Below, piece by piece: positions 1 through 64,000 of a DNA stretch of 64,000 bases. Source of the DNA: Methanobacteriota archaeon (GTDB lineage Archaea > Thermoplasmatota > Thermoplasmata > UBA10834). The translations under genes were made by a program, and so were the position numbers. How positions within the stretch are numbered: the first letter of the stretch is position 1; the number at the start of each line of letters is the position of its first letter. The stretch is from positions 1,293,051 to 1,357,050 of the forward strand of contig CP070748.1 in NCBI GenBank assembly GCA_020348345.1, in the 5' to 3' direction. The notes under the pieces are model-generated. The model ran no database searches. It saw nothing but the letters and a program-made list of their open reading frames with translations, and was not told the origin of the DNA.

Positions 1-492
1 TTCTGGCTGGGCATATTGCTCATGATGGCTTTGGCCGTTTACACGAACATCCTGCCCATAGGCGGAACGGTAGGCGGCCTTGAGAACATCATCCTGCCAG
101 CACTCACATTGGGGCTAGGGAACGCCGCCCTGACAACGCGTATGATGAGATCGAGCATGCTGGAGGTCAAGCGACAGGACTACATCACCCAGCTGCGATC
201 TCGAGGCCTCCCTGAGCGGGAAGTTATATTCAAACACGCCCTCAGAAACGCGCTATTGCCAGTCATCACTGTCATAGGTCTCGACATAGGCTGGTTCGTC
301 GCGGGGGCGGTTGTGGTTGAGACGGTCTTCTCGTGGCCTGGGATCGGGATGCTGGTGATCAATTCGATCGCCAATGCCGACTTCCCGACCGTGCAAGGGT
401 GCATTCTCGTGCTTGCGCTGTTCGTGGTGCTGGGGAACCTTGTCGCTGATATTCTTTACGCATTCGTTGACCCGAGGGTGAGGCTAGGATGA
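1..492 (+). CDS. Oligopeptide/dipeptide ABC transporter permease (OppB/DppB family), C-terminal part; the 5' end lies outside the window
   Basis: Frame 1 is open from nt 1. The translation (ALTLGLGNAALTTRMMRSSMLEV ... DILYAFVDPRVR) matches the conserved C-terminus of Opp/Dpp permeases. ATGA overlap with the next gene at 489-492. Confidence 0.85.
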   Translation, partial: FWLGILLMMALAVYTNILPIGGTVGGLENIILPALTLGLGNAALTTRMMRSSMLEVKRQDYITQLRSRGLPEREVIFKHALRNALLPVITVIGLDIGWFVAGAVVVETVFSWPGIGMLVINSIANADFPTVQGCILVLALFVVLGNLVADILYAFVDPRVRLG

Positions 493-1397
493 GACGCCGA
501 AAGACCCTGAGCGACATACTTGCTGGGTGGAGGATGTCAGAGGGCGCCAAGGAGGCAATAAAGGACATAATTGATAGGAGCAGGCGCAACACGATGGTAG
601 CGGTGGGCGCGACCATCATCATCGTCATGTTCTCACTTGCACTTCTCGCACCCGTACTCCCCATATCCGATCCGGAAGAGTATGTCGATGAGAGTTTCCA
701 ACCTCCGTCGGACAACCGCTGGTTCGGAACCGACGAGCTTGGTCGGGATGTGTTCAGCCGCGTCATATGGGGGACTCGCATTTCCCTGCAGGTCGCTGTG
801 CTGGCAATTTTCTTCTCCCTCCTCATAGGCATCATGATGGGGCTGATGGCGGGCTACTTCGGGGGCAAGACGGACTATCTCATCGCAGGCACGATAGATT
901 TGTTCTGGACCTTTCCGCCCTTCCTGTTGGCACTGGCGTTCGCAGCGACGGTGGCCGGCGGGAGCCTCACAGCAGTCATAATCGCGATATCGATATCGTA
1001 TTGGGCGGGGTTCGCGCGCCTCATGAGAGGGCAGGCGCTCTCTGTCAGAGAGAGACAGTTCGTGGAGGCGAGCCGAGCTTTGGGGGCGAGTAACATCAGG
1101 ATCATGTTCACACACGTCTTCCCCAATTGTCTCGCCCCGTTGATAGTCTGGGCCTCGATCGGCGTCGCTGACGCCATCACAATCGAGAGCAGCCTTAGCT
1201 TCCTCGGAGTGGGCACACAACCGCCCACACCAAGCTGGGGGTACATGCTGTTCCGTGGGCTCGCAAACCTGCAAGAAGCTCCCTGGATGTCCACGTTCCC
1301 AGGGGTTGTGCTCCTCATCACCGTGCTCGGATTCAACCTCCTGGGCGATGGCATGAGGGACGTTCTCGATCCGCGGATGAAGGGGATGAGACGATGA
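489..1397 (+). CDS. Oligopeptide/dipeptide ABC transporter permease (OppC/DppC family)
   Basis: 302 aa. N-terminal TM helix, then FGTDELGRDVFSRVIWGTRISL and a SYWAGFARLMRGQALSVRERQFVEA EAA-loop, both typical of OppC/DppC. Start and stop overlap the neighbouring genes. Confidence 0.9.
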   Translation: MRRRKTLSDILAGWRMSEGAKEAIKDIIDRSRRNTMVAVGATIIIVMFSLALLAPVLPISDPEEYVDESFQPPSDNRWFGTDELGRDVFSRVIWGTRISLQVAVLAIFFSLLIGIMMGLMAGYFGGKTDYLIAGTIDLFWTFPPFLLALAFAATVAGGSLTAVIIAISISYWAGFARLMRGQALSVRERQFVEASRALGASNIRIMFTHVFPNCLAPLIVWASIGVADAITIESSLSFLGVGTQPPTPSWGYMLFRGLANLQEAPWMSTFPGVVLLITVLGFNLLGDGMRDVLDPRMKGMRR

Positions 1398-2395
1398 TCG
1401 CCGCTGGCAAGCCCTTGCTGGAGATCAGGGGATTGAGGACACAGTTCTTCCTCCACGAGGGCACGGTAACTGCCCTCGACGGAATAGACCTCACCATATA
1501 CGAGAACGAGTCGTTGGGCATAGTGGGGGAGACCGGGTGTGGCAAGAGCATGACCGCGTTCTCCGTCCTGAGACTGGTGCCTCATCCGGGCAAGATCACA
1601 GATGGATCCATCAAGTTCAAAGGTCTCGAGCTGATGAATCTCACGGAGGAGCAGATGCGAGGGATAAGGGGCAGGAGGATATCGATGATCTTCCAGGATC
1701 CGTCGTCCTCTCTCGACCCGGTATTCAACATAGGCTCGCAGCTGGGCGAAGTCATCTCACTTCATCAGAACATATATGACAAGGACGCCCTGAAGAAGAA
1801 AACCATCGAGGCTCTGAAGCTCGTCAGGATAGCTGCTCCTGAGAGCGTGCTCAGACAGTATCCCCACGAGCTCAGCGGCGGCATGAAGCAGAGGATAATG
1901 ATCGCTCTTGCCCTGTCCTGCAACCCCTCACTGCTCATTGCCGACGAGCCGACTACGGCGCTCGATGTAACGATACAAGCACAGATACTGAACCTGTTGA
2001 AGGAGGTCATCAGAGAAGCTGGAAGCTCCATGATACTGATCACGCACAACCTCGGGGTGGTCGCCGAGACCTGTGACAGGGTCTGCATCATGTACGCCGG
2101 CAGGATAGTGGAGATAGCCGAGACCTTCGAGCTCTTCGGGAATCCGCTGCATCCGTACGCCAAGGGCTTGCTCATGGCATTCCCCAAGCTGGGCGAGCAG
2201 AAGGAGGAGCTGGCAGTCGTCAGGGGAACGGTGCCGAATCTGATGGAACCCTTCCCTGGTTGCCCGTTCGTGGACCGGTGCGACTACGCAACCAACGTGT
2301 GCGAGCGCGTGAGACCGACCATGGTTGAAGTCGAGCCAGGGCATATGGTCGCGTGTCACCTGTATCCTAAAGGAGGAGGGTGGCAAGATGGCTAG
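1394..2395 (+). CDS. Oligopeptide/dipeptide ABC transporter ATP-binding protein (OppD/DppD type)
   Basis: Walker A GETGCGKS, signature LSGGMKQR, Walker [13 protein letters not shown], and a C-terminal Cys-containing Opp extension. Ends with a TAG stop. Confidence 0.9.
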
Positions 2396-3386
2396 CGAGG
2401 AGAAGTTCCTCTTAGAGGTGGCGAACCTCGAGAAGCTGTTTCCCGTCAAGAAGGGCGTCATCGGGAAGACCGTCGCGCATGTGCATGCTGTTGACGGCGT
2501 CTCCCTGTCAATTCGAAGCAGGGAGACGCTGGGTCTCGTCGGCGAATCCGGCTGTGGCAAGACGACCTTCGGCCGCACTGTGCTCCGCCTCATCGAGCCC
2601 ACCGGGGGGAAGATAGTCTTCGACGGTAAGGACATCACGGACACCCCCGCCTCGCAGCTCAGGAGCATGCGGAAGAGGCTCCAGATCGTGTTCCAGAATC
2701 CCTATTCCAGCCTTGATCCGAGGATGACGGTCGAGAAGATAATCGGGGAGGGGTTCAAGGTACACGGCCCTCCATCCGACGTAAAGAAAAGCTATAGAAT
2801 TGCCGAGAGAGAGCGCATTCACCAGCTCATCGAGCAGGTTGGCCTGTCACACGACCATCTCTCCAGGCTACCTCATGAGTTCAGCGGCGGTCAGAAACAG
2901 CGCATCGCCCTGGCCAGAGCTCTGGCTCTCGACCCCGACTTCGTTGTTCTGGATGAACCTACATCGGCTCTCGACGTCTCCGTTCAGGCGCAGGCCCTCA
3001 ACCTTCTGAAACGACTTCAGGAGAAGCTCGGGCTAACGTACCTGTTCATCTCCCACGACCTCTCGGTCGTTGCGCACATGAGCAACAGAATCGCCGTGAT
3101 GTACCTGGGCAAGATCATCGAGCTGGCGCCAGCGATGGAGTTTCTCAACAACGCCAAGCATCCGTACACTCAGGCGCTGATAGCTTCCATTCCGATCCCA
3201 GACCCCAAGATGAGGAAGGAGCGGAAGGGAATCGAAGGCGAGGTTCCGAGCCCCATCGACCCGCCGAAAGGATGCCGGTTCCATCCGAGATGTCCGATAT
3301 CGGGAGAGATATGCAGAAAGGCCGAGCCTGAGATGATAGACATTGGCGGAGGCCACCTCGTGGCCTGCCACATGAGGAAGTCATAG
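2388..3386 (+). CDS. Oligopeptide/dipeptide ABC transporter ATP-binding protein (OppF/DppF type)
   Basis: Walker A GESGCGKT, signature FSGGQKQR, Walker [14 protein letters not shown] chose the ATG at 2388 (MASEEKF...), which overlaps the oppD stop by 8 nt. The track ORF begins at 2325, inside oppD. Confidence 0.9.
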
Positions 3387-3697
3387 CACGTTTAGAAATG
3401 GCCGTGCAACACATTCACTTCGGACATCGCACCTCGATAAGCCATAGCCAATGGCAGCACAGAATTCAACGAGTCAGGATGATTGGCGCATAAGAAGCCA
3501 GATTGGGCACCTCAGGTTCGGCAGCCCTGACAGGCCGACTCGCGGAGATCCAACGTCTCATGAATCGCCAACACGTCAGCCGTCTTCTTTGATCCGCAGA
3601 CCGATACGCTCTGCGAACCCCGTCTTAGCTCTCGTGTGGCGAAAAACACATGTAATAACATGAATATCCGATTGACTTGGCTGGAGGTGGCTAGGCT

Positions 3698-4891
3698 ATG
3701 TCCCCGAACGTGTTCACCGGCAGTGTCAAGCTTGTCTTCGTCGCGGCAGCTCTGGCTGTGTTCGTTCTCTCAATGCTAGCTTCCAGCTCCTCAGCCCATA
3801 TTCCAGCCTTTGACACAGGCGAAGATTCATACAATACTGCAGAGGTAATTGACAACCCAGATACGTCGTACGCGTTCTACGGTGAGCTTCCATCCATGAT
3901 TCCAGGTAGCCCTGTCGGCGCGAGATATTACGCCCTCGAAGTGGCAGGCAGTCTGGAATTCAGCTTCGAGGTTGGGAGGAGGGATCTCTTCTTCGCGCCT
4001 TGCGTACTACTGACTGGGCCTGGACTTCCGAGTCCAGACGAGAACACTCAGAACATCATCGACAGCAGCGGCTTGAGTCTGCCCGACGGATATGGAGCTT
4101 TGGGGTGGTCATTTGTGTTTCTTCCCTACTTGGACTACATCCCTGAAAGGGAGTTCGAGCCGTTCACTCAGACCACATTCTACTACTCCTACAGGGAAAG
4201 CGTCCTCCTGCCATCAGAGGGCACCTACTATCTCGTTCTGACAGGCGTTGTATACTCAGAGGAACTCGGAGACTATCAGGTCACCTCTGGGAAATACCTG
4301 CTGGTGACAGGTAACCTGGAGGAGTTCACAGTCAAGGACTATGTGCTGATGCCTTGGTATTGGTCGAAGGTCCAGAGCTTCTGGGGAGAACAGGGAAGGA
4401 TCCTGTTCCTCCTGCCCACGGCTGTCGTTCTCGTAGGCCTCCTCGCGGTCGAATGGATGAGGAAGAGGAAGGACGAGGCCTTCAGAGCAGAAGCCAAGCC
4501 GAAACGATTCCTATATTTCGGAGGATTGGCAGGTTCATTTCTAATGATTGGCGCCGCGGTCAACCAGGTGTCGTTCCTGGTTCGGTATATGTCGCTGCAT
4601 GACTGGAGTGGCATAGTGCTCCTCGTCCTCGCGCTTCAGCTGGGCGGCCTTGCTCTCGGAGCGATATCGGCAAGCATCACCAAAAGCCAATTCTTCCAAA
4701 TGAGTGGTGGAATGCTGATCACAGTAGCAGTGATCGCTGCGCTGGCATTGCTGCTGGGCGCAGGACTGATACTCGGCCCTGTGCTCTTCTTTGGCAGCCT
4801 GGCAATCGTCACGCTCCTTGGCCGCAAGACTCGGCAAAGCCGTCTCTTGGTCGATGAGGATCAAGACAGCCGTGACTCAAAATCCTCATAA
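3698..4891 (+). CDS. Hypothetical secreted/membrane protein: signal peptide, roughly 200-aa ectodomain, multi-TM C-terminal half
   Basis: GGAGGTGG Shine-Dalgarno 8 nt upstream of the ATG. Hydrophobic N-terminus (VKLVFVAAALAVFVLSMLASSSSA), several C-terminal hydrophobic helices and a charged tail. No family recognised. Confidence 0.5.
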   Translation: MSPNVFTGSVKLVFVAAALAVFVLSMLASSSSAHIPAFDTGEDSYNTAEVIDNPDTSYAFYGELPSMIPGSPVGARYYALEVAGSLEFSFEVGRRDLFFAPCVLLTGPGLPSPDENTQNIIDSSGLSLPDGYGALGWSFVFLPYLDYIPEREFEPFTQTTFYYSYRESVLLPSEGTYYLVLTGVVYSEELGDYQVTSGKYLLVTGNLEEFTVKDYVLMPWYWSKVQSFWGEQGRILFLLPTAVVLVGLLAVEWMRKRKDEAFRAEAKPKRFLYFGGLAGSFLMIGAAVNQVSFLVRYMSLHDWSGIVLLVLALQLGGLALGAISASITKSQFFQMSGGMLITVAVIAALALLLGAGLILGPVLFFGSLAIVTLLGRKTRQSRLLVDEDQDSRDSKSS

Positions 4892-6042
4892 CTCGACCGA
4901 CGGACGATTCTCACTTCGTTGGATTTGGCTAGAATTGCTATGGCTGGAAGGGGTATGCCATTGAACATGTTGTTGCTCACAACCGAATAAGAAGCCATAT
5001 CGGTGAACATCAGCCTTGAACCTCGATGCAGCGGTTGTTTGAAAGAGTAGTCTCCGATGATGTCTCCAGACAGACAGCTGCGGCTAGCCAACCGATACGT
5101 ATGCTTCGATTCGCCGGGCCCGCAGCCGCCTATGACATCCATTCTGAACGCTGCAGCCAGTATGTCCTGTGCGTGAGCCCAAGCGGAGATGTCCAGAATA
5201 GCAATATCCATCTCGTTGTGAACGACATCGAGCACCGTCGACATCAGCACCCCAGCGTTCAGTGCGACGGCTTCTCCCGGTTCCATGTAGACGTCGACGA
5301 CATATTCTTCTCGAAAATCAGCCACCACACGGAATAATCGGTCGATATCATAGTCCGGAGCGGTTATGAGCTGACCTCCCCCGAAGTTCACCCATCTGAC
5401 GCGCGACAGATGACGCTCGAACTTCTCCTCGACCACCCCGATCAGCCTCTCCAATGAATCGGAGTTCTGCTGACACAAGGCATGGAAATGGAGGCCGTCT
5501 ATTCCCTCTGGGACGGTTCTGAAATCGTCTGCCCTGACTCCGAAGCGAGTGTATCTTGCGCAAGGGTTCCACAGATCGATTGGTACCTCGGAGTACTCGG
5601 GGTTGATACGGATGCCGCAACTCACCTTGCGCGCAGACTCCTCCACCACCGGACGGGCTCTCTCCCACTGCGCGATCGAATTGAATACGATATGGTCGGA
5701 TATCCGCAACAGCTCCTCGAACTCGCGGTCGTCATACGCGGGAGCGAAGACATGGACCTCCTTTCCGAACCTCTCCCTTCCGAGGCGAGCCTCGTACAAT
5801 CCGCTCGCACAGGTTCCGTGAAGGTACTTGCTTATCAGCGGGAACAAGCTGGGAAGAGTGAACCCTTTCAGGGCCATGAGTATCCTACACCCTGATAGCT
5901 CTTGGACCTCACCAAGGATCTTGCAGTTCTCCTCGATCGCCAGTTCATCTATGATGTAGCAGGGGGATGGGACCTCAGCGAGCGCCTCTTCATCGAGCAT
6001 TTCTATCCGCTGCATAGCGAGCTTAAGGCGCTCCTGACTCAA
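4861..6042 (-). CDS. nspC: Carboxynorspermidine/carboxyspermidine decarboxylase
   Basis: 393 aa. SPCYIIDE...ENCKIL...ILMALKGF...YLHGTCASGLYEARLGRERFGKEVHVFAPAY...DHIVFNS...IRINPEYSEV matches the NspC branch of the alanine-racemase-fold PLP decarboxylases. Confidence 0.8.
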   Translation of the reverse strand: MSQERLKLAMQRIEMLDEEALAEVPSPCYIIDELAIEENCKILGEVQELSGCRILMALKGFTLPSLFPLISKYLHGTCASGLYEARLGRERFGKEVHVFAPAYDDREFEELLRISDHIVFNSIAQWERARPVVEESARKVSCGIRINPEYSEVPIDLWNPCARYTRFGVRADDFRTVPEGIDGLHFHALCQQNSDSLERLIGVVEEKFERHLSRVRWVNFGGGQLITAPDYDIDRLFRVVADFREEYVVDVYMEPGEAVALNAGVLMSTVLDVVHNEMDIAILDISAWAHAQDILAAAFRMDVIGGCGPGESKHTYRLASRSCLSGDIIGDYSFKQPLHRGSRLMFTDMASYSVVSNNMFNGIPLPAIAILAKSNEVRIVRRSSYEDFESRLS

Positions 6043-6107
6043 AAAGGCTTACTCATGCGCTCTCCAGAGGCACGGCCGGATGTTGCGAAGCCTACGCGGA
6101 GTCTTCG

Positions 6108-6686
6108 CTACTCGGACGATGATTGGACTCGGTGATCGACCAGCCTGCAGCCCGAATGGTCTGTGGTGATGTACTGGTGCTCAAACTCATCCTCCCAATA
6201 TGACGCGTATGATGCATCGCCATTCTCGAGCCTCTTCACCGCGGTCTTGGCCAATGTGTGGGCGAGCTCGGCGTCGACCTCTCGCCACGCCTCTCTCGCC
6301 CTTGGAGGCACGAAGAGGTACGTTGGCGATTCGTCTATGAATCTCGGAGGCAACCTTTCAAGGGTGAAGATGTCACAGGCCGTCTCGCCGCTCGGGATTT
6401 CGTCCGAGTTGAATTGAACTAGATGCATAAGCTCGTGGGCAATCGTGTAGTACGTCGGATACTGCCACAGGCCGCCCTTCCGCTTCCGAACCTCGAGATT
6501 CAGCCTGACGAACCCTCTGCTGGACTGGAAAACGAAGCCCTCGAAGAGCCGCGTCAGGCCGACCCTGACCTGTGGGCTCAGTTCTGGGAAGTAGGGCTGC
6601 AGAGTGTTCAATCTCAACGATATCTTCTCCCTGACCTCTATTGGAAGCCGGCGAGCTCTCCTGGTCCACGATACCTCCATTGGCAT
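6108..6686 (-). CDS. Hypothetical protein with an HExxH zinc-metallopeptidase-like motif
   Basis: 192 aa. YYTIAHELMHLVQF contains HELMH. GGGAG Shine-Dalgarno 5 nt upstream of the ATG. Same strand as nspC and upstream of it. Confidence 0.45.
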   Translation of the reverse strand: MPMEVSWTRRARRLPIEVREKISLRLNTLQPYFPELSPQVRVGLTRLFEGFVFQSSRGFVRLNLEVRKRKGGLWQYPTYYTIAHELMHLVQFNSDEIPSGETACDIFTLERLPPRFIDESPTYLFVPPRAREAWREVDAELAHTLAKTAVKRLENGDASYASYWEDEFEHQYITTDHSGCRLVDHRVQSSSE

Positions 6687-7028
6687 CTGTCTCCCGTAAT
6701 GTCCGCCCAGTTCTTAGTTGATGCGATTCTGACCTCCTCGACACTCGGGTTTGGCGAGAGATGCTCGTGAAGGCGCAAGGCTGAAGCATGTGCGGTTGAA
6801 TGACAACCCGCAAGCCTCGGACTGCAAGATGATGTTCCTGCAAGACGCCGGAGGCACGGCCGAAATCACCGTACATCACGAGAATCGCAAATGTCCTTAA
6901 GGTCCCTGACGATACCGCATTAAGCCTCGATGAAGGTGAAATGCTTGCCCACAAGGAAAGGCACTAGAAAACCAGTGGGAAAGAAGTCGACAGAGGGCAC
7001 GGCGACATATGCCAAGAAGTACGCTTCG

Positions 7029-8354
7029 ATGATGAAAAATTCGAAAGCGGAATACATGCGTGCGCGTAACTTCCTGCCAGGTGGCGTGGAAAGCAATTTC
7101 AGGCACTTGGATCCGTTTCCGTTCTATGCAGCTAGAGCTGATGGATCCAGAATCTACGATATCGATGGGAACGAATACATAGACTTCCTCCTCAGCCAAG
7201 GCGCCATCCTTTTCGGCCACCGCAAGAGGGAGATAGAAAAGGCCGTGACGCAGCAGCTGAAGAAAGGAGCAAACACGGCTATTCCCACGGAGCTCTGTGC
7301 CGATGTTGCGCGGATGATCTCCTGCTATGTACCTAGCGTAAGACTCCTCAGGTTCGCGAACTCCGGTACGGAAGCCACAATGCATGCGCTGAGAACAGCC
7401 AGAGGATTCACCGGAAAGGACAAGATCGCGAAGCCGGAGGGAGGGTATCACGGCATGCACGACTATGTCCTCTGGAGCATATGGGCGCCCAAGATGAGAG
7501 GAAGCAAGAAGCGCCCTGAGCCGACGCCATTCTCAAGAGGAGTTCCCGAGGCTGTAGCAAAGACTGTTATCGTGTTTCCATTCAATGACATTGAAGCGAC
7601 CTATGATATCTTGCATAAGGAGAGGGACAACCTGGCGGCAGTCATCACCGAACCCGTCATGGCAAATGTCGGTTGCTTGGTCCCAAGGGACAGCTATCTA
7701 GGAGAGCTGCGAAAGATATGCAGCGAACTTGGGATTCTGTTGATACTGGACGAGGTCATAACAGGTTTCAGACTGGCACGAGGCGGCGCCCAGGAGGTCT
7801 TCAAAGTGAAGCCCGATCTCACCACGTTCGGCAAGGCGCTCGGAGGAGGCTTCCAGATGGCTGCATTCGGAGGGCGAAAGGACGTGATGACGGAACTCCT
7901 GAGTTCGGACGATACCTGGCCCCCAAAAGAGTGGCCGATGAAGACCTACCATGCGGGAACCTACAGCGCTCACCCCGTGAGCCTGGCGGCGAGCGGCGCC
8001 GCTCTGAGGCTTATGGCGGATGACCGGGTCTATTCCCGCCTAAGGAGGATCTCGGAGACCTTCTATCCCGGATTGCAACAACTAATCGAAGACCGCCGCA
8101 TAACGGCACATGTGGCAGCGTGCGGATCGATGGGGCACATATACTTCGGAGCACGCGAAGTGCGGACGGTGCGTGAAGCGTTGAATACCAGATGGGACGT
8201 GCTGGGCGAATGGGGAATGGAGTGCCTCGTCCGGGGCATGCTCTTCGGTCACCCGAAGGGGGAGAAGATGTTCATCTCCACAGCGCACACGCGAGGGGAC
8301 ATCGAAATGGCCTTGGAGGTCGCGGATAGCGGGTTTCACGCGATCCGCTTGTAG
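7029..8354 (+). CDS. Class-III PLP aminotransferase, glutamate-1-semialdehyde 2,1-aminomutase-like
   Basis: NFLPGGVESNFRH, GTEATMHALRTARGFTG, LILDEVITGFRL and DLTTFGKALGGGFQMAAFGG (PLP lysine). The start is uncertain: the track ORF extends to 6930 with a Lys-rich leader, and I chose MMKNSKAEY at 7029. Confidence 0.8.
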   Translation: MMKNSKAEYMRARNFLPGGVESNFRHLDPFPFYAARADGSRIYDIDGNEYIDFLLSQGAILFGHRKREIEKAVTQQLKKGANTAIPTELCADVARMISCYVPSVRLLRFANSGTEATMHALRTARGFTGKDKIAKPEGGYHGMHDYVLWSIWAPKMRGSKKRPEPTPFSRGVPEAVAKTVIVFPFNDIEATYDILHKERDNLAAVITEPVMANVGCLVPRDSYLGELRKICSELGILLILDEVITGFRLARGGAQEVFKVKPDLTTFGKALGGGFQMAAFGGRKDVMTELLSSDDTWPPKEWPMKTYHAGTYSAHPVSLAASGAALRLMADDRVYSRLRRISETFYPGLQQLIEDRRITAHVAACGSMGHIYFGAREVRTVREALNTRWDVLGEWGMECLVRGMLFGHPKGEKMFISTAHTRGDIEMALEVADSGFHAIRL

Positions 8355-8372
8355 CGCAAACTCGGTGACAAC

Positions 8373-9299
8373 ATGTCGGGGAAGCCTTTGTTCATTGAAC
8401 GGCTCGAGCAGAATGGTTGCTTTGGGAGCGTGGTCTCTGCCGGGCATCTCAAGGAGCTTGAAGAGGAGATCAAATCCCTTCATCGCGACGGACTGCTTCA
8501 TGATAGTATTTACCGCGAATTCGCGGATCCCTATTTCTCGCCGCGACTGCCGAGGAGTCTTTCGGATGCCAAGTCCATAATTATAGTCGCTGTGCCACAG
8601 CCAATGATACGCACAACCTTCCATTATGTGGGTCGTAAGGTGCGAGTTGTCGTCCCTCCGACCTACTCCGACGCTCACAAGGTCACTTGGCGAGCGCGCA
8701 ATGAATTGAAGAGAGCCTTCGAACCGAGGCAATACAAGCTTGTGAGGGGCGTCCTACCCGCGAAACTCCTTGCGGTAAGAAGCGGATTGGCGAGATATGG
8801 CAGGAATAACATCACGTATATCCCCAAGTACGGAAGCTTTCACCGCCTGACCTCGTTCTATTCGGATTACGATAGCCCGATCGATTACTGGCAAGAGAAG
8901 GAGGCGCTTCCTCTATGTGCGAAGTGCAGCGCATGCATCAAGGCATGTCCCACAAAGGCCATCGAGAAGGACAGGTTCCTAATAAGGGCTGAGAGATGCT
9001 TGACGTATCTGAACGAGAAGGACGCAAGTCACGCATTCCCCAGGTGGGTCGGCGCTGAAGCGCATAACTCCGTAATCGGATGCATGCGCTGTCAGAGATC
9101 ATGTCCCTACAACAAGGAAGTGGCCGACTGGTATGTGGATCGCGGAGTATTCGACGAGGCCGAGACCGAATACCTTCTACAGGAGAGATACAGAGGAAGG
9201 AAGGCCGCGACGATTCAGAGGAAATTGAAGGCTGTCGGCCTCGAATTGCACATATTCCCCCGTAACCTTGAGGTTCTCCTAGGCAAGGAACAGCTGTAG
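8373..9299 (+). CDS. QueG-like (epoxyqueuosine reductase / reductive dehalogenase superfamily) 4Fe-4S protein
   Basis: CAKCSACIKACPTKAI...RCLTYLNEK...GCMRCQRSCPYN reproduces the two-cluster QueG motif arrangement. Confidence 0.6.
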   Translation: MSGKPLFIERLEQNGCFGSVVSAGHLKELEEEIKSLHRDGLLHDSIYREFADPYFSPRLPRSLSDAKSIIIVAVPQPMIRTTFHYVGRKVRVVVPPTYSDAHKVTWRARNELKRAFEPRQYKLVRGVLPAKLLAVRSGLARYGRNNITYIPKYGSFHRLTSFYSDYDSPIDYWQEKEALPLCAKCSACIKACPTKAIEKDRFLIRAERCLTYLNEKDASHAFPRWVGAEAHNSVIGCMRCQRSCPYNKEVADWYVDRGVFDEAETEYLLQERYRGRKAATIQRKLKAVGLELHIFPRNLEVLLGKEQL

Positions 9300-9379
9300 C
9301 TGAAGGCGTCTGTGCTACGTGGCTGCCTTCGCCCGTAGCTTGATCGAGCTGAGGGCCTATTCTCGGGCTCGTGAACGAA

Positions 9380-10474
9380 TCATGCTCCAGTCCATACAGG
9401 CGCGGTCCAAGCTGTGACGCCTTCCTCCCCCGAGAGGTTCGACGCGGTGGTTACCCTTATGTAGAAGTACGACGCGCTATCAGATGTCAGCGTCGTCGTC
9501 CATTCGACTTCCGCGCTGTCTGCGCTCATACTTGCCACTACCGCTCCGCCATCGGATACTATCTCGACAAGCTTGATTGCATCGACCGCACCATCTGGGT
9601 CAGATATCTGAACCGACACCTCGTACGCGCTTGCCGGCGATAGAACTGATCCCATGACGGCGCCGTTGAGGGTGTAGCGTATCTCAAGGTTCTTGTCCTG
9701 GGTGGCATAGCCTCTGTTTGCCTTCATGGCAGCGTACAAATCATCGGGGCTCAGGTCGGGAGCGAGCAGGACGGTCCTTACCTCGGATCCAGACATCCAG
9801 TTAGCGCTGTGAGTGTCCGAGTTTGCTGCTGGCATGATATGCCATCCGGCGTCCAGTGCCATGATGTAGCTTGATTCGTAGCCAGCGTTTCTGAGGTTCT
9901 CAAGGACGCATATACCCCGATCGCGGTCTTCACTGTAAAAGCTGAAGTTCAGGAAGTTCTCGCTGTAATATGTCGGATGGTTCCACTGGCCAATCGCGCC
10001 CTGCTGATCAAGCCAATCATAGAATTCAGGGAGCCGATCCTCTCGGTTCTGGGGCTGTCCTGGAGGAAGCTCTCGCGTGTTGTAGACGTTTACCTCTCCG
10101 AGGTCGGCAAGCAGCCAGAATTCGTAGGCTGGCATCGCCACGAACTCATCTGAGGTGTAGTAGTCCGCCGCCGCCAAGATATCATTCCATTCCGCAAGAT
10201 CGGCGCTCCAAGTGGGATAGGCGTTCCAAATTGCGATGTGGTCCGTTACAGCCATGAAATCAGCCCCTGCAGCAATGGCAGCTTCGTATGCTTCCCACGG
10301 AGTATCCGTGCCATCCGAGTAGGATGTGTGTGTGTGAAGATCTCCGAAATAGAGATTGTAGGCTGTTGTCCCCTTCGCATCCTCTGCAGAGCTTACGTTC
10401 AGGCTAGACATTGGCACAATCATTACTGCGACCGTCAAGATGAATAGGACGGTCTTAAATGCCCGGTTTTGCAT
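9380..10474 (-). CDS. Secreted PHP-domain metallohydrolase (CehA/McbA-like)
   Basis: GDLHTHTSYSDG...ADFMAVTDH PHP motifs. Signal peptide MQNRAFKTVLFILTVAVMIVPMSS. I chose the ATG at 10474, which has GGGGGGA 5 nt upstream; the track gives a TTG at 10495. Confidence 0.75.
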   Translation of the reverse strand: MQNRAFKTVLFILTVAVMIVPMSSLNVSSAEDAKGTTAYNLYFGDLHTHTSYSDGTDTPWEAYEAAIAAGADFMAVTDHIAIWNAYPTWSADLAEWNDILAAADYYTSDEFVAMPAYEFWLLADLGEVNVYNTRELPPGQPQNREDRLPEFYDWLDQQGAIGQWNHPTYYSENFLNFSFYSEDRDRGICVLENLRNAGYESSYIMALDAGWHIMPAANSDTHSANWMSGSEVRTVLLAPDLSPDDLYAAMKANRGYATQDKNLEIRYTLNGAVMGSVLSPASAYEVSVQISDPDGAVDAIKLVEIVSDGGAVVASMSADSAEVEWTTTLTSDSASYFYIRVTTASNLSGEEGVTAWTAPVWTGA

Positions 10475-10816
10475 GTGGTCCCCCCATAGGCTCAAAGACT
10501 ACTGACCCCCAATGCAATAAGCTGGTAATTAGGTTTGCCACTCGCGCCTGCCTCCAGTACCCGGGTGAATGAAGCTGTTCATTAACAGATGAGAATCACA
10601 TCCGTAAAAAGGCACTATCGGGCTGTCTGCGCGAGCGATGTTGACAGTGGCGCTTTCGTCTTCCGAAGACGTTGTCGTCAGGAATCGGCATAAGACTCCG
10701 ACCGATTCGTCTCAGAAGGCTGATCGCATACTTCCCTCATATGAAGCCTGACGCTTTTCGTGGCAAACTATATCATGGCAAATCTGAGTGACGAAGGCGC
10801 GACCAAGGATGAATCC

Positions 10817-11842
10817 ATGTCTTCAGAAGACGTCGTTGTGGTTGTCGATCAGCTGGAGAAAATCTATAGTGGGGATGTTCGTGCAGTGGATTCTATTTCG
10901 TTCAATGTCGAACGAGGAGAGATTTTTGGGTTCCTGGGGCCGAACGGCGCCGGCAAGACGACAACCATCTCAATTCTGACTACTCAGACACTGCCAACAG
11001 GCGGAAGGGCGGAAGTCCTCGGATACGACGTTGTGAAGGAGCCCGGCAAAGTCAGGAGGGGCATAGGCCTCGTACCTCAAGAACTGACGGTAGACGACGA
11101 ATTGACGGGCAGAGAGAACATGGAGCTCCAGGGGAGTCTATATGGCGTTCCATACAGCGATGCCAAGGAAAGGATAGACGAACTCCTTGATTTGGTTAGG
11201 CTTGCTGACTCGGCAGCCAGGAAGGTCAAGACGTATTCGGGAGGGATGAAGAAGCGTCTAGAGTTGGCCGAAGGGCTCATCCACAGGCCTGAAGTTCTCT
11301 TCTTGGACGAGCCCACACTCGGCCTCGATATCCAGACCAGAACCAGCATGTGGGAACACATTAACAAGCTGAAGAAGGAGACGAATATGACGATCTTTCT
11401 CACGACGCATTACCTTGAGGAGGCTGATGCGCTGTGCGACAGAATTGCCATTATCGATCATGGAAATGTAATAGCATTGGACACTCCCGGAGAGCTGAAG
11501 AAGGCGGTCGGAGGAGACGTAATCGAGATAGAAGTCACCGACTGCGATGAAGACATCCTTGAGATAATCAACGGCGTGCCAGGTATTGCGCTCATTGACG
11601 GCACTTGTGCGGAGAACAAGGCTAGAATCAAGGTTCCAGACAGCGGAGCGGCGCTGCCCAAGATACTCACCAATTTCATAACAAGAGATATCCAGGTTGC
11701 ATCTGTGATGGTTAAGAAGCCGTCGCTGGACCAGGCTTTCCTGGAGTTCACAGGTCGAGAGCTTCGAGACGAGGAATCGACTGCAGGCAACAGCAAGAAG
11801 GAGGCGGGTGCGCGCAAAGGCCGCTTCCGCAGGAGGCGTTGA
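10817..11842 (+). CDS. ABC-2 type (DrrA-like) transporter ATP-binding protein
   Basis: GFLGPNGAGKTT, YSGGMKKRLELA, VLFLDEPTLGLD. I chose the ATG at 10817 (AAGGATGA upstream). Alternative starts are a GTG at 10760 and an ATG at 10775. Confidence 0.85.
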   Translation: MSSEDVVVVVDQLEKIYSGDVRAVDSISFNVERGEIFGFLGPNGAGKTTTISILTTQTLPTGGRAEVLGYDVVKEPGKVRRGIGLVPQELTVDDELTGRENMELQGSLYGVPYSDAKERIDELLDLVRLADSAARKVKTYSGGMKKRLELAEGLIHRPEVLFLDEPTLGLDIQTRTSMWEHINKLKKETNMTIFLTTHYLEEADALCDRIAIIDHGNVIALDTPGELKKAVGGDVIEIEVTDCDEDILEIINGVPGIALIDGTCAENKARIKVPDSGAALPKILTNFITRDIQVASVMVKKPSLDQAFLEFTGRELRDEESTAGNSKKEAGARKGRFRRRR

Positions 11843-12681
11843 GTACTTTGATCAGGGAAACGATTGCGCTGATCGCGCGGGACCTTAAGAGATGGTACCG
11901 GACGCCAGCCCAGATCATCCTCGTCTTCACGACGCCCCTCATGTGGCTGCTTCTCTTCGGCCAAGCGTTCAACATCGGCAGACTTGCCCAGATAGGCGAT
12001 ACGATGACAGACCTGCGTCTAGTGTTCGGGGGGGCGACGGACTACTTCTCGTTCATGGCGATCGGACAGACTGCATTCATCATGCTGTTCGCGTCCTTCT
12101 TCAGCGGCGTCTCCATACTTTGGGATCGCAAGTTCGGGTTCCTGTCGAAGCTACAGGTTGCACCTATACCTCGCGCTGTGATTCCACTGTCCAGAATCGC
12201 CTCGTCCCTGGTCAAGTCGATGCTTCAAGCGGCGGTCGTGATTGTACTGGCTGCATCGTTCGTTCTCGTGCCTGGGCTAAGCGGGCTCAGATTCAGCCCC
12301 TCGTTCGGCTTTGCAGACGCCCTCGGCTTGGCTCTGTTTCTTGTACTCCTTGGAATCAGTCTTTCGGCACTGTTCGTCGCTCTCGGCCTTATAGTCAGAA
12401 ACGAGGAGACTCTGTTCGGCCTGATAAACCTGCTCAACTTCCCGCTGATGTTCACTAGCAGCGCTCTGATCCCGATAGCGCTTATGCCCGATTGGCTGAG
12501 AACGATCGCGCTCTACAACCCAATCACATTTGTGGTCGACGGGATGAGACAGCTTGTCTTCGATACAAGCGTGGGTGCAGAGTACACAGTTGCCGTAGAT
12601 TTGCTCGGAATAGGCATCTTCTCGGCGCTCATGATCGGTTTGGGAGCGTTGCTAGCCAGAAGAGCTTTGCTCAGAGGGTAA
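11839..12681 (+). CDS. ABC-2 type transporter permease
   Basis: 280 aa with about 6 TM helices. 4-nt overlap with the preceding ATPase gene. Confidence 0.8.
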   Translation: MSTLIRETIALIARDLKRWYRTPAQIILVFTTPLMWLLLFGQAFNIGRLAQIGDTMTDLRLVFGGATDYFSFMAIGQTAFIMLFASFFSGVSILWDRKFGFLSKLQVAPIPRAVIPLSRIASSLVKSMLQAAVVIVLAASFVLVPGLSGLRFSPSFGFADALGLALFLVLLGISLSALFVALGLIVRNEETLFGLINLLNFPLMFTSSALIPIALMPDWLRTIALYNPITFVVDGMRQLVFDTSVGAEYTVAVDLLGIGIFSALMIGLGALLARRALLRG

Positions 12682-12829
12682 GTGACAGGTGTCACTCCTC
12701 TTTCACTCGAATGGGCCCGGCGTTCTACTGCGATTCATGCGGGCTCGAGATAGTCCAGAGCCGGCAGTCGGAACGTCTGAAGAAATGGAGCATCAAGGCA
12801 TAAATACGAAGCACATTGTGACCCTACAC

Positions 12830-13327
12830 ATGAAGTCCAAGGACACGGGTTCCGAACCCTGCTGTCCGAAGTTCGATCCTGCGCCGTGGGAAGGTCGCAC
12901 ACACGACTGGACAGACAAGCTCTTCATAAAAGACAGCGTCAGACAGATTCTTCACAGACCTCTCCCAAGCAGCATGAAGAAGACCATAGGCAGAATGTGG
13001 AAGATGGCCAATGATGCAGGAGCAGCTCCTGTTTCTGACGATTTCCTGCTGCTTGCATATGATCCCACGCCGTGGAGGTCGGAGTTGTATATGGCAGTCA
13101 CCAAGGAAGTCTCCGGAGCAGAGAACTTCAGACTCTCCGGCACCTACATAACCAAGGTGTTTGATGGCCCTTACAATTCCCCGCCCAAATGGATAAGGGA
13201 CATGGATCGGTTCGTCGAGTCGAAGGGCAGGAAGGTGAAGAAGTACTTCTTCTACTTCACGACCTGTCCGAGATGCGCCAAGATCTACGGCCACAATTAC
13301 GCGGTGGTGTTCGCTCAGGTCGACTAG
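12830..13327 (+). CDS. Conserved hypothetical protein (CCPKFDPAPW N-terminus, C-terminal CPRC motif)
   Basis: MKSKDTGSEPCCPKFDPAPWEG...YFFYFTTCPRCAKIYGHNYAVVFAQV resembles an uncharacterised family I have seen in anaerobes. Internal ATG at 12830 chosen; the track ORF starts at 12689. Confidence 0.5.
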   Translation: MKSKDTGSEPCCPKFDPAPWEGRTHDWTDKLFIKDSVRQILHRPLPSSMKKTIGRMWKMANDAGAAPVSDDFLLLAYDPTPWRSELYMAVTKEVSGAENFRLSGTYITKVFDGPYNSPPKWIRDMDRFVESKGRKVKKYFFYFTTCPRCAKIYGHNYAVVFAQVD

Positions 13328-13373
13328 CCAAGCCGTGCTCTTTCGCCAATCGACGATTTACCCCCGGGTGCCC

Positions 13374-13390
13374 TTTTGAAATATCAGTAT
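13374..13390 (+). promoter_or_regulatory. Putative promoter element TTTTGAAATATCAGTAT (A/T box plus TCAGTAT)
   Basis: Ends 61 nt upstream of the ATG of the C11 peptidase gene. Related to the elements at 16112-16127 and 27814-27831. Confidence 0.35.
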
Positions 13391-13451
13391 ATCGATATCG
13401 GTCGGGGGGAAGTGCTGATTTTAACCGGCCCTCCAAGGTTGGGGAATAGAC

Positions 13452-14612
13452 ATGTGGAGAAAGATGAGTAGACTATGTGCGGTGCTTGTCTTCGGCGGCG
13501 CTCTCGCAGCGCCTGGGGTCATGATGGTTCCCAATGCTGCTGCGGAGACAGCGACATGGACTTTGGCACTGTATGTCAACGGGGATAACAACCTCGAAGA
13601 CGAGTGGGATGGCACGAGCCTGCCCCTCCTGCTGAACATACCCGCCAATTCAGAGGTCAATATCGTGGCGATGGTAGACCTGAAGTCGACCAGCGGGACT
13701 GATTTGGTCGAGATTTCAGGCGGCAGCTGGGATGTAGTGAACTCGTACCCGGAGAAGAACTTCGGTGACGGAGCGACCCTGGAGTGGTTCATCACGGAGG
13801 TGACGACCCTGTATCCGTCGGATAAGCTCGGCGTCACGATGTGGGATCACGGGTACGGATGGATCGAGTGCAGCATGGATGAGTCTACCCCGGATTGGGA
13901 CAGATTGCGCATGCCCGAACTTAAGGCCGCAATTGAGGGAGCAAACGTGAACATAGACATCCTCTCGTTCGACGCGTGCAACATGGGCAACATCGAGGTC
14001 GCGTATGAGGCATATACGACCGGATTGGTTGACTACATGGTCGGCTCTGAGGAGTCAGTGCCTTTTGACGGATACCCGTACGATTTCATGTGGACGCCTG
14101 TGGCAAACGATGAGACGCGCACGCCGGCCCAGGTGTGCGTTGACATGGTTAACGGGTGGGGACAGTACTACGACAACACCACCTTCACTACCGTCAACCT
14201 CGCCGCTGTAGACGTGTCGAGCATAGGCGCCTCCGCAAGCGTCTTCGACAATTGGTGCGGCCTCATGCACGCCAATCTCGGATCGTACGCAAGGGTCTAC
14301 ACTGACGCCTTGAAGAAGGCTTACTGCGCTTGGAGCACGAAGTACTTCGTCGATATGGCGGATCTTGGCGAGACGCTGTTGGCCGAAAGCAAGTTCTCGG
14401 ACGCTGACCTGCGCGCTGCCACAACTGCGATGGTCTCGGCGGTGGACGATGCTGTGCTGGCAGTCCATACATGCTCGGCTCTCCCAGATGCGAGAGGTCT
14501 AACACTCTGGTGGGGAACGAAGGGTAACTGGAGATCCTACGGCGATCTGTACCCCGATGTCCAGTGGGCTGTCGACATGGGATGGTACGACTTCCTGGCG
14601 GACTACAACTGA
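13452..14612 (+). CDS. Secreted clostripain-like cysteine peptidase (MEROPS C11-like)
   Basis: Signal peptide (LCAVLVFGGALAAPG). ALYVNGDNNLE, MWDHGYGW (catalytic His region) and LSFDACNMGNIEVAYE (catalytic Cys region). Confidence 0.75.
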   Translation: MWRKMSRLCAVLVFGGALAAPGVMMVPNAAAETATWTLALYVNGDNNLEDEWDGTSLPLLLNIPANSEVNIVAMVDLKSTSGTDLVEISGGSWDVVNSYPEKNFGDGATLEWFITEVTTLYPSDKLGVTMWDHGYGWIECSMDESTPDWDRLRMPELKAAIEGANVNIDILSFDACNMGNIEVAYEAYTTGLVDYMVGSEESVPFDGYPYDFMWTPVANDETRTPAQVCVDMVNGWGQYYDNTTFTTVNLAAVDVSSIGASASVFDNWCGLMHANLGSYARVYTDALKKAYCAWSTKYFVDMADLGETLLAESKFSDADLRAATTAMVSAVDDAVLAVHTCSALPDARGLTLWWGTKGNWRSYGDLYPDVQWAVDMGWYDFLADYN

Positions 14613-14629
14613 GGAAGCTAAACTCAAAG

Positions 14630-14653
14630 GCCCGTCCGTTTGTTCGGACGGGC
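14630..14653. terminator. Perfect 9-bp stem / 6-nt loop hairpin between the convergent C11 genes
   Basis: GCCCGTCCG-TTTGTT-CGGACGGGC, followed by T-rich TCAGTTTCTATTCTC. Lies 18 nt after the stop at 14612. Confidence 0.4.
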
Positions 14654-14779
14654 TCAGTTTCTATTCTCATAATCCTGCTTTGGCTTGACAACCATCGAGC
14701 GGGTTTCGCGGTTGTCATGATGCCAACGGCTGATCGAATATAATGAAAGAAGGGGTTTGAGAGCCTGTCTTCGCAGTCT

Positions 14780-16054
14780 CTAGAATCCCCAATATGTCTG
14801 AAGGAAGTCCCACCAGCCCATGTTCGGGAACTCGAAGGTCATGTAGTCGTTGTAACCGCCCCATTCCGACTCGGCGTACGCGATCGAGTACGAGCTGTGG
14901 CTCGCAGGGAAGGTTATGCCCATACCCTTGTATCCATACAGCTCCGCGTTCTTTGCTACTCCCATGCCGAGCATGGCCTCACCGTACTCGTCCAGTACGT
15001 CCACGCATGCGTCGTATGCGGGGTCGGTGTCCTGAACGTTCTCCAAGATGTATTCCACGAATGATGGCATGTCTATCCAGCTCTCGCCTCTGGTTCCCCA
15101 GGGCATCAACGCGCTCATCTGCGCGGCACCAATCACTGTCCGATACGATTCGATGTCGGCTGCGAGCGTGTCGGCCAGTGCGATGACGGCCTCTGCGAGC
15201 GACGCTATCTCGGACATATCGAATATCGACTGTGTCGTTAGTATCTCGCTCATGTACGGCGGCTGGCTGAACAGGTTGGTGAACTCATCGACGATGACAT
15301 GGCACAGCTCGAGCGCTTCCATCTCCGGGTTCGCGACGAGTTGCTGCATGATCTTGTCGTACGAGAATCCGCGCCATCCGATGTAGCTCTCGCTTGCGAT
15401 CATGTAGTCCGCATCTAGTCCGCCGGCAACGTATTCGTAGATGGTCTCCATCTGCCCGATCGAGCACTCGTCGCAGGCAACGATGTCAATGTGCTGTCCC
15501 TCGAGGGCTTCCAAGACCTCGTGGTGCGACAGCCAATCCCAGCCCTCTCCGGGCTCATCGCCCTCCATAGTCCAGTCCACGCCCACGCCGCCAGTCGGGG
15601 TGCCGTGGTCCCAGAAGAACAGGACTCTGCGCTCGGCCGGGAAGTTGGTGTCCGCGTACTCCACGAACCAAGTGAGCATTGCCGGGTCGCCCATATTCAC
15701 CTCGCCGAGGCTTTCGTCGAGCACAACCATCTCGTTATCCTCTATGTAATAGAGATACGCGGGCTCTTCGAACCTATCGGCGAGAATGAGAACATTGACC
15801 GCATCGCTGGAGCCGCCGTCCCTGAACTCCTGGTAATCCTCAGCGGTGCAGAAATCCAGATCGTTATCGGCGACTACGTACACCAGGACGGTCCACTCGG
15901 CAACCTCTCTCTCCTGCCCGCCAACCGTCTTGGCACCGAAAACGTCTTCCAAGAACTCTTGGGGCTTCGCTGCTGATGTGGCGGCGAGAGCCGAGGCGAT
16001 CATTATCACTGCTACAGAGACACTAGATAGAGTCTTAAATCTGATTTGAGGCAT
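14780..16054 (-). CDS. Secreted clostripain-like cysteine peptidase (MEROPS C11-like), second paralogue
   Basis: Signal peptide. VLVYVVADNDLD, FFWDHGTPTGG and IVACDECSIGQMETIYE. Strong GGGGGGAGGT Shine-Dalgarno 6 nt upstream of the ATG. Confidence 0.75.
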   Translation of the reverse strand: MPQIRFKTLSSVSVAVIMIASALAATSAAKPQEFLEDVFGAKTVGGQEREVAEWTVLVYVVADNDLDFCTAEDYQEFRDGGSSDAVNVLILADRFEEPAYLYYIEDNEMVVLDESLGEVNMGDPAMLTWFVEYADTNFPAERRVLFFWDHGTPTGGVGVDWTMEGDEPGEGWDWLSHHEVLEALEGQHIDIVACDECSIGQMETIYEYVAGGLDADYMIASESYIGWRGFSYDKIMQQLVANPEMEALELCHVIVDEFTNLFSQPPYMSEILTTQSIFDMSEIASLAEAVIALADTLAADIESYRTVIGAAQMSALMPWGTRGESWIDMPSFVEYILENVQDTDPAYDACVDVLDEYGEAMLGMGVAKNAELYGYKGMGITFPASHSSYSIAYAESEWGGYNDYMTFEFPNMGWWDFLQTYWGF

Positions 16055-16111
16055 AATTACCTCCCCCCTTAGCTGTGACCATGTAGGGTCTCATCCGCTA
16101 TTACCTTTTCC

Positions 16112-16127
16112 ATACTGACTATATAAA
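16112..16127 (-). promoter_or_regulatory. Putative promoter element TTTATATAGTCAGTAT (TATA box plus GTCAGTAT)
   Basis: Read on the minus strand. It ends 57 nt upstream of the ATG at 16054. The 11-mer ATAGTCAGTAT is identical to the one at 27814-27824. Confidence 0.4.
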
Positions 16128-16289
16128 CGGAGTAATGCAAGATAGCCCTCGTATCCATGAAGAACCATGTGACATATCAAACTCTCAGAGACGCGAATTG
16201 CGTCTATGGTTTCAATATAAGATGACAGCAATCGTTATCATCGCACGATGGCACTACACATCGCAGAGGGATGAGATCTGTCGGGTAAG

Positions 16290-17267
16290 TTGATCACCAT
16301 CGTCGCAGTGATTGTTGGCTTCATCCTTGTGATAGCGGTCATCGCCATCACGCAACCTGGGGAGAAGGAGGCGGTTACCAATAACGACAGGCTCATTTCC
16401 ATACCCGTCAACGCCACAAAGATGATCCCCGCCCTTGATGTGTTCAAGCCGGTGGTACTGTCGGACCTGTGGCAGCAGCCAGTGCCGATGCCTGGCCCGG
16501 TGAACACTGCCGGAGGCGAGGACAGCCCGTTCGTCACGCCCGACGGGAGCTGGTTCTTCTTCTTCTTCACGCCAGACGTTTCGGTCCCCGCGGAGCTGCA
16601 GATCCTCGATGGCGTGACCGGCATATGGTGGATGCAGAGGAACGGCAGCTCGTGGACCTCTCCCGAGAAGATCATCCTGCACGACGACCTCTCCCTCGAC
16701 GGAGCTCAGTTCGTGCTTGGTAACACGATGTGGTTCGCCTCCGTTCGCACAGGGAACTACGGCGAGATAGACATCTACACGGCCGAGTACGTCGATGGCG
16801 AATGGACCGATGTAACGAACGCGGGAGAGCAGCTCAATGTCGAATACGACATCGGAGAGTTTCACATCACATCCGATGGCCAGACGATGTTCTTCCACGG
16901 CGGGACGATGGACACCGCGGACGACCTCAACATATGGGTCTGCCAGAAGACCGAGGACGGATGGAGCATTCCCGCCAAGGTTCCGAATGTGAGCTCGGAC
17001 GGATTGGAGGGATGGCCGTACGTGACCTCCGATGGCAACGAGCTTTGGTTCACAAGCTTCAGCTCGATCGAGGGGTATCAGGGACCGTCCATCTATCGCA
17101 GCGTCAAACAGGATAACGGAACGTGGGGAGAGCCTGAAGAGATCGTCGCCAACTTCGCGGGCGAGCCCTCGCTCGACGATGCCGGCAACATCTACTTCAC
17201 TCACCACTATTTCACAGAGAACAGCGAGATGATCGAGGCGGACATTTACGTCGCCTACGCGGTTTGA
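16290..17267 (+). CDS. Membrane-anchored WD40-like (PD40/TolB-type) beta-propeller repeat protein
   Basis: N-terminal TM helix (ITIVAVIVGFILVIAVIAI). Repeated PDGSWFFF / SDGQTMFFH / SDGNELWFTS segments typical of PD40 repeats. TTG start as given by the track. Confidence 0.6.
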   Translation: MITIVAVIVGFILVIAVIAITQPGEKEAVTNNDRLISIPVNATKMIPALDVFKPVVLSDLWQQPVPMPGPVNTAGGEDSPFVTPDGSWFFFFFTPDVSVPAELQILDGVTGIWWMQRNGSSWTSPEKIILHDDLSLDGAQFVLGNTMWFASVRTGNYGEIDIYTAEYVDGEWTDVTNAGEQLNVEYDIGEFHITSDGQTMFFHGGTMDTADDLNIWVCQKTEDGWSIPAKVPNVSSDGLEGWPYVTSDGNELWFTSFSSIEGYQGPSIYRSVKQDNGTWGEPEEIVANFAGEPSLDDAGNIYFTHHYFTENSEMIEADIYVAYAV

Positions 17268-17282
17268 CCCTATATGGTCGCG

Positions 17283-19313
17283 TCAGTGGGCGACAAGTCC
17301 TATGACCATCAAGTCATCTAAGAACCGGAGCACGTCCTTCGCATCGGTCGGGCCGTATTCCGAGGAGACGAACAGAGTTATGTCATAGGCATTGCGCTTC
17401 CCATCTATCAGGTTGACAACCTCGTACATCTTCTTTGAGAAGCTGCTATCCCTCGATTCTGCCTTGGAATACCAATCGTACTTCTGCTCCCCGAGTCGTT
17501 CCGACAGCATGTCAGGGTCAAGCGTGCCCTTGAACTTACGCCGAGGTACAATCGTTTTCGCGCGAGCCTCAGACCTTGTTGGACGGCTCTTGGCGAGGAT
17601 CTTGGCCGATTTCTTCCCGGCCACTGCCTCCACGACCTTATCCAGCCGAGTCAGCTCTCTGCTGCCATGCTCTTCGAGCGCGATGGCTTGCCCTTCCACG
17701 AAAGGATCCGCACCGGCGACGGAATCGAGTCTGCATACGGACCTGACAGCGCGCGCGCCGATGTGCACGACATGCTCGACCCTGCGATGATGATGACGTA
17801 CCACCTCGCCGATTCTGCGCAGCTCCTCCGGATTACTTGCGCGGTCGAGCAGCTCTTCCGACGCTTTCTCAACTGCATCGGTTATGCGCTTCATCCCTCC
17901 AGAGGATGCCTTGCTTGCCATCTCATGTACGGTTCCAGTGTCGGCGTTCGCCAATGTCAGTGCTGAAACGGCAACCGTCCACCCAACGCGCCTCAGACTG
18001 TCCTCGCTGACGTTGTCGATGGTATCCATGCTGGTGTGGTAGTATAGGTCCGGCCACTGGGTCAGTCCCACGCAGGGCGCTCCGACGGTTGATTCGTTGA
18101 ACTCCGTATGGTCGCTTCCTCCGGAGAAGGACGTCAACATCGTCCTGAAGTTGCTCGGGATTCCAATCTTCGTCATGCTGTCGTATTCGGCATTCGACCG
18201 CTGCATCACGGAGTATACGAAGTCGTTCAAGTACGAAGGCAGCGAATCGGGTGTGCAGTCCAAGCATAGCGTTGACCGACAACGCGTCTGATCCTCGCCG
18301 ACCATGTCTAAGTTGATGCCAGCGATGAGCTTGCTATGCATCCTGGTATGTCTTGACAGATAGGCGACGGTTCCGATCGTCTCTGGCACCCATAGGAACC
18401 TAATGGTTCGTTCGGGACGTTCAATCCTGCCTGACTCGATGAGTGTCGTAACCGTTCTCGCGATTTCCATCAGCAACCCGCTGCCCGAGGCGTTGTCGTT
18501 AGCGCTAGGTTTGGGGTGACAGAGATGCGCGACCAGGAATATCTCCTCGCCCGGCCTTGTCGCGCCCCTTATGGTTCCCGTCACGATGCTGTACTTGCCG
18601 GATGACAATCCAGCATCGACCTCGGCGCGAAGCCTCACGGTCTTGCCATCTCTGAGATATCCTCTCAACTCCTCTCCTTGACGCTTGCTCAACGAGAATC
18701 CGAACCTGATCTTGCGGGCATCCTTTGCATTCGGCCAGATGCCCTGATATGAGTGGGCATCCGGGACATCGCTGCTCTCGCGAACGCCAGAGAACTCATA
18801 AGACATCGAGTCCGTTATTACGCCGATGGCTCCGCGCTTCACAACGGCTTCACGTTGGACGTCCCTCGCCTTGCCAGTAGCCAGCACAAGCCGACCCTTG
18901 ACCTTCCTGCCTGCATAATCCTTCGCTGAGGTGCCTTTGCCAACGTCCACCAGCTCTGCCACCACTCCTGCAACTGGCGTCCCCCTGCTGAACGTGTGCA
19001 GTGACTGGGGAGTTTCCGCAAACCTAGCAAGGACACATTCAGAGGGCTCGACCAACCTCAGTTCGGCGCTTCTAACGTCCCATCCCAAGGTTGAAGTGTA
19101 GGTCCAGTATTTGCGTCGACCATCAGCTGTGAATTCCTCAAGCCGGACGTCGTCCGCTCCCATGCGTTTCAGTCGAGTCCTTACATGTTCAGCTGCGTCG
19201 CGCATCATTGGCGACCCTTGAATTCTATGGAATTCGGTCAATCCAGCAACGTACGACTTGGCTATCGAGCCCGATAACTCTCCCTTTACCGCCTTCGCAA
19301 GCTCTATATTCAT
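17283..19313 (-). CDS. M28-family aminopeptidase-like protein (DUF4910-type) with a PA domain, probably cytoplasmic
   Basis: LVAHLCHPKPSANDNASGSGLLMEIAR metal-site motif. No signal peptide. ATG at 19313 (MNIELAKAV) chosen; the track ORF starts at 19349. Confidence 0.65.
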   Translation of the reverse strand: MNIELAKAVKGELSGSIAKSYVAGLTEFHRIQGSPMMRDAAEHVRTRLKRMGADDVRLEEFTADGRRKYWTYTSTLGWDVRSAELRLVEPSECVLARFAETPQSLHTFSRGTPVAGVVAELVDVGKGTSAKDYAGRKVKGRLVLATGKARDVQREAVVKRGAIGVITDSMSYEFSGVRESSDVPDAHSYQGIWPNAKDARKIRFGFSLSKRQGEELRGYLRDGKTVRLRAEVDAGLSSGKYSIVTGTIRGATRPGEEIFLVAHLCHPKPSANDNASGSGLLMEIARTVTTLIESGRIERPERTIRFLWVPETIGTVAYLSRHTRMHSKLIAGINLDMVGEDQTRCRSTLCLDCTPDSLPSYLNDFVYSVMQRSNAEYDSMTKIGIPSNFRTMLTSFSGGSDHTEFNESTVGAPCVGLTQWPDLYYHTSMDTIDNVSEDSLRRVGWTVAVSALTLANADTGTVHEMASKASSGGMKRITDAVEKASEELLDRASNPEELRRIGEVVRHHHRRVEHVVHIGARAVRSVCRLDSVAGADPFVEGQAIALEEHGSRELTRLDKVVEAVAGKKSAKILAKSRPTRSEARAKTIVPRRKFKGTLDPDMLSERLGEQKYDWYSKAESRDSSFSKKMYEVVNLIDGKRNAYDITLFVSSEYGPTDAKDVLRFLDDLMVIGLVAH

Positions 19314-19633
19314 ACCATCCTGGGAGAAACAACGCTGAGTAAAAAACATTCTCTAGATGGATTGCGGTGCACGGAATGCAAACCGGCCTGTTCCGCGCTC
19401 ACAGTTCAGCTTCTGTGCTGTATTTCATCCCTGCTCCTGCAAGACGGTTACCGAGGAGGAGGAGGTGGTTCCTCGCTGTCCTCCAGAGAAGCCGTGCCCT
19501 CGCGCACCATCTTCCTGAGGTTCAGGTATAAGGCGATCATCACGGCGGTCGCTGAGCATTGGCCACCCGAAGAACTGAGAACGCAAGTTACTTGAAGAGC
19601 CTTCATGATTACCAAGGCTGTCGGGGGAATGGA

Positions 19634-20413
19634 GTGAGGTGCCCAAAGTGCGGCCATGAGAATCCATCCTATTCGATATACTGTGGGATGTGCAGCGAAA
19701 ACCTCGAGAAGAAAGATGTTGCATTCTCCCGCAGAATCTCCGCAGAGTCTTCTGAGGGAGTTGTCAAATGCTCAGGCTGTGGGAACGACAGCCCGAGTGG
19801 AGTCAACTTCTGCTCATATTGCGGCTCGAGCCTCAGGACAATCGCTGCTCCAGGCGTGTGCTCGAAGTGCAGGTCGCTCAATGCGCCAGGCGTGACTCGT
19901 TGTTGTAACTGTGGAGAGACAATCGTGCCTATCGCATCTGGACCTGGTGCCTCAGTCGGGCGAGCGAATGTCAAGAGATGCTCGAGTTGCGGCATTGAAA
20001 TCCCTAGTGAAGGCAGAAATCTCTGCTGGAGCTGCATAGCTGAAGCAAACATCCACACAGCGAAGGCCTCACACGGGGATGAATCGCACGGACTGGTGTT
20101 GGCTGGCGGTATCCTGCTAATAGTAGCGGGTCTTATGGCCATAGGCCAGGGTTTGCTATACCTTGCTGTCGGATCGATGATATCAACGTATGGCTACTCT
20201 ACTTTCCCGCTTACGTGTTGCGCAGGATTGGATCTCCTGTTCGGATGCGCGGCGATAGGAGGAGGCATCTTCGCGGTCAAACAGGAAAGATTCTTGCTTG
20301 CTATCGTTGGATCCGTATGCGCTCTCCTGAGCCTCGGCTTCTTGATTGGCTCCCTGTTTGGCCTTCTTGCCCTCATATTCATTGCAGTGGGCAAAGACAG
20401 CTTCTCCAGCTGA
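19634..20413 (+). CDS. Membrane protein with four tandem zinc-ribbon motifs and a C-terminal multi-TM domain
   Basis: Four CxxC...CxxC units: CPKCG..CGMC, CSGCG..CSYCG, CSKC..CCNCG and CSSCG..CWSC. These are followed by hydrophobic helices. GTG at 19634 has GGGGGA 5 nt upstream; the track gives a TTG at 19559. Confidence 0.6.
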   Translation: MRCPKCGHENPSYSIYCGMCSENLEKKDVAFSRRISAESSEGVVKCSGCGNDSPSGVNFCSYCGSSLRTIAAPGVCSKCRSLNAPGVTRCCNCGETIVPIASGPGASVGRANVKRCSSCGIEIPSEGRNLCWSCIAEANIHTAKASHGDESHGLVLAGGILLIVAGLMAIGQGLLYLAVGSMISTYGYSTFPLTCCAGLDLLFGCAAIGGGIFAVKQERFLLAIVGSVCALLSLGFLIGSLFGLLALIFIAVGKDSFSS

Positions 20414-20482
20414 GCTTGCGAGGCGCATCACACTACGGTTAAGTAGATTGTAGACGCTCCCCCGGATGATAGCAGGGATGTG

Positions 20483-23077
20483 ATGGTGAAGACGAGTTGC
20501 GGCATGTGCTACGGCACATGCACCGTCGATGTGCGGGTGAAGGACGGCATTATCGTCGGAATCGAAGGGGACCCTGATTCACCTCAGGGATACGGCAACA
20601 TCTGCGCGAAGGGACTTTCGGCTCCAATGATGATGTATGACCCCAGCAGACTCAACTATCCGATGGCTCGCACAAACCCTAAGAAGGGCATAGGCGTGGA
20701 CCCCGGCTGGAAGCGTATCAGTTGGGACGAGGCAATGAAACTCCTGACGTCAAAGCTGAAGGAGTGCATTGAGAGAGATCCCAGAGGACTGTATACCGTC
20801 GGAAGCCCGACATTCCCCGCAGAGAGAGCGTTCAACATCTTGTGTTTCAGAAAGGCATTCGGCACTCCGAATTACTACACTGGCGGAGGAGGATTGCACT
20901 GTGGCAACGGAGCGCATATGATTGGCGGCATATATCACGCCTCCTGGTCCATCATACCAGATTTCAAGTACTGCAACCTCGCGGTCTACTGGGGCTGCTC
21001 CAAAGGCCATGGCGCAGGTCATGCAGCGAATGTGGCTGCCAAGCAAGCGGCTGACGCGAAGGCAAGGGGGATGCGCCTCATCGTTTTCGATCCGTTCCTG
21101 AGCACTCAAGCCTCAAGCGCGGAGGAGTGGGTGCCCATCAAGGCCGGGACCGACGCAGCTGCTGCCCTCTCCATGGTGAATCTTCTAGTGAACGACTACA
21201 ATCTCTGCGATGAGGAGTATCTGAAACGCAAGACAAACGGTCCATACCTAGTCGGACAGGATGGACTGTACGTCCGTGATAAGACCTCGGGGCTGCCGCT
21301 CGTCTGGAACATTGTTGACAACGGTCCGAAGGCCTTCTCATCCGCAGGTATTGAAGACTGCGCATTGACGGGCGATTTCGAAGTGGATGGAGAGAGATGC
21401 GCCCCCTCGTTTCAGCTCTTGAAAGAACATCTAAAGAAGTACTCGCCGGAATACGCATCGGGCATCTGTGGCGTTCCCGCATCGACTCTAAGGAGGATCG
21501 CCAGGGAATTCGGCGAGGAGGCGATGATAGGCAGCACGATCACCATCGACGGCAAGGTGCTGCCATACAGACCGGTCGCATCCATCTACTTCAGGGGATC
21601 ACAGGGACACTACAATCAGGCGTGGGACTGTATGTCCTTGGTACTTCCCAACCACATAGTGGGAGCGGCGGATGTCCCCGGTGGAGCGCTCGCGTTCGGC
21701 CCGCCGGTGCATCTCGGATACCCGGGCACTGGAAGACTGAAGTACTCCGTGGAGCCTGACAAGGATGGGCTGCTGGTCGCACGCAATTGGCCGTATTCTC
21801 ACCTGCCCTATCCTCCGCCAGAGCCTAGAGATCCGCCGCAGCGGCTCGACCTGCAGGATATGTTCTACATCCCCACTTACACAACCATCATGGCCTGGGA
21901 CAGCAACGAAGAGCTGTGGGAGAAGTTCAAGATCCCCTACAGACCGGATGTTATGATAAGCTTCGCAACGAATCAGATAATGTCGGTCGGAAACCCCAGA
22001 ACGCTCCTCAACAACTTCCTGAAGAAGTTCAGGTTCATCGTGTCATTCAACATCTACTCGACGGAGTTCGAGGAAGCCGCGGCCGACCTTGTGCTGCCTG
22101 ATACCTGCTTCCTCGAACGTTACGCCTCAGCGACAACCTTCCCAACGGTCGGCGTATCATGCCACGCGACCGGGCTGGGAGAATGGGTCTGGGCCATAAG
22201 GCAGCCGATAGTGGAGCCAATGGCTGAGCGACGGCCCATGATCGATGTGATACTCGACCTCTCGGAGAGGCTCGGACTGCGTGACGAATACCTTGAGGCC
22301 GTGAGAGAATGGGTTGACAGGGCCTACGGTGGGGATATCGACTTGAAGAAGGCCATCGGCCCAGAGGAGAAGCTCAGCTTCGAGAAGATCCTCGACCTCG
22401 TCATGAAAGACCGTTTCGGAGAGGAGAAGGGCCTTGATTGGTTCAAGGAGCACGGCTACCTCAAATGGCCCAAGCGCGTCGAGGAGGTGTACTGGCGGGC
22501 ATTCAATGACGTCCGCGTCCCCATCTACCTCGAATGGATCATTCGAGCGGGGCGGAAGAGCAGGGCGGTTGCCGAGAAGTACGGAGTTCCCGACCTCGTC
22601 GACTGGAGCGCCCACACGGCCCTGCCGGATTGGAGGCCGTGCCCCACACATGCTGAGAAGAATCCTGAGTACGACCTTGAAGCGTTCTACTGGAGGTCGG
22701 CGCTCCACACTTATTCCATGACGATGCAGAATCCTTGGCTGAATGAGATCTCCCAGAACGACCCCTATACCTACACGATACAGCTCAACACCGACACGGG
22801 CAGGAGAAAGGGCGTGAAAGAAGGGGATTTCGTCTGGCTTGAGAATCCAAAAGGCTCGAAGGCGAGGGGCAGAGTACACCTGACCGACGGCATAAGGCCG
22901 GACCATGTGGCCATTGCTGCCAACGCGGGTCACTGGGGTAGAGGACTCCCGATAGCCAAAGGGAAGGGGGTGTTCTTCAACGAGCTCATAGAGGTCGACA
23001 GAGAGCATTCGTGCCCTGTCTCTCTGGGACAGGATATTTGCGTTAAGGTCAAGCTGTACAAGGATGGAGGCGCCTGA
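20483..23077 (+). CDS. Molybdopterin (bis-MGD) oxidoreductase catalytic subunit, Psr/Phs/Ttr-like
   Basis: 864 aa. N-terminal CGMCYGTC...CAKG 4Fe-4S motif and the length typical of the DMSO-reductase family. No RR (Tat) motif at the N-terminus. Confidence 0.85.
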   Translation: MVKTSCGMCYGTCTVDVRVKDGIIVGIEGDPDSPQGYGNICAKGLSAPMMMYDPSRLNYPMARTNPKKGIGVDPGWKRISWDEAMKLLTSKLKECIERDPRGLYTVGSPTFPAERAFNILCFRKAFGTPNYYTGGGGLHCGNGAHMIGGIYHASWSIIPDFKYCNLAVYWGCSKGHGAGHAANVAAKQAADAKARGMRLIVFDPFLSTQASSAEEWVPIKAGTDAAAALSMVNLLVNDYNLCDEEYLKRKTNGPYLVGQDGLYVRDKTSGLPLVWNIVDNGPKAFSSAGIEDCALTGDFEVDGERCAPSFQLLKEHLKKYSPEYASGICGVPASTLRRIAREFGEEAMIGSTITIDGKVLPYRPVASIYFRGSQGHYNQAWDCMSLVLPNHIVGAADVPGGALAFGPPVHLGYPGTGRLKYSVEPDKDGLLVARNWPYSHLPYPPPEPRDPPQRLDLQDMFYIPTYTTIMAWDSNEELWEKFKIPYRPDVMISFATNQIMSVGNPRTLLNNFLKKFRFIVSFNIYSTEFEEAAADLVLPDTCFLERYASATTFPTVGVSCHATGLGEWVWAIRQPIVEPMAERRPMIDVILDLSERLGLRDEYLEAVREWVDRAYGGDIDLKKAIGPEEKLSFEKILDLVMKDRFGEEKGLDWFKEHGYLKWPKRVEEVYWRAFNDVRVPIYLEWIIRAGRKSRAVAEKYGVPDLVDWSAHTALPDWRPCPTHAEKNPEYDLEAFYWRSALHTYSMTMQNPWLNEISQNDPYTYTIQLNTDTGRRKGVKEGDFVWLENPKGSKARGRVHLTDGIRPDHVAIAANAGHWGRGLPIAKGKGVFFNELIEVDREHSCPVSLGQDICVKVKLYKDGGA

Positions 23078-23078
23078 A

Positions 23079-23708
23079 ATGGTGAGGCTTGGCATGGTGA
23101 TAGACCTCAAACGATGTGCGAGCTGTCACACATGCACCGCTGCCTGCAAGGCCGAGCACCACACGCCTCCTGGCGTCTTCTGGGCGAAGGTCATCAGAGT
23201 TGAATCAGGGAAATATCCGACCGTTATCAGGCAGGGATTGCCATTGCTATGCATGAACTGCGCAGAGCCCGAGTGCGAGAAGGTCTGCCCCACAGGGGCG
23301 ACGGAGAAGAGACCCGACGGAATCGTCACGGTCGATTCGAGCAAGTGCGTGGGATGCAGGTACTGCTCTGTAGCGTGTCCGTACGGCGCCCGATGCTTCG
23401 CCGAGGATTGGAAGGACTACTTCACCGGAGATCGTAGACCATCGTCCGCGTTCGCGGCGCATTCCAGAAAGATGTGGCTCGAAGAAAGCGACCGTGGGGT
23501 GGTGAGCAAGTGCAATTTCTGCGCGGACAGGATTGCAGAAGGCCAGAACCCGGCATGCGTCGACGCGTGCCCTTGCGAGGCGAGGGTCTTCGGAGATCTT
23601 GAAGATCCGGAATCAGAGGTATCGCAACTGATTAAGAAGAGGAGGGGTAGACAGCTCCATCCCGAATACGACACGGATGCCAGCGTGTACTATCTTCCTG
23701 CGAGGTGA
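23079..23708 (+). CDS. 4Fe-4S ferredoxin-type electron-transfer subunit (PsrB/DmsB/HybA-like)
   Basis: CASCHTCTAACK, CMNCAEPECEKVCP, CVGCRYCSVACP and CNFCADR...C..ACPCE cluster motifs. GGAGG 8 nt upstream of the ATG at 23079. Confidence 0.85.
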   Translation: MVRLGMVIDLKRCASCHTCTAACKAEHHTPPGVFWAKVIRVESGKYPTVIRQGLPLLCMNCAEPECEKVCPTGATEKRPDGIVTVDSSKCVGCRYCSVACPYGARCFAEDWKDYFTGDRRPSSAFAAHSRKMWLEESDRGVVSKCNFCADRIAEGQNPACVDACPCEARVFGDLEDPESEVSQLIKKRRGRQLHPEYDTDASVYYLPAR

Positions 23709-23752
23709 TCAGGGAATGCCGCGCACGATGATGATGAGGGACGGTGACTAGG

Positions 23753-24685
23753 ATGGACGTCATGCAGTTCGAGGATTTCAAACCCGGACCTCGCGCGCAG
23801 ATGGAGTGGGGATTTGGCGGCCGAAGGAGATGGCGTGACGGAGCCCTCCTCATGGCGCTCTTCCTCGGGGGCATAGGCGCCGGCCAGTTCGTCATATCGA
23901 CCTGGCTAATCGAATCTGTCACGAGCGCTTTGATTGGGCTGCTTATAGTGGGAGTCGGCAAGACCGTCGCGCACCTGATATACCTCGGACAGCCTGCCAG
24001 ATTCTACAGGCTATTCTTGAAACCAAGCACGTCCTGGATCAGCCGAGGACTTGTGTTCATGGTGGTCTTCGTCGCGTTCGGGGCGGCGTACCTAGCCCCG
24101 GAGATAGGTTTTGAATGGGTACCATGGACCATGGGCTCGTCACTTAGCGATGCGCTGTGGTTCGTGGCTCTGCTCGGAGCGGGGCTCGTTATGATCTACG
24201 ACGGCTTCGTTCTGGCGTCGTGCAAGTCAATCACATCGTGGAACACCGCGCTGATGCCGCCCCTGTTCTTCACCTACGCGTTGGCTGGCGGCGTGGCGAT
24301 GACATATCTCACTATGACAGCTACGGGAGGCGAGATACTGGACGAGAATACTATGCTCAGCCTCGACGCTGTGCTGCTGACAACCATGTTCGCTCTCATA
24401 GTGATATACGTGGCGAGCATGGCAGCGTCCACGGCGACCGCGAAGGAATCCGTAAGGAGACTGACATCAACCAGGCTGGCGATCGCGTTCGTGGGCCTGG
24501 CGATAGTCGCAGGCCTCATGGTTCCACTCGCCCTTACCTACCTGCACGAGGCATCAACCGAGGGAGCCGTTGCCTCCGCGCTCCTGGCGGCATCCGCTGT
24601 CCTGGAACTTGCGGGGGATCTGTCGGTCAGGCACTCTATACTGCGAGCGGGGCTGCACGCTCCGGCGCTCCCAGAAGGAGTATGA
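23753..24685 (+). CDS. NrfD/PsrC-like integral membrane anchor subunit
   Basis: About 8 predicted TM helices directly downstream of the A and B subunits. ATG at 23753; the track gives a GTG at 23744. Confidence 0.75.
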   Translation: MDVMQFEDFKPGPRAQMEWGFGGRRRWRDGALLMALFLGGIGAGQFVISTWLIESVTSALIGLLIVGVGKTVAHLIYLGQPARFYRLFLKPSTSWISRGLVFMVVFVAFGAAYLAPEIGFEWVPWTMGSSLSDALWFVALLGAGLVMIYDGFVLASCKSITSWNTALMPPLFFTYALAGGVAMTYLTMTATGGEILDENTMLSLDAVLLTTMFALIVIYVASMAASTATAKESVRRLTSTRLAIAFVGLAIVAGLMVPLALTYLHEASTEGAVASALLAASAVLELAGDLSVRHSILRAGLHAPALPEGV

Positions 24686-24713
24686 GATCGAAAGGAAGGC
24701 GAGCCATGTGAGT

Positions 24714-25508
24714 ATGAACGACGGCACGCATGACCTGGACATCATACGCATAGACGGTGGTAGAGCGGCGAAAGCAAGAGATGTTGTCAGCCGTGAATCG
24801 CGAATCAGCATCAGACTAAACGACTTCGAGGTCGTCGCCCTGATGTGCTCGCCGGTGAGCTTGAAGTACCTTGCAGTTGGCTTCCTGTTCTCGGAGGGCT
24901 TCGTCAACCGCAAGAAAGACGTGCATGCTGTCGATGTGGACGAGAAGGAGGAAGTCGTGAGAGTGACCGCAGACGCTGGTGAGCCGCCACCGCACGATTC
25001 CGCTGAAGGGCGGTTGATAGCCGCCAGCGGAGGCAGGGGATTGACAGGCGCTGATTTCGCCGAGAGGGCGAAGGCGCTCAAGTCCGGTTCTCAGCTCAAG
25101 ATACATCCCGACACGGTCATATCTCTCATGAAGGAGTTCCTAGGCAGATCGAAAGGCTTCGACCGGACTGGGGCGATCCACAGCGCCGCCCTCTGCGGTT
25201 CCAATCGGATCGAAGTCTTCCACGAGGATATTGGCCGACACAACGCCATCGACAAGGCGATTGGCCAGGCTGTACTCGAGGAAATGAGCATGGAAGACAA
25301 GATCCTCGTCACAAGCGGACGAATATCAGCCGAGATCCTTGTAAAGGCTGCCAGATGCGGAACGCCAATTGTGATGTCCAAATCGGCGCCGACAGATCTT
25401 GCTGTGAAGATAGCTTCGGAGGCCAATATCACCATTGTCGGCTTCGCAAGAGAGCAGAGGATGAACGTATACTCGAACGCCTGGAGAATCCAACACGAGG
25501 GACGGTAA
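24714..25508 (+). CDS. fdhD: FdhD-type sulfurtransferase (molybdoenzyme maturation)
   Basis: VALMCSP..LKYLAVGFLFSEG, GRHNAIDKAIG and SGRISAEILVKAARCGTPIVMSKSAPT. ATG at 24714; the track ORF starts at 24570, inside the NrfD-like gene. Confidence 0.85.
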   Translation: MNDGTHDLDIIRIDGGRAAKARDVVSRESRISIRLNDFEVVALMCSPVSLKYLAVGFLFSEGFVNRKKDVHAVDVDEKEEVVRVTADAGEPPPHDSAEGRLIAASGGRGLTGADFAERAKALKSGSQLKIHPDTVISLMKEFLGRSKGFDRTGAIHSAALCGSNRIEVFHEDIGRHNAIDKAIGQAVLEEMSMEDKILVTSGRISAEILVKAARCGTPIVMSKSAPTDLAVKIASEANITIVGFAREQRMNVYSNAWRIQHEGR

Positions 25509-25597
25509 GGCGCTGGACGCAGCCTGACCGATTAGGGAAATGATTGTCCCTCCGGCAAGAGTCTCGCCGGAGGGTGTTCTCGTTTTTCGTCGGAAGC

Positions 25598-27757
25598 TCA
25601 CGACAGGACTGCCTCGAGAGGAACGGCAGCGTTGGTCCACTCGCGCCTGAGCGTCTCGATATCCGCCAAGAACCACAGCTCCAACTCGTTGTCTCTGATA
25701 TCAGTCAGTCTGGCAAAGGCGTCATCCCTGGGCATCGAGCCGTCCAGGAGACCGAGATACACATCCTGAACGTCCACGTAGTCCTGCGCCTGATCGAAAT
25801 CGTCGCCCCAATACAGGTAACAGTCCACCATCTGGGCGAGGACCTCGTCGAAGACTTCGGCGCTGCAATACATGCCCCATTCCATCGAGCGGACGCGCTC
25901 CAAGGCCTTTATGGCTCCGCCAACCTGTCCGCCCTTGCCGACGAGCGTCTGTATCGCTGTGTTCACCGCCTCGAAGTCGGTCGCATGCTGGTGCGATCTC
26001 AACATAGGCTCCCATGACGCCATCATCCCCCCTTCACCGAGGGTGTACGGCGTGAAGATCCGCCTCATGTCGATGATAGCCCTATTGAGTTCGTCAGCCA
26101 GTTCGACGACGGCAGCTCGCTCGGCATCGTTTGTCGCAGCGGCGTACATAGCCTCGAGTTCGGCCGCGTACTCGTTGACTTCCAGCACTAGCGTTCTGAG
26201 AGCGGACAATGCCTCCAAAGCCCCGTCAATCTCCGCAGCTCGGATCGGCACCAGGTGCGCCTCTGTCGTAAGATGACCCTCAGCCCAGTCGCAGGCCGGG
26301 ATGAAGTCGAGGGGCACCACAATCGAGCTCTCTGCCCTCACAGCCATCAGAGTTGTGAAATCGGCGACCATTGCCAACATGTCCTCTGACTGTAATTCTA
26401 TCGTGTCGAACTGCGTGTGATAGTAGGGATCGAAACCGGGCCCCCAGACCATCTGGATCGCGGTTCCTCCACCCTTTGCTGCGAAGGACCACGCGTCGGT
26501 CCATGTCCAGGTAGGAACGTAGTAGCCGACGTCCATGTATCCAAGGTCGACTATGGCGTTCCTCACAAACGAGCTGACTTCCCATGATATCTCGAACCAG
26601 ACCTTGCCGCCCTCGCCTACCTTGGAGAAACTGCCACCGTCCAGGTTGAGCTCCATGACCAGGCCGTTCATGATGTCATTCTGGTGGGCACTGACGAACT
26701 CATACGATCCAACCAGCCAGTTGAACCATGTGCCGTCAGGTCCGCCAGTCTCCTCTGCGCCTACAGAGCAGAAGACCAACGACCTCTTATTCTCGTAGAT
26801 GCCAGCCTCCTTCGCCTCGGAGAACAATCTGGCCATCTCAAGCATGACAGCGATGGAAGAGCAGTCATCGTTTGATCCGTTCCACCATGTGTCTATGTGG
26901 CCTGATATCACGATATACTCATCGGGATGCGTGGTTCCTCTGAGGATTCCGGCAACATTCACTGACTCCGCATTCGGGTCGAAATCCACCCTTCCTTCGA
27001 TCTCGACGGTTACCGCTCCGTCCACGGCGATCAACTCCTGGATCCTCGCGGCGGAGTTGGGCGAAATCGATATCGCGGGTATCGGCGAGAACACCGAATC
27101 CTGCTTTATGGCCTCAGGGTGGTCAGCCCCTGTGAAGTAGCCGTAGAACATAGCGGCGGAGGCACCGTTCAACGCCGCCTCGAGAACTGGCACGTTCGGC
27201 CATCCCTGCGTGTTATCGTCTCTGTGTACGAGCGCGATGGCACCATCGAGCGGATCTGCGGCCTCGAAGTCGGCTGCTGTGCCATAGCCAACATCGACTA
27301 TCTCCGCTGTAAGGACTTTTCCAGTCTCATCAGTGCCGTGATAGTATTCCATCCCGAACTCGTCCAGCCCCCAAACCGAAGGACAATCGCCGTATGTCGT
27401 GGCGGGTATGTCCTCATCGCCATGGGATGTCATCTTGACAGTCGTCCCGTAGTGCTTCCAATTGGCGACACGGAAGGTCTCCTCCAGCACTTCGTCCAGA
27501 GACATGTTCTCGAGCTCGCCCAACACGTAGCGTTGGGCGCGCTTCTCCTCCTCAGAACCTGCGGTCTTCTCTCCGAGAGATGAGAGATATTGCAACTGCT
27601 CCCAAGCGTTCTCGTAGTCGATCATCCCCAGAAGCTCCGTTTCCGCCGGTGAAAGACCGAACGACACCCCGGAATTCGCCGACCGAACATCTGACGAAGC
27701 GGGCATCGCCGTCGCAACAAATAGAATCGCCAACATAATTCCTATCATCTTGCGCAC
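25598..27757 (-). CDS. Secreted M28-family metallopeptidase with a PA domain and a roughly 250-aa C-terminal extension
   Basis: Signal peptide (IGIMLAILFVATAMPASS). VISGHIDTWWNGSNDDCSSIAVMLEMARLF and FCSVGAEETGG zinc-site motifs. GTG start with GGGGGAG 5 nt upstream. Confidence 0.75.
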   Translation of the reverse strand: MRKMIGIMLAILFVATAMPASSDVRSANSGVSFGLSPAETELLGMIDYENAWEQLQYLSSLGEKTAGSEEEKRAQRYVLGELENMSLDEVLEETFRVANWKHYGTTVKMTSHGDEDIPATTYGDCPSVWGLDEFGMEYYHGTDETGKVLTAEIVDVGYGTAADFEAADPLDGAIALVHRDDNTQGWPNVPVLEAALNGASAAMFYGYFTGADHPEAIKQDSVFSPIPAISISPNSAARIQELIAVDGAVTVEIEGRVDFDPNAESVNVAGILRGTTHPDEYIVISGHIDTWWNGSNDDCSSIAVMLEMARLFSEAKEAGIYENKRSLVFCSVGAEETGGPDGTWFNWLVGSYEFVSAHQNDIMNGLVMELNLDGGSFSKVGEGGKVWFEISWEVSSFVRNAIVDLGYMDVGYYVPTWTWTDAWSFAAKGGGTAIQMVWGPGFDPYYHTQFDTIELQSEDMLAMVADFTTLMAVRAESSIVVPLDFIPACDWAEGHLTTEAHLVPIRAAEIDGALEALSALRTLVLEVNEYAAELEAMYAAATNDAERAAVVELADELNRAIIDMRRIFTPYTLGEGGMMASWEPMLRSHQHATDFEAVNTAIQTLVGKGGQVGGAIKALERVRSMEWGMYCSAEVFDEVLAQMVDCYLYWGDDFDQAQDYVDVQDVYLGLLDGSMPRDDAFARLTDIRDNELELWFLADIETLRREWTNAAVPLEAVLS

Positions 27758-27813
27758 TGCAACTCCCCCAATATCTGCACCCGAGAGATTCCCAAGAGCC
27801 TTCTTCGAATGTG

Positions 27814-27831
27814 ATACTGACTATTTAAAAA
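27814..27831 (-). promoter_or_regulatory. Putative promoter element TTTTTAAATAGTCAGTAT (TATA box plus GTCAGTAT)
   Basis: Read on the minus strand. It ends 56 nt upstream of the GTG at 27757. Same 11-mer and same spacing as 16112-16127. Confidence 0.4.
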
Positions 27832-28016
27832 TTGACGGTTGGGAAACGATGGAAAGTACAATGCCCTTGAATCACTATCATGAACTCTCCGGCCCGACAG
27901 CCCATGATCGAAGGTGAGAATCACTGAAAATCGATCCCACGAACGATATAGAGAGCGTTTCGACTGCTGTCGCATCGCCCGAAGAGAGAGCGCTCAGAGC
28001 CGCTCTCGGGAGCGGC

Positions 28017-28325
28017 ATGGGCATATCAGTGGGTGCGATCGGACGTCCCGCGACAGTGGTTTTCAGAAGCGACATCGAATCGACTTCGGTGTATGTCGAT
28101 GAACAGGGGAACGTGTCAGTCAGCAGAGGGGCGCTTCCAAACCCAAATATGCTTGTAGAGGGTAGCCACGGCACTCTCTGTGCGATCCTTCAGAGGACAG
28201 ATCCAACTCTCACCGCTCCGGGAGATCTGACAATCACGGTCAATATCGCGACAATCAAGGACTTCGTCATAGAAATCCCTGAAGGGCGGGAGATGGTTCA
28301 TCCCCTCAAGGAGTTGCACGATTAG
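28017..28325 (+). CDS. Hypothetical protein (102 aa)
   Basis: Only an ORF with plausible composition, divergent from the M28 gene. No family recognised. Confidence 0.3.
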   Translation: MGISVGAIGRPATVVFRSDIESTSVYVDEQGNVSVSRGALPNPNMLVEGSHGTLCAILQRTDPTLTAPGDLTITVNIATIKDFVIEIPEGREMVHPLKELHD

Positions 28326-28415
28326 CAGTCAGCGCTCATTGAATCTGCACGCCTACCAGCGTGCCCGAACGAATTTATCGAGGCAACTGCATCCCCCGTA
28401 CGGAGGCATGTCAAG

Positions 28416-28595
28416 ATGCCAGTGATTGTAGTGAACATGTGGCCAGGCAGGGATGTGGAGGCCAAGCGGCGCATAGCTGAGGGGATCACCAAGGTGTTCG
28501 AGGATGAAGGCGTTCCGCGCGAGGTCATAGAGGTTCTAATGAACGAGGTGCCCAAGACTAATTGGGCAATCGGTGGGAAGCTACACTCCGATTGA
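28416..28595 (+). CDS. 4-oxalocrotonate tautomerase family protein (59 aa; below the ORF-track cutoff)
   Basis: My own translation is MPVIVVNMWPGRDVEAKRRIAEGITKVFEDEGVPREVIEVLMNEVPKTNWAIGGKLHSD. It has Pro at position 2, the GR..E.K pattern and the NWA.GG tail typical of the family. GGAGG 9 nt upstream. Confidence 0.6.
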   Translation: MPVIVVNMWPGRDVEAKRRIAEGITKVFEDEGVPREVIEVLMNEVPKTNWAIGGKLHSD

Positions 28596-28676
28596 GCATA
28601 CAAGCTATCCCCACAAGGCGAAATGTGGGGCAATCCCCAGCGGGGAGGAAGAAGCGGCGTTCCGGCTATTCGCCGC

Positions 28677-28868
28677 TCAGTCCTTCTTCTTCTCCAGGGC
28701 GCCCGATATTATCACGGCAGCGGTCACCAGTGCTGCAGACAAGGCACCCCAGTTGGCGTCAAGCGTTTCGTCGAACAGTACGTCGGTCGCTACCTTCACG
28801 ATGAGCAGGGTCAGGAAGAAATAAATCAAACCCAGAATGACCATCATCACCGTGGCGACCAGCGTCAC
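28677..28868 (-). CDS. Small hydrophobic (2-TM) protein; start uncertain
   Basis: C-terminal part of track ORF 28677..29090: VTLVATVMMVILGLIYFFLTLLIV...GALSAALVTAAVIISGALEKKKD. Candidate starts are a GTG at 28868, an ATG at 28847, or a CTG at 28901 behind a GGAGGTGA box. Confidence 0.3.
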   Translation of the reverse strand: MTLVATVMMVILGLIYFFLTLLIVKVATDVLFDETLDANWGALSAALVTAAVIISGALEKKKD

Positions 28869-29142
28869 TGCAAGAACGTCGAGCTTGGCTTTTATCCCCA
28901 GACTTTCACCTCCTACTCGTACCCGGTCGAGGTGATTAAGATATTGACTCTTATATAGAAATGTTTTTCTATGAATATGGCCTCCTTCACCCATCGCTGG
29001 ACATTGCCACCACCCCGGATCACTACGGACGATGCCTTCTCGTGCCAGGCACAAGGCTCCCAGGTCAGTCGCAAACAAAACGCTTTTCAACTATCCGCTG
29101 ATACGGGCGCGAAGGTCCAGTTCGCTACCAAGAGGTATATGC

Positions 29143-30582
29143 ATGGCAGTTGCGCGAATCCGATTTCTGGATAGTGACGAGGAAGATCTGATAGACCAAC
29201 AGAGCATGGAATGCCTCGAGACCATCGGAGTCAAGGTCAAGAGCGCCAGGGTTCTCGAGATGCTCGGAGATGCCGGGGCAGACATTGACATGAAGACGCA
29301 GGTGGCAAGGCTGCCCGAGAGCATGGTGAAGGAAGCACTCGCACATGCGCCTAAGGAGATGATTCTTCATGGAAGGGACGCGAAGCACGACATGAGAATA
29401 CCAGTGAGTTCATGGCCCTACGTCGGCACTTCGGGCTTGGCAACCTATATCATCGATATCAATTCGGGAGAGAAGCGAGATTCGACTGTTTCCGACATAG
29501 CAGACTGCGTGAAGCTCGCGGACGCACTGTCTGGCGTGGACTATGTCCAGACTTCGCTCACGGCCACGGAGGTTCCGCAGCAAACACACGGGCTTCACGA
29601 ACTCTGGACAGCGCTCCAGAACACCACCAAGCATGTCCAGGGAATAGAGATATTCGATGCGGAAGACGCTCGGATGCAGGTCGAAATCGGAGCGCTGGTG
29701 GCAGGGGGCAAGAAGGAACTCGACAAAGAACCTCGCTTCACAGTCATACACTGCTCGATCGCCCCCCTTATGTTCGAGCACGATGCCGTCGAGGCAATGG
29801 TCGAATTCGCGAAGGCGGGGGTCCCAATCACTACGATGACCATGTCGCTCTCGGGTGGTACAGCGCCCGTCACTCTTGCCGGAACGCTGGTGAACGCCAA
29901 CTCCGAGAACCTGGCGAGCTTCGTGATAGGGCAGACCGCCAGAAAGGGCGCTCGAACGATTTACTGCTCATCATCCACACCCGTGAACATGACCACAGGC
30001 ATGATACACTATCAGAGCGCCAACCAGCCGCTGATAGCGGCTGGGCTAGCCCAGATGGCCCGCCGGTACGGAATTCCGTGTATGGTGGGCGACTGGGGCC
30101 TTAACGACACCGACGTTCCTGGTTTCCCGCACACGTTTTCCGAGACGATGGGAATCAGCCTGAGCACGATGTCAGGGACGGATATGATGGGAGGCGTCGG
30201 GTCATTGGACAATGCTAAGGGCATGGCACTTGAACAGGAAGTGATCGATTCCTATGTCTGGGAGAATGTTCGGATGCAGATGACCCCCTTCGAGATCAGC
30301 AATACGACTGCTGCGCTCGACGTGATCAAGGAGGTCGGGCACGGCAATACATTCCTCACCAACATACACACCGCTCGCAACTTCAAGAAGGAGGTCATCC
30401 AGAGGTCTTCGGACAGGGCGAGATTCGAGGCTACCATGTCGAAGGCGATGGTCGCGGAAGCCAAGGAGATCGCGGTCAGGCTGTTGAAGGAGCATGAAGT
30501 AACGCCCGTCGAGAATTCGATTGTTCGCGAAGGCGCTGATCTTTTGCGAAGCTACGAGAAGAAGCGCGCAAAGGCCGCATGA
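29143..30582 (+). CDS. MttB-superfamily (trimethylamine methyltransferase family) protein, non-pyrrolysine type
   Basis: 479 aa from MAVARIRFLDSDEEDLIDQQSMECLETIGVKV..., an N-terminus typical of the MttB family. The ORF is uninterrupted, with no in-frame TAG. Track ORF 29032 trimmed to the ATG at 29143. Confidence 0.8.
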   Translation: MAVARIRFLDSDEEDLIDQQSMECLETIGVKVKSARVLEMLGDAGADIDMKTQVARLPESMVKEALAHAPKEMILHGRDAKHDMRIPVSSWPYVGTSGLATYIIDINSGEKRDSTVSDIADCVKLADALSGVDYVQTSLTATEVPQQTHGLHELWTALQNTTKHVQGIEIFDAEDARMQVEIGALVAGGKKELDKEPRFTVIHCSIAPLMFEHDAVEAMVEFAKAGVPITTMTMSLSGGTAPVTLAGTLVNANSENLASFVIGQTARKGARTIYCSSSTPVNMTTGMIHYQSANQPLIAAGLAQMARRYGIPCMVGDWGLNDTDVPGFPHTFSETMGISLSTMSGTDMMGGVGSLDNAKGMALEQEVIDSYVWENVRMQMTPFEISNTTAALDVIKEVGHGNTFLTNIHTARNFKKEVIQRSSDRARFEATMSKAMVAEAKEIAVRLLKEHEVTPVENSIVREGADLLRSYEKKRAKAA

Positions 30583-30600
30583 CGGCGTCGGGGGATTGCA

Positions 30601-31233
30601 TCAATCATCGAGATCGACCTGGTCCGGCAGGTCAAGGCCTTTTGACTTCTCGGGCGAACCCTGGAATGGCTTTCGAACGAACTTGAAGGCGATCGCGCCC
30701 AGTAGGAATGCAGCTGACGCGAACACGGCGAAGGGTATCACCCAAGACTGACCCTCTAAGGAGAATTCTTCGGCTGCATATCCTTCGTTGAGCCCGTCCT
30801 CGGCGTCAGGGCTAAGAGGGACAAGACCCCTCGAAGAATCATCGCCTTCTCCCAAAGGCATCAATAGACCCGCCGCAAGGAAGAAGACCGCCACCACGAC
30901 GAATATCCACATGGCCGACATCACTATGACTATTCTGGTGTTCTCGCTCGGCGACATAAGGTCACGAGCCTTCCAGGTGAGGCCGTAGTAGACGAACCCG
31001 TGATCCTCGTGTCGCTTGACGAGCCCGCCCTCCTCCATCTTCTTGAGATGGCGGTGGATCGCCCCCTTGTCGATTCCCAGCTCTTCGGAGAGCTGCGAGA
31101 CCGTTCTACGCATTGGCTGCAGGGCCTTGAGCATCTCCAGGCGGGTGTCGGAGGCGAGGGCGAACAACGACTTCTTGTCGAGCTCCACACGCATTTCCCT
31201 GGCACCCAACCAAGGTATGAGCTCCCTGCCCAT
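30601..31233 (-). CDS. ArsR-type winged-helix regulator fused to C-terminal TM helices
   Basis: LFALASDTRLEMLKAL...RTVSQLSEELGIDKGAIHRHLKKMEEGGLVKR HTH, followed by two hydrophobic helices. Confidence 0.7.
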   Translation of the reverse strand: MGRELIPWLGAREMRVELDKKSLFALASDTRLEMLKALQPMRRTVSQLSEELGIDKGAIHRHLKKMEEGGLVKRHEDHGFVYYGLTWKARDLMSPSENTRIVIVMSAMWIFVVVAVFFLAAGLLMPLGEGDDSSRGLVPLSPDAEDGLNEGYAAEEFSLEGQSWVIPFAVFASAAFLLGAIAFKFVRKPFQGSPEKSKGLDLPDQVDLDD

Positions 31234-31290
31234 AAACTTCGCCTCTTCTGGCGGCCTATCTGCATCAGTGGAAGACAGCTTCGACGCCTC

Positions 31291-33120
31291 CTACCAGTAC
31301 ACGTCGCGGTATTCCGACTCGGAGTATTGCAGGTATCCGAGTTCGGAGAGATCGACTAGAGAGTGGGCCATTACAGTCGTTGGTGAGATGGTGAACAGCG
31401 TGTCATCTATGTACAACGATCTCGTCACCCGATAGTAGTAGTCCGCACTCTCATGCTCTATCACATCCCACAGCGATATTCCATCCGTGGTCGAAACGTT
31501 GAAGACCCAAGCGCCTGAGCCATACTCTGGAGTGGTGGTCCAGTAGTAGGTCGAGATCGGGATCACAAGCATTCCTCGATCAGGGTCGTACAACACTGAC
31601 TTGTGGTCGTATGTTGCCGCTGTCCACGACGATGTGCTGACTAGATAGGTATCCTGCTCTACTGGATCTCCAGGATTGGAGACGTCGAACAGGGACAGTT
31701 TGACAGCGCCGTCTTCGCTGCCGATACCAAGGACGTGCTCATCGCCGATAGGATGCAGATAGGATGAGAAGCCCGGTATCTTGAGTTCTCCCAGAACCTT
31801 GGGAGAGTAGGGATCTCTCAGGTCAATGACGAACAACGGATCAATCTGCATGAACGTGACCAGGTAGAGCGTGTCACCGAGGAACCTCGCCGCGTAGATC
31901 CGCTCGGAGGGCGCCAATCCCTCCAGCGAGCCCACCTCCACGAGCTGCGAATCCAGCACATAGACGCTGTTCTCCGGTTCGAGCCATGAGGTCGTCGTGG
32001 CGATCCTGAGCATTCCGTCCTTCTCGTCCATGGAGAATTGATTCAGCAACCAGCCACGCACATTGCCTGTCGCAACGGCGTCCAACCGAAGCCCGTCGAC
32101 GGCTATCTTGTGGATGGTGGTCCTCATGGTGCTCATGACCTCAGGGGCGATCTCGTCGACCGCAGGCAACAGCTCGCCGACCCATTTTCGATATGTCAGA
32201 AACAGAGCATCAGGAGACATGTATATCGTCGACGCGTAGCCGGTTATGACCGCAATCTCCCTATGGCGCCCATCGTCAACGTCAATCGCCATCACGTTAA
32301 CGTAAGCGTCGGTGCACTGCGTCTCGTGGTCGAAGTACACCTTCTCGATGCTGAGCGCAGTCGCGTAGTCGAGAATCCAGATTCTCGGTAGAAGCGGGGC
32401 GTCACCAACCGAGTATATCCTCGATTGGGCTACAAGGTATACTGTGCCGTCAATCATGCGAGAGGCCAGATATCCTCCAGATACGCCAATCGAGTATTCC
32501 AGGCTGGGAGAGGATGCATCACCGATGTTGAACACTGAGACCATTGCCCTGTGATAGTTGACGACTGGCCGAGCTATCGATACCTCTTCCAGGATGTAGT
32601 ACTCTTCCTCGTACTCATACACATTGGAGAGCACCACCAGCCTGTCGTTCCAGAGGAAAAGCCCCCTTACATAGAGTCGTTCCTCGCCGGGCTCGAACCC
32701 GAGGATGTCGGCCTCGTTGAGGACAGCAGCGACCGACATATCGCCTGGAGGATGCGGGTCGACTATCGTGACACAGTTGCCGGATACGGTGAAGATGAAC
32801 TCTCCATTCGTTTTGACGATGTCAGCTTCGTCCACCCCCGACACTTGCACGTTCGTAGTCGAATACGAGTCGGAGCCATCAAACGACATTTCATCAGTTG
32901 AGTCCGGTGAGAGAACTCGCTGTGGCCCATCATAGCTTTCAGCATCCTCCGTCCTCTCAATGAAGTCTATGAGCTCACCGTAAGAGGAAAACGCGGTCAG
33001 GCTCTCATTGTACGGACGAGATACCCAATCGTTGCCGACGAGGGCATATGCGATTGTCCCCCCTGCAACGACCGACGTTGCGACGCACACGATCAAGGCT
33101 GTTCTGATATAGCTGTCCAT
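31291..33120 (-). CDS. Secreted/anchored beta-propeller domain protein (Beta_propel family)
   Basis: YSTTNVQVSGVDEADIVKTNGEFIF is the hallmark of this family. N-terminal anchor MDSYIRTALIVCVATSVVAGG. ATG at 33120 chosen because a TATA box lies at 33150-33157; the track gives a TTG at 33186. Confidence 0.7.
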   Translation of the reverse strand: MDSYIRTALIVCVATSVVAGGTIAYALVGNDWVSRPYNESLTAFSSYGELIDFIERTEDAESYDGPQRVLSPDSTDEMSFDGSDSYSTTNVQVSGVDEADIVKTNGEFIFTVSGNCVTIVDPHPPGDMSVAAVLNEADILGFEPGEERLYVRGLFLWNDRLVVLSNVYEYEEEYYILEEVSIARPVVNYHRAMVSVFNIGDASSPSLEYSIGVSGGYLASRMIDGTVYLVAQSRIYSVGDAPLLPRIWILDYATALSIEKVYFDHETQCTDAYVNVMAIDVDDGRHREIAVITGYASTIYMSPDALFLTYRKWVGELLPAVDEIAPEVMSTMRTTIHKIAVDGLRLDAVATGNVRGWLLNQFSMDEKDGMLRIATTTSWLEPENSVYVLDSQLVEVGSLEGLAPSERIYAARFLGDTLYLVTFMQIDPLFVIDLRDPYSPKVLGELKIPGFSSYLHPIGDEHVLGIGSEDGAVKLSLFDVSNPGDPVEQDTYLVSTSSWTAATYDHKSVLYDPDRGMLVIPISTYYWTTTPEYGSGAWVFNVSTTDGISLWDVIEHESADYYYRVTRSLYIDDTLFTISPTTVMAHSLVDLSELGYLQYSESEYRDVYW

Positions 33121-33169
33121 GATGATCGTTAGACGATTTGTCGCCGGCGTATTTATACGCCGTTTTTCC

Positions 33170-33187
33170 GTTGACTTCGAAGTCAAC
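33170..33187. promoter_or_regulatory. Perfect 18-bp palindrome GTTGACTTCGAAGTCAAC (candidate operator)
   Basis: The sequence equals its own reverse complement. It lies in the divergent intergenic region between the beta-propeller/ArsR operon and the methyltransferase gene, next to the inverted repeat CGGCGTAT-TT-ATACGCCG (33145-33162), which encloses the TATA box. Confidence 0.4.
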
Positions 33188-33282
33188 CAGACCGAGCGGG
33201 CATCAAGGTCGATCTTCTACCCGCCGCCGTGGGCAAGGATATAATATGGCCGGGAGGTTTCGCGTCTGTAGGTTGTTGCAAC

Positions 33283-34332
33283 ATGAAGTGCGGGGAGCCA
33301 ACGCAGACCACACACAGAGTGTTGGTCGGCAACTCACAGAAGATGAGCGAAGTAGCGCCTGCCTCGGTGGATCTCGTAGTGACCTCTCCGCCGTATCCGA
33401 TGATTGAGATGTGGGACGAAACCTTCTATGCCCTCAATGATGGGATACGCTCAAGGATGCAACAGGGCGATGGAGTGAGAGCTCACGAGCTCATGCATGA
33501 TGAGCTCGATGCAGTGTGGAGAGAGACTGACCGGGTTCTGAAAGACGGTGCGATCGCCTGCATAAACATCGGGGACGCTACAAGGACCATCGGTGATCGT
33601 TTTCAGCTCTTTCCGAATCACACGCGTGTGACTGAACGTTTCAGAGAGCTCGGATTCTCTAGCCTGCCATCTATCATATGGAGGAAGCCGACCAACGCGC
33701 CGAACAAATTTATGGGCTCGGGCATGCTGCCGCCGGGCGCCTATGTGACCCTTGAGCACGAACACATTCTCGTCTTCAGGAAGGGCAATAAGCGACAGTT
33801 TCTTTCCGATGAGCAGAAATCCGTCAGGTCAGAGAGCGCCTATTTCTGGGAGGAGAGGAATCTGTGGTTCTCAGACGTGTGGACAGACCTTCGAGGGGTT
33901 AGCCAGAAGCTGAACCACGAACGCGCCCGAGAGAGGAGCGGGGCATTCCCGTTCGAGCTGCCGTACAGGCTGATAAACATGTATTCTGCGAAGCATGACG
34001 TCGTTCTCGATCCGTTCCTCGGAACTGGGACGACAACACTGGCGGCGATTGCATCCGTCAGAAACAGCATCGGATACGAGATGGATGAAACCCTGCCTGC
34101 AATCGTGGCGGATAGACTCGCTGGCTTCGAAGAAGTCGCCAACGATTATACCGGACGCAGAATCGATGCGCACAGAGAATTCGCGGCGAGCAGAGATTGT
34201 GAATTCGTCAATCAACACCACGGATTCCGATGTGTAAGCGCTCAGGAGATGCACATGAGATTCAACCACGTGGACGTCATCGACACCGCAAACTTGTCGA
34301 ACTTCAAGGCGACCTACAGCGATCTGAAATAG
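33283..34332 (+). CDS. DNA methyltransferase, beta-class (motif IV before motif I), TSPPY type
   Basis: DLVVTSPPYP (motif IV) lies near the N-terminus and DPFLGTGTTTLAA (motif I) near the C-terminus. ATG at 33283; an alternative GTG is at 33229. Confidence 0.75.
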   Translation: MKCGEPTQTTHRVLVGNSQKMSEVAPASVDLVVTSPPYPMIEMWDETFYALNDGIRSRMQQGDGVRAHELMHDELDAVWRETDRVLKDGAIACINIGDATRTIGDRFQLFPNHTRVTERFRELGFSSLPSIIWRKPTNAPNKFMGSGMLPPGAYVTLEHEHILVFRKGNKRQFLSDEQKSVRSESAYFWEERNLWFSDVWTDLRGVSQKLNHERARERSGAFPFELPYRLINMYSAKHDVVLDPFLGTGTTTLAAIASVRNSIGYEMDETLPAIVADRLAGFEEVANDYTGRRIDAHREFAASRDCEFVNQHHGFRCVSAQEMHMRFNHVDVIDTANLSNFKATYSDLK

Positions 34333-34437
34333 CGTGCCCATTCATCGCTTTGATCCGCAAACGGTGGGGCAATTGCGGAAGGCGAATGCGCGTGTTGACT
34401 CTGGTCCGCACCGGTGCCTGGCGACCGCAATCAAGCG

Positions 34438-35898
34438 CTAAGGCATGTCGAGTTCCGAAGGCTCGAGCTTCAGACCAATCGAAGCGGCATTCTTCTTGAA
34501 CCTCTTGATAAGCGCGGAATACTCCTTGGTCGGCCTCCTCGTTGACGCGTTCCAGCACTCCTGCAATGATTTGCCAAGAGGGGGTGAGGCAAGCCTCGTC
34601 TCGTACTTCTTCAGCAGCTTCTTGGCAATCTCATTCGCCTCGGACCGCTTCATACCTGCGATCGCGTGTCCAACCTCAGCGGATATCCTCGGCTCCACCG
34701 GCGTCACGCGGTCCTCGTACTTGTTTGTGGCAACGCCGACAGACTCCATCGACAGTCCCGAGGCGACGGCAGCCATGACGGATGCGGATGTCTCATACAG
34801 GCACATTGGAGTACATGGCCCCGCTGCTGTGTAGTTGAGACTGATGCTGAGAAGGTCTGTGTTCCGACTTATCGCCTGACCCATGGTGCTGATGGTCCAA
34901 AGCAACTCTCTGCTGCTGTTCGAAACGTAACGAAGGTGCAACGGAAACGGGATCAGGTAGCTCGTCTGCAGCGTGAGCATCCCCATCAGGTGCGTCGCTA
35001 CTGTGCCGACGGCCGTCCCCTCAGGCCCACCAGAATAGCCACCTACCAGCGGGGAGAAGTCCATGCCTATCGGAGCGCCAATCGAGTGTGCGATGACCGC
35101 CTTGTTCAGTCGGGCGAAGTCCACCTTCATAGGGTCCATGCTGGCAATCATGAACCCATCGGACGGCCTTAGACCAAACCTGGGATGTACGGCCGCGGCG
35201 AGCGACACGTCGGACTCTGCCGTCGATAGGGTGTTCATGAAAGGCTTGCCCTCCCTGCCAACACGGTTGCACGCCTCCCTGCCCAACACGGCGTTCCTCA
35301 TGGTCGCATACAGCTCCAGAGGAGATGCTGGTCTCACGCGCATTCCGCTGACCCTTGTTATTGCGGGAGTGGTGATCGAGTTGGTCTGCGGTATCTCCGC
35401 GAACCCCTCCATTAGCGTCAGGAAGGATTCGTCGCTCGACACAGGGCCCCCGGCAGCTCCGAGGAGACACCAAGGCGGTGCATTGTCCTCGACCTTCCTG
35501 GGAACCATCGCCTTCCTGTCCCTGCCCTCGCCGAAGAATACCTTGGATGGAGCGTTCCGCAATCCCTCCCGCACTTCAGATTCGGTGTAGGATATCACTC
35601 TGCTACTGTCCAAGCAGAATGCGCCCACATCAACAAGGAGTTCAAGGCCTGCTTCGAACAGATCGTCTGCGAGCGAGTTGTCCGCAGGTATCGGATTGTC
35701 GGGATCGAACTTGATCTTGTATTCCCTCACTTTTTCCTGCACCTTCGGAGCGTACCTCCGAAGTTGATAATCGTTCTCGCTCATCGGAGGACCATCGAGC
35801 GTCTTCTCCATAACGTCAAGTACTTGCACCACTACATACACCTCCAGCTCCTTCTTGCCGAACCCGACAGAACCTAGTCCACCATAAACCTTTGGCAT
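34438..35898 (-). CDS. MtmB (monomethylamine methyltransferase) family homologue without pyrrolysine
   Basis: 486 aa. Similar along its whole length to Methanosarcina MtmB as I recall it (YTESEV, FGEGRDRKAMVPRKV, NYTAAGPCTPMCLYETSASV, GKSLQECW). No in-frame TAG. The start lies 7 nt after the DDAH stop. Confidence 0.7.
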   Translation of the reverse strand: MPKVYGGLGSVGFGKKELEVYVVVQVLDVMEKTLDGPPMSENDYQLRRYAPKVQEKVREYKIKFDPDNPIPADNSLADDLFEAGLELLVDVGAFCLDSSRVISYTESEVREGLRNAPSKVFFGEGRDRKAMVPRKVEDNAPPWCLLGAAGGPVSSDESFLTLMEGFAEIPQTNSITTPAITRVSGMRVRPASPLELYATMRNAVLGREACNRVGREGKPFMNTLSTAESDVSLAAAVHPRFGLRPSDGFMIASMDPMKVDFARLNKAVIAHSIGAPIGMDFSPLVGGYSGGPEGTAVGTVATHLMGMLTLQTSYLIPFPLHLRYVSNSSRELLWTISTMGQAISRNTDLLSISLNYTAAGPCTPMCLYETSASVMAAVASGLSMESVGVATNKYEDRVTPVEPRISAEVGHAIAGMKRSEANEIAKKLLKKYETRLASPPLGKSLQECWNASTRRPTKEYSALIKRFKKNAASIGLKLEPSELDMP

Positions 35899-35905
35899 TG
35901 GAGAA

Positions 35906-36652
35906 TCAGAGGAGTATGGATAGGCACGTGAGAGCGCCGTCGCACTTCTCGAATTCGCTGACTTCTACAGAGATCACATCGAATCCTGCACGTTTCACCA
36001 AACGCTGCGATTCTGTCAGTCCGGCAGGCATCAGGACCGAATCACCGATAGCCAAAGTGTCCGCGGCGTATTCCTCTCGTCTGGGCACGACAATCACGCC
36101 CATACCTTCAAGTACGGGGTGTCTGGCGTATCTTTCCGTTGATATGAACGTATCTTCACCGAGGTAAGTGACGTGGCTCTTGAGATGCATCATGCCTTCA
36201 TCGCTGATCGTGTCGACCTTCACCCCAAGCCATTCGCCCATCTGACGGATACCCTCCGCGTTCGTCCGCTGACTCTCACCACATATGAGACGGTCTGGAA
36301 GATGCACGACGTCGCCCCCTTCGATGGTTGCTGGCGCTTCAGCTCGTTTCGTGACAAGGTATTCGCCAAGCGCGCTCTCGACCGCGCTTTCCTCTCCTCT
36401 GCGACTTGGCGCGCCCATGCGAGTGATGAGTGCCTTCCGACCATGCACGACTGCGCAGTCCTCGACGAAGCAGGCGTCAGGGTGACTGTCGTCTTGGGGA
36501 AGAGACAAGACCTCCAATCCGAGGTTGGCAAGGACTGATCTATAGACCTCGTGCTGCATCTGAGCTCGCTTCAGATCAATGCTGTTTCGCAAAGGATGGC
36601 AAGACAGGCATTCCACGTAACTTCTGCCCGGCGGGCGGACGAGCGCTTTCAT
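35906..36652 (-). CDS. N(G),N(G)-dimethylarginine dimethylaminohydrolase (DDAH) family amidinohydrolase
   Basis: ACFVEDCAVV, APSRRGEE, ESQRTNAEGIRQM, MMHLKSHVTYL (catalytic His) and DGALTCLSILL (catalytic Cys) parallel Pseudomonas DDAH. ATG at 36652 has GGTGA upstream. An alternative ATG at 36706 forms an ATGA overlap with the upstream gene. Confidence 0.75.
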   Translation of the reverse strand: MKALVRPPGRSYVECLSCHPLRNSIDLKRAQMQHEVYRSVLANLGLEVLSLPQDDSHPDACFVEDCAVVHGRKALITRMGAPSRRGEESAVESALGEYLVTKRAEAPATIEGGDVVHLPDRLICGESQRTNAEGIRQMGEWLGVKVDTISDEGMMHLKSHVTYLGEDTFISTERYARHPVLEGMGVIVVPRREEYAADTLAIGDSVLMPAGLTESQRLVKRAGFDVISVEVSEFEKCDGALTCLSILL

Positions 36653-36702
36653 GAACTTCACCGTAGTCACCAGTCTTCTTATAGCCGCTGCAGGATAGGA
36701 GG

Positions 36703-37113
36703 TCATTCTGCGCTCTTCTTCCGGGCCTTGGCCTCCTTCTTGAGCCTCTTCTGCTCGGCCTTGGCAATCTTCTTGAGGGCCTTGCTGTCAGTCTCCATCG
36801 CAAGCGGCAGCTCATCGGAAGGTGAGGGGCGAGCGGGCTCTGCCTCGTGTGCCGGATCGGGCTCTCCGAGGTGAGCTTGAGCCGCACGAATGTCCGAAGG
36901 CGATTCATCGACGGTCGCCCCTCGGGCCTTCTGAGGAACAAGCTTCCATACCAGCAACACGACCAGAATCAGGAGTCCAATTCCAAGGAAGGCGGCGAAG
37001 TACCATTGCATCTGCTCCATCACGGCGTAGGCCAACGTGATGACCGCTGCAGCAATGAGGCCTCCCAGCACCTTCTTGAAGACGTCCTTCGTATCCTCTC
37101 CGGTCCACGGCAT
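36703..37113 (-). CDS. Small membrane protein with 2 TM helices and a Lys-rich C-terminal tail
   Basis: 136 aa. LGGLIAAAVITLAYAV and FAAFLGIGLLILVVLLVW helices, then KALKKIAKAEQKRLKKEAKARKK. First gene of the DDAH/MtmB-like operon. Confidence 0.45.
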   Translation of the reverse strand: MPWTGEDTKDVFKKVLGGLIAAAVITLAYAVMEQMQWYFAAFLGIGLLILVVLLVWKLVPQKARGATVDESPSDIRAAQAHLGEPDPAHEAEPARPSPSDELPLAMETDSKALKKIAKAEQKRLKKEAKARKKSAE

Positions 37114-37186
37114 GACATCAATGAATTACGTTGGCTAGTAATAACAGTATGCCCTCGATAATAATGCACCAAAAGAATGATTTCGT

Positions 37187-38317
37187 ATGAAGATGGTGCT
37201 GTGGCGGATGAGCAGGACTGAAATCGACCAGGTCATCGATCAATCCACACAGAGGCTCCTCAAGGTCGCGACTCCGCCGGTGAAATTCTGGCTCTTAGTC
37301 TACATCATGCAGAAGGGACCTGAAGATCATGACGTGCAGAAGGCATTGGAAGAGTCCAGGCAATACAAACCCAGGGTTAGGCTACTTCGTAAGCTCAGGG
37401 AGGACGGAACCTGGCCAATCTCCGGGCCGAGAAAGGCTCAGGAGGACGCAGGCCCGGGGCCTCCCTACGGATGGACCTACATCACCATGCTCAGGAACCT
37501 CTATTGGCTATACGAGTACTGCGCTGATTCCGACGAAGGACACATAGAGGAATCGCTGGAGAAGATCCTGTCATGGCAGAGCGATGAAGGGTTCATCGAG
37601 GGGGCGGAAGCGGACATGATCCCGAGACCCTACTATAGTGGTTTTGCGCTGTCAATCCTGAGAGCGTTTGGGAAACGGCAATCTGATCCGAGAATCAGCC
37701 GATTGGCAGATTGGCTGTTTCGGATGCAACGTCGCGATGGTGGCTGGAACATCCCGTACATCCAGGATATGAGATATGATTCCGAGTACAAGTTCATGCG
37801 GTTGGAGGATTTCAAGGAGCTGGTACGTCAGGGGAAGACCAAGCCGTACCTCTCTGAAGATTACAACGACATCCCGAGCTGCTACTGGACCAGCATCAGT
37901 GCACTTAGAGGGTTATCCTGGATGCCAGACCACGGGCAGATACATGCCATAAAACGCTGCGGAGATTTCATTCTTGGTGGTTTCTTCAAGAGGAATCGCC
38001 ACCCGGGGTTCTACAGGTCCGAGGTTAACTGGACTATACTCAAATTCCCGACATTCTACGGCAGCGGATTGACCGCACTGGACCACCTGGTCAGCCTCGG
38101 CTTCGGACGGCAGGATCCCCGAATGGATGCGCCCATAAGATGGCTTCTCGGCGCTCGATCGAAGGACGGCTTCTGGTATCAGACTGACAGACCTCACGCG
38201 ATGAATGATCAATGGCTCACGGTGATGGCGCTGACCATACTCGCGTTCTATGCACGGGAACCCACGTCGACAATCGCGAACGCGCGAGAATCGCCGCTCG
38301 AGGCTTTCAGAGGGTGA
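37187..38317 (+). CDS. Hypothetical protein with prenyltransferase/terpene-cyclase-like alpha-alpha toroid repeats
   Basis: Recurring (D/E)G(G/T/F)W units: REDGTWPISG, SDEGFIEG, RRDGGWNIPY and SKDGFWYQ. Confidence 0.4.
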   Translation: MKMVLWRMSRTEIDQVIDQSTQRLLKVATPPVKFWLLVYIMQKGPEDHDVQKALEESRQYKPRVRLLRKLREDGTWPISGPRKAQEDAGPGPPYGWTYITMLRNLYWLYEYCADSDEGHIEESLEKILSWQSDEGFIEGAEADMIPRPYYSGFALSILRAFGKRQSDPRISRLADWLFRMQRRDGGWNIPYIQDMRYDSEYKFMRLEDFKELVRQGKTKPYLSEDYNDIPSCYWTSISALRGLSWMPDHGQIHAIKRCGDFILGGFFKRNRHPGFYRSEVNWTILKFPTFYGSGLTALDHLVSLGFGRQDPRMDAPIRWLLGARSKDGFWYQTDRPHAMNDQWLTVMALTILAFYAREPTSTIANARESPLEAFRG

Positions 38318-39464
38318 GCAGCTCCTCGCTGACCTCGAGATGCTTTGCCGGGAGTCGCGAGACATACTTCTCCGCCGGCAGCTGCTCAGGGACGAGCACG
38401 CCCTTGTCGGATATCTCGCCTGAAAGCATCATCTCGGCGGCGACCGCTCCTCCCGTCCCGACGACATAACCGGTGGCATTGCTCCTCGATATCTCGTATG
38501 CCTTCTCATGCGACATAGTCGTCCAGACCTTGATCATGACTCTCTGGCCGTCCTTCTGACCCGTGACCTCAACCACGATGCCTGCGAATCCCTTCACCTT
38601 GCCGATGAGGTCTACGGGTCTGGGCATCAAAGACACGACTACGTCGAGCGGGCGCACCATGACGCCTTTGACATCTACCGGTTTGAGGCTGTGCATGCCC
38701 AATTTCCTCAGGGTGTTGGCAACCCGAGCGAATCCATCATCAACGGCAATTCTGAAATCAGCATACTTCAATCCCTCAATGTACTGGGACATGAGATAGG
38801 TCTCCTCATGAATGGTGTTATACACCGGAAGCGGTCCGATAGGTTGCGGAAATTCGTATATCTGTCTCTCGTTGAGCGGAGGCACGTATGTGATCTTTCC
38901 GTCCTTGAACACGGCCGCTGGTACGGTCACCTCCTCCAGCATCTCGGCAGGAGACCACAGCGTGAAGAAGTCATACCCATCGGCCACCGCAGTGTCGCCG
39001 TCCATCACCCTCGCACTCTCTGCGCTGTCCAGCTTGTTCGCAGCGTACCGAGCGAACACGTCGGATATGCCAGGATCCGAGCCCATCGATGTCAATATGG
39101 TAATGCCTCGATCCTTGCTCTTCCCATCGACTTCTTCGAACTCCTCCATCGAGTCCACGGACATCGAGTAGTCTATGTAGCTCACGCCGATATCGACAGC
39201 TGCATTGATAACCTTCTTGTTCAGTTCCGCGGGAATAGAAGCGATCAGGAGGTCCGCGTCCTTCAGGAGCGCGCGCAACGCATCGGCGTCGGTTGCATCG
39301 ACCTTCTGCACGGATATCTTGCTGCTCTTCAACCTCTCCGCCATCGCCCCGGCGGCGTCGGTGCGGTTGTCAGCCAAAACAAGTTCGTTCACGAGTCCGT
39401 TCTTCTCAAGGTGTTCAGCGCACACAAGCCCAGTTATTCCACATCCTAGTTGCACCACTCTCAT
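38307..39464 (-). CDS. Saccharopine dehydrogenase family NAD(P)-dependent oxidoreductase (candidate carboxy(nor)spermidine dehydrogenase)
   Basis: N-terminal Rossmann motif MRVVQLGCGITG. Length and C-terminal domain are typical of the saccharopine dehydrogenase family. Confidence 0.7.
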   Translation of the reverse strand: MRVVQLGCGITGLVCAEHLEKNGLVNELVLADNRTDAAGAMAERLKSSKISVQKVDATDADALRALLKDADLLIASIPAELNKKVINAAVDIGVSYIDYSMSVDSMEEFEEVDGKSKDRGITILTSMGSDPGISDVFARYAANKLDSAESARVMDGDTAVADGYDFFTLWSPAEMLEEVTVPAAVFKDGKITYVPPLNERQIYEFPQPIGPLPVYNTIHEETYLMSQYIEGLKYADFRIAVDDGFARVANTLRKLGMHSLKPVDVKGVMVRPLDVVVSLMPRPVDLIGKVKGFAGIVVEVTGQKDGQRVMIKVWTTMSHEKAYEISRSNATGYVVGTGGAVAAEMMLSGEISDKGVLVPEQLPAEKYVSRLPAKHLEVSEELLTL

Positions 39465-39647
39465 TATGTCGAACCATCAGAGTTCCCATAATCACCATGG
39501 CCTATTAGATGTTTGCCTGGTCACTGATGATTTCGGCGTTATTCTCGACCTGACGCACAGGCGAATACGAATATCCTGAATGCAGTAGGCACACAAACCG
39601 ACAACGAGGGACGCAACACAGTTCTAGCAGTAAGGATATTCTCATGC

Positions 39648-41240
39648 ATGAACGGCCTCGCCCTCACCTCCCTCGATGGCGCAGACACGATCGGCGGCTC
39701 CAAACTGCTGCTCGAATGGGAAGACCACGGCGTGCTTCTTGACTTCGGCATGAATTTCACCAGAGCCAATAGATACTACGAGGAGTACATCAAACCCCGA
39801 GGAACTACCGGCCTCCTTGATCATGTCATGATGGGCACTCTACCGGATGTGAATGGTCTGTACAGGACCGATCTTATGCACCCTGACCTCGTCCTTGAAG
39901 GCAGGAAGGTTGAGAAGATCGATGCGGTCCTACTGTCCCACGGTCATATTGACCACTCGGGAGATATCGGATTTCTAAAGCGAGAAATTCCGGTCGCGGC
40001 AACAGCAATGACGGCGGCAATAGTCAAGGCGTCGCAGGACAGTTCGAGGAACGAGCCTGGGAAGGAGCCAGTTTACTTCTCAGAACGTTGTGTTAGGGAG
40101 ACGAGAGGCACGCAACTACTGTGCAGCGGAAGAGGAGGTGTCTTGTACCGAGACTATCATCTTCTTGACGAGCCGCCGACAGACGAACTCAGTAGGTTCT
40201 GGAGATTCGTACCCTCTCATGCGTTGAGGAAGAAGCCTGGGGCAACAGAGCTGATCCCGGGGCGCTTCGAGCACGGGCTCGAGAGCGTCGACTGCGAGGC
40301 ACTGCCCGTGGACCATTCGATCAAGGGAGCATGCGCGTTCATAATAGACACTCCCAACGGATGCGTAATCTATACTGGCGACCTGAGGATGCATGGACTC
40401 AGACACGGCACGACACGCGAGTTCGTCTCCAGAGCGAGAGCATCCAAACCATACGTCATGATAGTTGAGGGCACGAGGGTCTCGAAGGAGGATGAAGAGC
40501 CGAAGCATCCGAGCGTGACCGAAGAGGAGGTCAAGGAAACCGCCGACTCAATAATGGCAGACGTTGGAGGAGGGCTGGCAATAGCGGATTTCGGCCCCAG
40601 GAATATCGAACGACTTGAGATCTTCCTAGACGCAGCGCGCGAATCGCACAGGAAGCTGGCGATTACGGCAAAGGATGCATACCTTCTGCATGCCATGCAC
40701 ATGATCGATACGTCGATTCCTGTGCCAGGGGACGATATGCTCGTATACGACTCTCCCAAAGGCTCGACGGGGAAGTTCGAAGAGTGGGTCGTGGAGCACG
40801 AGTACACTGATTCCCTTGTTCGACCATCGGAGGTAGGAAGGTCACCTGGGGACTTCCTGCTCTCATTCAGTTTCTTCGATATGAAGAACCTCATAGACAT
40901 CAAGCCGAAAGGAGGACACTATATCTTCTCATCGAGCGAGGCTCATAACGAGGAGCAAATCATAGATTTCGTGCGTCTTGGCAGATGGCTATCGAGATTC
41001 GGCATCGAAGCGCACGGCTTTCGCATAGGCGATGACGAGAAGCCTGTCTTCGAGTCGAGCGACGGCCCACTACACGCGTCGGGGCATGCGAGCGCAGACG
41101 ATATCACGGAGATGGTTCGCGCAATAGACCCAGACGTGCTTATACCGGTCCATACAGAGAGTCCGAAATGGTTCGAGACCACCTTCTCTGGAGAACGCGA
41201 GGTCGTTCTCCCTGAACGTTGCAGAACCATAGAACTCTGA
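39648..41240 (+). CDS. Metallo-beta-lactamase / beta-CASP ribonuclease, RNase J-like
   Basis: LLSHGHIDHSGD (HxHxDH), YTGDLRMHG and PLHASGHASADDITEMVRAIDPDVLIPVHTE (the RNase J C-terminal motif). Confidence 0.6.
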   Translation: MNGLALTSLDGADTIGGSKLLLEWEDHGVLLDFGMNFTRANRYYEEYIKPRGTTGLLDHVMMGTLPDVNGLYRTDLMHPDLVLEGRKVEKIDAVLLSHGHIDHSGDIGFLKREIPVAATAMTAAIVKASQDSSRNEPGKEPVYFSERCVRETRGTQLLCSGRGGVLYRDYHLLDEPPTDELSRFWRFVPSHALRKKPGATELIPGRFEHGLESVDCEALPVDHSIKGACAFIIDTPNGCVIYTGDLRMHGLRHGTTREFVSRARASKPYVMIVEGTRVSKEDEEPKHPSVTEEEVKETADSIMADVGGGLAIADFGPRNIERLEIFLDAARESHRKLAITAKDAYLLHAMHMIDTSIPVPGDDMLVYDSPKGSTGKFEEWVVEHEYTDSLVRPSEVGRSPGDFLLSFSFFDMKNLIDIKPKGGHYIFSSSEAHNEEQIIDFVRLGRWLSRFGIEAHGFRIGDDEKPVFESSDGPLHASGHASADDITEMVRAIDPDVLIPVHTESPKWFETTFSGEREVVLPERCRTIEL

Positions 41241-41250
41241 GCGCCTCGAC

Positions 41251-42051
41251 TCAGGAGGCAAGAAGGCTGTACACCATCTCCGCTGCTGCGAGGTACATGC
41301 CGCCGGTGAATATCGTTTTCACCATCTTCGTCTTCAGCTTCTGCAATCCCCAGGCAGAGCCGACAAGAGCCATGATGAAGATGATGGGCGTGAGCGTCAG
41401 AGCAAGATCATAATGGATCGTGACGCCCTCGCGAAGGGCGTATGCAGCGAAGGCGGCAGGGGTAAGAATGGCGCCGACCAAGGCGGAGGTCCCAATTGCT
41501 TTGCGAGTCTCGAACCTGAACACGTAGATGATGAGCGGCACGCTAACGACACCGCCACCTATGCCGAAGCTACCCACCAGGAATCCTGTCAATACGCTCA
41601 CGCAGACACCGGCAACTCGCCTCGAGGAATCGGGCTTCGCCGATGTGTTGCTCCTCTGCTCCTTGCGATACATGTCGTGAAGCATCTTGGTCGCGACCAC
41701 GAGCAGAAGCGCAGCGAAGCCGAACTTGACCATACGTTCGTCGACGGTGGTGGTGAACAGAACACCAATCACGACACCGACAAGTCCGCCGGCGGCGAGA
41801 AACGATCCGAGCTTGAAGTCGACAAGCCCTTTCCTGCTGTGGCTGTATGTCGCGCTCGCCATCGTCACGAAGGCAAAACAGAGCGAGAGCGGTACGATCT
41901 CCTTCATCACGAGGCTAACGAACAGAAGGTCCATTATCGGGACGTAGAGCTGCCCTCCGCCCAGACCAAGATTGGAGTAGAAGAACCCGACCAATCCGAC
42001 GAGGGCGGCAACAATCACGAGCGAATCGGTCCCTACCAATTCGAATGCCAC
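41251..42051 (-). CDS. TauE/SafE family sulfite/anion exporter
   Basis: 266 aa, about 8 TM helices. LGLGGGQLYVPIM and GSFGIGGGVVSVPL are internal-repeat motifs of this family. Confidence 0.8.
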   Translation of the reverse strand: MAFELVGTDSLVIVAALVGLVGFFYSNLGLGGGQLYVPIMDLLFVSLVMKEIVPLSLCFAFVTMASATYSHSRKGLVDFKLGSFLAAGGLVGVVIGVLFTTTVDERMVKFGFAALLLVVATKMLHDMYRKEQRSNTSAKPDSSRRVAGVCVSVLTGFLVGSFGIGGGVVSVPLIIYVFRFETRKAIGTSALVGAILTPAAFAAYALREGVTIHYDLALTLTPIIFIMALVGSAWGLQKLKTKMVKTIFTGGMYLAAAEMVYSLLAS

Positions 42052-42223
42052 GAAGCGTGAGAAGCACCAGCTATGTATTAAACAGATATGATACTACAGT
42101 CGTTCGAACGAGTCGCCATGATGGCGAACCGTGTACGAGTGATTGCCCTTCCCATTCCACAATCCCCAAACGCTTTTATATTCCATGGCAATTCGTTCGG
42201 TTCGGTTCTGGGAGATAGGTGTC

Positions 42224-44020
42224 ATGAGAGTGCTGAGGGTTGATCTGACTGCAGAAGAGTTCGCTGACCAGGAGCTTTCGAAGGAGGTTGACCGAGCCTA
42301 CCTCGGAGGAAGAGGGCTCGGCGCCAGGTTGCTGTATGACGAGAACAGGCCCGGCATAGACCCCTTCGATCCCGAGAACAGACTGATATTCATGACCGGA
42401 CCATACACCGGCACATACGGCTCGTTCACTGCGTTCTACAACGTGACCACTAAGTCGCCCTTGACCGGCACGATACTCTCCGCCCATTCGGGCGGTCATT
42501 GGGGACCGATGCTGCGCAGAACAGGATATGATGGCATTGTGTTCACGGGGCGGTCGTCGGAGCCGGTGTACCTGTTGCTCAATGATGGTGGCCCCGAGCT
42601 GAGAGATGCGAGGACCCTCTGGGGCAAGGACGTGTTCGAGACCATCGACTCCCTCGAGGAGGCACACACGCGCTCGAAGGCAGCCGTTATCGGGCCCGCA
42701 GGAGAGAAACGCGTCAGGATAGCGGCAATCATGAACGATCATCACCGCGCCGCTGGCCGAGGTGGTGCAGGAGCGGTAATGGGCTCAAAAGGTCTGAAGG
42801 CCGTTGTTGTCCACGGCACCAAGGATGTGCCACAAGCAGATCCTGAAAAGCTGAGGGAGACCTTCAAAGAGGCAACGAGAACCGTCAAGGAGAAGTCGGC
42901 GGCCTTCGCAAAATACGGTACCTCGATGGTGGTGGGCATCACTGGCAAGGCTGGCGCTATTCCAACGAGGAATCTCCAGACAGGATACTTCCCAGATTTC
43001 GAGAGAATCGGGGGCGATGCTCTCATCGACAACCACTTCGTGAAGAACATGGCGTGTGCCAGATGTCCGCTCCATTGTGGTAACGCGACGAAGGCGGAGA
43101 AGGACTATCAGGCGGAGACGGAAGGACCCGAGTACGAAACACTCGCGATGTTTGGCGCCAATCTTGAGAACACTAACCTGGAATCGATCATAATGGCGAA
43201 CAACCTGTGCAACCAGTATGGCATAGACACCATCTCATGCGCTGACACGATCGCATGCGCTGTGGAGATGTTCGAAAAGCGGGTCATATCGGAGAAGGAC
43301 ACCGGAGGCCTCAGTCTGGCATGGGGCAACCACAGTTCGATGGTGAAGCTTGTGGAGCTTACCGGCAAGGCTGACGGATTCGGAGCGATCATCGGCGAGG
43401 GGTCGAAGAGACTGGCTGCGAGGTTCGGCAAGGAGGCCGAACAGTATGCGATGAACGTCAAGGGGATGGAGTTTCCGGGATACGACCCTCGAGGGATACA
43501 GGGGATGTCGCTCGCGTTCGCCACGTCCACCAGAGGCGCTTGCCATCTCCGAGCGACCATGTACGTTCCCGAACTGTTTCAGGGTGTCCTGGATCGCTTC
43601 ACCGTCAAGGGCAAGGCATCGACGCTCAAGGAACTCCAAGAGTTGTTCACAGTTCTCGACTGCATGGTCCTATGCAAGTTCGGTGCGAGGAATGCCTTCT
43701 CCAACTCTTGGGAGAACATGGTGATGCTCGTCAACGCGGCTACGGGCAGCGACTACACGGTCGAGCAGCTGAAGCAGGTAGGGGAGAGAGTATGGACGCT
43801 TGAGAGGATGTACAATTTGAGGGAGGGTTTCTCCAAGGAAGACGACACCCTGCCTGAGAGATTGTTCACAACTCCGATACACGACGGCCCATCCAAAGGG
43901 GCCGTGGTGGACAAAGAGGATTTCATCAACGAACTCGAGGCCTACTACGACCTATGGGGTTGGTCGAAGGAGGGCGTCCCGGGCAAGGAAGCTCTCAAGC
44001 GCCTGGGATTGTCTCTCTGA
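42224..44020 (+). CDS. aor: Tungsten-containing aldehyde:ferredoxin oxidoreductase
   Basis: MRVLRVDLT...YLGGRGLGARLLYDE N-terminus, CARCPLHCG cluster motif and about 600 aa in length. GGAG upstream of the ATG at 42224; the track ORF starts at 42143. Confidence 0.9.
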   Translation: MRVLRVDLTAEEFADQELSKEVDRAYLGGRGLGARLLYDENRPGIDPFDPENRLIFMTGPYTGTYGSFTAFYNVTTKSPLTGTILSAHSGGHWGPMLRRTGYDGIVFTGRSSEPVYLLLNDGGPELRDARTLWGKDVFETIDSLEEAHTRSKAAVIGPAGEKRVRIAAIMNDHHRAAGRGGAGAVMGSKGLKAVVVHGTKDVPQADPEKLRETFKEATRTVKEKSAAFAKYGTSMVVGITGKAGAIPTRNLQTGYFPDFERIGGDALIDNHFVKNMACARCPLHCGNATKAEKDYQAETEGPEYETLAMFGANLENTNLESIIMANNLCNQYGIDTISCADTIACAVEMFEKRVISEKDTGGLSLAWGNHSSMVKLVELTGKADGFGAIIGEGSKRLAARFGKEAEQYAMNVKGMEFPGYDPRGIQGMSLAFATSTRGACHLRATMYVPELFQGVLDRFTVKGKASTLKELQELFTVLDCMVLCKFGARNAFSNSWENMVMLVNAATGSDYTVEQLKQVGERVWTLERMYNLREGFSKEDDTLPERLFTTPIHDGPSKGAVVDKEDFINELEAYYDLWGWSKEGVPGKEALKRLGLSL

Positions 44021-44211
44021 CCGCGGTCGGAACCCACAAGCTGTTACGCCTGACGCAAAGGACATCGGTGCACTGATGTCATCAAGCCGGGCTGAAAGAG
44101 CTTGATTAACAGAGAAATGACAGGCTCTGACATGGCGAGTCAGTATGGATTATCAGAAATGATATCCGCCTCATAGCGATTATTAAGCCGTCACGGCGCT
44201 AGGCGAGGCAG

Positions 44212-45132
44212 GTGTGCCCTTTGATAGAAGCCAACGGCCTCTGCAAAGATTACAGGCAGATAAGAGCGCTCGACGACGTCAGCTTCAAAGTAGGAAGAGG
44301 GGAGATCTTCGGCTTTTTCGGCCCGAACGGAGCCGGCAAGACAACCTGCATAAAGGTGCTTTGCGGCCTCACCGAAGCCACTGGTGGCGACGCCTCGGTG
44401 ATGGGCATCACCGTCGGCAAGGCGCCGGTGCATGTCAGAGACAACATCGCGATATTGTCCGAGGAAAGCAGGTTCTACGAGGAGATGACGCCGAGGCGAT
44501 ACCTCAACATGTTCGGCAAGTTCATGCTCATGAAAAGGTCAGAGAGACTCTCTGCTTTGAACAAAGCGGCGGATCTGGCAGACATAAGATCGTTCATCGA
44601 CAGGAGGATTGCCCATCTGTCAATGGGGCAGCGGCAGAGGGTATCCCTCGCGAGGGTGCTTATGTCCGACGTCCCGCTCGTCTTCTTGGACGAGCCGTTC
44701 GAAGGCGTTGATATCATCCATCGGAAGAAGCTTAGGGAACACTTCAGAGAGTATGTCTCCAAGGGCAACACAGTGTTCTTCACGTCACACAACCTCATAG
44801 AAGCCGAGTACATCGTCGATAGGTTTGCATTCATTCATCACGGCAAACTCATTGCTGTGGGCACGGCGGAGGAGCTGAAAGAAAGATACCTCGCACCGTC
44901 TTATATGCTGCATGTCTCGGATCCTCAGAAAGCCAGGAAGGTCCTGGACGACAATCTCAGGCTTCAATCAATCAGCATTGTCGAGGGGAATGTGTCGGTC
45001 GTGCTCACAAGGAGGAGCCATGCCTCTGAGATCGCCAGACTGCTTATTCGTGAGAACATAGACCTCTACGAGATGAAGACCACTGGCACGATGGAAGAGG
45101 TCTTCGAAAGGACCGCAAGGGGTGATGTCTGA
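44212..45132 (+). CDS. ABC transporter ATP-binding protein (ABC-2 type)
   Basis: GFFGPNGAGKTT, LSMGQRQRVSLA, LVFLDEPFEGVD. GTG start. TGATG overlap with the next gene. Confidence 0.85.
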   Translation: MCPLIEANGLCKDYRQIRALDDVSFKVGRGEIFGFFGPNGAGKTTCIKVLCGLTEATGGDASVMGITVGKAPVHVRDNIAILSEESRFYEEMTPRRYLNMFGKFMLMKRSERLSALNKAADLADIRSFIDRRIAHLSMGQRQRVSLARVLMSDVPLVFLDEPFEGVDIIHRKKLREHFREYVSKGNTVFFTSHNLIEAEYIVDRFAFIHHGKLIAVGTAEELKERYLAPSYMLHVSDPQKARKVLDDNLRLQSISIVEGNVSVVLTRRSHASEIARLLIRENIDLYEMKTTGTMEEVFERTARGDV

Positions 45133-47009
45133 TGGAAGATGATATGCCCCCACCGCCCGAATTCGACGATGAATTGCCTCCGCCCCCAAGCGACATCGCC
45201 GAGGAGACGAGGCATTTCCCACCAATCAAGACGAAGAAATCGGGGGCGCTCGCCAGTGTGAAGCGAGCGCTGGTGATATTCGAGAAGGACATCAGAACAA
45301 TGGCCAAGCACGGCCTTATCAGCTCGATCATACTGTTCGTCTTTCTGATTATCATCTTCTCCATCATGAGTTTCTCAATGAAGCAAGCAATGAGTTTCGA
45401 TATTGGAGGCATGATGGAGGGCGACGATATCGACGTTCCGTGGGCGACGGAGGGCAACCCGCCAGTCGCAGATGCGGGGGATGACCGCTCGGTACCAGCA
45501 GGCACGGCAGTCACGCTTGACGCCTCAGGATCGACGGACGACGACAGAATCGTGCATTACGAATGGAATTTCAACGAACTCGACCGCAGAATCAGTCTTT
45601 ACGGCGAACGGGTGCAGTATACATTCTACTACATAGGTGAGTACGAGGTAACTCTGACTGTTGCCGACTTTTCAATCAACATGGCGGAGGACCGTGTCAC
45701 GATAACGGTGACCCAAGATGGCTCCGACAACGAAATGCCTCAGGCAGTTCTTCCGCCCGAGCTGGAGTGGGGCGCCTATGTCTCTGTCGGCACGACAATG
45801 GACTTCGACGGCTCCGGCTCCACCGATAACATCGGCGTGGTGAATTGGACCTGGACGTTCCAGGACGTGATACCAAGGGTGCTATACGGTGAAGAGGTAA
45901 GCTACACATTCTCACACGCAAGCCAGGGAGACATATGGGTGTCGCTGAATGTCAGGGACGCTTCGGGCAACTACCAGCAATACGGTTTCAGCGTTGCTGT
46001 GAACCCGCTCTACGAAGTGGAGGATTGGCCATGGGCCGATATTGATGACTTGGGCCTCGTTATCCTGGGCGACACAATAACACTCGACGTCTCTGATTCG
46101 AACGGCGGCTCGGGAGAGATTGCGGCATACACCTGGTACATCAAACACAATGCGACCTACACCGTGCTCAGCGGCGAAACTGCTGAGTTCACTCCGGAAG
46201 AGTGGGGTTTCTACGAGGTGATGCTCGTAGTCAGGGACGGGGCCGGCAATTACAACACTGCACACACTGGCACGATCGTGGCGCCTCCAGGCGTTGACGA
46301 CGCCAACGTCATCACATGGAGAAGCACACCTTTCGGCGTCGATGTCTCCTTCAACCTGCTCACCTACGCCTACGGGGTTGCGCTACTGTCATCGGTCATA
46401 TTCGTGGGTGGGCTGTTCGCGAAGGGCTACTCTCATGAAATCCAGAAGGGGACAATCAAGGTGCTGTTCTTCGGGCCGATATCAGTCACTACGACTGTAT
46501 TCTCTAAGATATTGTATCCGATAGTCGTCGGACCGTTGCTCATATTCCCCCTCGTGATGCTCTCGCTGTCAACCTTCGAGCAGGATCCTGGCGACATCTT
46601 CGTCATAACCCTCGTGGCGTACGTTCTCGCGGCGATGACAATGGTGGCTGCCGCATACGGTTCTAGCCTCATCTATGTGGTCGCGAAGAGGATGGTGCTT
46701 AAGCCGACGGTCATTTCGAGGATGTTCCTATACCTGTCGCTCTTGGGAACAATGACTGTGTTCGAATGGCTGTCTGTCGTCCTCGACTTGTGGCTGAAGG
46801 TCGACACGTACGGCAACATGTACGACAGTTACGGCGGAGCCGTCTCGCTGCTATCTCCGTTCCATCAAGGTGGGATCTACCTTTCCGGCCTGATATTGGA
46901 GACCTCTCAAAGCCCTGACTGGTGGGTGTTCGCGATACCGTTCCTGCTGATAGGCTTTGGAATCGTCGCGTCGAGGAAGCTGTACCCTGACCTGTTCTCA
47001 AGAGAATGA
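45132..47009 (+). CDS. ABC-2-like permease with three PKD domains inserted after TM1
   Basis: Pro-rich cytoplasmic N-terminus, then TM1 (LISSIILFVFLIIIFSIMSF). Three repeats follow of the form ...DASGSTDDD.IV.YEWNF / FDGSGSTDNIGVVNWTWTF / DVSDSNGG..IAAYTWYI (about nt 45459-46302). Five or more TM helices come after them. Confidence 0.65.
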   Translation: MEDDMPPPPEFDDELPPPPSDIAEETRHFPPIKTKKSGALASVKRALVIFEKDIRTMAKHGLISSIILFVFLIIIFSIMSFSMKQAMSFDIGGMMEGDDIDVPWATEGNPPVADAGDDRSVPAGTAVTLDASGSTDDDRIVHYEWNFNELDRRISLYGERVQYTFYYIGEYEVTLTVADFSINMAEDRVTITVTQDGSDNEMPQAVLPPELEWGAYVSVGTTMDFDGSGSTDNIGVVNWTWTFQDVIPRVLYGEEVSYTFSHASQGDIWVSLNVRDASGNYQQYGFSVAVNPLYEVEDWPWADIDDLGLVILGDTITLDVSDSNGGSGEIAAYTWYIKHNATYTVLSGETAEFTPEEWGFYEVMLVVRDGAGNYNTAHTGTIVAPPGVDDANVITWRSTPFGVDVSFNLLTYAYGVALLSSVIFVGGLFAKGYSHEIQKGTIKVLFFGPISVTTTVFSKILYPIVVGPLLIFPLVMLSLSTFEQDPGDIFVITLVAYVLAAMTMVAAAYGSSLIYVVAKRMVLKPTVISRMFLYLSLLGTMTVFEWLSVVLDLWLKVDTYGNMYDSYGGAVSLLSPFHQGGIYLSGLILETSQSPDWWVFAIPFLLIGFGIVASRKLYPDLFSRE

Positions 47010-47061
47010 GCGGGGCGAAGAAGGAAGAGGTTTGGACGGATCATCGGAGGGGACGCAGGAA

Positions 47062-47511
47062 TCACAGCGATTCGAGCTTGGCCTTGATCGCCTCGTTCTC
47101 CTTGCCCATCTTGTCGAGTATCCTCGCAGCTTCGGCCAGGAGGGACTGAGCGGTTTTCGACGAATCGACATAGAATCTTGACGATGTCTCTTCGATCTTC
47201 CCTGCGAAGGCTTTCGCGCCAGCCATGTCCAGCCCCTCGGGAACCTCGGTCTCGACCACGTAGCTGCTGCTGTCCAGATCCTGGATGGGCTCAAGTATCA
47301 TCTCGTTGAGCTTCTCCCTCCGTGTGTGCTCCAGGAGTTCGCTCCGTTTCCTGTGCGTCTCAGAGAGCGCCTTCAGAGGTTCCTGTGCCGACGCGAGGTT
47401 GGGTCTCCCAGCGAGCTCGTCATAGACGTTCGATGCCGCCTTCTCGAGTTCCAGAGCGAATCTGATCACGGAGCCGAACGATGTGCACTCAGGAAAGTCG
47501 TACTCCGTCAT
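47062..47511 (-). CDS. Hypothetical helical protein (about 149 aa), translationally coupled to the aldehyde dehydrogenase gene
   Basis: TGATG stop/start overlap at 47509-47513. Helical, acidic composition. No family recognised. Confidence 0.4.
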   Translation of the reverse strand: MTEYDFPECTSFGSVIRFALELEKAASNVYDELAGRPNLASAQEPLKALSETHRKRSELLEHTRREKLNEMILEPIQDLDSSSYVVETEVPEGLDMAGAKAFAGKIEETSSRFYVDSSKTAQSLLAEAARILDKMGKENEAIKAKLESL

Positions 47512-48992
47512 CAGAACCACCTTGTTATCACAACCTTCCTGTCCGTGAAGAACGAGATGGCGTCTCTGCCCTGGCCGTGCAGGTCTCCGAAGAATGAGTC
47601 TTTGTAGCCAGCGAATGGGAAGTACGCCATCGCGGCCACTATGCCTATGTTTATGCCGATGTTTCCAGCCTGCACCTTGTATCTGAAGTCGCGGGCGTGT
47701 CTTCCGCTCTGCGTGTAAATGGATGCGGCGTTGCCGAACGGGTTCTTGTGAATGAAGTCGATCGCGTCATCCAATGAATCCATCCTGAGGTACGACACCA
47801 CGGGGCCGAAAATCTCCTCCTGGGCGATCTTCATGTCCGGTGTCACGCCATCAATGACGGTCGGTCCGACGAAATGCCCCTTCTCGTAACCGGGAACCTT
47901 TGCCCCCCTGCCGTCGATCAGGATCTTCGCGCCGTCTGCCTCGGCGCCATCTATGTAGCCGATGACCTTCTCCTTTGCCTTTGCGGACACGACGGGCCCC
48001 ATGTTGGTGTTCTCGTCAAGGCCGTAGCCCATCCTGATCCTCTTGGACGCTTCGACGAACTTCTCAATCAGCGGTTCCGCAACATCTCCGATTGCCACGA
48101 GGTTCGAGCCCGCGAGGCATCTCTGGCCTGCGCAGCCGTAGAACGACGCCAGCATGTTGGAAACGGTCCTGTTGAGGACCGCATCAGGCATGACCACGAG
48201 AGAGTTCTTCGCTCCGCCCTGAGCCTGGACTCGCTTGCCGTTCTCGCCGCACTTTTTATAGATGTATCTCGCGACGGGCGTTGATCCGACAAACGAGATA
48301 CCTTTCATGTGAGGATGATCCATCATCGTGTCGGAGACATCGCGGCTGCCGTTCACCAGGTTTATGACGCCCGGAGGGAACCCGGCCTTGTCGATCAGTG
48401 AGAACAGGTACCATTGCGTCAGCGGAACCTGGCTGGATGATTTGACGATGTAGGTGTTGCCCGAGGCGACCGCGTACGGCCAGAACCAGTACGGTATCAT
48501 CGCCGGGAAGTTGAAGGGAGCTATCACGCCGAACACGCCAAGGGGCGATATCACAGCATCCTCATCGATGCCCTGGGCGGCACCGTCTTCGAGGTTATAT
48601 CCCATCATCAACGATGGAATGCCCGCGGCAACCTCGACGTTCTCGATGGTTCTCCTCGTTTCTCCTCTGGCCTCATCGATCGTCTTGCCCTGCTCCTGCA
48701 CCATTATCCTTGCGACGTCCTCGAAGTTGGCCTCGATCAGCTCCTTGAGCTTGAAGAAGATCCTCGCCCTCGTTATCGGCGGCGTTTCCCGCCATGAGAG
48801 CCAGGCATCCTGGGCAGCTTCGATGGCGGCCTTCGTCTCATCGGCAGTGGACATAGGAACCTTCCCTATGATGCCACCTGTCGAGGGGTTCTCGATGTCC
48901 AGATCTTTGGACGATGTCGATTCAACCCACTCGCCGTTCACATAGTTCTTGATCCTTCCGTAATCCTTCTTAACCTCGGGTAGCAAAGCCAT
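47511..48992 (-). CDS. Methylmalonate/malonate-semialdehyde dehydrogenase (CoA-acylating) type aldehyde dehydrogenase
   Basis: KNYVNGEWVES, FVGSTPVARYIY, RVQAQGGAKNSLVV (the GAKN variant typical of MMSDH) and CAGQRCLA (catalytic Cys). AGGAGA Shine-Dalgarno upstream. Confidence 0.8.
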   Translation of the reverse strand: MALLPEVKKDYGRIKNYVNGEWVESTSSKDLDIENPSTGGIIGKVPMSTADETKAAIEAAQDAWLSWRETPPITRARIFFKLKELIEANFEDVARIMVQEQGKTIDEARGETRRTIENVEVAAGIPSLMMGYNLEDGAAQGIDEDAVISPLGVFGVIAPFNFPAMIPYWFWPYAVASGNTYIVKSSSQVPLTQWYLFSLIDKAGFPPGVINLVNGSRDVSDTMMDHPHMKGISFVGSTPVARYIYKKCGENGKRVQAQGGAKNSLVVMPDAVLNRTVSNMLASFYGCAGQRCLAGSNLVAIGDVAEPLIEKFVEASKRIRMGYGLDENTNMGPVVSAKAKEKVIGYIDGAEADGAKILIDGRGAKVPGYEKGHFVGPTVIDGVTPDMKIAQEEIFGPVVSYLRMDSLDDAIDFIHKNPFGNAASIYTQSGRHARDFRYKVQAGNIGINIGIVAAMAYFPFAGYKDSFFGDLHGQGRDAISFFTDRKVVITRWF

Positions 48993-49459
48993 GCTCTCTT
49001 TCTCCTTCAGTGTGCGCTGGATCCGGCCACATCGTCCTGCGCGTCAGCTGGTCTGTTCGCCGGACAGCGCAGCAACGCGGCTCCGGCCGAAAGGACGTTG
49101 CGATTATCAGTTAACGCTGAAACCCCCCTCGATGTTGGCGTCTGCGAGCCTGTTCTCCTCGTTGTCTTTGGATTATTTCCAGCTTTTGGGCTCGAAATTC
49201 GCCAATGAACCAGCTATTGTGGCCTCATTCGCGGTGTATGTTCTCGATCTGTATATAGCTTTCCATCATCCGATAGAACCAAGCTTTTTGTTTTATACGC
49301 AGCACATAAAAATCTGGCCTGGAACGATTTGGAGCGCCTTTCGAAGGCACACCCCCGGATATCGAACGCGGCGCATACGAGGCCCCAGCCTACGGGAGGT
49401 TCTCCAGACCGAAATGAAGGCTGGAAAGGGTTGCGGTCGTTCCACGTATCAGCGAGGCT

Positions 49460-50830
49460 TCACACCAGGCCCGCCTTCCTCGTCTCCTGGACGACCGCCT
49501 CCTCCAATATGTCCAAGCCCTTCTCGAGGAGGCCCTGCCGGATGATCAGCGGCGGGTGGAGGCGTATGACGTTGTTGAACTGGCCTGCCGTCAGAATATA
49601 GAGCCCTTTCTTGAAGCATGCGAGCTGTATGCTCCGAGCCAGCTCCGGCATTGGCTCCCTCGAACTCTTGGTTTTGACGAGCTCCATGCCCATCATGGCA
49701 CCAATGCCACGCACATCCCCGACGACCTCGAAACGCTTCTTCCACTCGTCGAGGCGCTTCTTCTCCACACGGTGTATCATCTTGGTGTTCGGCAACGCCT
49801 TCTTGGTGAGTTCTATGGATGCCAGCGCGCCCGCGCAGCACACGGGGTTTCCGCCGAACGTGCCTCCGAGACTGGCAGGGCCCGGAGCGGACATGATATC
49901 GTCACGACCCGTGACCCCTCCCAGAGGCATCCCCAGAGAAAGCCCCTTCCCGGAAACGAGCATATCCGGCTCGGCCTTCCAATTCTGAATTCCGAACATC
50001 CTGCCGGTGCGGCCGAAGCCGGTCTGAACCTCATCGTCGATGAATACGATGCCGTTATCCTTGCAGATCTTGGTCACCTTCTCCCAGTAGCCAGGCGGCG
50101 GCGCGATGAAGCCCCCCTCGCCCTGTACGGGCTCTGCGACCAAGCAGGCTATGTTGCCCTCCAGAGGAGGCGTCTGCACGACCGTCCGAATCGTGTCGAC
50201 ACAAGCCAGATTGCATGATGGATACTCCAGCTCAAGCGGGCATCTGTAGCAGTATGCGAAGTCAAGGTGCTGGATGTTGGACAGGAGCGGGCCGAAGCCT
50301 TCCCTGTACGGCTTCTCCTTCGCCGTCAGCGATATGTCCAGTATGGTTCGGCCATGGAATGCGGTCTTGTACGACAGAAGCCACGGCTTCTTGGTGTACG
50401 AGCGCGCGATCTTCACGGCGTTCTCTACGGCCTCTGAGCCGCTGTTCAGGAATATGCTCTTCTTCAGCTTCCCGGGACATATCTTCGCCATCTCCTGTGC
50501 CAGCTGTATGTATGACTCGTACATGCTGACCATGAAGCAGATGTGGATGAACTCGTCCAGCTGGTCCTTGCAGGCCTTCACCATCGCCGGGGCTCTGTGG
50601 CCACAATTATGGACACCGATGCCGACAGTGAAATCCAGATACACATTGCCGTCGACATCCCTCATGAATGGCCCTTCGGCAACATCCAGTTCGGCGGGCA
50701 GGCCGATCTTGATCCCGTCGGTAACGTATCTTTCCTTCCTTTTCATGGCGGCCCTGGATTTCGGCCCCGGAGGCTCCACCACGATCTTTGGGCCCTTCAG
50801 ATTATATGATTTCGTCTTGGCCATATCCAT
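49460..50830 (-). CDS. Class-III PLP aminotransferase (GabT / beta-alanine-type omega-aminotransferase)
   Basis: GIGVHNCGHR, NSGSEAVENAVKIAR, EPVQGEGGF, FIDDEVQTGFGRTG and SGKGLSLGMPLG (PLP Lys). ATG at 50830; the track ORF starts at 50971, inside the upstream gene. Confidence 0.85.
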   Translation of the reverse strand: MDMAKTKSYNLKGPKIVVEPPGPKSRAAMKRKERYVTDGIKIGLPAELDVAEGPFMRDVDGNVYLDFTVGIGVHNCGHRAPAMVKACKDQLDEFIHICFMVSMYESYIQLAQEMAKICPGKLKKSIFLNSGSEAVENAVKIARSYTKKPWLLSYKTAFHGRTILDISLTAKEKPYREGFGPLLSNIQHLDFAYCYRCPLELEYPSCNLACVDTIRTVVQTPPLEGNIACLVAEPVQGEGGFIAPPPGYWEKVTKICKDNGIVFIDDEVQTGFGRTGRMFGIQNWKAEPDMLVSGKGLSLGMPLGGVTGRDDIMSAPGPASLGGTFGGNPVCCAGALASIELTKKALPNTKMIHRVEKKRLDEWKKRFEVVGDVRGIGAMMGMELVKTKSSREPMPELARSIQLACFKKGLYILTAGQFNNVIRLHPPLIIRQGLLEKGLDILEEAVVQETRKAGLV

Positions 50831-50862
50831 CACTCTCGATTGACCACGCCTCCGCAGGCGCG

Positions 50863-52245
50863 TCAGAGACGCTTTTTCTCGACCTCCCTGATCGATTCTA
50901 CGAGACAGTCCAGCCCGACGTCCATCTCGTCCTTTGATATGCAGAGTGGAGGTGCTATCCTGAAGGAGCACGCGCCCGCCCCGATGGCGACGACTCCTTT
51001 CTTCCAGGCGCGTTCGATTATCTCCGATGCGAGATCGCCTCCGGGCTCCTTCGTCTTCTTGTCCTTGACAATCTCCACGCCGATCATCAGACCGATGCCC
51101 CGCACGTCCCCGATTATCTTGGAACGTCTCTGCACCTCGCGCATGCGCTTCATCGCGTGCTCACCCATCTTCACGGCGTTTCGCCTAAGCTTCTCCTTCT
51201 CCATGACACCTATCGTGGCGAGCGCGGATTGGCAGGCAACGGGAGTGCCGCCCAGCGTCGTGCAGTGAGAACCCGCCTCCCAATCGAATATCTCCTCGCG
51301 GCCGATGGTAGCTCCGAGCGACATGCCACCTCCCAGAGCTTTTGACGAGCATATGATATCGGGCACCACACCGAAGTTTTCGATGGCCCACCATTTGCCT
51401 GTGCGGCCCATGCCCGACTGGACCTCGTCGACGGCATAGATGATACCATGCTTCCTGTACAGCTTCTTCAGCCGCTTGTGATAGTCCTTCGGCGGAACCA
51501 CATATCCTCCCTCGCCCTGAATGGGTTCGATCAGCGACGCGGCCACCTCGTCTGGCGGTACGAACTTCTTCAGCACATGATCCTCGATGAAGTCCACGCA
51601 CCAGTATTCACAATCAGGAAAGGTCATCTTGTAAGGACATCTGTAGCAGTAGGCGTAGGGTACGTGCGTCACACCCGGCATCGTCGGGAAGAATCCAGCC
51701 TTCTGGACCGTAGAACTGGCCGTGAAGCTCAGAGCGCCCATGCTCCTTCCGTGGAACGCCCCGGTGTAGGCTATGTACATCGGGCGTCGGCTGTGCCATC
51801 TAGTTACCTTGGCGAACGCCTCTATACTCTCAGCTCCGCTGCCGCTGAAGAAGACCTTCTTCCGGAAGTTGCCAGGCGTGATCTCGTTCAACTTCTCCGC
51901 GAGCTCCACAGCGTATCTGTAGTAGAAGTCCGTGTAGGAGTAGTGCTGAAGACGGTTCGCCTGCTTGGTGATAGCCTTCACCACTTCCGGATGGCAGTGG
52001 CCGACGTTCATCGCCCCCAGGCCACTGTTGAAATCGATGTACTCGTTGCCGTCTATATCCTCGATTATGCAGCCCTTGCCCTTCTCGACGACGAACGGGT
52101 AGTAGTAAGGTCGATTGTACGGCGACAGAACCAGCTTGTCACGCTTCACTACCGCCTTCGCTTTCGGTCCTGGTGGATCCACGACTCGTTTCAAAGAAAC
52201 CTTTCGTTTTCGTTCAGCCTTCAATTTCTCCCTCTCCCTATCCAA
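50863..52245 (-). CDS. Class-III PLP aminotransferase, second paralogue
   Basis: GLGAMNVGHCHP, FSGSGAESIEAFAKV, EPIQGEGGY, AVDEVQSGMGRTG and SSKALGGGMSLG. Confidence 0.85.
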   Translation of the reverse strand: MDREREKLKAERKRKVSLKRVVDPPGPKAKAVVKRDKLVLSPYNRPYYYPFVVEKGKGCIIEDIDGNEYIDFNSGLGAMNVGHCHPEVVKAITKQANRLQHYSYTDFYYRYAVELAEKLNEITPGNFRKKVFFSGSGAESIEAFAKVTRWHSRRPMYIAYTGAFHGRSMGALSFTASSTVQKAGFFPTMPGVTHVPYAYCYRCPYKMTFPDCEYWCVDFIEDHVLKKFVPPDEVAASLIEPIQGEGGYVVPPKDYHKRLKKLYRKHGIIYAVDEVQSGMGRTGKWWAIENFGVVPDIICSSKALGGGMSLGATIGREEIFDWEAGSHCTTLGGTPVACQSALATIGVMEKEKLRRNAVKMGEHAMKRMREVQRRSKIIGDVRGIGLMIGVEIVKDKKTKEPGGDLASEIIERAWKKGVVAIGAGACSFRIAPPLCISKDEMDVGLDCLVESIREVEKKRL

Positions 52246-52338
52246 TTCTTCCGAATGTCATATCTGTAATTTAGACTTTCCATCGAGATGAAATCATATT
52301 GTGAAAGGTTTATCGAGAGGTAGGGTCATCGTCGAAGT

Positions 52339-53199
52339 ATGCCTACAATCCTCGTTCGCTACGGCGAGGTAGGTCTGAAGAGCAAGCGTGTGCGCAGCCG
52401 GTTCGAGGCCGCCCTTCGAGATGACATCAGACGCAAGCACGCCAGCGCTGGCGTCCCGTGCGTCGTCTCCTCAGGCAGAGGGAGGATATATGTCGACTCG
52501 GATGATTGGCGCAGCAGCTGCGAATTGCTGTCACGGACTTTCGGTGTTGTCTCATTCAGTCCTGCCACGAAAATCGGCAGTGACCTGGACGAATTGATCA
52601 CGGGAATCGTCAGGTTCGCCGAGCCGTTGATGTTCGATGGAGCATCCTTCGCCATAAGGGCAAGGCGGTCCGGAAGCCATCCTTACACAAGCCTGAAGGT
52701 CTGCGAAGAGGCGGGATCCGCCGTTCTTGACGCCAATGCGAGCCGTGAAGCAAGGGTGGATCTTGACGACCCCGATGTGGAGATCTTCGTGGAGGTGCGG
52801 GAACGAGATGCGTACCTCTTCAGCTCGGTGCTCCCGGGCCCAGGCGGGCTTCCAAAAGGCACCCAAGGGCGCGTTCTGGCGTTCATGTCGTCAGGCCGAG
52901 GCGTGGCGGCCGCGTGGCTGCTGATGAAACGTGGATGCACGGTGGTCGCGGCATGCAACGAGGTGGAACTCTGCAGGCCGTTGAGCGAGTGGGACAATGG
53001 TATCAGGATCCTGTCACGCGAAGGCGATCCGTTCTCGCAGGCCAAGGCAGAGAGATGCCTGGCGATTGTTCTCGACTGGAGCATCGATGACCTGGGAAAT
53101 CGCGGCGGGCTCAAGGGTGGCGTTCCTGTGTTCTATCCGCTTGTGGGCCTCAGAGATGATGAGGCAATGCGCCTTAGCGAAAGAATTGCGAGGACCTAG
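52339..53199 (+). CDS. ThiI-like THUMP-domain protein with a shortened, degenerate PP-loop domain
   Basis: ILVRYGEVGLKSKRVRSRFE matches the ThiI N-terminus and THUMP region. Where ThiI has SGGIDS, the sequence reads FMSSGRGVAAAWLLMKRGC. Only 286 aa. Confidence 0.6.
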   Translation: MPTILVRYGEVGLKSKRVRSRFEAALRDDIRRKHASAGVPCVVSSGRGRIYVDSDDWRSSCELLSRTFGVVSFSPATKIGSDLDELITGIVRFAEPLMFDGASFAIRARRSGSHPYTSLKVCEEAGSAVLDANASREARVDLDDPDVEIFVEVRERDAYLFSSVLPGPGGLPKGTQGRVLAFMSSGRGVAAAWLLMKRGCTVVAACNEVELCRPLSEWDNGIRILSREGDPFSQAKAERCLAIVLDWSIDDLGNRGGLKGGVPVFYPLVGLRDDEAMRLSERIART

Positions 53200-53777
53200 G
53201 TCCCCTTTCTGTTGTGCGAGCGAAGTGACGGTCTAACCTTCTCAGCACCCCTTCCTCGGGTTCTTACGAGCCCTCTGCCGCGCTTACCGGCCGGGGTCAG
53301 GCCTCTTGATGCCCGGTGATAGTGCTTCCCTGTGCATATCCAATTCAGCTTCGGGTCCGCCTTGATCACAGGGTGGTTGGGATCAACAAGTATGACTTCG
53401 AACCATTTGCTCTTTCCATCCTCGCCGACCCAGTACGAAGCCAGCACCTCGAGGTTCGGGTACCTCTTCGCGGTCCTCTCCTCAGCGATTCTCTGGATGT
53501 TCTTCTTCATCGTTATCTTGGAGATACCCTTCCTCTTGGGTCTGCGGCCCTTCCTTATGCGGTGCTTCCTGAGGCCGCCCTTCCTGACTCGTGCCCGAAC
53601 AACCACGACGCCCTGCTTCGCCTTGTAACCTAGGGTTCGTGCCTTGTCGAGCCTCGTGGGCCTATCGACACGCACGAAGCTGCCTTCCTTTCTCCAATCA
53701 ACGAGTCGCTGCCACATCACCGCCTTCATGTCATCGCTGCTGTGGTCCTTCCAAGCTTCACCGACAAAATGATACAT
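53196..53777 (-). CDS. rpl15e: Ribosomal protein eL15 (L15e)
   Basis: MYHFVGEAWKD...GYKAKQGVVVVRARVRKGG...RKGRRPKRKG...YWVGEDG. The core starts at the ATG at 53777. The ORF stays open upstream to 53960. Confidence 0.85.
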   Translation of the reverse strand: MYHFVGEAWKDHSSDDMKAVMWQRLVDWRKEGSFVRVDRPTRLDKARTLGYKAKQGVVVVRARVRKGGLRKHRIRKGRRPKRKGISKITMKKNIQRIAEERTAKRYPNLEVLASYWVGEDGKSKWFEVILVDPNHPVIKADPKLNWICTGKHYHRASRGLTPAGKRGRGLVRTRGRGAEKVRPSLRSHNRKGT

Positions 53778-54067
53778 GCTGCGGGATCCGCTCTTGGCCT
53801 TCCCGCCCTCGGCTTTGGCCGTAGATGCCTTGGCCGAATCGGTCACTTCCGTACGCTCCATACCGGATGGAGTCTTGTCCGCCTTCTCTTCCATCGTAAC
53901 ACATCCAGCTGTTGATGGGTTCACGCCCTCAGGCGCACATCCCCTTGCGAGACCAGGCAAGTCTCGCCGCTGCAGGCACGAGCAATCGGGTCGCCGTATT
54001 TAAATGTGTTGCATCGCGCCGATATCTCCCGCGTGTGACAACCTCAGACAACTTTGTCGATGACTGC

Positions 54068-56482
54068 TCACATGAAGTCGTCGAGGCTCAGCTTGCTGTC
54101 GGTCCTCTTGGGTCTGGCAGTGACCCTGGAGGATTCCGGTCCCCGCGTATTCCTGAAGCTGTGGCTCGTGAGCGTCTTCTGCTGGGCTCCTGTCAGGAGG
54201 GACTTCGAATCCCAGCCAAAGGTGTCCGTCACTCTCGAGACTGTCGCTGCGATGCGCGTCGCATAGTAGTTGGAGTCCGGCTTCGCGACGAACTCACGGC
54301 CCTCGATCCACGGCTCCACCTCGTTGGGCGACGCCTTGCCATTGGTCACGATCCATGAGACCTTCATCCCAGGCATGACCTCGTAGCCCATGTCCCTGAG
54401 CATACGAGCGACGCGCACATTGACCATTCTGTCACTTGCTTTGTACTGACTCTCATCCTTGACTGAACGGCTGATCACGAGCTTTGCGGGGTCGACCTTT
54501 CCGGCGAGCAGATCGTCTATGACGCCTCTCGTGTACGCGACCGCTCCGTTCATGTCATCAGCCAGTATTCGCTCGAACACCTCCTGCAGCGTCTCGCTCT
54601 GGAGGTCGAACGAATCGGTCCTTCGCATCTCGTAGCCTCGTACGATCAACTCCTCCCTGGGCCAGATCATTCTGCCAACGTATCGCTTCTTCTTTCCATG
54701 AGAGAAGAATGGCTCCATCACCTTCTCGAACTCCAGCACCATGCCGCCCTTCGAGAAGCGCTCCGCAGTGTCCTTGCCGAGCCTGATCGTGGCATCGAGA
54801 TCCTCATGCGGCGAGAGGAAGAACACGGAGTCCGTATCTGAGTATATCACCTTGAGATCCTCGCCCTCCAGCTTCCTGATCAATTCCTTCGTCGCCTCCC
54901 TTGAGAAGGCAGTGATGCTCGCGCCTATCTTGGGATCGGTGAACCGGTAGAACGAGGATGCCAGAACGCCGTAGAACGAGTTCATCAGTATCTTCACGGC
55001 CTCCTGCAGGCCGTTGTAGTAGTCCTTCTCGTCCGGCATCTCGGCGTCGTTCATCGCCCTCTTGATCGCCGCTCGCTCCTCCATCAGGCTGATGAGTATC
55101 CCGGGCAGAAGCCCTTCCCTCTTCTCCTTGGACAGGAACCTGGCGCCGGTGGGCGACACGATCGAGCCTTCTGGCGAAAGGGTCGTGAAACATATGTTGT
55201 TCGCGATGATCATACTCGGGTACATGCTCCGAAAGTCGAGCGTCAGGACCCAATGATACAGCCCTGGCTCCATCTCGTGTACGTATCCTCCTTCGATCGG
55301 CTTGGAGTCACTCGAGGAGCGGGACGTCATCGGCACCGCCACCCGCTGTCTATCCGCCTCACGGATCAGAATCGAATCGACGAGCTGAGAGGTTGATCCA
55401 TTGACCACATCATCGAGCGGAAGCTTGGATACGGCTGCGAGGTCCATGCTCCTATTGAGTATAGCGATCTTCTCGAGTATGCGCAGGGCGAGTGCGGCGT
55501 CCTGCACGCAGTACTCCATTACGCGCTCGCTGTCCGCCTCCCACTCTTCGTCCATCTTCTTGGGATCGACGTCGTGCTTCTCCTCGTCCAGCAGCTGCTT
55601 GGCAACGGCGTTCAGCGTCTCCTGCTTGGGCTTGAGAACGCGCTTCACCGCCCACCATGCATCGATTATGACCCTTCCCTGAGCCCTCCAGAACCTGTTG
55701 TACTGATCTATCTCGGTCGGGAACCGTCCCCATATCAGCGGTCCGAGGCCCAGGTCCTTTGCCCGCTGCTCTACCTGAGGGATGTCGAAACCATCGATGT
55801 TGTATCCGGTTATGACATCCGGGTCGATCTCGATGATATAGGATGAGAAATCGGATATGATCCTCTTCTCGTCCCCGAAGAACCTCTTTGTCGAGATCTT
55901 GTCGCCCTCCTTAGCAACGCAGCAGATGGTGAATATCTTCGACTCCTTCAGGCTGGTCTCTATGTCGAAACTCAATATCTTCAGATCTGGCCTGAACGGG
56001 GGTATCTCCTCGAACCGCTCGGCCTCGACCACTATATCCGTCGCGAAGGCTTCGTCAGGCGACTCATTGCCAAACACGCGGACGCATGCTCCAATGCCGA
56101 GGTCGTATACGAATCTGAAATGGAACGGTATGTCGGCCGCGAGGACGGCTGGCACGGAATCCATGAGGTCCCTCCGGATGCTGGGCACCAGGCCTGGATG
56201 TGTGGCCACCACCCGACGGCATCGGCGCATCTCACCTCCGTACAACAGCTCGACTTCCTCCGTACGTCTGATACGTTTCGCGTCGGCCTCCAATATCTTC
56301 ACCACATCATCTGACGGTTCAACGATGTAGAAGTACGGCTCGAAACCCCTGTACTTGACCGCCACGGAACGTCCGTCCTGCATCTTGCCGAAGAGGCGCA
56401 TCTCCAGGTTGTCCTCGAATTCCTCGTACTTCGGGTGAGATGTGACTCCAATCAGCCTTAGGTCCCAATGATCCATCGGCAT
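54068..56482 (-). CDS. polB: Family-B DNA polymerase
   Basis: Exonuclease motif LSFDIETS and polymerase motifs DFRSMYPSMIIANN, KILMNSFYG and YSDTDSVFF. 804 aa, contiguous (no intein). Confidence 0.9.
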   Translation of the reverse strand: MPMDHWDLRLIGVTSHPKYEEFEDNLEMRLFGKMQDGRSVAVKYRGFEPYFYIVEPSDDVVKILEADAKRIRRTEEVELLYGGEMRRCRRVVATHPGLVPSIRRDLMDSVPAVLAADIPFHFRFVYDLGIGACVRVFGNESPDEAFATDIVVEAERFEEIPPFRPDLKILSFDIETSLKESKIFTICCVAKEGDKISTKRFFGDEKRIISDFSSYIIEIDPDVITGYNIDGFDIPQVEQRAKDLGLGPLIWGRFPTEIDQYNRFWRAQGRVIIDAWWAVKRVLKPKQETLNAVAKQLLDEEKHDVDPKKMDEEWEADSERVMEYCVQDAALALRILEKIAILNRSMDLAAVSKLPLDDVVNGSTSQLVDSILIREADRQRVAVPMTSRSSSDSKPIEGGYVHEMEPGLYHWVLTLDFRSMYPSMIIANNICFTTLSPEGSIVSPTGARFLSKEKREGLLPGILISLMEERAAIKRAMNDAEMPDEKDYYNGLQEAVKILMNSFYGVLASSFYRFTDPKIGASITAFSREATKELIRKLEGEDLKVIYSDTDSVFFLSPHEDLDATIRLGKDTAERFSKGGMVLEFEKVMEPFFSHGKKKRYVGRMIWPREELIVRGYEMRRTDSFDLQSETLQEVFERILADDMNGAVAYTRGVIDDLLAGKVDPAKLVISRSVKDESQYKASDRMVNVRVARMLRDMGYEVMPGMKVSWIVTNGKASPNEVEPWIEGREFVAKPDSNYYATRIAATVSRVTDTFGWDSKSLLTGAQQKTLTSHSFRNTRGPESSRVTARPKRTDSKLSLDDFM

Positions 56483-57669
56483 CAGACTCTCGCGACTATC
56501 TTGACCACATCGTTCTCCTTGAGGATGTGGTCGTGCCCCACAGCCATGTGAGTCCTTCCGTCTATCGCCCTTATAAAGTTATCACCCAGGTCTGTGTGGA
56601 CCTTGAACGCCAGATCCCTGGCATTGCTGCCGCGAGGCATCAGATATGCATCGGGAAGGATGCGCCCTTGCTTGTCCATCCACTTCGTCTCGTCCTCGAC
56701 CGGATACACTATGATCAGGTCCAATACATCGAAGACCACCTTCTCCAGGACGGGCTGCACGCCAGTGCTTCCAGCTCCTTTCAACCAGTCTGCCATCTTG
56801 TCCAGGGCCTTCCGCTGCGACTCGTTCAGTTTTGACTCCTCGGGCATATCGAAGGAAGATGCTCCGGGGGTATAGGCGACAAGGCCGCCTTTCGCAGCGC
56901 GCCTGAGCGCAAGCTCGAATTCCGCGCTCGTCGGCACGACGGGATATCCAGTCTCCTCGAGCTTCCTCATGTTCTCTGGCGGGGCGATGTCGGCTTTGTT
57001 CGCAGCGATGATCATCGGCTTGCTGACCTTCTGAAGCACCTGGCAGAAGGAGAGAAGCTCATCATCCTTCCACAAGGATGGATCATTGTCGTTCCCTGAC
57101 TGCTTTATGGCGGAGAGTATCTGTGCCTCGGTAATCGATAACCCTGTCAGTTTCTCCTGCAGAAGCCTCTCGAACTTCTTCCCCGCGAGCTTCGACTGCC
57201 GGGCGATCTTGTTGAAGTCCTTTCCGAGTATGCCGAAGATCCAATAGGAAATCTCCCTCTCCAGAAAGCTGACGTCCAAGGCAGGGTCGTGAGAGCCGGC
57301 GCCGACCGGGTTGCCCTCGAAGTCTGTACCTCCGCTGGCATCGACGACGTGGATGAACGCATGCGCCTGCCTGAGGTCGTCCAGAAACTTGTTGCCGAGG
57401 CCCTTCCCGGAATGGGCGTCCGGAACAAGGCCCGCCACGTCCAACAGTTCTATCGGAACGAATCGGGTTCCCCCTTCGCATAGCGAGTTGTTCGGGCTGC
57501 ATGAGCTTCCCAACGCGGTGTGAGGACATGGTCCCCGGACGTGGCCGACGCCTCTGTTGGCCTCTATGGTCGTGAAAGGATAGGACGCGACCTGTGCGGT
57601 GGACATGGTGAGTGCGGAGAAGAATGTCGACTTGCCGACGTTCGGCTTTCCCACTATACCTACCAGCAT
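56482..57669 (-). CDS. Obg-like (YchF/DRG family) GTPase with a C-terminal TGS-like domain
   Basis: [12 protein letters not shown] (G1), DVAGLV (G3) and NKAD (G4). ATG at 57669 has GAGGGGGAG upstream; the track gives a TTG at 57690. Confidence 0.8.
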
Positions 57670-57809
57670 TCTGCTCCCCCTCTGGTTCAATGCCGGTATA
57701 CGTAGAAAAAGTACGCGGTGTCGACCGGCATCACGGTTTTGGGGTGCATGACGTAGCCCAAGGAGCAGAAACCAAGGAATTTATACGGGAACTGCCGTTG
57801 CCGGAATCC

Positions 57810-58886
57810 ATGGAGACTGCCATTGTTCTGTGCGAGGGGGGTTTCGGCAATCCCGCGGGGAAGACAGCTGCTGGACTTGTCAGACATTCGCTGAGATTCA
57901 AGATCATCGGCATTGTCGACAGCTTCAAAGCAGGCATGGATGCGGGGGAGGTTATCGACGGAAAGAGAAACGGTGTGCCGGTGTTCTCATCGGTCAAGGA
58001 GGCGCTCTCAGCTCTGCCAGAGAAGCCGGAGTTCATGATAATTGGCGTTGCGACCGTAGGCGGCGTGCTGCCTGACGAATTCAGACAGCCTGTCAGGGAT
58101 GCGATTGAGGGAGGCGTCAGCATCATGTCTGGCCTGCACGAATGGCTTTCGGAAGACGAGGAGCTGAGCGCGCTGGCAGCCAGGAATGGCGTCGCGCTGC
58201 ACGATATCAGACGCGAGCCGCCGTTGAAGAAGCTGCACAAGTACATGGACCTGATGGACAAGATGGATTGCATTCGAATCCCCGTGCTCGGGACCGATGC
58301 AGCAATAGGCAAGCGCACAACAGCCGTCGTTCTCACCAAGGCGATGAACGAAAGAGGAATAAAGACGGTCTTCGTGGCTACGGGGCAGACTGGGCTCATG
58401 CAGGGTTCCAAGTACGGCATACCACTCGATGCGATTCGAGGCGACTACGTCGTGGGCGAGCTGGAGCACGCCATTGCATCGGCGTGTAAGGAGGAGAAGC
58501 CTCAGCTTATCATCATAGAGGGACAAGGTGCGCTCAGTCACCCGGCCTATGTCACCGGCTCGAGAGCGATCATGAGCGCGGCCAAGCCGCAGGCGGTCGT
58601 GCTGCAGCACGCGCCAGGAAGAAGAACGAGAAGCTACACTGATGACGATAGCGAGCCACAGCTTCCGATGGGTACTGTGGAGCGAGAATCGGAGCTGATA
58701 AGGGTCACTGGCGGATGCGACGTCATTGGAATCGCGATCAACCCGGAGTCATTGGAGAGAGAGGAGGCCGTCAAGATCATCGCGGAATACGAGGAGAAGT
58801 ACGGCCTACCGACATGTGATGTCCTCGTTGACGGCCCGGACAAGATTGTGGATGCGATAATCACGCGATTCTTTTCGAAGAAGTGA
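57810..58886 (+). CDS. DUF1611 family protein (DgcN-like)
   Basis: AIVLCEGGFGNPAGKTAAGLVRHS, IIGVATVGGVLP, SGLHEWL and VLGTDAAIGKRTTAVVL...FVATGQTGLMQG. TTTATA at 57780-57785 lies 24 nt upstream of the ATG at 57810, which suggests a leaderless transcript. The track ORF starts at 57612. Confidence 0.65.
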   Translation: METAIVLCEGGFGNPAGKTAAGLVRHSLRFKIIGIVDSFKAGMDAGEVIDGKRNGVPVFSSVKEALSALPEKPEFMIIGVATVGGVLPDEFRQPVRDAIEGGVSIMSGLHEWLSEDEELSALAARNGVALHDIRREPPLKKLHKYMDLMDKMDCIRIPVLGTDAAIGKRTTAVVLTKAMNERGIKTVFVATGQTGLMQGSKYGIPLDAIRGDYVVGELEHAIASACKEEKPQLIIIEGQGALSHPAYVTGSRAIMSAAKPQAVVLQHAPGRRTRSYTDDDSEPQLPMGTVERESELIRVTGGCDVIGIAINPESLEREEAVKIIAEYEEKYGLPTCDVLVDGPDKIVDAIITRFFSKK

Positions 58887-59694
58887 CCATGTCGAGGAAG
58901 GCGTTCGACAGCTCGCCGATTTCCTCAGGTGAGAGCTGCTCTGCTCTCAGAGACGCATGCGGCAGGTTCTTCAGGTCTGAGGCCGCGCCATCCGTTAGAT
59001 ATGACCGCGACGCGGGGTCGTCCGCAAGGGCATTGTATATCTTCTTCCTTCTGTGAGAGAATATCGACTTCGTCACGTCGTTGAATACGCGCTCGTCCAG
59101 GACCGTGAATGGTGGACTGCGAGGCGTGACAATCACGACGCTCGAATCGACCTTCGGCTGCGGCCAGAAGGCGGTCCTGGGAACATCGAATGCGATCTCA
59201 CATCGCGCCCGGTAGACGACGGCCACCGAGAGTCTTCCATAGTCCTTGGTTCCCGGCCCCGCGACCATGCGCTCGGCGAACTCGCGTTGGACCATCAGCA
59301 CCGCGGAATTGAATCCCTCGTCCAGAAGCTTGAACGTGACAGGTGAGGATATCTGGTATGGAAGGTTCGCCACCACCTTATCGAACTCTGGGAGGAATGC
59401 GTTGACCGCGTCGGCATTGACGAGCGTGATCTTCTGTCCGAACCTCCTCTCAAGAAAACGGCAGAACGCTGCGTCCGCTTCGACCGCGACGACCTTGGCA
59501 CCTGTCGAAAGTATCGCCTCAGTCAAGTTGCCTATGCCAGAGCCAATCTCCAGCACCGTCTCGCCGGACTGTAGGTCGGCTCGGGCCACCTGACGCTCGA
59601 TGACGCTCTCGTCTATGAGAAAATGCTGGCCGAGTCTCTTCGACGGGCGCTTGCCCATTGACTCGAGTATCGTCTTGACTTCCTGGACCCTCAT
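58861..59694 (-). CDS. ksgA: 16S rRNA (adenine-N6,N6)-dimethyltransferase KsgA/Dim1
   Basis: LGQHFLIDESV, VLEIGSGIGNLTE, VANLPYQISSP. Confidence 0.9.
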   Translation of the reverse strand: MRVQEVKTILESMGKRPSKRLGQHFLIDESVIERQVARADLQSGETVLEIGSGIGNLTEAILSTGAKVVAVEADAAFCRFLERRFGQKITLVNADAVNAFLPEFDKVVANLPYQISSPVTFKLLDEGFNSAVLMVQREFAERMVAGPGTKDYGRLSVAVVYRARCEIAFDVPRTAFWPQPKVDSSVVIVTPRSPPFTVLDERVFNDVTKSIFSHRRKKIYNALADDPASRSYLTDGAASDLKNLPHASLRAEQLSPEEIGELSNAFLDMVTSSKRIA

Positions 59695-59722
59695 GCGAAC
59701 ACGTCCCGGGTCGTCCGGCGCA

Positions 59723-60271
59723 TCATCTGGATACGAAGAGCCTGTACTTCTCGTTCGGGTTGGACAGCTCCTCCTCTATCCTCTTCGCGATGAGCTTGTC
59801 GACCTGGTGAGCCATCGGAACGCGCTTGCCGATGTCCTCGAAGTTCTTGAAAGGACCCTTCTTCCTCTCCTCTATGATGCTCCACATAGTCTTCTTGCCG
59901 AGGCCGGGCAGCAACTCCAGCATGTGAAAGCGCGTTGTTATCGCCTGGGCCTCGTTGAAGAACTTGACGAAGCGCGGTTCGTTCGATTTGATAATCTCCA
60001 TCACCACATACGGCATCTCACTCTGAGCGGCGTTGGTCAGCTCGTTGTGCCCTATCCTGCGTTTGACATGAAGAATCTCCTGTCTGAGGTCGATATCCTT
60101 ACCGATGTATACCCGATCGCCGACCGTCAGCTTCGAGTCCTCTCTTGGTACGAGCTCGAAAAGCTTGAACTGGGATTCGCCGAGAGCGTACGCTACGGGC
60201 TCCCGCCTGAACTTGCGTTCGTCCGGCAGCCCTTGGGGCAGGTAATCTAGAATGCGTGCGTAGTCCTCCAA
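59723..60271 (-). CDS. DUF655 family RNA-binding protein (helix-hairpin-helix)
   Basis: EDYARILDYLPQG...FKLFELVP...ELLPGLGKKTMWSIIEERKKGPFKNFEDI. Sits in the conserved position between rpoF and ksgA. Confidence 0.7.
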   Translation of the reverse strand: MEDYARILDYLPQGLPDERKFRREPVAYALGESQFKLFELVPREDSKLTVGDRVYIGKDIDLRQEILHVKRRIGHNELTNAAQSEMPYVVMEIIKSNEPRFVKFFNEAQAITTRFHMLELLPGLGKKTMWSIIEERKKGPFKNFEDIGKRVPMAHQVDKLIAKRIEEELSNPNEKYRLFVSR

Positions 60272-60291
60272 GGAGAATCCCCCCGCGTGTG

Positions 60292-60615
60292 TCAGAGATA
60301 CTTCTCTACTATGCTAAGAATCTTTTCGACGTCCTTCTTCTCCAGGTTTGCGCGCTCCTTGGCGAAGATGACTCTGACGTCGTCTGGATGCGTAGGCATG
60401 ATATCCACAATCTTGACCGCGTTCGGCTCGGTGACAAATCCAAGCTCACCAATCTCCTTGAGGAGCTTCTTGACCTTCTTCGACTCCAGCCGGGAGAACT
60501 TCTGACAGTGTTCGAGGGCGAGCTTCTGCTCCGAAGTCAGCTCCTGCTCGTCCTGTCTTTCGGTGAGAATCTCCAATACGTCAGCCAAAGCGGCTATCTT
60601 TTTGTCTTCCATCAA
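60292..60615 (-). CDS. rpoF: DNA-directed RNA polymerase subunit Rpo4 (RpoF)
   Basis: 107 aa. LTSEQKLALEHCQKFSRL...KIVDIMPTHPDDVRVIFAKE. Conserved eL21-RpoF gene order. Confidence 0.75.
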   Translation of the reverse strand: MMEDKKIAALADVLEILTERQDEQELTSEQKLALEHCQKFSRLESKKVKKLLKEIGELGFVTEPNAVKIVDIMPTHPDDVRVIFAKERANLEKKDVEKILSIVEKYL

Positions 60616-60630
60616 AACACCAGCACTAAC

Positions 60631-60924
60631 TCAAGCCGCCTTCCTCAGATGCTCTGGCCTTACGATTATTCTCTTCACCCTGCCGCCGTCGCGCACTTCA
60701 AGCATATACGCAGTCCCCTGCTTGGCGACGACGACCCCCGTTCTGCCGTGGAACCTCACATGCGGCTGTCCTTTGTGAATGCTCGGGTCCAAGCTGACGC
60801 TGGCCTTGTCTCCCAGGTCGAATTTCTGGAACGCTCTCGTGATTGTGGAGAGCCCTCTCTCCCTCGCACGCTTCTGCATTACGCTTCGCGTCCTTCGCCG
60901 ACCTCCTTTCGAAGCCTTGGCCAT
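60631..60924 (-). CDS. rpl21e: Ribosomal protein eL21 (L21e)
   Basis: SKGGRRRTRSVMQK...FDLGDKASVSLDPSIHKGQPHVRFHGRTGVVV. Confidence 0.9.
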   Translation of the reverse strand: MAKASKGGRRRTRSVMQKRARERGLSTITRAFQKFDLGDKASVSLDPSIHKGQPHVRFHGRTGVVVAKQGTAYMLEVRDGGRVKRIIVRPEHLRKAA

Positions 60925-60928
60925 CTAT

Positions 60929-62146
60929 TCACGCCTCCTTGTCTCCGATCCTTATTACATCGAGTTCCACCACGTCACAGGGCACGCCGACGATTTCCGC
61001 CACGCTCGGCTTCGTACGGCCGTCGTCCCCGTGCACTAACTCCTTGATGTAAGTGCCGCTGGCGGCCTTAATGACGAGCACGGCCTCGAGCGCCTCGGCC
61101 GACTCGATCTCCACCCTGTGGATGATTCGCGTCCTTTCGAGGTTGGCCCGTCGATGAGCCACCCTATGTGGGGTAAGCTGACTTATAGGTTTTTCGTCCA
61201 ATACACGAACTATGTCATTAAGCTTTCTGTGATCGAAATCAGCCTGGAAGCGCACTCTGACCCTGTACGTCTTGGGATAATCTGCGTTCTTTATGCCCCT
61301 CACCTCTGCCCGTGAGGATCGCCTCATCTCCGCCACATCTACCGTGCCGCCCGCGGAATCGTTTATCTCCCGCTCGATGGCCTTGTAATCCAACGACCGC
61401 TTCCTGGGGCGGCTGACCTCCACAACGAACGGCCTCCCGTTTCCCAGCATAAGGGCGTCAATATCCTCCCTCCCCATGCCGTGGAAAGCCTCCTCATCGC
61501 CCCCGGCATGGCGCATGACCACAGGGCCTATGAGGCCCTGGACGCTCGTCTCATACATCACGCCCTTGCCAGCACACCTGGGGCATCCCTTTCCCCTGCA
61601 CTCGCGGCAAGGCCAGTGCGTCTGTGGAATCCCCCGAGAGTGTTTCCTGTATCTGCCGTAGACGAACACGGGAGCGACGTCAACCACAACCCTGTCGAAC
61701 ATGGTGTCGATCAACAGAACGATATCGGGCTTAGCGAACTCTGCAGGTTTGCCGATGGTTGCCTCAACCACCTTCCCTATCTCCCTGTTCAGTTCGCTCT
61801 TGATGGACTCAGTCTCACGCGCGCCTATATCGACCCAGAATTGCTCTTCGGCCTCGGATACCTCGGGGTCAATCTTCGTGCCCACGAGGAAGTTCGCATG
61901 TTCGTATGGCGCTGACGCGCTCATGGCCATCTCGGCGAATTTCTGCACCTCTGAGAACAGACCCCTGCAGACCGTGCAATCATTTGGCGCAGCGAGCGGA
62001 GCTCCGCAGTCGGACGCGAATCTCACGATGGTTCCACGCTGGACGTTCGACAGGCCTCTGGAGACGGTCGCGAACAGTCTTCCAAGGCAGTGGTTGCACA
62101 GGGAGCGTTCGAGCGCACGCCCTGCGATCTCGAGCCTTTCGGACAT
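60929..62146 (-). CDS. pus10: tRNA pseudouridine(54/55) synthase Pus10
   Basis: N-terminal zinc motifs CNHCLGRLF...CTVCRG, a THUMP-like middle region, and a second Cys cluster CRECRGKGCPRCAGKG. 405 aa. Confidence 0.85.
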   Translation of the reverse strand: MSERLEIAGRALERSLCNHCLGRLFATVSRGLSNVQRGTIVRFASDCGAPLAAPNDCTVCRGLFSEVQKFAEMAMSASAPYEHANFLVGTKIDPEVSEAEEQFWVDIGARETESIKSELNREIGKVVEATIGKPAEFAKPDIVLLIDTMFDRVVVDVAPVFVYGRYRKHSRGIPQTHWPCRECRGKGCPRCAGKGVMYETSVQGLIGPVVMRHAGGDEEAFHGMGREDIDALMLGNGRPFVVEVSRPRKRSLDYKAIEREINDSAGGTVDVAEMRRSSRAEVRGIKNADYPKTYRVRVRFQADFDHRKLNDIVRVLDEKPISQLTPHRVAHRRANLERTRIIHRVEIESAEALEAVLVIKAASGTYIKELVHGDDGRTKPSVAEIVGVPCDVVELDVIRIGDKEA

Positions 62147-62215
62147 GATGCGTACGCGAGGAGGGCGAGCTTGTATTTATCGTTATCTCACTGAAGGCTG
62201 CGGCTCACGAAGACA

Positions 62216-62770
62216 TCACATGCCAACGCACTCGAAGTGTTCCTTTGAGTATGACCAAAGAGGGTCTTCGCTCTTGGTCGCAATCGTCTCGGCCCACTCA
62301 CGCATCGCTGGGGCAATCGCACTCGCCAGAGCATCCGTGTCGAAGTGATCCGCGCTCTCGTCATAGACCAGGTAGCTGACGAATACTGGCTTGCCCTTCA
62401 CCTCGTCCTCCTGGAAGGAGAATAGAATCCTTGCCCTGGTCACGCCAGCGATATCGTAGACCTCCCCCACCATCGAGTAATCCTTGCCGTGACTGCCAGC
62501 GATCTCGAGCCGATCTATCCCGTCCATACCGCCCTCGTTCAGAATCCAGTTCATCTTGCCCTTGTACGTGCCGATCACATACTGCGACGGCGACATCCTG
62601 AGTTTCTGGCCGCTGTCCAGCGCCAGCCTGGTCCAGACGCGAAGGAACGTGTGGGCGACGAGCAATCTCAGCCGCGCAGGCCCCTCGAGACCGGAGGATT
62701 CGCCGGCGGGAACCGCGTTCATATCGCTCTTGAAATGGCGCTCGATATCCTGGGACATCCAGCATGACAT
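62216..62770 (-). CDS. Hypothetical protein (184 aa)
   Basis: ORF with a coding-like composition on the same strand as its neighbours. No family recognised. Confidence 0.35.
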   Translation of the reverse strand: MSCWMSQDIERHFKSDMNAVPAGESSGLEGPARLRLLVAHTFLRVWTRLALDSGQKLRMSPSQYVIGTYKGKMNWILNEGGMDGIDRLEIAGSHGKDYSMVGEVYDIAGVTRARILFSFQEDEVKGKPVFVSYLVYDESADHFDTDALASAIAPAMREWAETIATKSEDPLWSYSKEHFECVGM

Positions 62771-62814
62771 ACGCGCGCATCGTATTTCAATCGTGCTGGA
62801 GGCGGCCTCGTCAG

Positions 62815-63360
62815 TCAGAAACCCATGCCGTCTACCTTGATCTCGGTCCTCTTGCTCTCCAGGAACCTGTACACAGCGGAGTGTTCGCTCCCGGTCAGAA
62901 GCATATCGAGGGCCCTCCTGGCGATGTCAAGCTGCACTATGTCCCCTATAAGGGAAACTGTGTTACCATAAACGCTCATATAAGCCCCCGTGAGCTCCTC
63001 GAAAAGTCTTCGCGTCTTGCCTTTGGTCCCTATGACGCGCGCGCGCATACGGGCAATATGGGCCGGCCTCTTGCCCACATAATCCCTTATATCAATGACC
63101 TCTAGGAACCAGTCGTCTTCCAGAACTATCATTGCCTTCTCTGGCGAGAAACCGCGGCCGACGGCGACAACGAAATCCATGACTGACAGGACGGCCGACG
63201 GGTCCTCTGCTTTCGAGTAATCCACGGTCACGTCGCCCTCTTCCGAGTCGACGAAGATCATGACGCCTGTCTGCTTCTCCACTTTCGCCTTGACCTCGCC
63301 CTTCCTGCCTATGAGAACACCGATGCGTTCCTTGGGCACCTTAACCGACTGACGGGTCAT
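62815..63360 (-). CDS. KH-domain RNA-binding protein (aDim2/Pno1-like)
   Basis: Two KH GxxG loops: IGVLIGRKGEVK and VIGTKGKTRRLFEELTG. ATGA overlap with the Rio kinase gene. Confidence 0.75.
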   Translation of the reverse strand: MTRQSVKVPKERIGVLIGRKGEVKAKVEKQTGVMIFVDSEEGDVTVDYSKAEDPSAVLSVMDFVVAVGRGFSPEKAMIVLEDDWFLEVIDIRDYVGKRPAHIARMRARVIGTKGKTRRLFEELTGAYMSVYGNTVSLIGDIVQLDIARRALDMLLTGSEHSAVYRFLESKRTEIKVDGMGF

Positions 63361-64000
63361 CTCCTCCGTATCCCCTTCAACTCTTGCTCGACATCGATGT
63401 TCAGACCGTACCTTCTGAAATACCTTGCGATGTTGCCCAGGTCTCTCATCAGAAGCTCCTCCGCCATGGGATGTCCGGTGAGCACAGACTGGCCGACGTC
63501 TATCAGGACGGGCTCCTCGCCGTCCATGAGAACATTGAACTCGCTCAGATCGCCATGCACCAGCTGAGCGTCTGCGTAGGCTTTCCTGACGTAGCCAAGA
63601 AGCGTCTCAGCTACTTCGTCAGGCGCATCGAGATGTACGCTGCGCATCATCGGTGCGGGAGAAGACTCCGTACCGATGTACTCCATGACTATGAGGTTCT
63701 TATGGCAGGCAACGGCTTTCGGAACTCTTACGCCGGCTTCGTAGAACCGCTGCAGGTTTCTGTACTCCTTCGACGACCATGCCATGATAAGCTTCCGTCT
63801 GTTGCGTGATATGCCCTTGAACCTCGGGTCGCCGATTATGTACTTCGCCATATCCTTGTAGGTCGCAGTCGATGTCCTGTATATCTTCAGCGCCAGATGT
63901 CTTCCATCGGAGGTCAGAGCGCGGAAGACATTCCCCTCCTTGCCAGTCGATATCGGGAAGTCTATCTGGTCGATGACGCCATCGGAGAAGAGTTTGTAGA
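63357..64000 (-). CDS. RIO-type serine/threonine protein kinase; the 5' end lies outside the window
   Basis: The frame stays open upstream of the track ATG (63851) to nt 64000. It reads ...STGKEGNVFRALTSDGRHLALKIYRTS... followed by LVHGDLSEFNVLM and IDVGQSV. Confidence 0.8.
   Translation of the reverse strand, partial: YKLFSDGVIDQIDFPISTGKEGNVFRALTSDGRHLALKIYRTSTATYKDMAKYIIGDPRFKGISRNRRKLIMAWSSKEYRNLQRFYEAGVRVPKAVACHKNLIVMEYIGTESSPAPMMRSVHLDAPDEVAETLLGYVRKAYADAQLVHGDLSEFNVLMDGEEPVLIDVGQSVLTGHPMAEELLMRDLGNIARYFRRYGLNIDVEQELKGIRRR

Follow-up and report, generated by a model that had tools for sequence, protein, structure and literature searches.

The locus examined here raises the question of what a homologue of the monomethylamine methyltransferase MtmB does when it lacks pyrrolysine (Pyl) and follows, on the same strand, a gene for a DDAH-family hydrolase. 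Our preferred answer, to which we give a probability of roughly 0.35, is that DDAH frees methylamines from methylarginines, and that the MtmB-like protein acts on these amines as an MT1 (substrate:corrinoid methyltransferase) that has the MtmB fold and needs no pyrrolysine, the methyl acceptor being a corrinoid protein whose gene lies elsewhere. We hold it almost equally likely that the substrate has nothing to do with DDAH. The window, by which we mean the whole 64-kb stretch of DNA analysed, belongs to a genome of ~1.7 Mb, and holds the following features:

29143..30582, plus strand: Pyl-free MttB-family methyltransferase, 479 aa with ATG 29143 as start (longest ORF from 29032)
34438..35832, minus strand: Pyl-free MtmB-family gene, 464 aa, probable GTG start; Group I 'orphan' paralogue
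34438..35898, minus strand: longest MtmB-like ORF, 486 aa, from ATG 35898
35236..35238, minus strand: ATG codon at the Pyl202-equivalent site, placed by phmmer alignment to 1L2Q and mafft profile alignment
35839..35845, minus strand: Shine-Dalgarno-like GGAGGTG, read from the sequence, 6 nt 5' of the probable GTG 35832
35884..35893, minus strand: conserved AAAGGTTTAT element in the DDAH/MtmB-like spacer, ~50 nt 5' of the MtmB-like start
35906..36652, minus strand: DDAH-family (pentein) hydrolase, 248 aa from ATG 36652
35906..36706, minus strand: longest DDAH ORF, 266 aa
36703..37113, minus strand: small membrane protein, 136 aa; hydrophobic core, Lys-rich tail

An MtmB fold with methionine at the pyrrolysine site

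The three same-strand ORFs that the initial annotation had described (486, 266 and 136 aa) are all present on the minus strand, and profile searches upheld its assignment of the first two to the MtmB and DDAH families. The 486-aa ORF had been said to follow MtmB from end to end. It does so: its match to the Pfam MtmB family (PF05369) spans the entire profile, positions 1-450 of 450, at 324.8 bits (cut-off 25, E 1e-96), and the alignment with Methanosarcina barkeri MtmB (1L2Q) covers residues 12-456 (E 1.7e-68). An AF2 model of the protein (a predicted structure, pLDDT 96.7) was superposed with Foldseek on 1L2Q, 1NTH and 1TV2 with TM 0.94-0.95 and an rmsd of 1.4 Å over 452 columns, so that the MtmB fold is kept. 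Since its orthologues are 460-464 aa long and begin with MVQ(I/L/V)LDVM, the probable start is GTG 35832, and G-rich counterparts of the Shine-Dalgarno-like GGAGGTG occupy the same position in orthologous loci.

Pyl202 of M. barkeri MtmB aligns with Met221 of the 486-aa ORF (Met199 of the 464-aa protein), within GREGKPFMNTLSTAES. As had been noted, the ORF has no in-frame TAG; its sole TAG is the stop codon, and a sense codon stands at the Pyl position. The aligned codon being ATG, the in-frame UAG of canonical MtmB (EC 2.1.1.248) is missing, and the protein is a non-Pyl MtmB homologue, that is, one with the MtmB fold and a standard amino acid at the Pyl position. This methionine is invariant in 26 of 26 aligned Thermoplasmata homologues, where it forms part of an invariant Met-Asn pair, and across 125 full-length non-Pyl representatives in the mafft profile alignment the column holds M, L, I, V, G or T. 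Like M. barkeri MtmB, the window protein has the whole fold and the GRxG motif before the Pyl site, but it shares ~31% identity with it, carries Met in place of Pyl202, has no adjacent mtmC-type gene and is encoded by a non-methanogenic host.

The initial annotation had also considered that the gene might be a decayed paralogue of a canonical mtmB with its TAG codon, in a genome that decodes Pyl; this explanation is effectively refuted. Strong purifying selection (dN/dS 0.03-0.07, with dS saturated) argues that the gene is not a decayed copy; the frame is free of internal stops in more than 440 homologues, and Met-Asn is invariant. The protein is also closer to other non-Pyl clades (37-42% identity) than to M. 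barkeri MtmB, and pylBCDS is reported to be missing from related basal Thermoplasmata clades, from which several of the recovered loci come. We found no evidence in favour of decay. TAG ends 11 of the 39 window genes (28%), and all five TAG stops cited earlier are present as triplets, although such usage does not by itself strictly exclude Pyl decoding (PMC12626013). No tRNA gene was found in the 64 kb of the window, and none of the 48 window proteins scanned against Pfam belongs to a Pyl-related family.

Pyl-free MtmB homologues are numerous: clustered at 50% identity, those with E up to 0.001 form 974 clusters, of which 220 reach 1e-30 or better. Beyond Thermoplasmata, the closest relatives of the window protein come from Bathyarchaeota, Thermoleophilia and Spirochaetota and share no more than 42% identity with it. 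The earlier statement that Pyl-free relatives are well known only in the MttB family is outdated, because a non-Pyl MtmB homologue was characterised in 2026: MtqB of Methanococcoides methylutens Q3c, a tetramethylammonium/choline:corrinoid methyltransferase that shows a small amount of monomethylamine demethylation and is the sole non-Pyl MtmB-fold enzyme with a demonstrated function (PMC13044021). Nor is the occurrence of such genes in non-methanogenic Thermoplasmata new. Genes of the mtmB and mttB type have been noted in Ca. Gimiplasmatales/UBA10834, COMBO-56-21 and RBG clades, with methylotrophy via tetrahydrofolate proposed for them (Zinke et al., Hu et al., PMC11264602). The protein family and the lineages are the same as here, where loci were recovered from UBA10834, UBA9653, RBG_13_57_23 and RBG_19FT_COMBO_56_21, but in their passages on these genes the reports use them as mtmB markers and mention neither a split into corrinoid-linked and orphan copies nor a DDAH neighbour.

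The DDAH gene and the spacer behind it

Orthologues of the DDAH gene mostly encode 248-251 aa, and the nearest one (87% identical) begins MKALVRPPG, as a protein started at ATG 36652 would; a few relatives are called at 266 aa, which makes this assignment less secure than that of the MtmB-like start. The protein aligns with Pseudomonas aeruginosa DDAH (3RHY) over residues 19-264 (E 2e-45) and with human DDAH1 (E 1e-27), and passes the Pfam DDAH_eukar and ADI thresholds. It does not reach the equivalog cut-offs of the NCBIfam dimethylargininase models (183 bits against 340 for NF045660, 168 against 450 for NF045658), and its exact substrate is therefore not certain.

The catalytic His and Cys pointed out earlier were confirmed by alignment to P. 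aeruginosa DDAH: the His of MMHLKS (codon 36185-36187) corresponds to His162 and the Cys of ALTCLS (codon 35924-35926) to Cys249. With Glu129, equivalent to Glu114, they complete the triad Cys261/His174/Glu129 (266-aa numbering), invariant across eight archaeal homologues. P. aeruginosa L18, D60, E65/D66, R85 and R132, which from the 1H70 structure we take to be the residues that bind the amino-acid and guanidino parts of the substrate, are all conserved in the window protein and invariant in the archaeal alignment. The gene is under purifying selection as well (dN/dS 0.05-0.08). Thus, the protein is a DDAH-type hydrolase that keeps all of the residues binding N-omega-substituted L-arginine, with an activity that we predict from these residues. 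It resembles the bacterial enzyme (P. aeruginosa PA1195; 1H70, 3RHY, 3BPB) in length, in catalytic Cys/His/Glu and in arginine-binding residues; it differs in a CxSCHP motif of the archaeal clade close to the N-terminus, in place of which the P. aeruginosa enzyme has GLTSSHLG.

The three genes had been described as tightly packed, with a possible ATGA overlap and a gap of 7 nt. Both appear only when the longest ORFs are used; since the orthologue starts are GTG 35832 and ATG 36652, the spacers are likely 73 nt (DDAH to MtmB-like) and 50 nt (membrane protein to DDAH). Moreover, ATG 35898 sits 5' of AAAGGTTTAT, an element found in the DDAH-linked loci examined. In one of them (L080) the spacer is 168 nt long, yet the distance from AAAGGTTTAT to the MtmB-like start is kept, and TATA-like elements also stand 5' of other Group I genes. 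The element resembles an archaeal BRE/TATA promoter, and given its conservation the MtmB-like gene seems to carry a putative promoter of its own, which weakens the picture of a tight operon. In two loci (L039, L077) a 49-aa ORF on the opposite strand even lies between the two genes. DDAH and MtmB-like genes are neighbours, probably with separate promoters to judge from these spacers, rather than an established operon.

Recurrence of the DDAH association across genomes

To our searches of the literature, which returned no report connecting DDAH with MtmB or with corrinoid methyl transfer, the DDAH link of Pyl-free MtmB genes appears to be unreported, in agreement with the initial annotation. 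The adjacency survives in close relatives and recurs in other arrangements, and it is absent from most relatives. DDAH lies within 10 kb of 16 of the 69 genomic MtmB-like loci, against a chance expectation of roughly 1-4% (for two or three copies in a genome of 1.4-2 Mb); the remaining 53, many Group I loci among them, have none within that distance. In 10 loci, from about 10 species-level genomes, DDAH is directly 5' of the MtmB-like gene on the same strand, and four metagenome contigs (L076, L080, L161, L162) show the same immediate arrangement. The pair stays intact while both flanks vary, with 5' insertions (L005, L012-L014, L161) and differing downstream genes. Elsewhere, DDAH is parted from the MtmB-like gene by the small opposite-strand ORF (L039, L077), divergent from an aminotransferase-corrinoid-MtmB-MtmB operon (L144), 2.8 kb upstream of corrinoid-MtmB (L061, L063, L068, L070) or 7 kb from the MtmB-like gene (L074), which makes four or five arrangements overall, in both paralogue groups described below. 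Conservation of the pair is in part a matter of common descent, since close relatives share wider synteny. The MtmB-linked DDAHs are scattered over several DDAH clades and mixed with unlinked ones; of 28 metagenome loci whose DDAH shares 50% identity or more, many of them on short contigs, only 4 hold an MtmB-like gene, and further DDAH genes stand alone or beside aminotransferases or peptidases.

These counts bear on the possibility that the window protein is a quaternary-amine:corrinoid methyltransferase like MtqB, acting on tetramethylammonium, choline or similar compounds, with an unrelated DDAH kept nearby by descent or by loose co-regulation of nitrogen catabolism. We regard this as a serious, if tentative, possibility. 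Tetramethylammonium and choline are the substrates of the only non-Pyl MtmB whose function is known (PMC13044021), DDAH is missing from most MtmB-like loci and an MtmB-like gene from most DDAH loci, the MtmB-like gene apparently has a promoter of its own, and the active-site motif is common to both paralogue groups. By its description, MtqB is an MtmB fold without Pyl with sulfur-containing residues near the ligand, and the window protein has a Met at the Pyl site; however, MtqB adjoins the corrinoid gene MtqC and feeds methanogenesis via MtqA/MtbA, whereas the window gene adjoins DDAH in a non-methanogen. A recurrence of DDAH well above chance, in several arrangements and both groups, is left over by this explanation, the surroundings showed neither a transporter for choline or tetramethylammonium nor another gene of such a pathway, and the specificity of MtqB is not simply transferable, because the nearest non-Thermoplasmata relatives are no more than 42% identical.

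Paralogue groups, corrinoid supply and candidate substrates

Thermoplasmata hold two groups of MtmB-like paralogues. Group II genes lie directly behind a corrinoid-protein gene, to which they are translationally coupled, and often accompany two MttB-like genes in the order EamA-MttB-MttB-corrinoid-MtmB, as in the relative CP070736. Group I genes, including that of the window, have no adjacent corrinoid gene: none of the mtmC type that accompanies canonical MtmB, or of any other, was found in the 64-kb window or within 10 kb in orthologous loci. Since they stand alone, the window copy would have to use a corrinoid protein encoded elsewhere. One such protein, P0345, very probably belongs to this genome; it shares 85% identity with the corrinoid protein at locus L047. 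The corrinoid proteins at these loci score best to MtgC/MtbC models, and a methyltransferase of the methyl-THF:corrinoid type (NF005719, 266.9 bits, cut-off 259) is encoded 8 kb from one Group II cluster (L001). A parallel is offered by the non-Pyl MttB systems (MtgB/MtgC, glycine betaine), in which a Pyl-free homologue of a Pyl enzyme transfers methyl groups to a corrinoid protein and onward to tetrahydrofolate in organisms that are not methanogens, although MttB/MtgB belongs to another TIM-barrel family (TM ~0.5 to the MtmB-like model).

The solitary position of Group I, together with the absence of corrinoid, MT2 and activase genes from the window, would also suit a protein of the MtmB fold that is not a corrinoid methyltransferase and instead binds a ligand or catalyses another reaction, and such a role would explain the missing corrinoid partner. 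We consider it improbable, as the window protein is 64-75% identical to the corrinoid-coupled Group II paralogues, both groups keep the full GR(E/Q)GxPxMN motif around the Pyl-equivalent site, purifying selection is strong, and a corrinoid protein is very probably available in the genome.

Groups I and II differ at ~11 conserved positions, several of them on barrel strands (D280 against C, AS252-253 against CC), so their substrates may differ. This matters for another explanation, in which the enzyme acts in series with Pyl-free MttB-like enzymes and takes a later methyl group off a betaine-type compound that has already been partly demethylated (an N-methyl amino acid or amine, secondary or tertiary), leaving a primary amine for a class III aminotransferase. 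The Group II clusters with two MttB genes argue for it, as do the aminotransferase-containing operon of L144 and the order corrinoid-MtmB-MttB-aminotransferase in a Thermoleophilia relative. In the window, an MttB-like gene lies ~4 kb from the MtmB-like gene, and GABA-type aminotransferases, an aldehyde dehydrogenase and an aldehyde:ferredoxin oxidoreductase are encoded as well. The MttB-like protein scores 209 bits to Pfam MTTB and 361.9 to NCBIfam trimeth_pyl (under the cut-off of 525), and matches the PDB entries for MttB (7XCL, 5e-59) and MtgB (9YCE, 4e-43); the gene has no in-frame TAG and is conserved at 84-87% in four other loci (L003, L007-L009). The two enzymes may share the same methyl-transfer repertoire. 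Still, the supporting context is that of Group II and not of the orphan Group I copy, whose substrate may be another, and the pairing with DDAH is left unexplained; we therefore hold the explanation to be unlikely.

In the preferred reading, the host is a Thermoplasmata archaeon of sediments that is non-methanogenic and degrades protein; the window encodes C11 and M28 peptidases, an oligopeptide transporter, aminotransferases and the aldehyde:ferredoxin oxidoreductase, which suit this lifestyle. Methylarginines from proteolysis would be converted by DDAH into citrulline and mono- or dimethylamine, the Group I enzyme would move the methyl group of the amine onto a Co(I)-corrinoid, and a pterin-dependent methyltransferase would hand it to tetrahydrofolate. 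The route is a reasonable hypothesis built on gene content and conserved residues. Methyl transfer from mono- and dimethylamine is thought to need pyrrolysine for activation of the amine, which counts against it. The preference of MtqB, the sole characterised non-Pyl MtmB, for quaternary amines does so too. In its favour, the slight monomethylamine demethylation by MtqB sets a precedent (PMC13044021). That Group I Pyl-free paralogues in general use DDAH-released mono- or dimethylamine independently of Pyl, as part of a novel route from methylarginine to citrulline and C1 units, we find doubtful.

The same genomic association would fit an enzyme that demethylates N-omega-methylarginine itself, at the guanidino nitrogen, and yields arginine, with DDAH as a parallel or overflow branch. 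The methylguanidinium is already cationic, like quaternary amines, but a neutral guanidine is a very poor leaving group, the MtmB and MttB families offer no precedent, and the two enzymes would compete for one substrate. Little weight can be given to this proposal.

With a single enzyme of this large family assigned a function, a conserved neighbour predicted to release mono- or dimethylamine supplies a concrete and cheap substrate hypothesis for one abundant sediment clade. If the preferred reading is true, pyrrolysine is not strictly required for methylamine methyl transfer, and methylarginine, a post-translational modification of detrital protein, is tied to C1 metabolism in anoxic sediments. 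If it is false, the reading of "mtmB" matches in Thermoplasmata genomes still gains precision from the division into corrinoid-linked and orphan paralogues; such matches are not evidence of monomethylamine use.

The 136-aa membrane protein, with no family match in Pfam or NCBIfam, is only loosely associated with the DDAH/MtmB-like pair. It is kept 5' of the pair in the DDAH-linked clade at 45-58% identity, and in the five loci with 5' insertions one to five genes separate it from DDAH.

The MtmB-like gene and its DDAH neighbour

Three consecutive minus-strand ORFs, listed at their longest with the probable start and a promoter-like element of the first, contain the pair.

34438-35898, minus strand: MtmB-like longest ORF, 486 aa, first of the three
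35832, minus strand: probable MtmB-like start (GTG), from homologue N-termini; GGAGGTG lies 6 nt before it
35884-35893, minus strand: conserved promoter-like element AAAGGTTTAT; ATG 35898 lies upstream of it
35906-36706, minus strand: DDAH longest ORF, 266 aa
36703-37113, minus strand: small membrane protein ORF, 136 aa, hydrophobic, with a Lys-rich tail

The 486-aa ORF matches the Pfam MtmB profile along its whole length (324.8 bits, E 1e-96) and aligns with residues 12-456 of the M. barkeri MtmB crystal-structure sequence (E 1.7e-68), confirming the family assignment of the initial annotation. Its claim that the protein lacks pyrrolysine (Pyl) also holds: a scan of the reading frame found no internal TAG, and the phmmer and profile alignments agree in placing Met221 (ATG, 35236-35238) at the position of MtmB Pyl202. 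The structure modelled from 141 aligned sequences (pLDDT 96.7) superposes on the M. barkeri MtmB structures 1L2Q, 1NTH and 1TV2 with TM 0.94-0.95 and rmsd 1.4 Å; MttB-family structures reach about TM 0.5 at most. TAG is the stop of 11 of the 39 window genes, a usage that alone is not exclusive of Pyl decoding (PMC12626013); the decisive point is the sense codon within the MtmB-like gene.

At E ≤ 0.001 the wider Pyl-free MtmB superfamily comprises 974 clusters, of which 220 remain at 1e-30. Its Pyl-equivalent column holds M, L, I, V, G or T, and Met-Asn is invariant within the Thermoplasmata clade. The homologue set, this invariant Met-Asn and a dN/dS of 0.03-0.08 for both the MtmB-like and DDAH genes (synonymous sites being saturated between DDAH-linked genomes) contradict the reading of a decayed Pyl paralogue, raised at the outset and now effectively refuted. 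The protein P0144 (51% identical, C-terminal half), considered as a Pyl-type nearest relative, was dropped as uninformative, being a fragment on a 913-nt contig that begins at the same Met-Asn.

The family alignment retrieved 69 genomic loci, every one in a Thermoplasmata MAG; the clades include UBA10834, UBA9653, RBG_13_57_23 and RBG_19FT_COMBO_56_21. Published accounts describe these clades as non-methanogenic, basal to Methanomassiliicoccales and without mcr and pylBCDS, and propose for them a tetrahydrofolate-using methylotrophy. The Thermoplasmata clade, at 64% identity or more, is tight; beyond it, the closest full-length relatives belong to Bathyarchaeota, Thermoleophilia and Spirochaetota and are 37-42% identical. 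The initial annotation regarded Pyl-free relatives as well known only in the MttB family, which was too narrow: publications already report Pyl-free MtmB homologues, also in non-methanogenic Thermoplasmata (PMC13044021, PMC11264602), and one, MtqB, has been characterised.

The hits of the DDAH ORF include a bacterial and a human DDAH structure (3RHY, 2e-45; DDAH1, 1e-27) and also the NCBIfam dimethylargininase models, the latter under their equivalog cut-offs (183 bits vs 340). P. aeruginosa DDAH's catalytic Cys249, His162 and Glu114 are all kept, in line with the His and Cys recognised initially, and so are L18, D60, E65/D66, R85 and R132, which we take from structure 1H70 to hold the substrate's amino-acid end and guanidino group. 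Given these conserved residues, the enzyme could plausibly act on an N-omega-substituted L-arginine. The DDAH reaction yields citrulline and mono- or dimethylamine. Near the N-terminus, archaeal-clade DDAHs carry a CxSCHP motif (window residues 33-38 of the 266-aa ORF) where P. aeruginosa DDAH reads GLTSSHLG; 8 aligned archaeal-clade sequences all share the motif's first Cys and its S-HP residues, and the two additional cysteines adjoin the substrate-binding Leu18. Family searches with the small 136-aa hydrophobic protein gave no match.

The MtmB-like protein's homologues, 460-464 aa long, share the N-terminus MVQ(I/L/V)LDVM, hence the start placed at GTG 35832. DDAH orthologues are mostly of 248-251 aa, and the N-terminus of the closest (87% identical), MKALVRPPG, indicates a start at ATG 36652 rather than 36706, less certainly so as some relatives' DDAH is called at 266 aa. 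With these starts the likely spacers are 73 nt and 50 nt; the tight packing described initially is not confirmed, its 7-nt gap depending on ATG 35898. The AAAGGTTTAT element recurs in orthologous spacers, and on the metagenome contig L080 the spacer is 168 nt, yet the distance from the element to the start codon is unchanged; we read it as a putative archaeal BRE/TATA-type promoter. DDAH and the MtmB-like gene are close same-strand neighbours that might possibly form an operon.

Conservation of the pair across genomes

Of the 69 loci, 16 have a DDAH gene within 10 kb of the MtmB-like gene. Ten of them carry it directly upstream in the same orientation (MtmB-like proteins 79-91% identical to the window's), and four metagenome contigs (L076, L080, L161, L162) show the same arrangement. 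In relatives, insertions of 1-5 genes part DDAH from the small membrane-protein gene with the pair itself intact, and the pair is kept while downstream genes vary. By a rough estimate, assuming two or three copies in a 1.4-2 Mb genome, such proximity would arise by chance in a few percent of cases. The adjacency reported in the initial annotation is conserved but far from general, as 53 of the 69 MtmB-like loci have no DDAH within 10 kb. Of 28 metagenome loci whose DDAH is at least 50% identical, just 4 also have an MtmB-like gene, many of the contigs being short, and further DDAH loci stand alone. MtmB-linked genes are spread over several clades of the DDAH tree, mixed with unlinked ones, and close DDAHs (~60% identical) also occur in Bathyarchaeota, which blurs the survey from the DDAH side. 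The pair is real, conserved and non-obligate, and we lean slightly towards some real functional association. The literature searched, as the initial annotation had supposed, yielded nothing tying DDAH to MtmB, MttB or corrinoid methyl transfer; the pair offers a testable substrate hypothesis for the MtmB-like enzyme.

Other arrangements occur. At L039 and L077, DDAH is followed by a 49-aa opposite-strand zinc-ribbon ORF and then the MtmB-like gene; the ORF (CPHCG...CVNCG; L039 9700-9849, minus strand) is conserved in the equivalent L077 stretch. At L144 a class III aminotransferase gene and a single corrinoid gene precede tandem MtmB-like genes (4904-7709, minus strand), with DDAH divergent to this aminotransferase-corrinoid-MtmB-MtmB unit. 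Four loci (L061, L063, L068, L070) have the order DDAH, ArsR (minus), TP_methylase (minus), corrinoid, MtmB-like, and 7 kb separate the two genes at L074. The ArsR-type regulators near the window and L070 pairs were compared and are not the same protein. A heliorhodopsin gene directly adjoins DDAH at L070 (5525-6379, minus strand), in a Thermoplasmatota MAG. The L063 DDAH (6447-7210) is interrupted by an in-frame stop and a frameshift, and the MtmB-like genes at L074 (10001-11376) and L073 (10001-11343) are in pieces; these are pseudogenes or assembly errors.

Two paralogue groups and candidate substrates

Mapping neighbour genes onto the MtmB-like tree separated two groups. In Group II, the gene for a 215-aa corrinoid protein stops 4-10 nt ahead of the MtmB-like start (41/69 loci), often with EamA-MttB-MttB upstream; in Group I, which includes the window gene, an adjacent corrinoid gene is absent. 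The published passages on these genes that we drew on make no such distinction between orphan and corrinoid-linked paralogues. No corrinoid, pterin-methyltransferase or activase gene was found within the 64-kb window. The Group II cluster co-occurs with a window-type copy in CP070732, CP070736, JAOTTD01, JBFFML01 and JBFESP01, and the window's own genome very probably encodes a corrinoid protein elsewhere: P0345, which shares 85% identity with the nearest relative's corrinoid protein, is on a contig of 1,698,361 bp, exactly as long as the one bearing the window's MtmB-like and DDAH proteins.

About 11 positions conserved within each group distinguish Group I from Group II, several of them on barrel strands, so that the substrates of the two may differ. 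Among the differing residues are, Group I first, D280/C, AS252-253/CC, T302/H, Y314/W and S353/N. Group I does not resemble M. barkeri MtmB at the separating residues, where the latter agrees with Group II at three and with Group I at none. Which M. barkeri residue pairs with the acidic D280 of Group I, D256 or E257, varies with the aligner used.

The best-supported specific reading, to which we give a probability of roughly one in three, is a two-enzyme route: DDAH would free methylamines from proteolysis-derived methylarginines, the Group I enzyme would methylate a corrinoid protein from another part of the genome, and tetrahydrofolate would then receive the methyl group. A methyl-THF:corrinoid methyltransferase gene lies near the Group II cluster in L001. 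The main obstacle to this route is chemical, since pyrrolysine is considered necessary for activating methylamines and MtqB prefers other substrates. MtqB, the only characterised Pyl-free MtmB, favours tetramethylammonium and choline and has slight activity on monomethylamine (PMC13044021). A Group I enzyme acting on a quaternary amine, with DDAH unrelated to it, is thus a serious if less probable alternative, which agrees with the DDAH-less loci and sits less easily with the conserved pair. Direct demethylation of methylarginine would also account for the pair; we consider it very unlikely, and hold the same of a role other than methyl transfer.

Other genes of the window

489-3386, plus strand: oligopeptide ABC transporter
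4861-6042, minus strand: carboxynorspermidine decarboxylase nspC (456 bits, above cut-off)
13452-14612, plus strand, and 14780-16054, minus strand: clostripain-type C11 peptidases
17283-19349 and 25598-27757, minus strand: M28 peptidases
20480-25508, plus strand: molybdopterin oxidoreductase, 4Fe-4S subunit, NrfD-type membrane anchor, FdhD
29032-30582 (probable start 29143), plus strand: Pyl-free MttB-family methyltransferase, ~4 kb from the MtmB-like gene
37187-38317, plus strand: 376-aa protein with weak alpha/alpha-toroid (squalene-hopene cyclase or prenyltransferase) similarity
38307-39464, minus strand: saccharopine-dehydrogenase-like gene scoring as carboxynorspermidine-synthase-like, 32 kb from nspC
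42143-44020, plus strand: aldehyde:ferredoxin oxidoreductase, near the tandem aminotransferases
47511-48992, minus strand: methylmalonate-semialdehyde-dehydrogenase-family gene, near the tandem aminotransferases
49460-50971 and 50863-52245, minus strand: tandem class III aminotransferases (GABA/acetylornithine type), ORFs overlapping by 109 nt

The predicted peptidases and oligopeptide transporter support a protein-degrading lifestyle, in keeping with the two-enzyme route, and aminotransferases and an aldehyde:ferredoxin oxidoreductase are likewise present. Together with the methylmalonate-semialdehyde-dehydrogenase-family gene, these could catabolise omega-amines. The MttB-family gene has no in-frame TAG and no adjacent corrinoid gene; it is kept at 84-87% in L003 and L007-L009 and missing at that position in L005 and L011-L015. 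A Group I enzyme serving as a later-step demethylase alongside such MttB-like paralogues and the aminotransferases is improbable in our estimate. The cluster at 20480-25508 is, by its predicted subunits, a respiratory complex of the Psr/Phs/DMSO-reductase type.

The 38307-39464 gene type is a recurrent Group I neighbour, directly upstream in L018 and L020. We dropped it as a true conserved partner and read it as serving polyamine synthesis, given its carboxynorspermidine-synthase-like score and the nspC gene in the window. The 37187-38317 protein conservedly adjoins Group I MtmB-like genes, including those of the DDAH-less loci L019 and L031.
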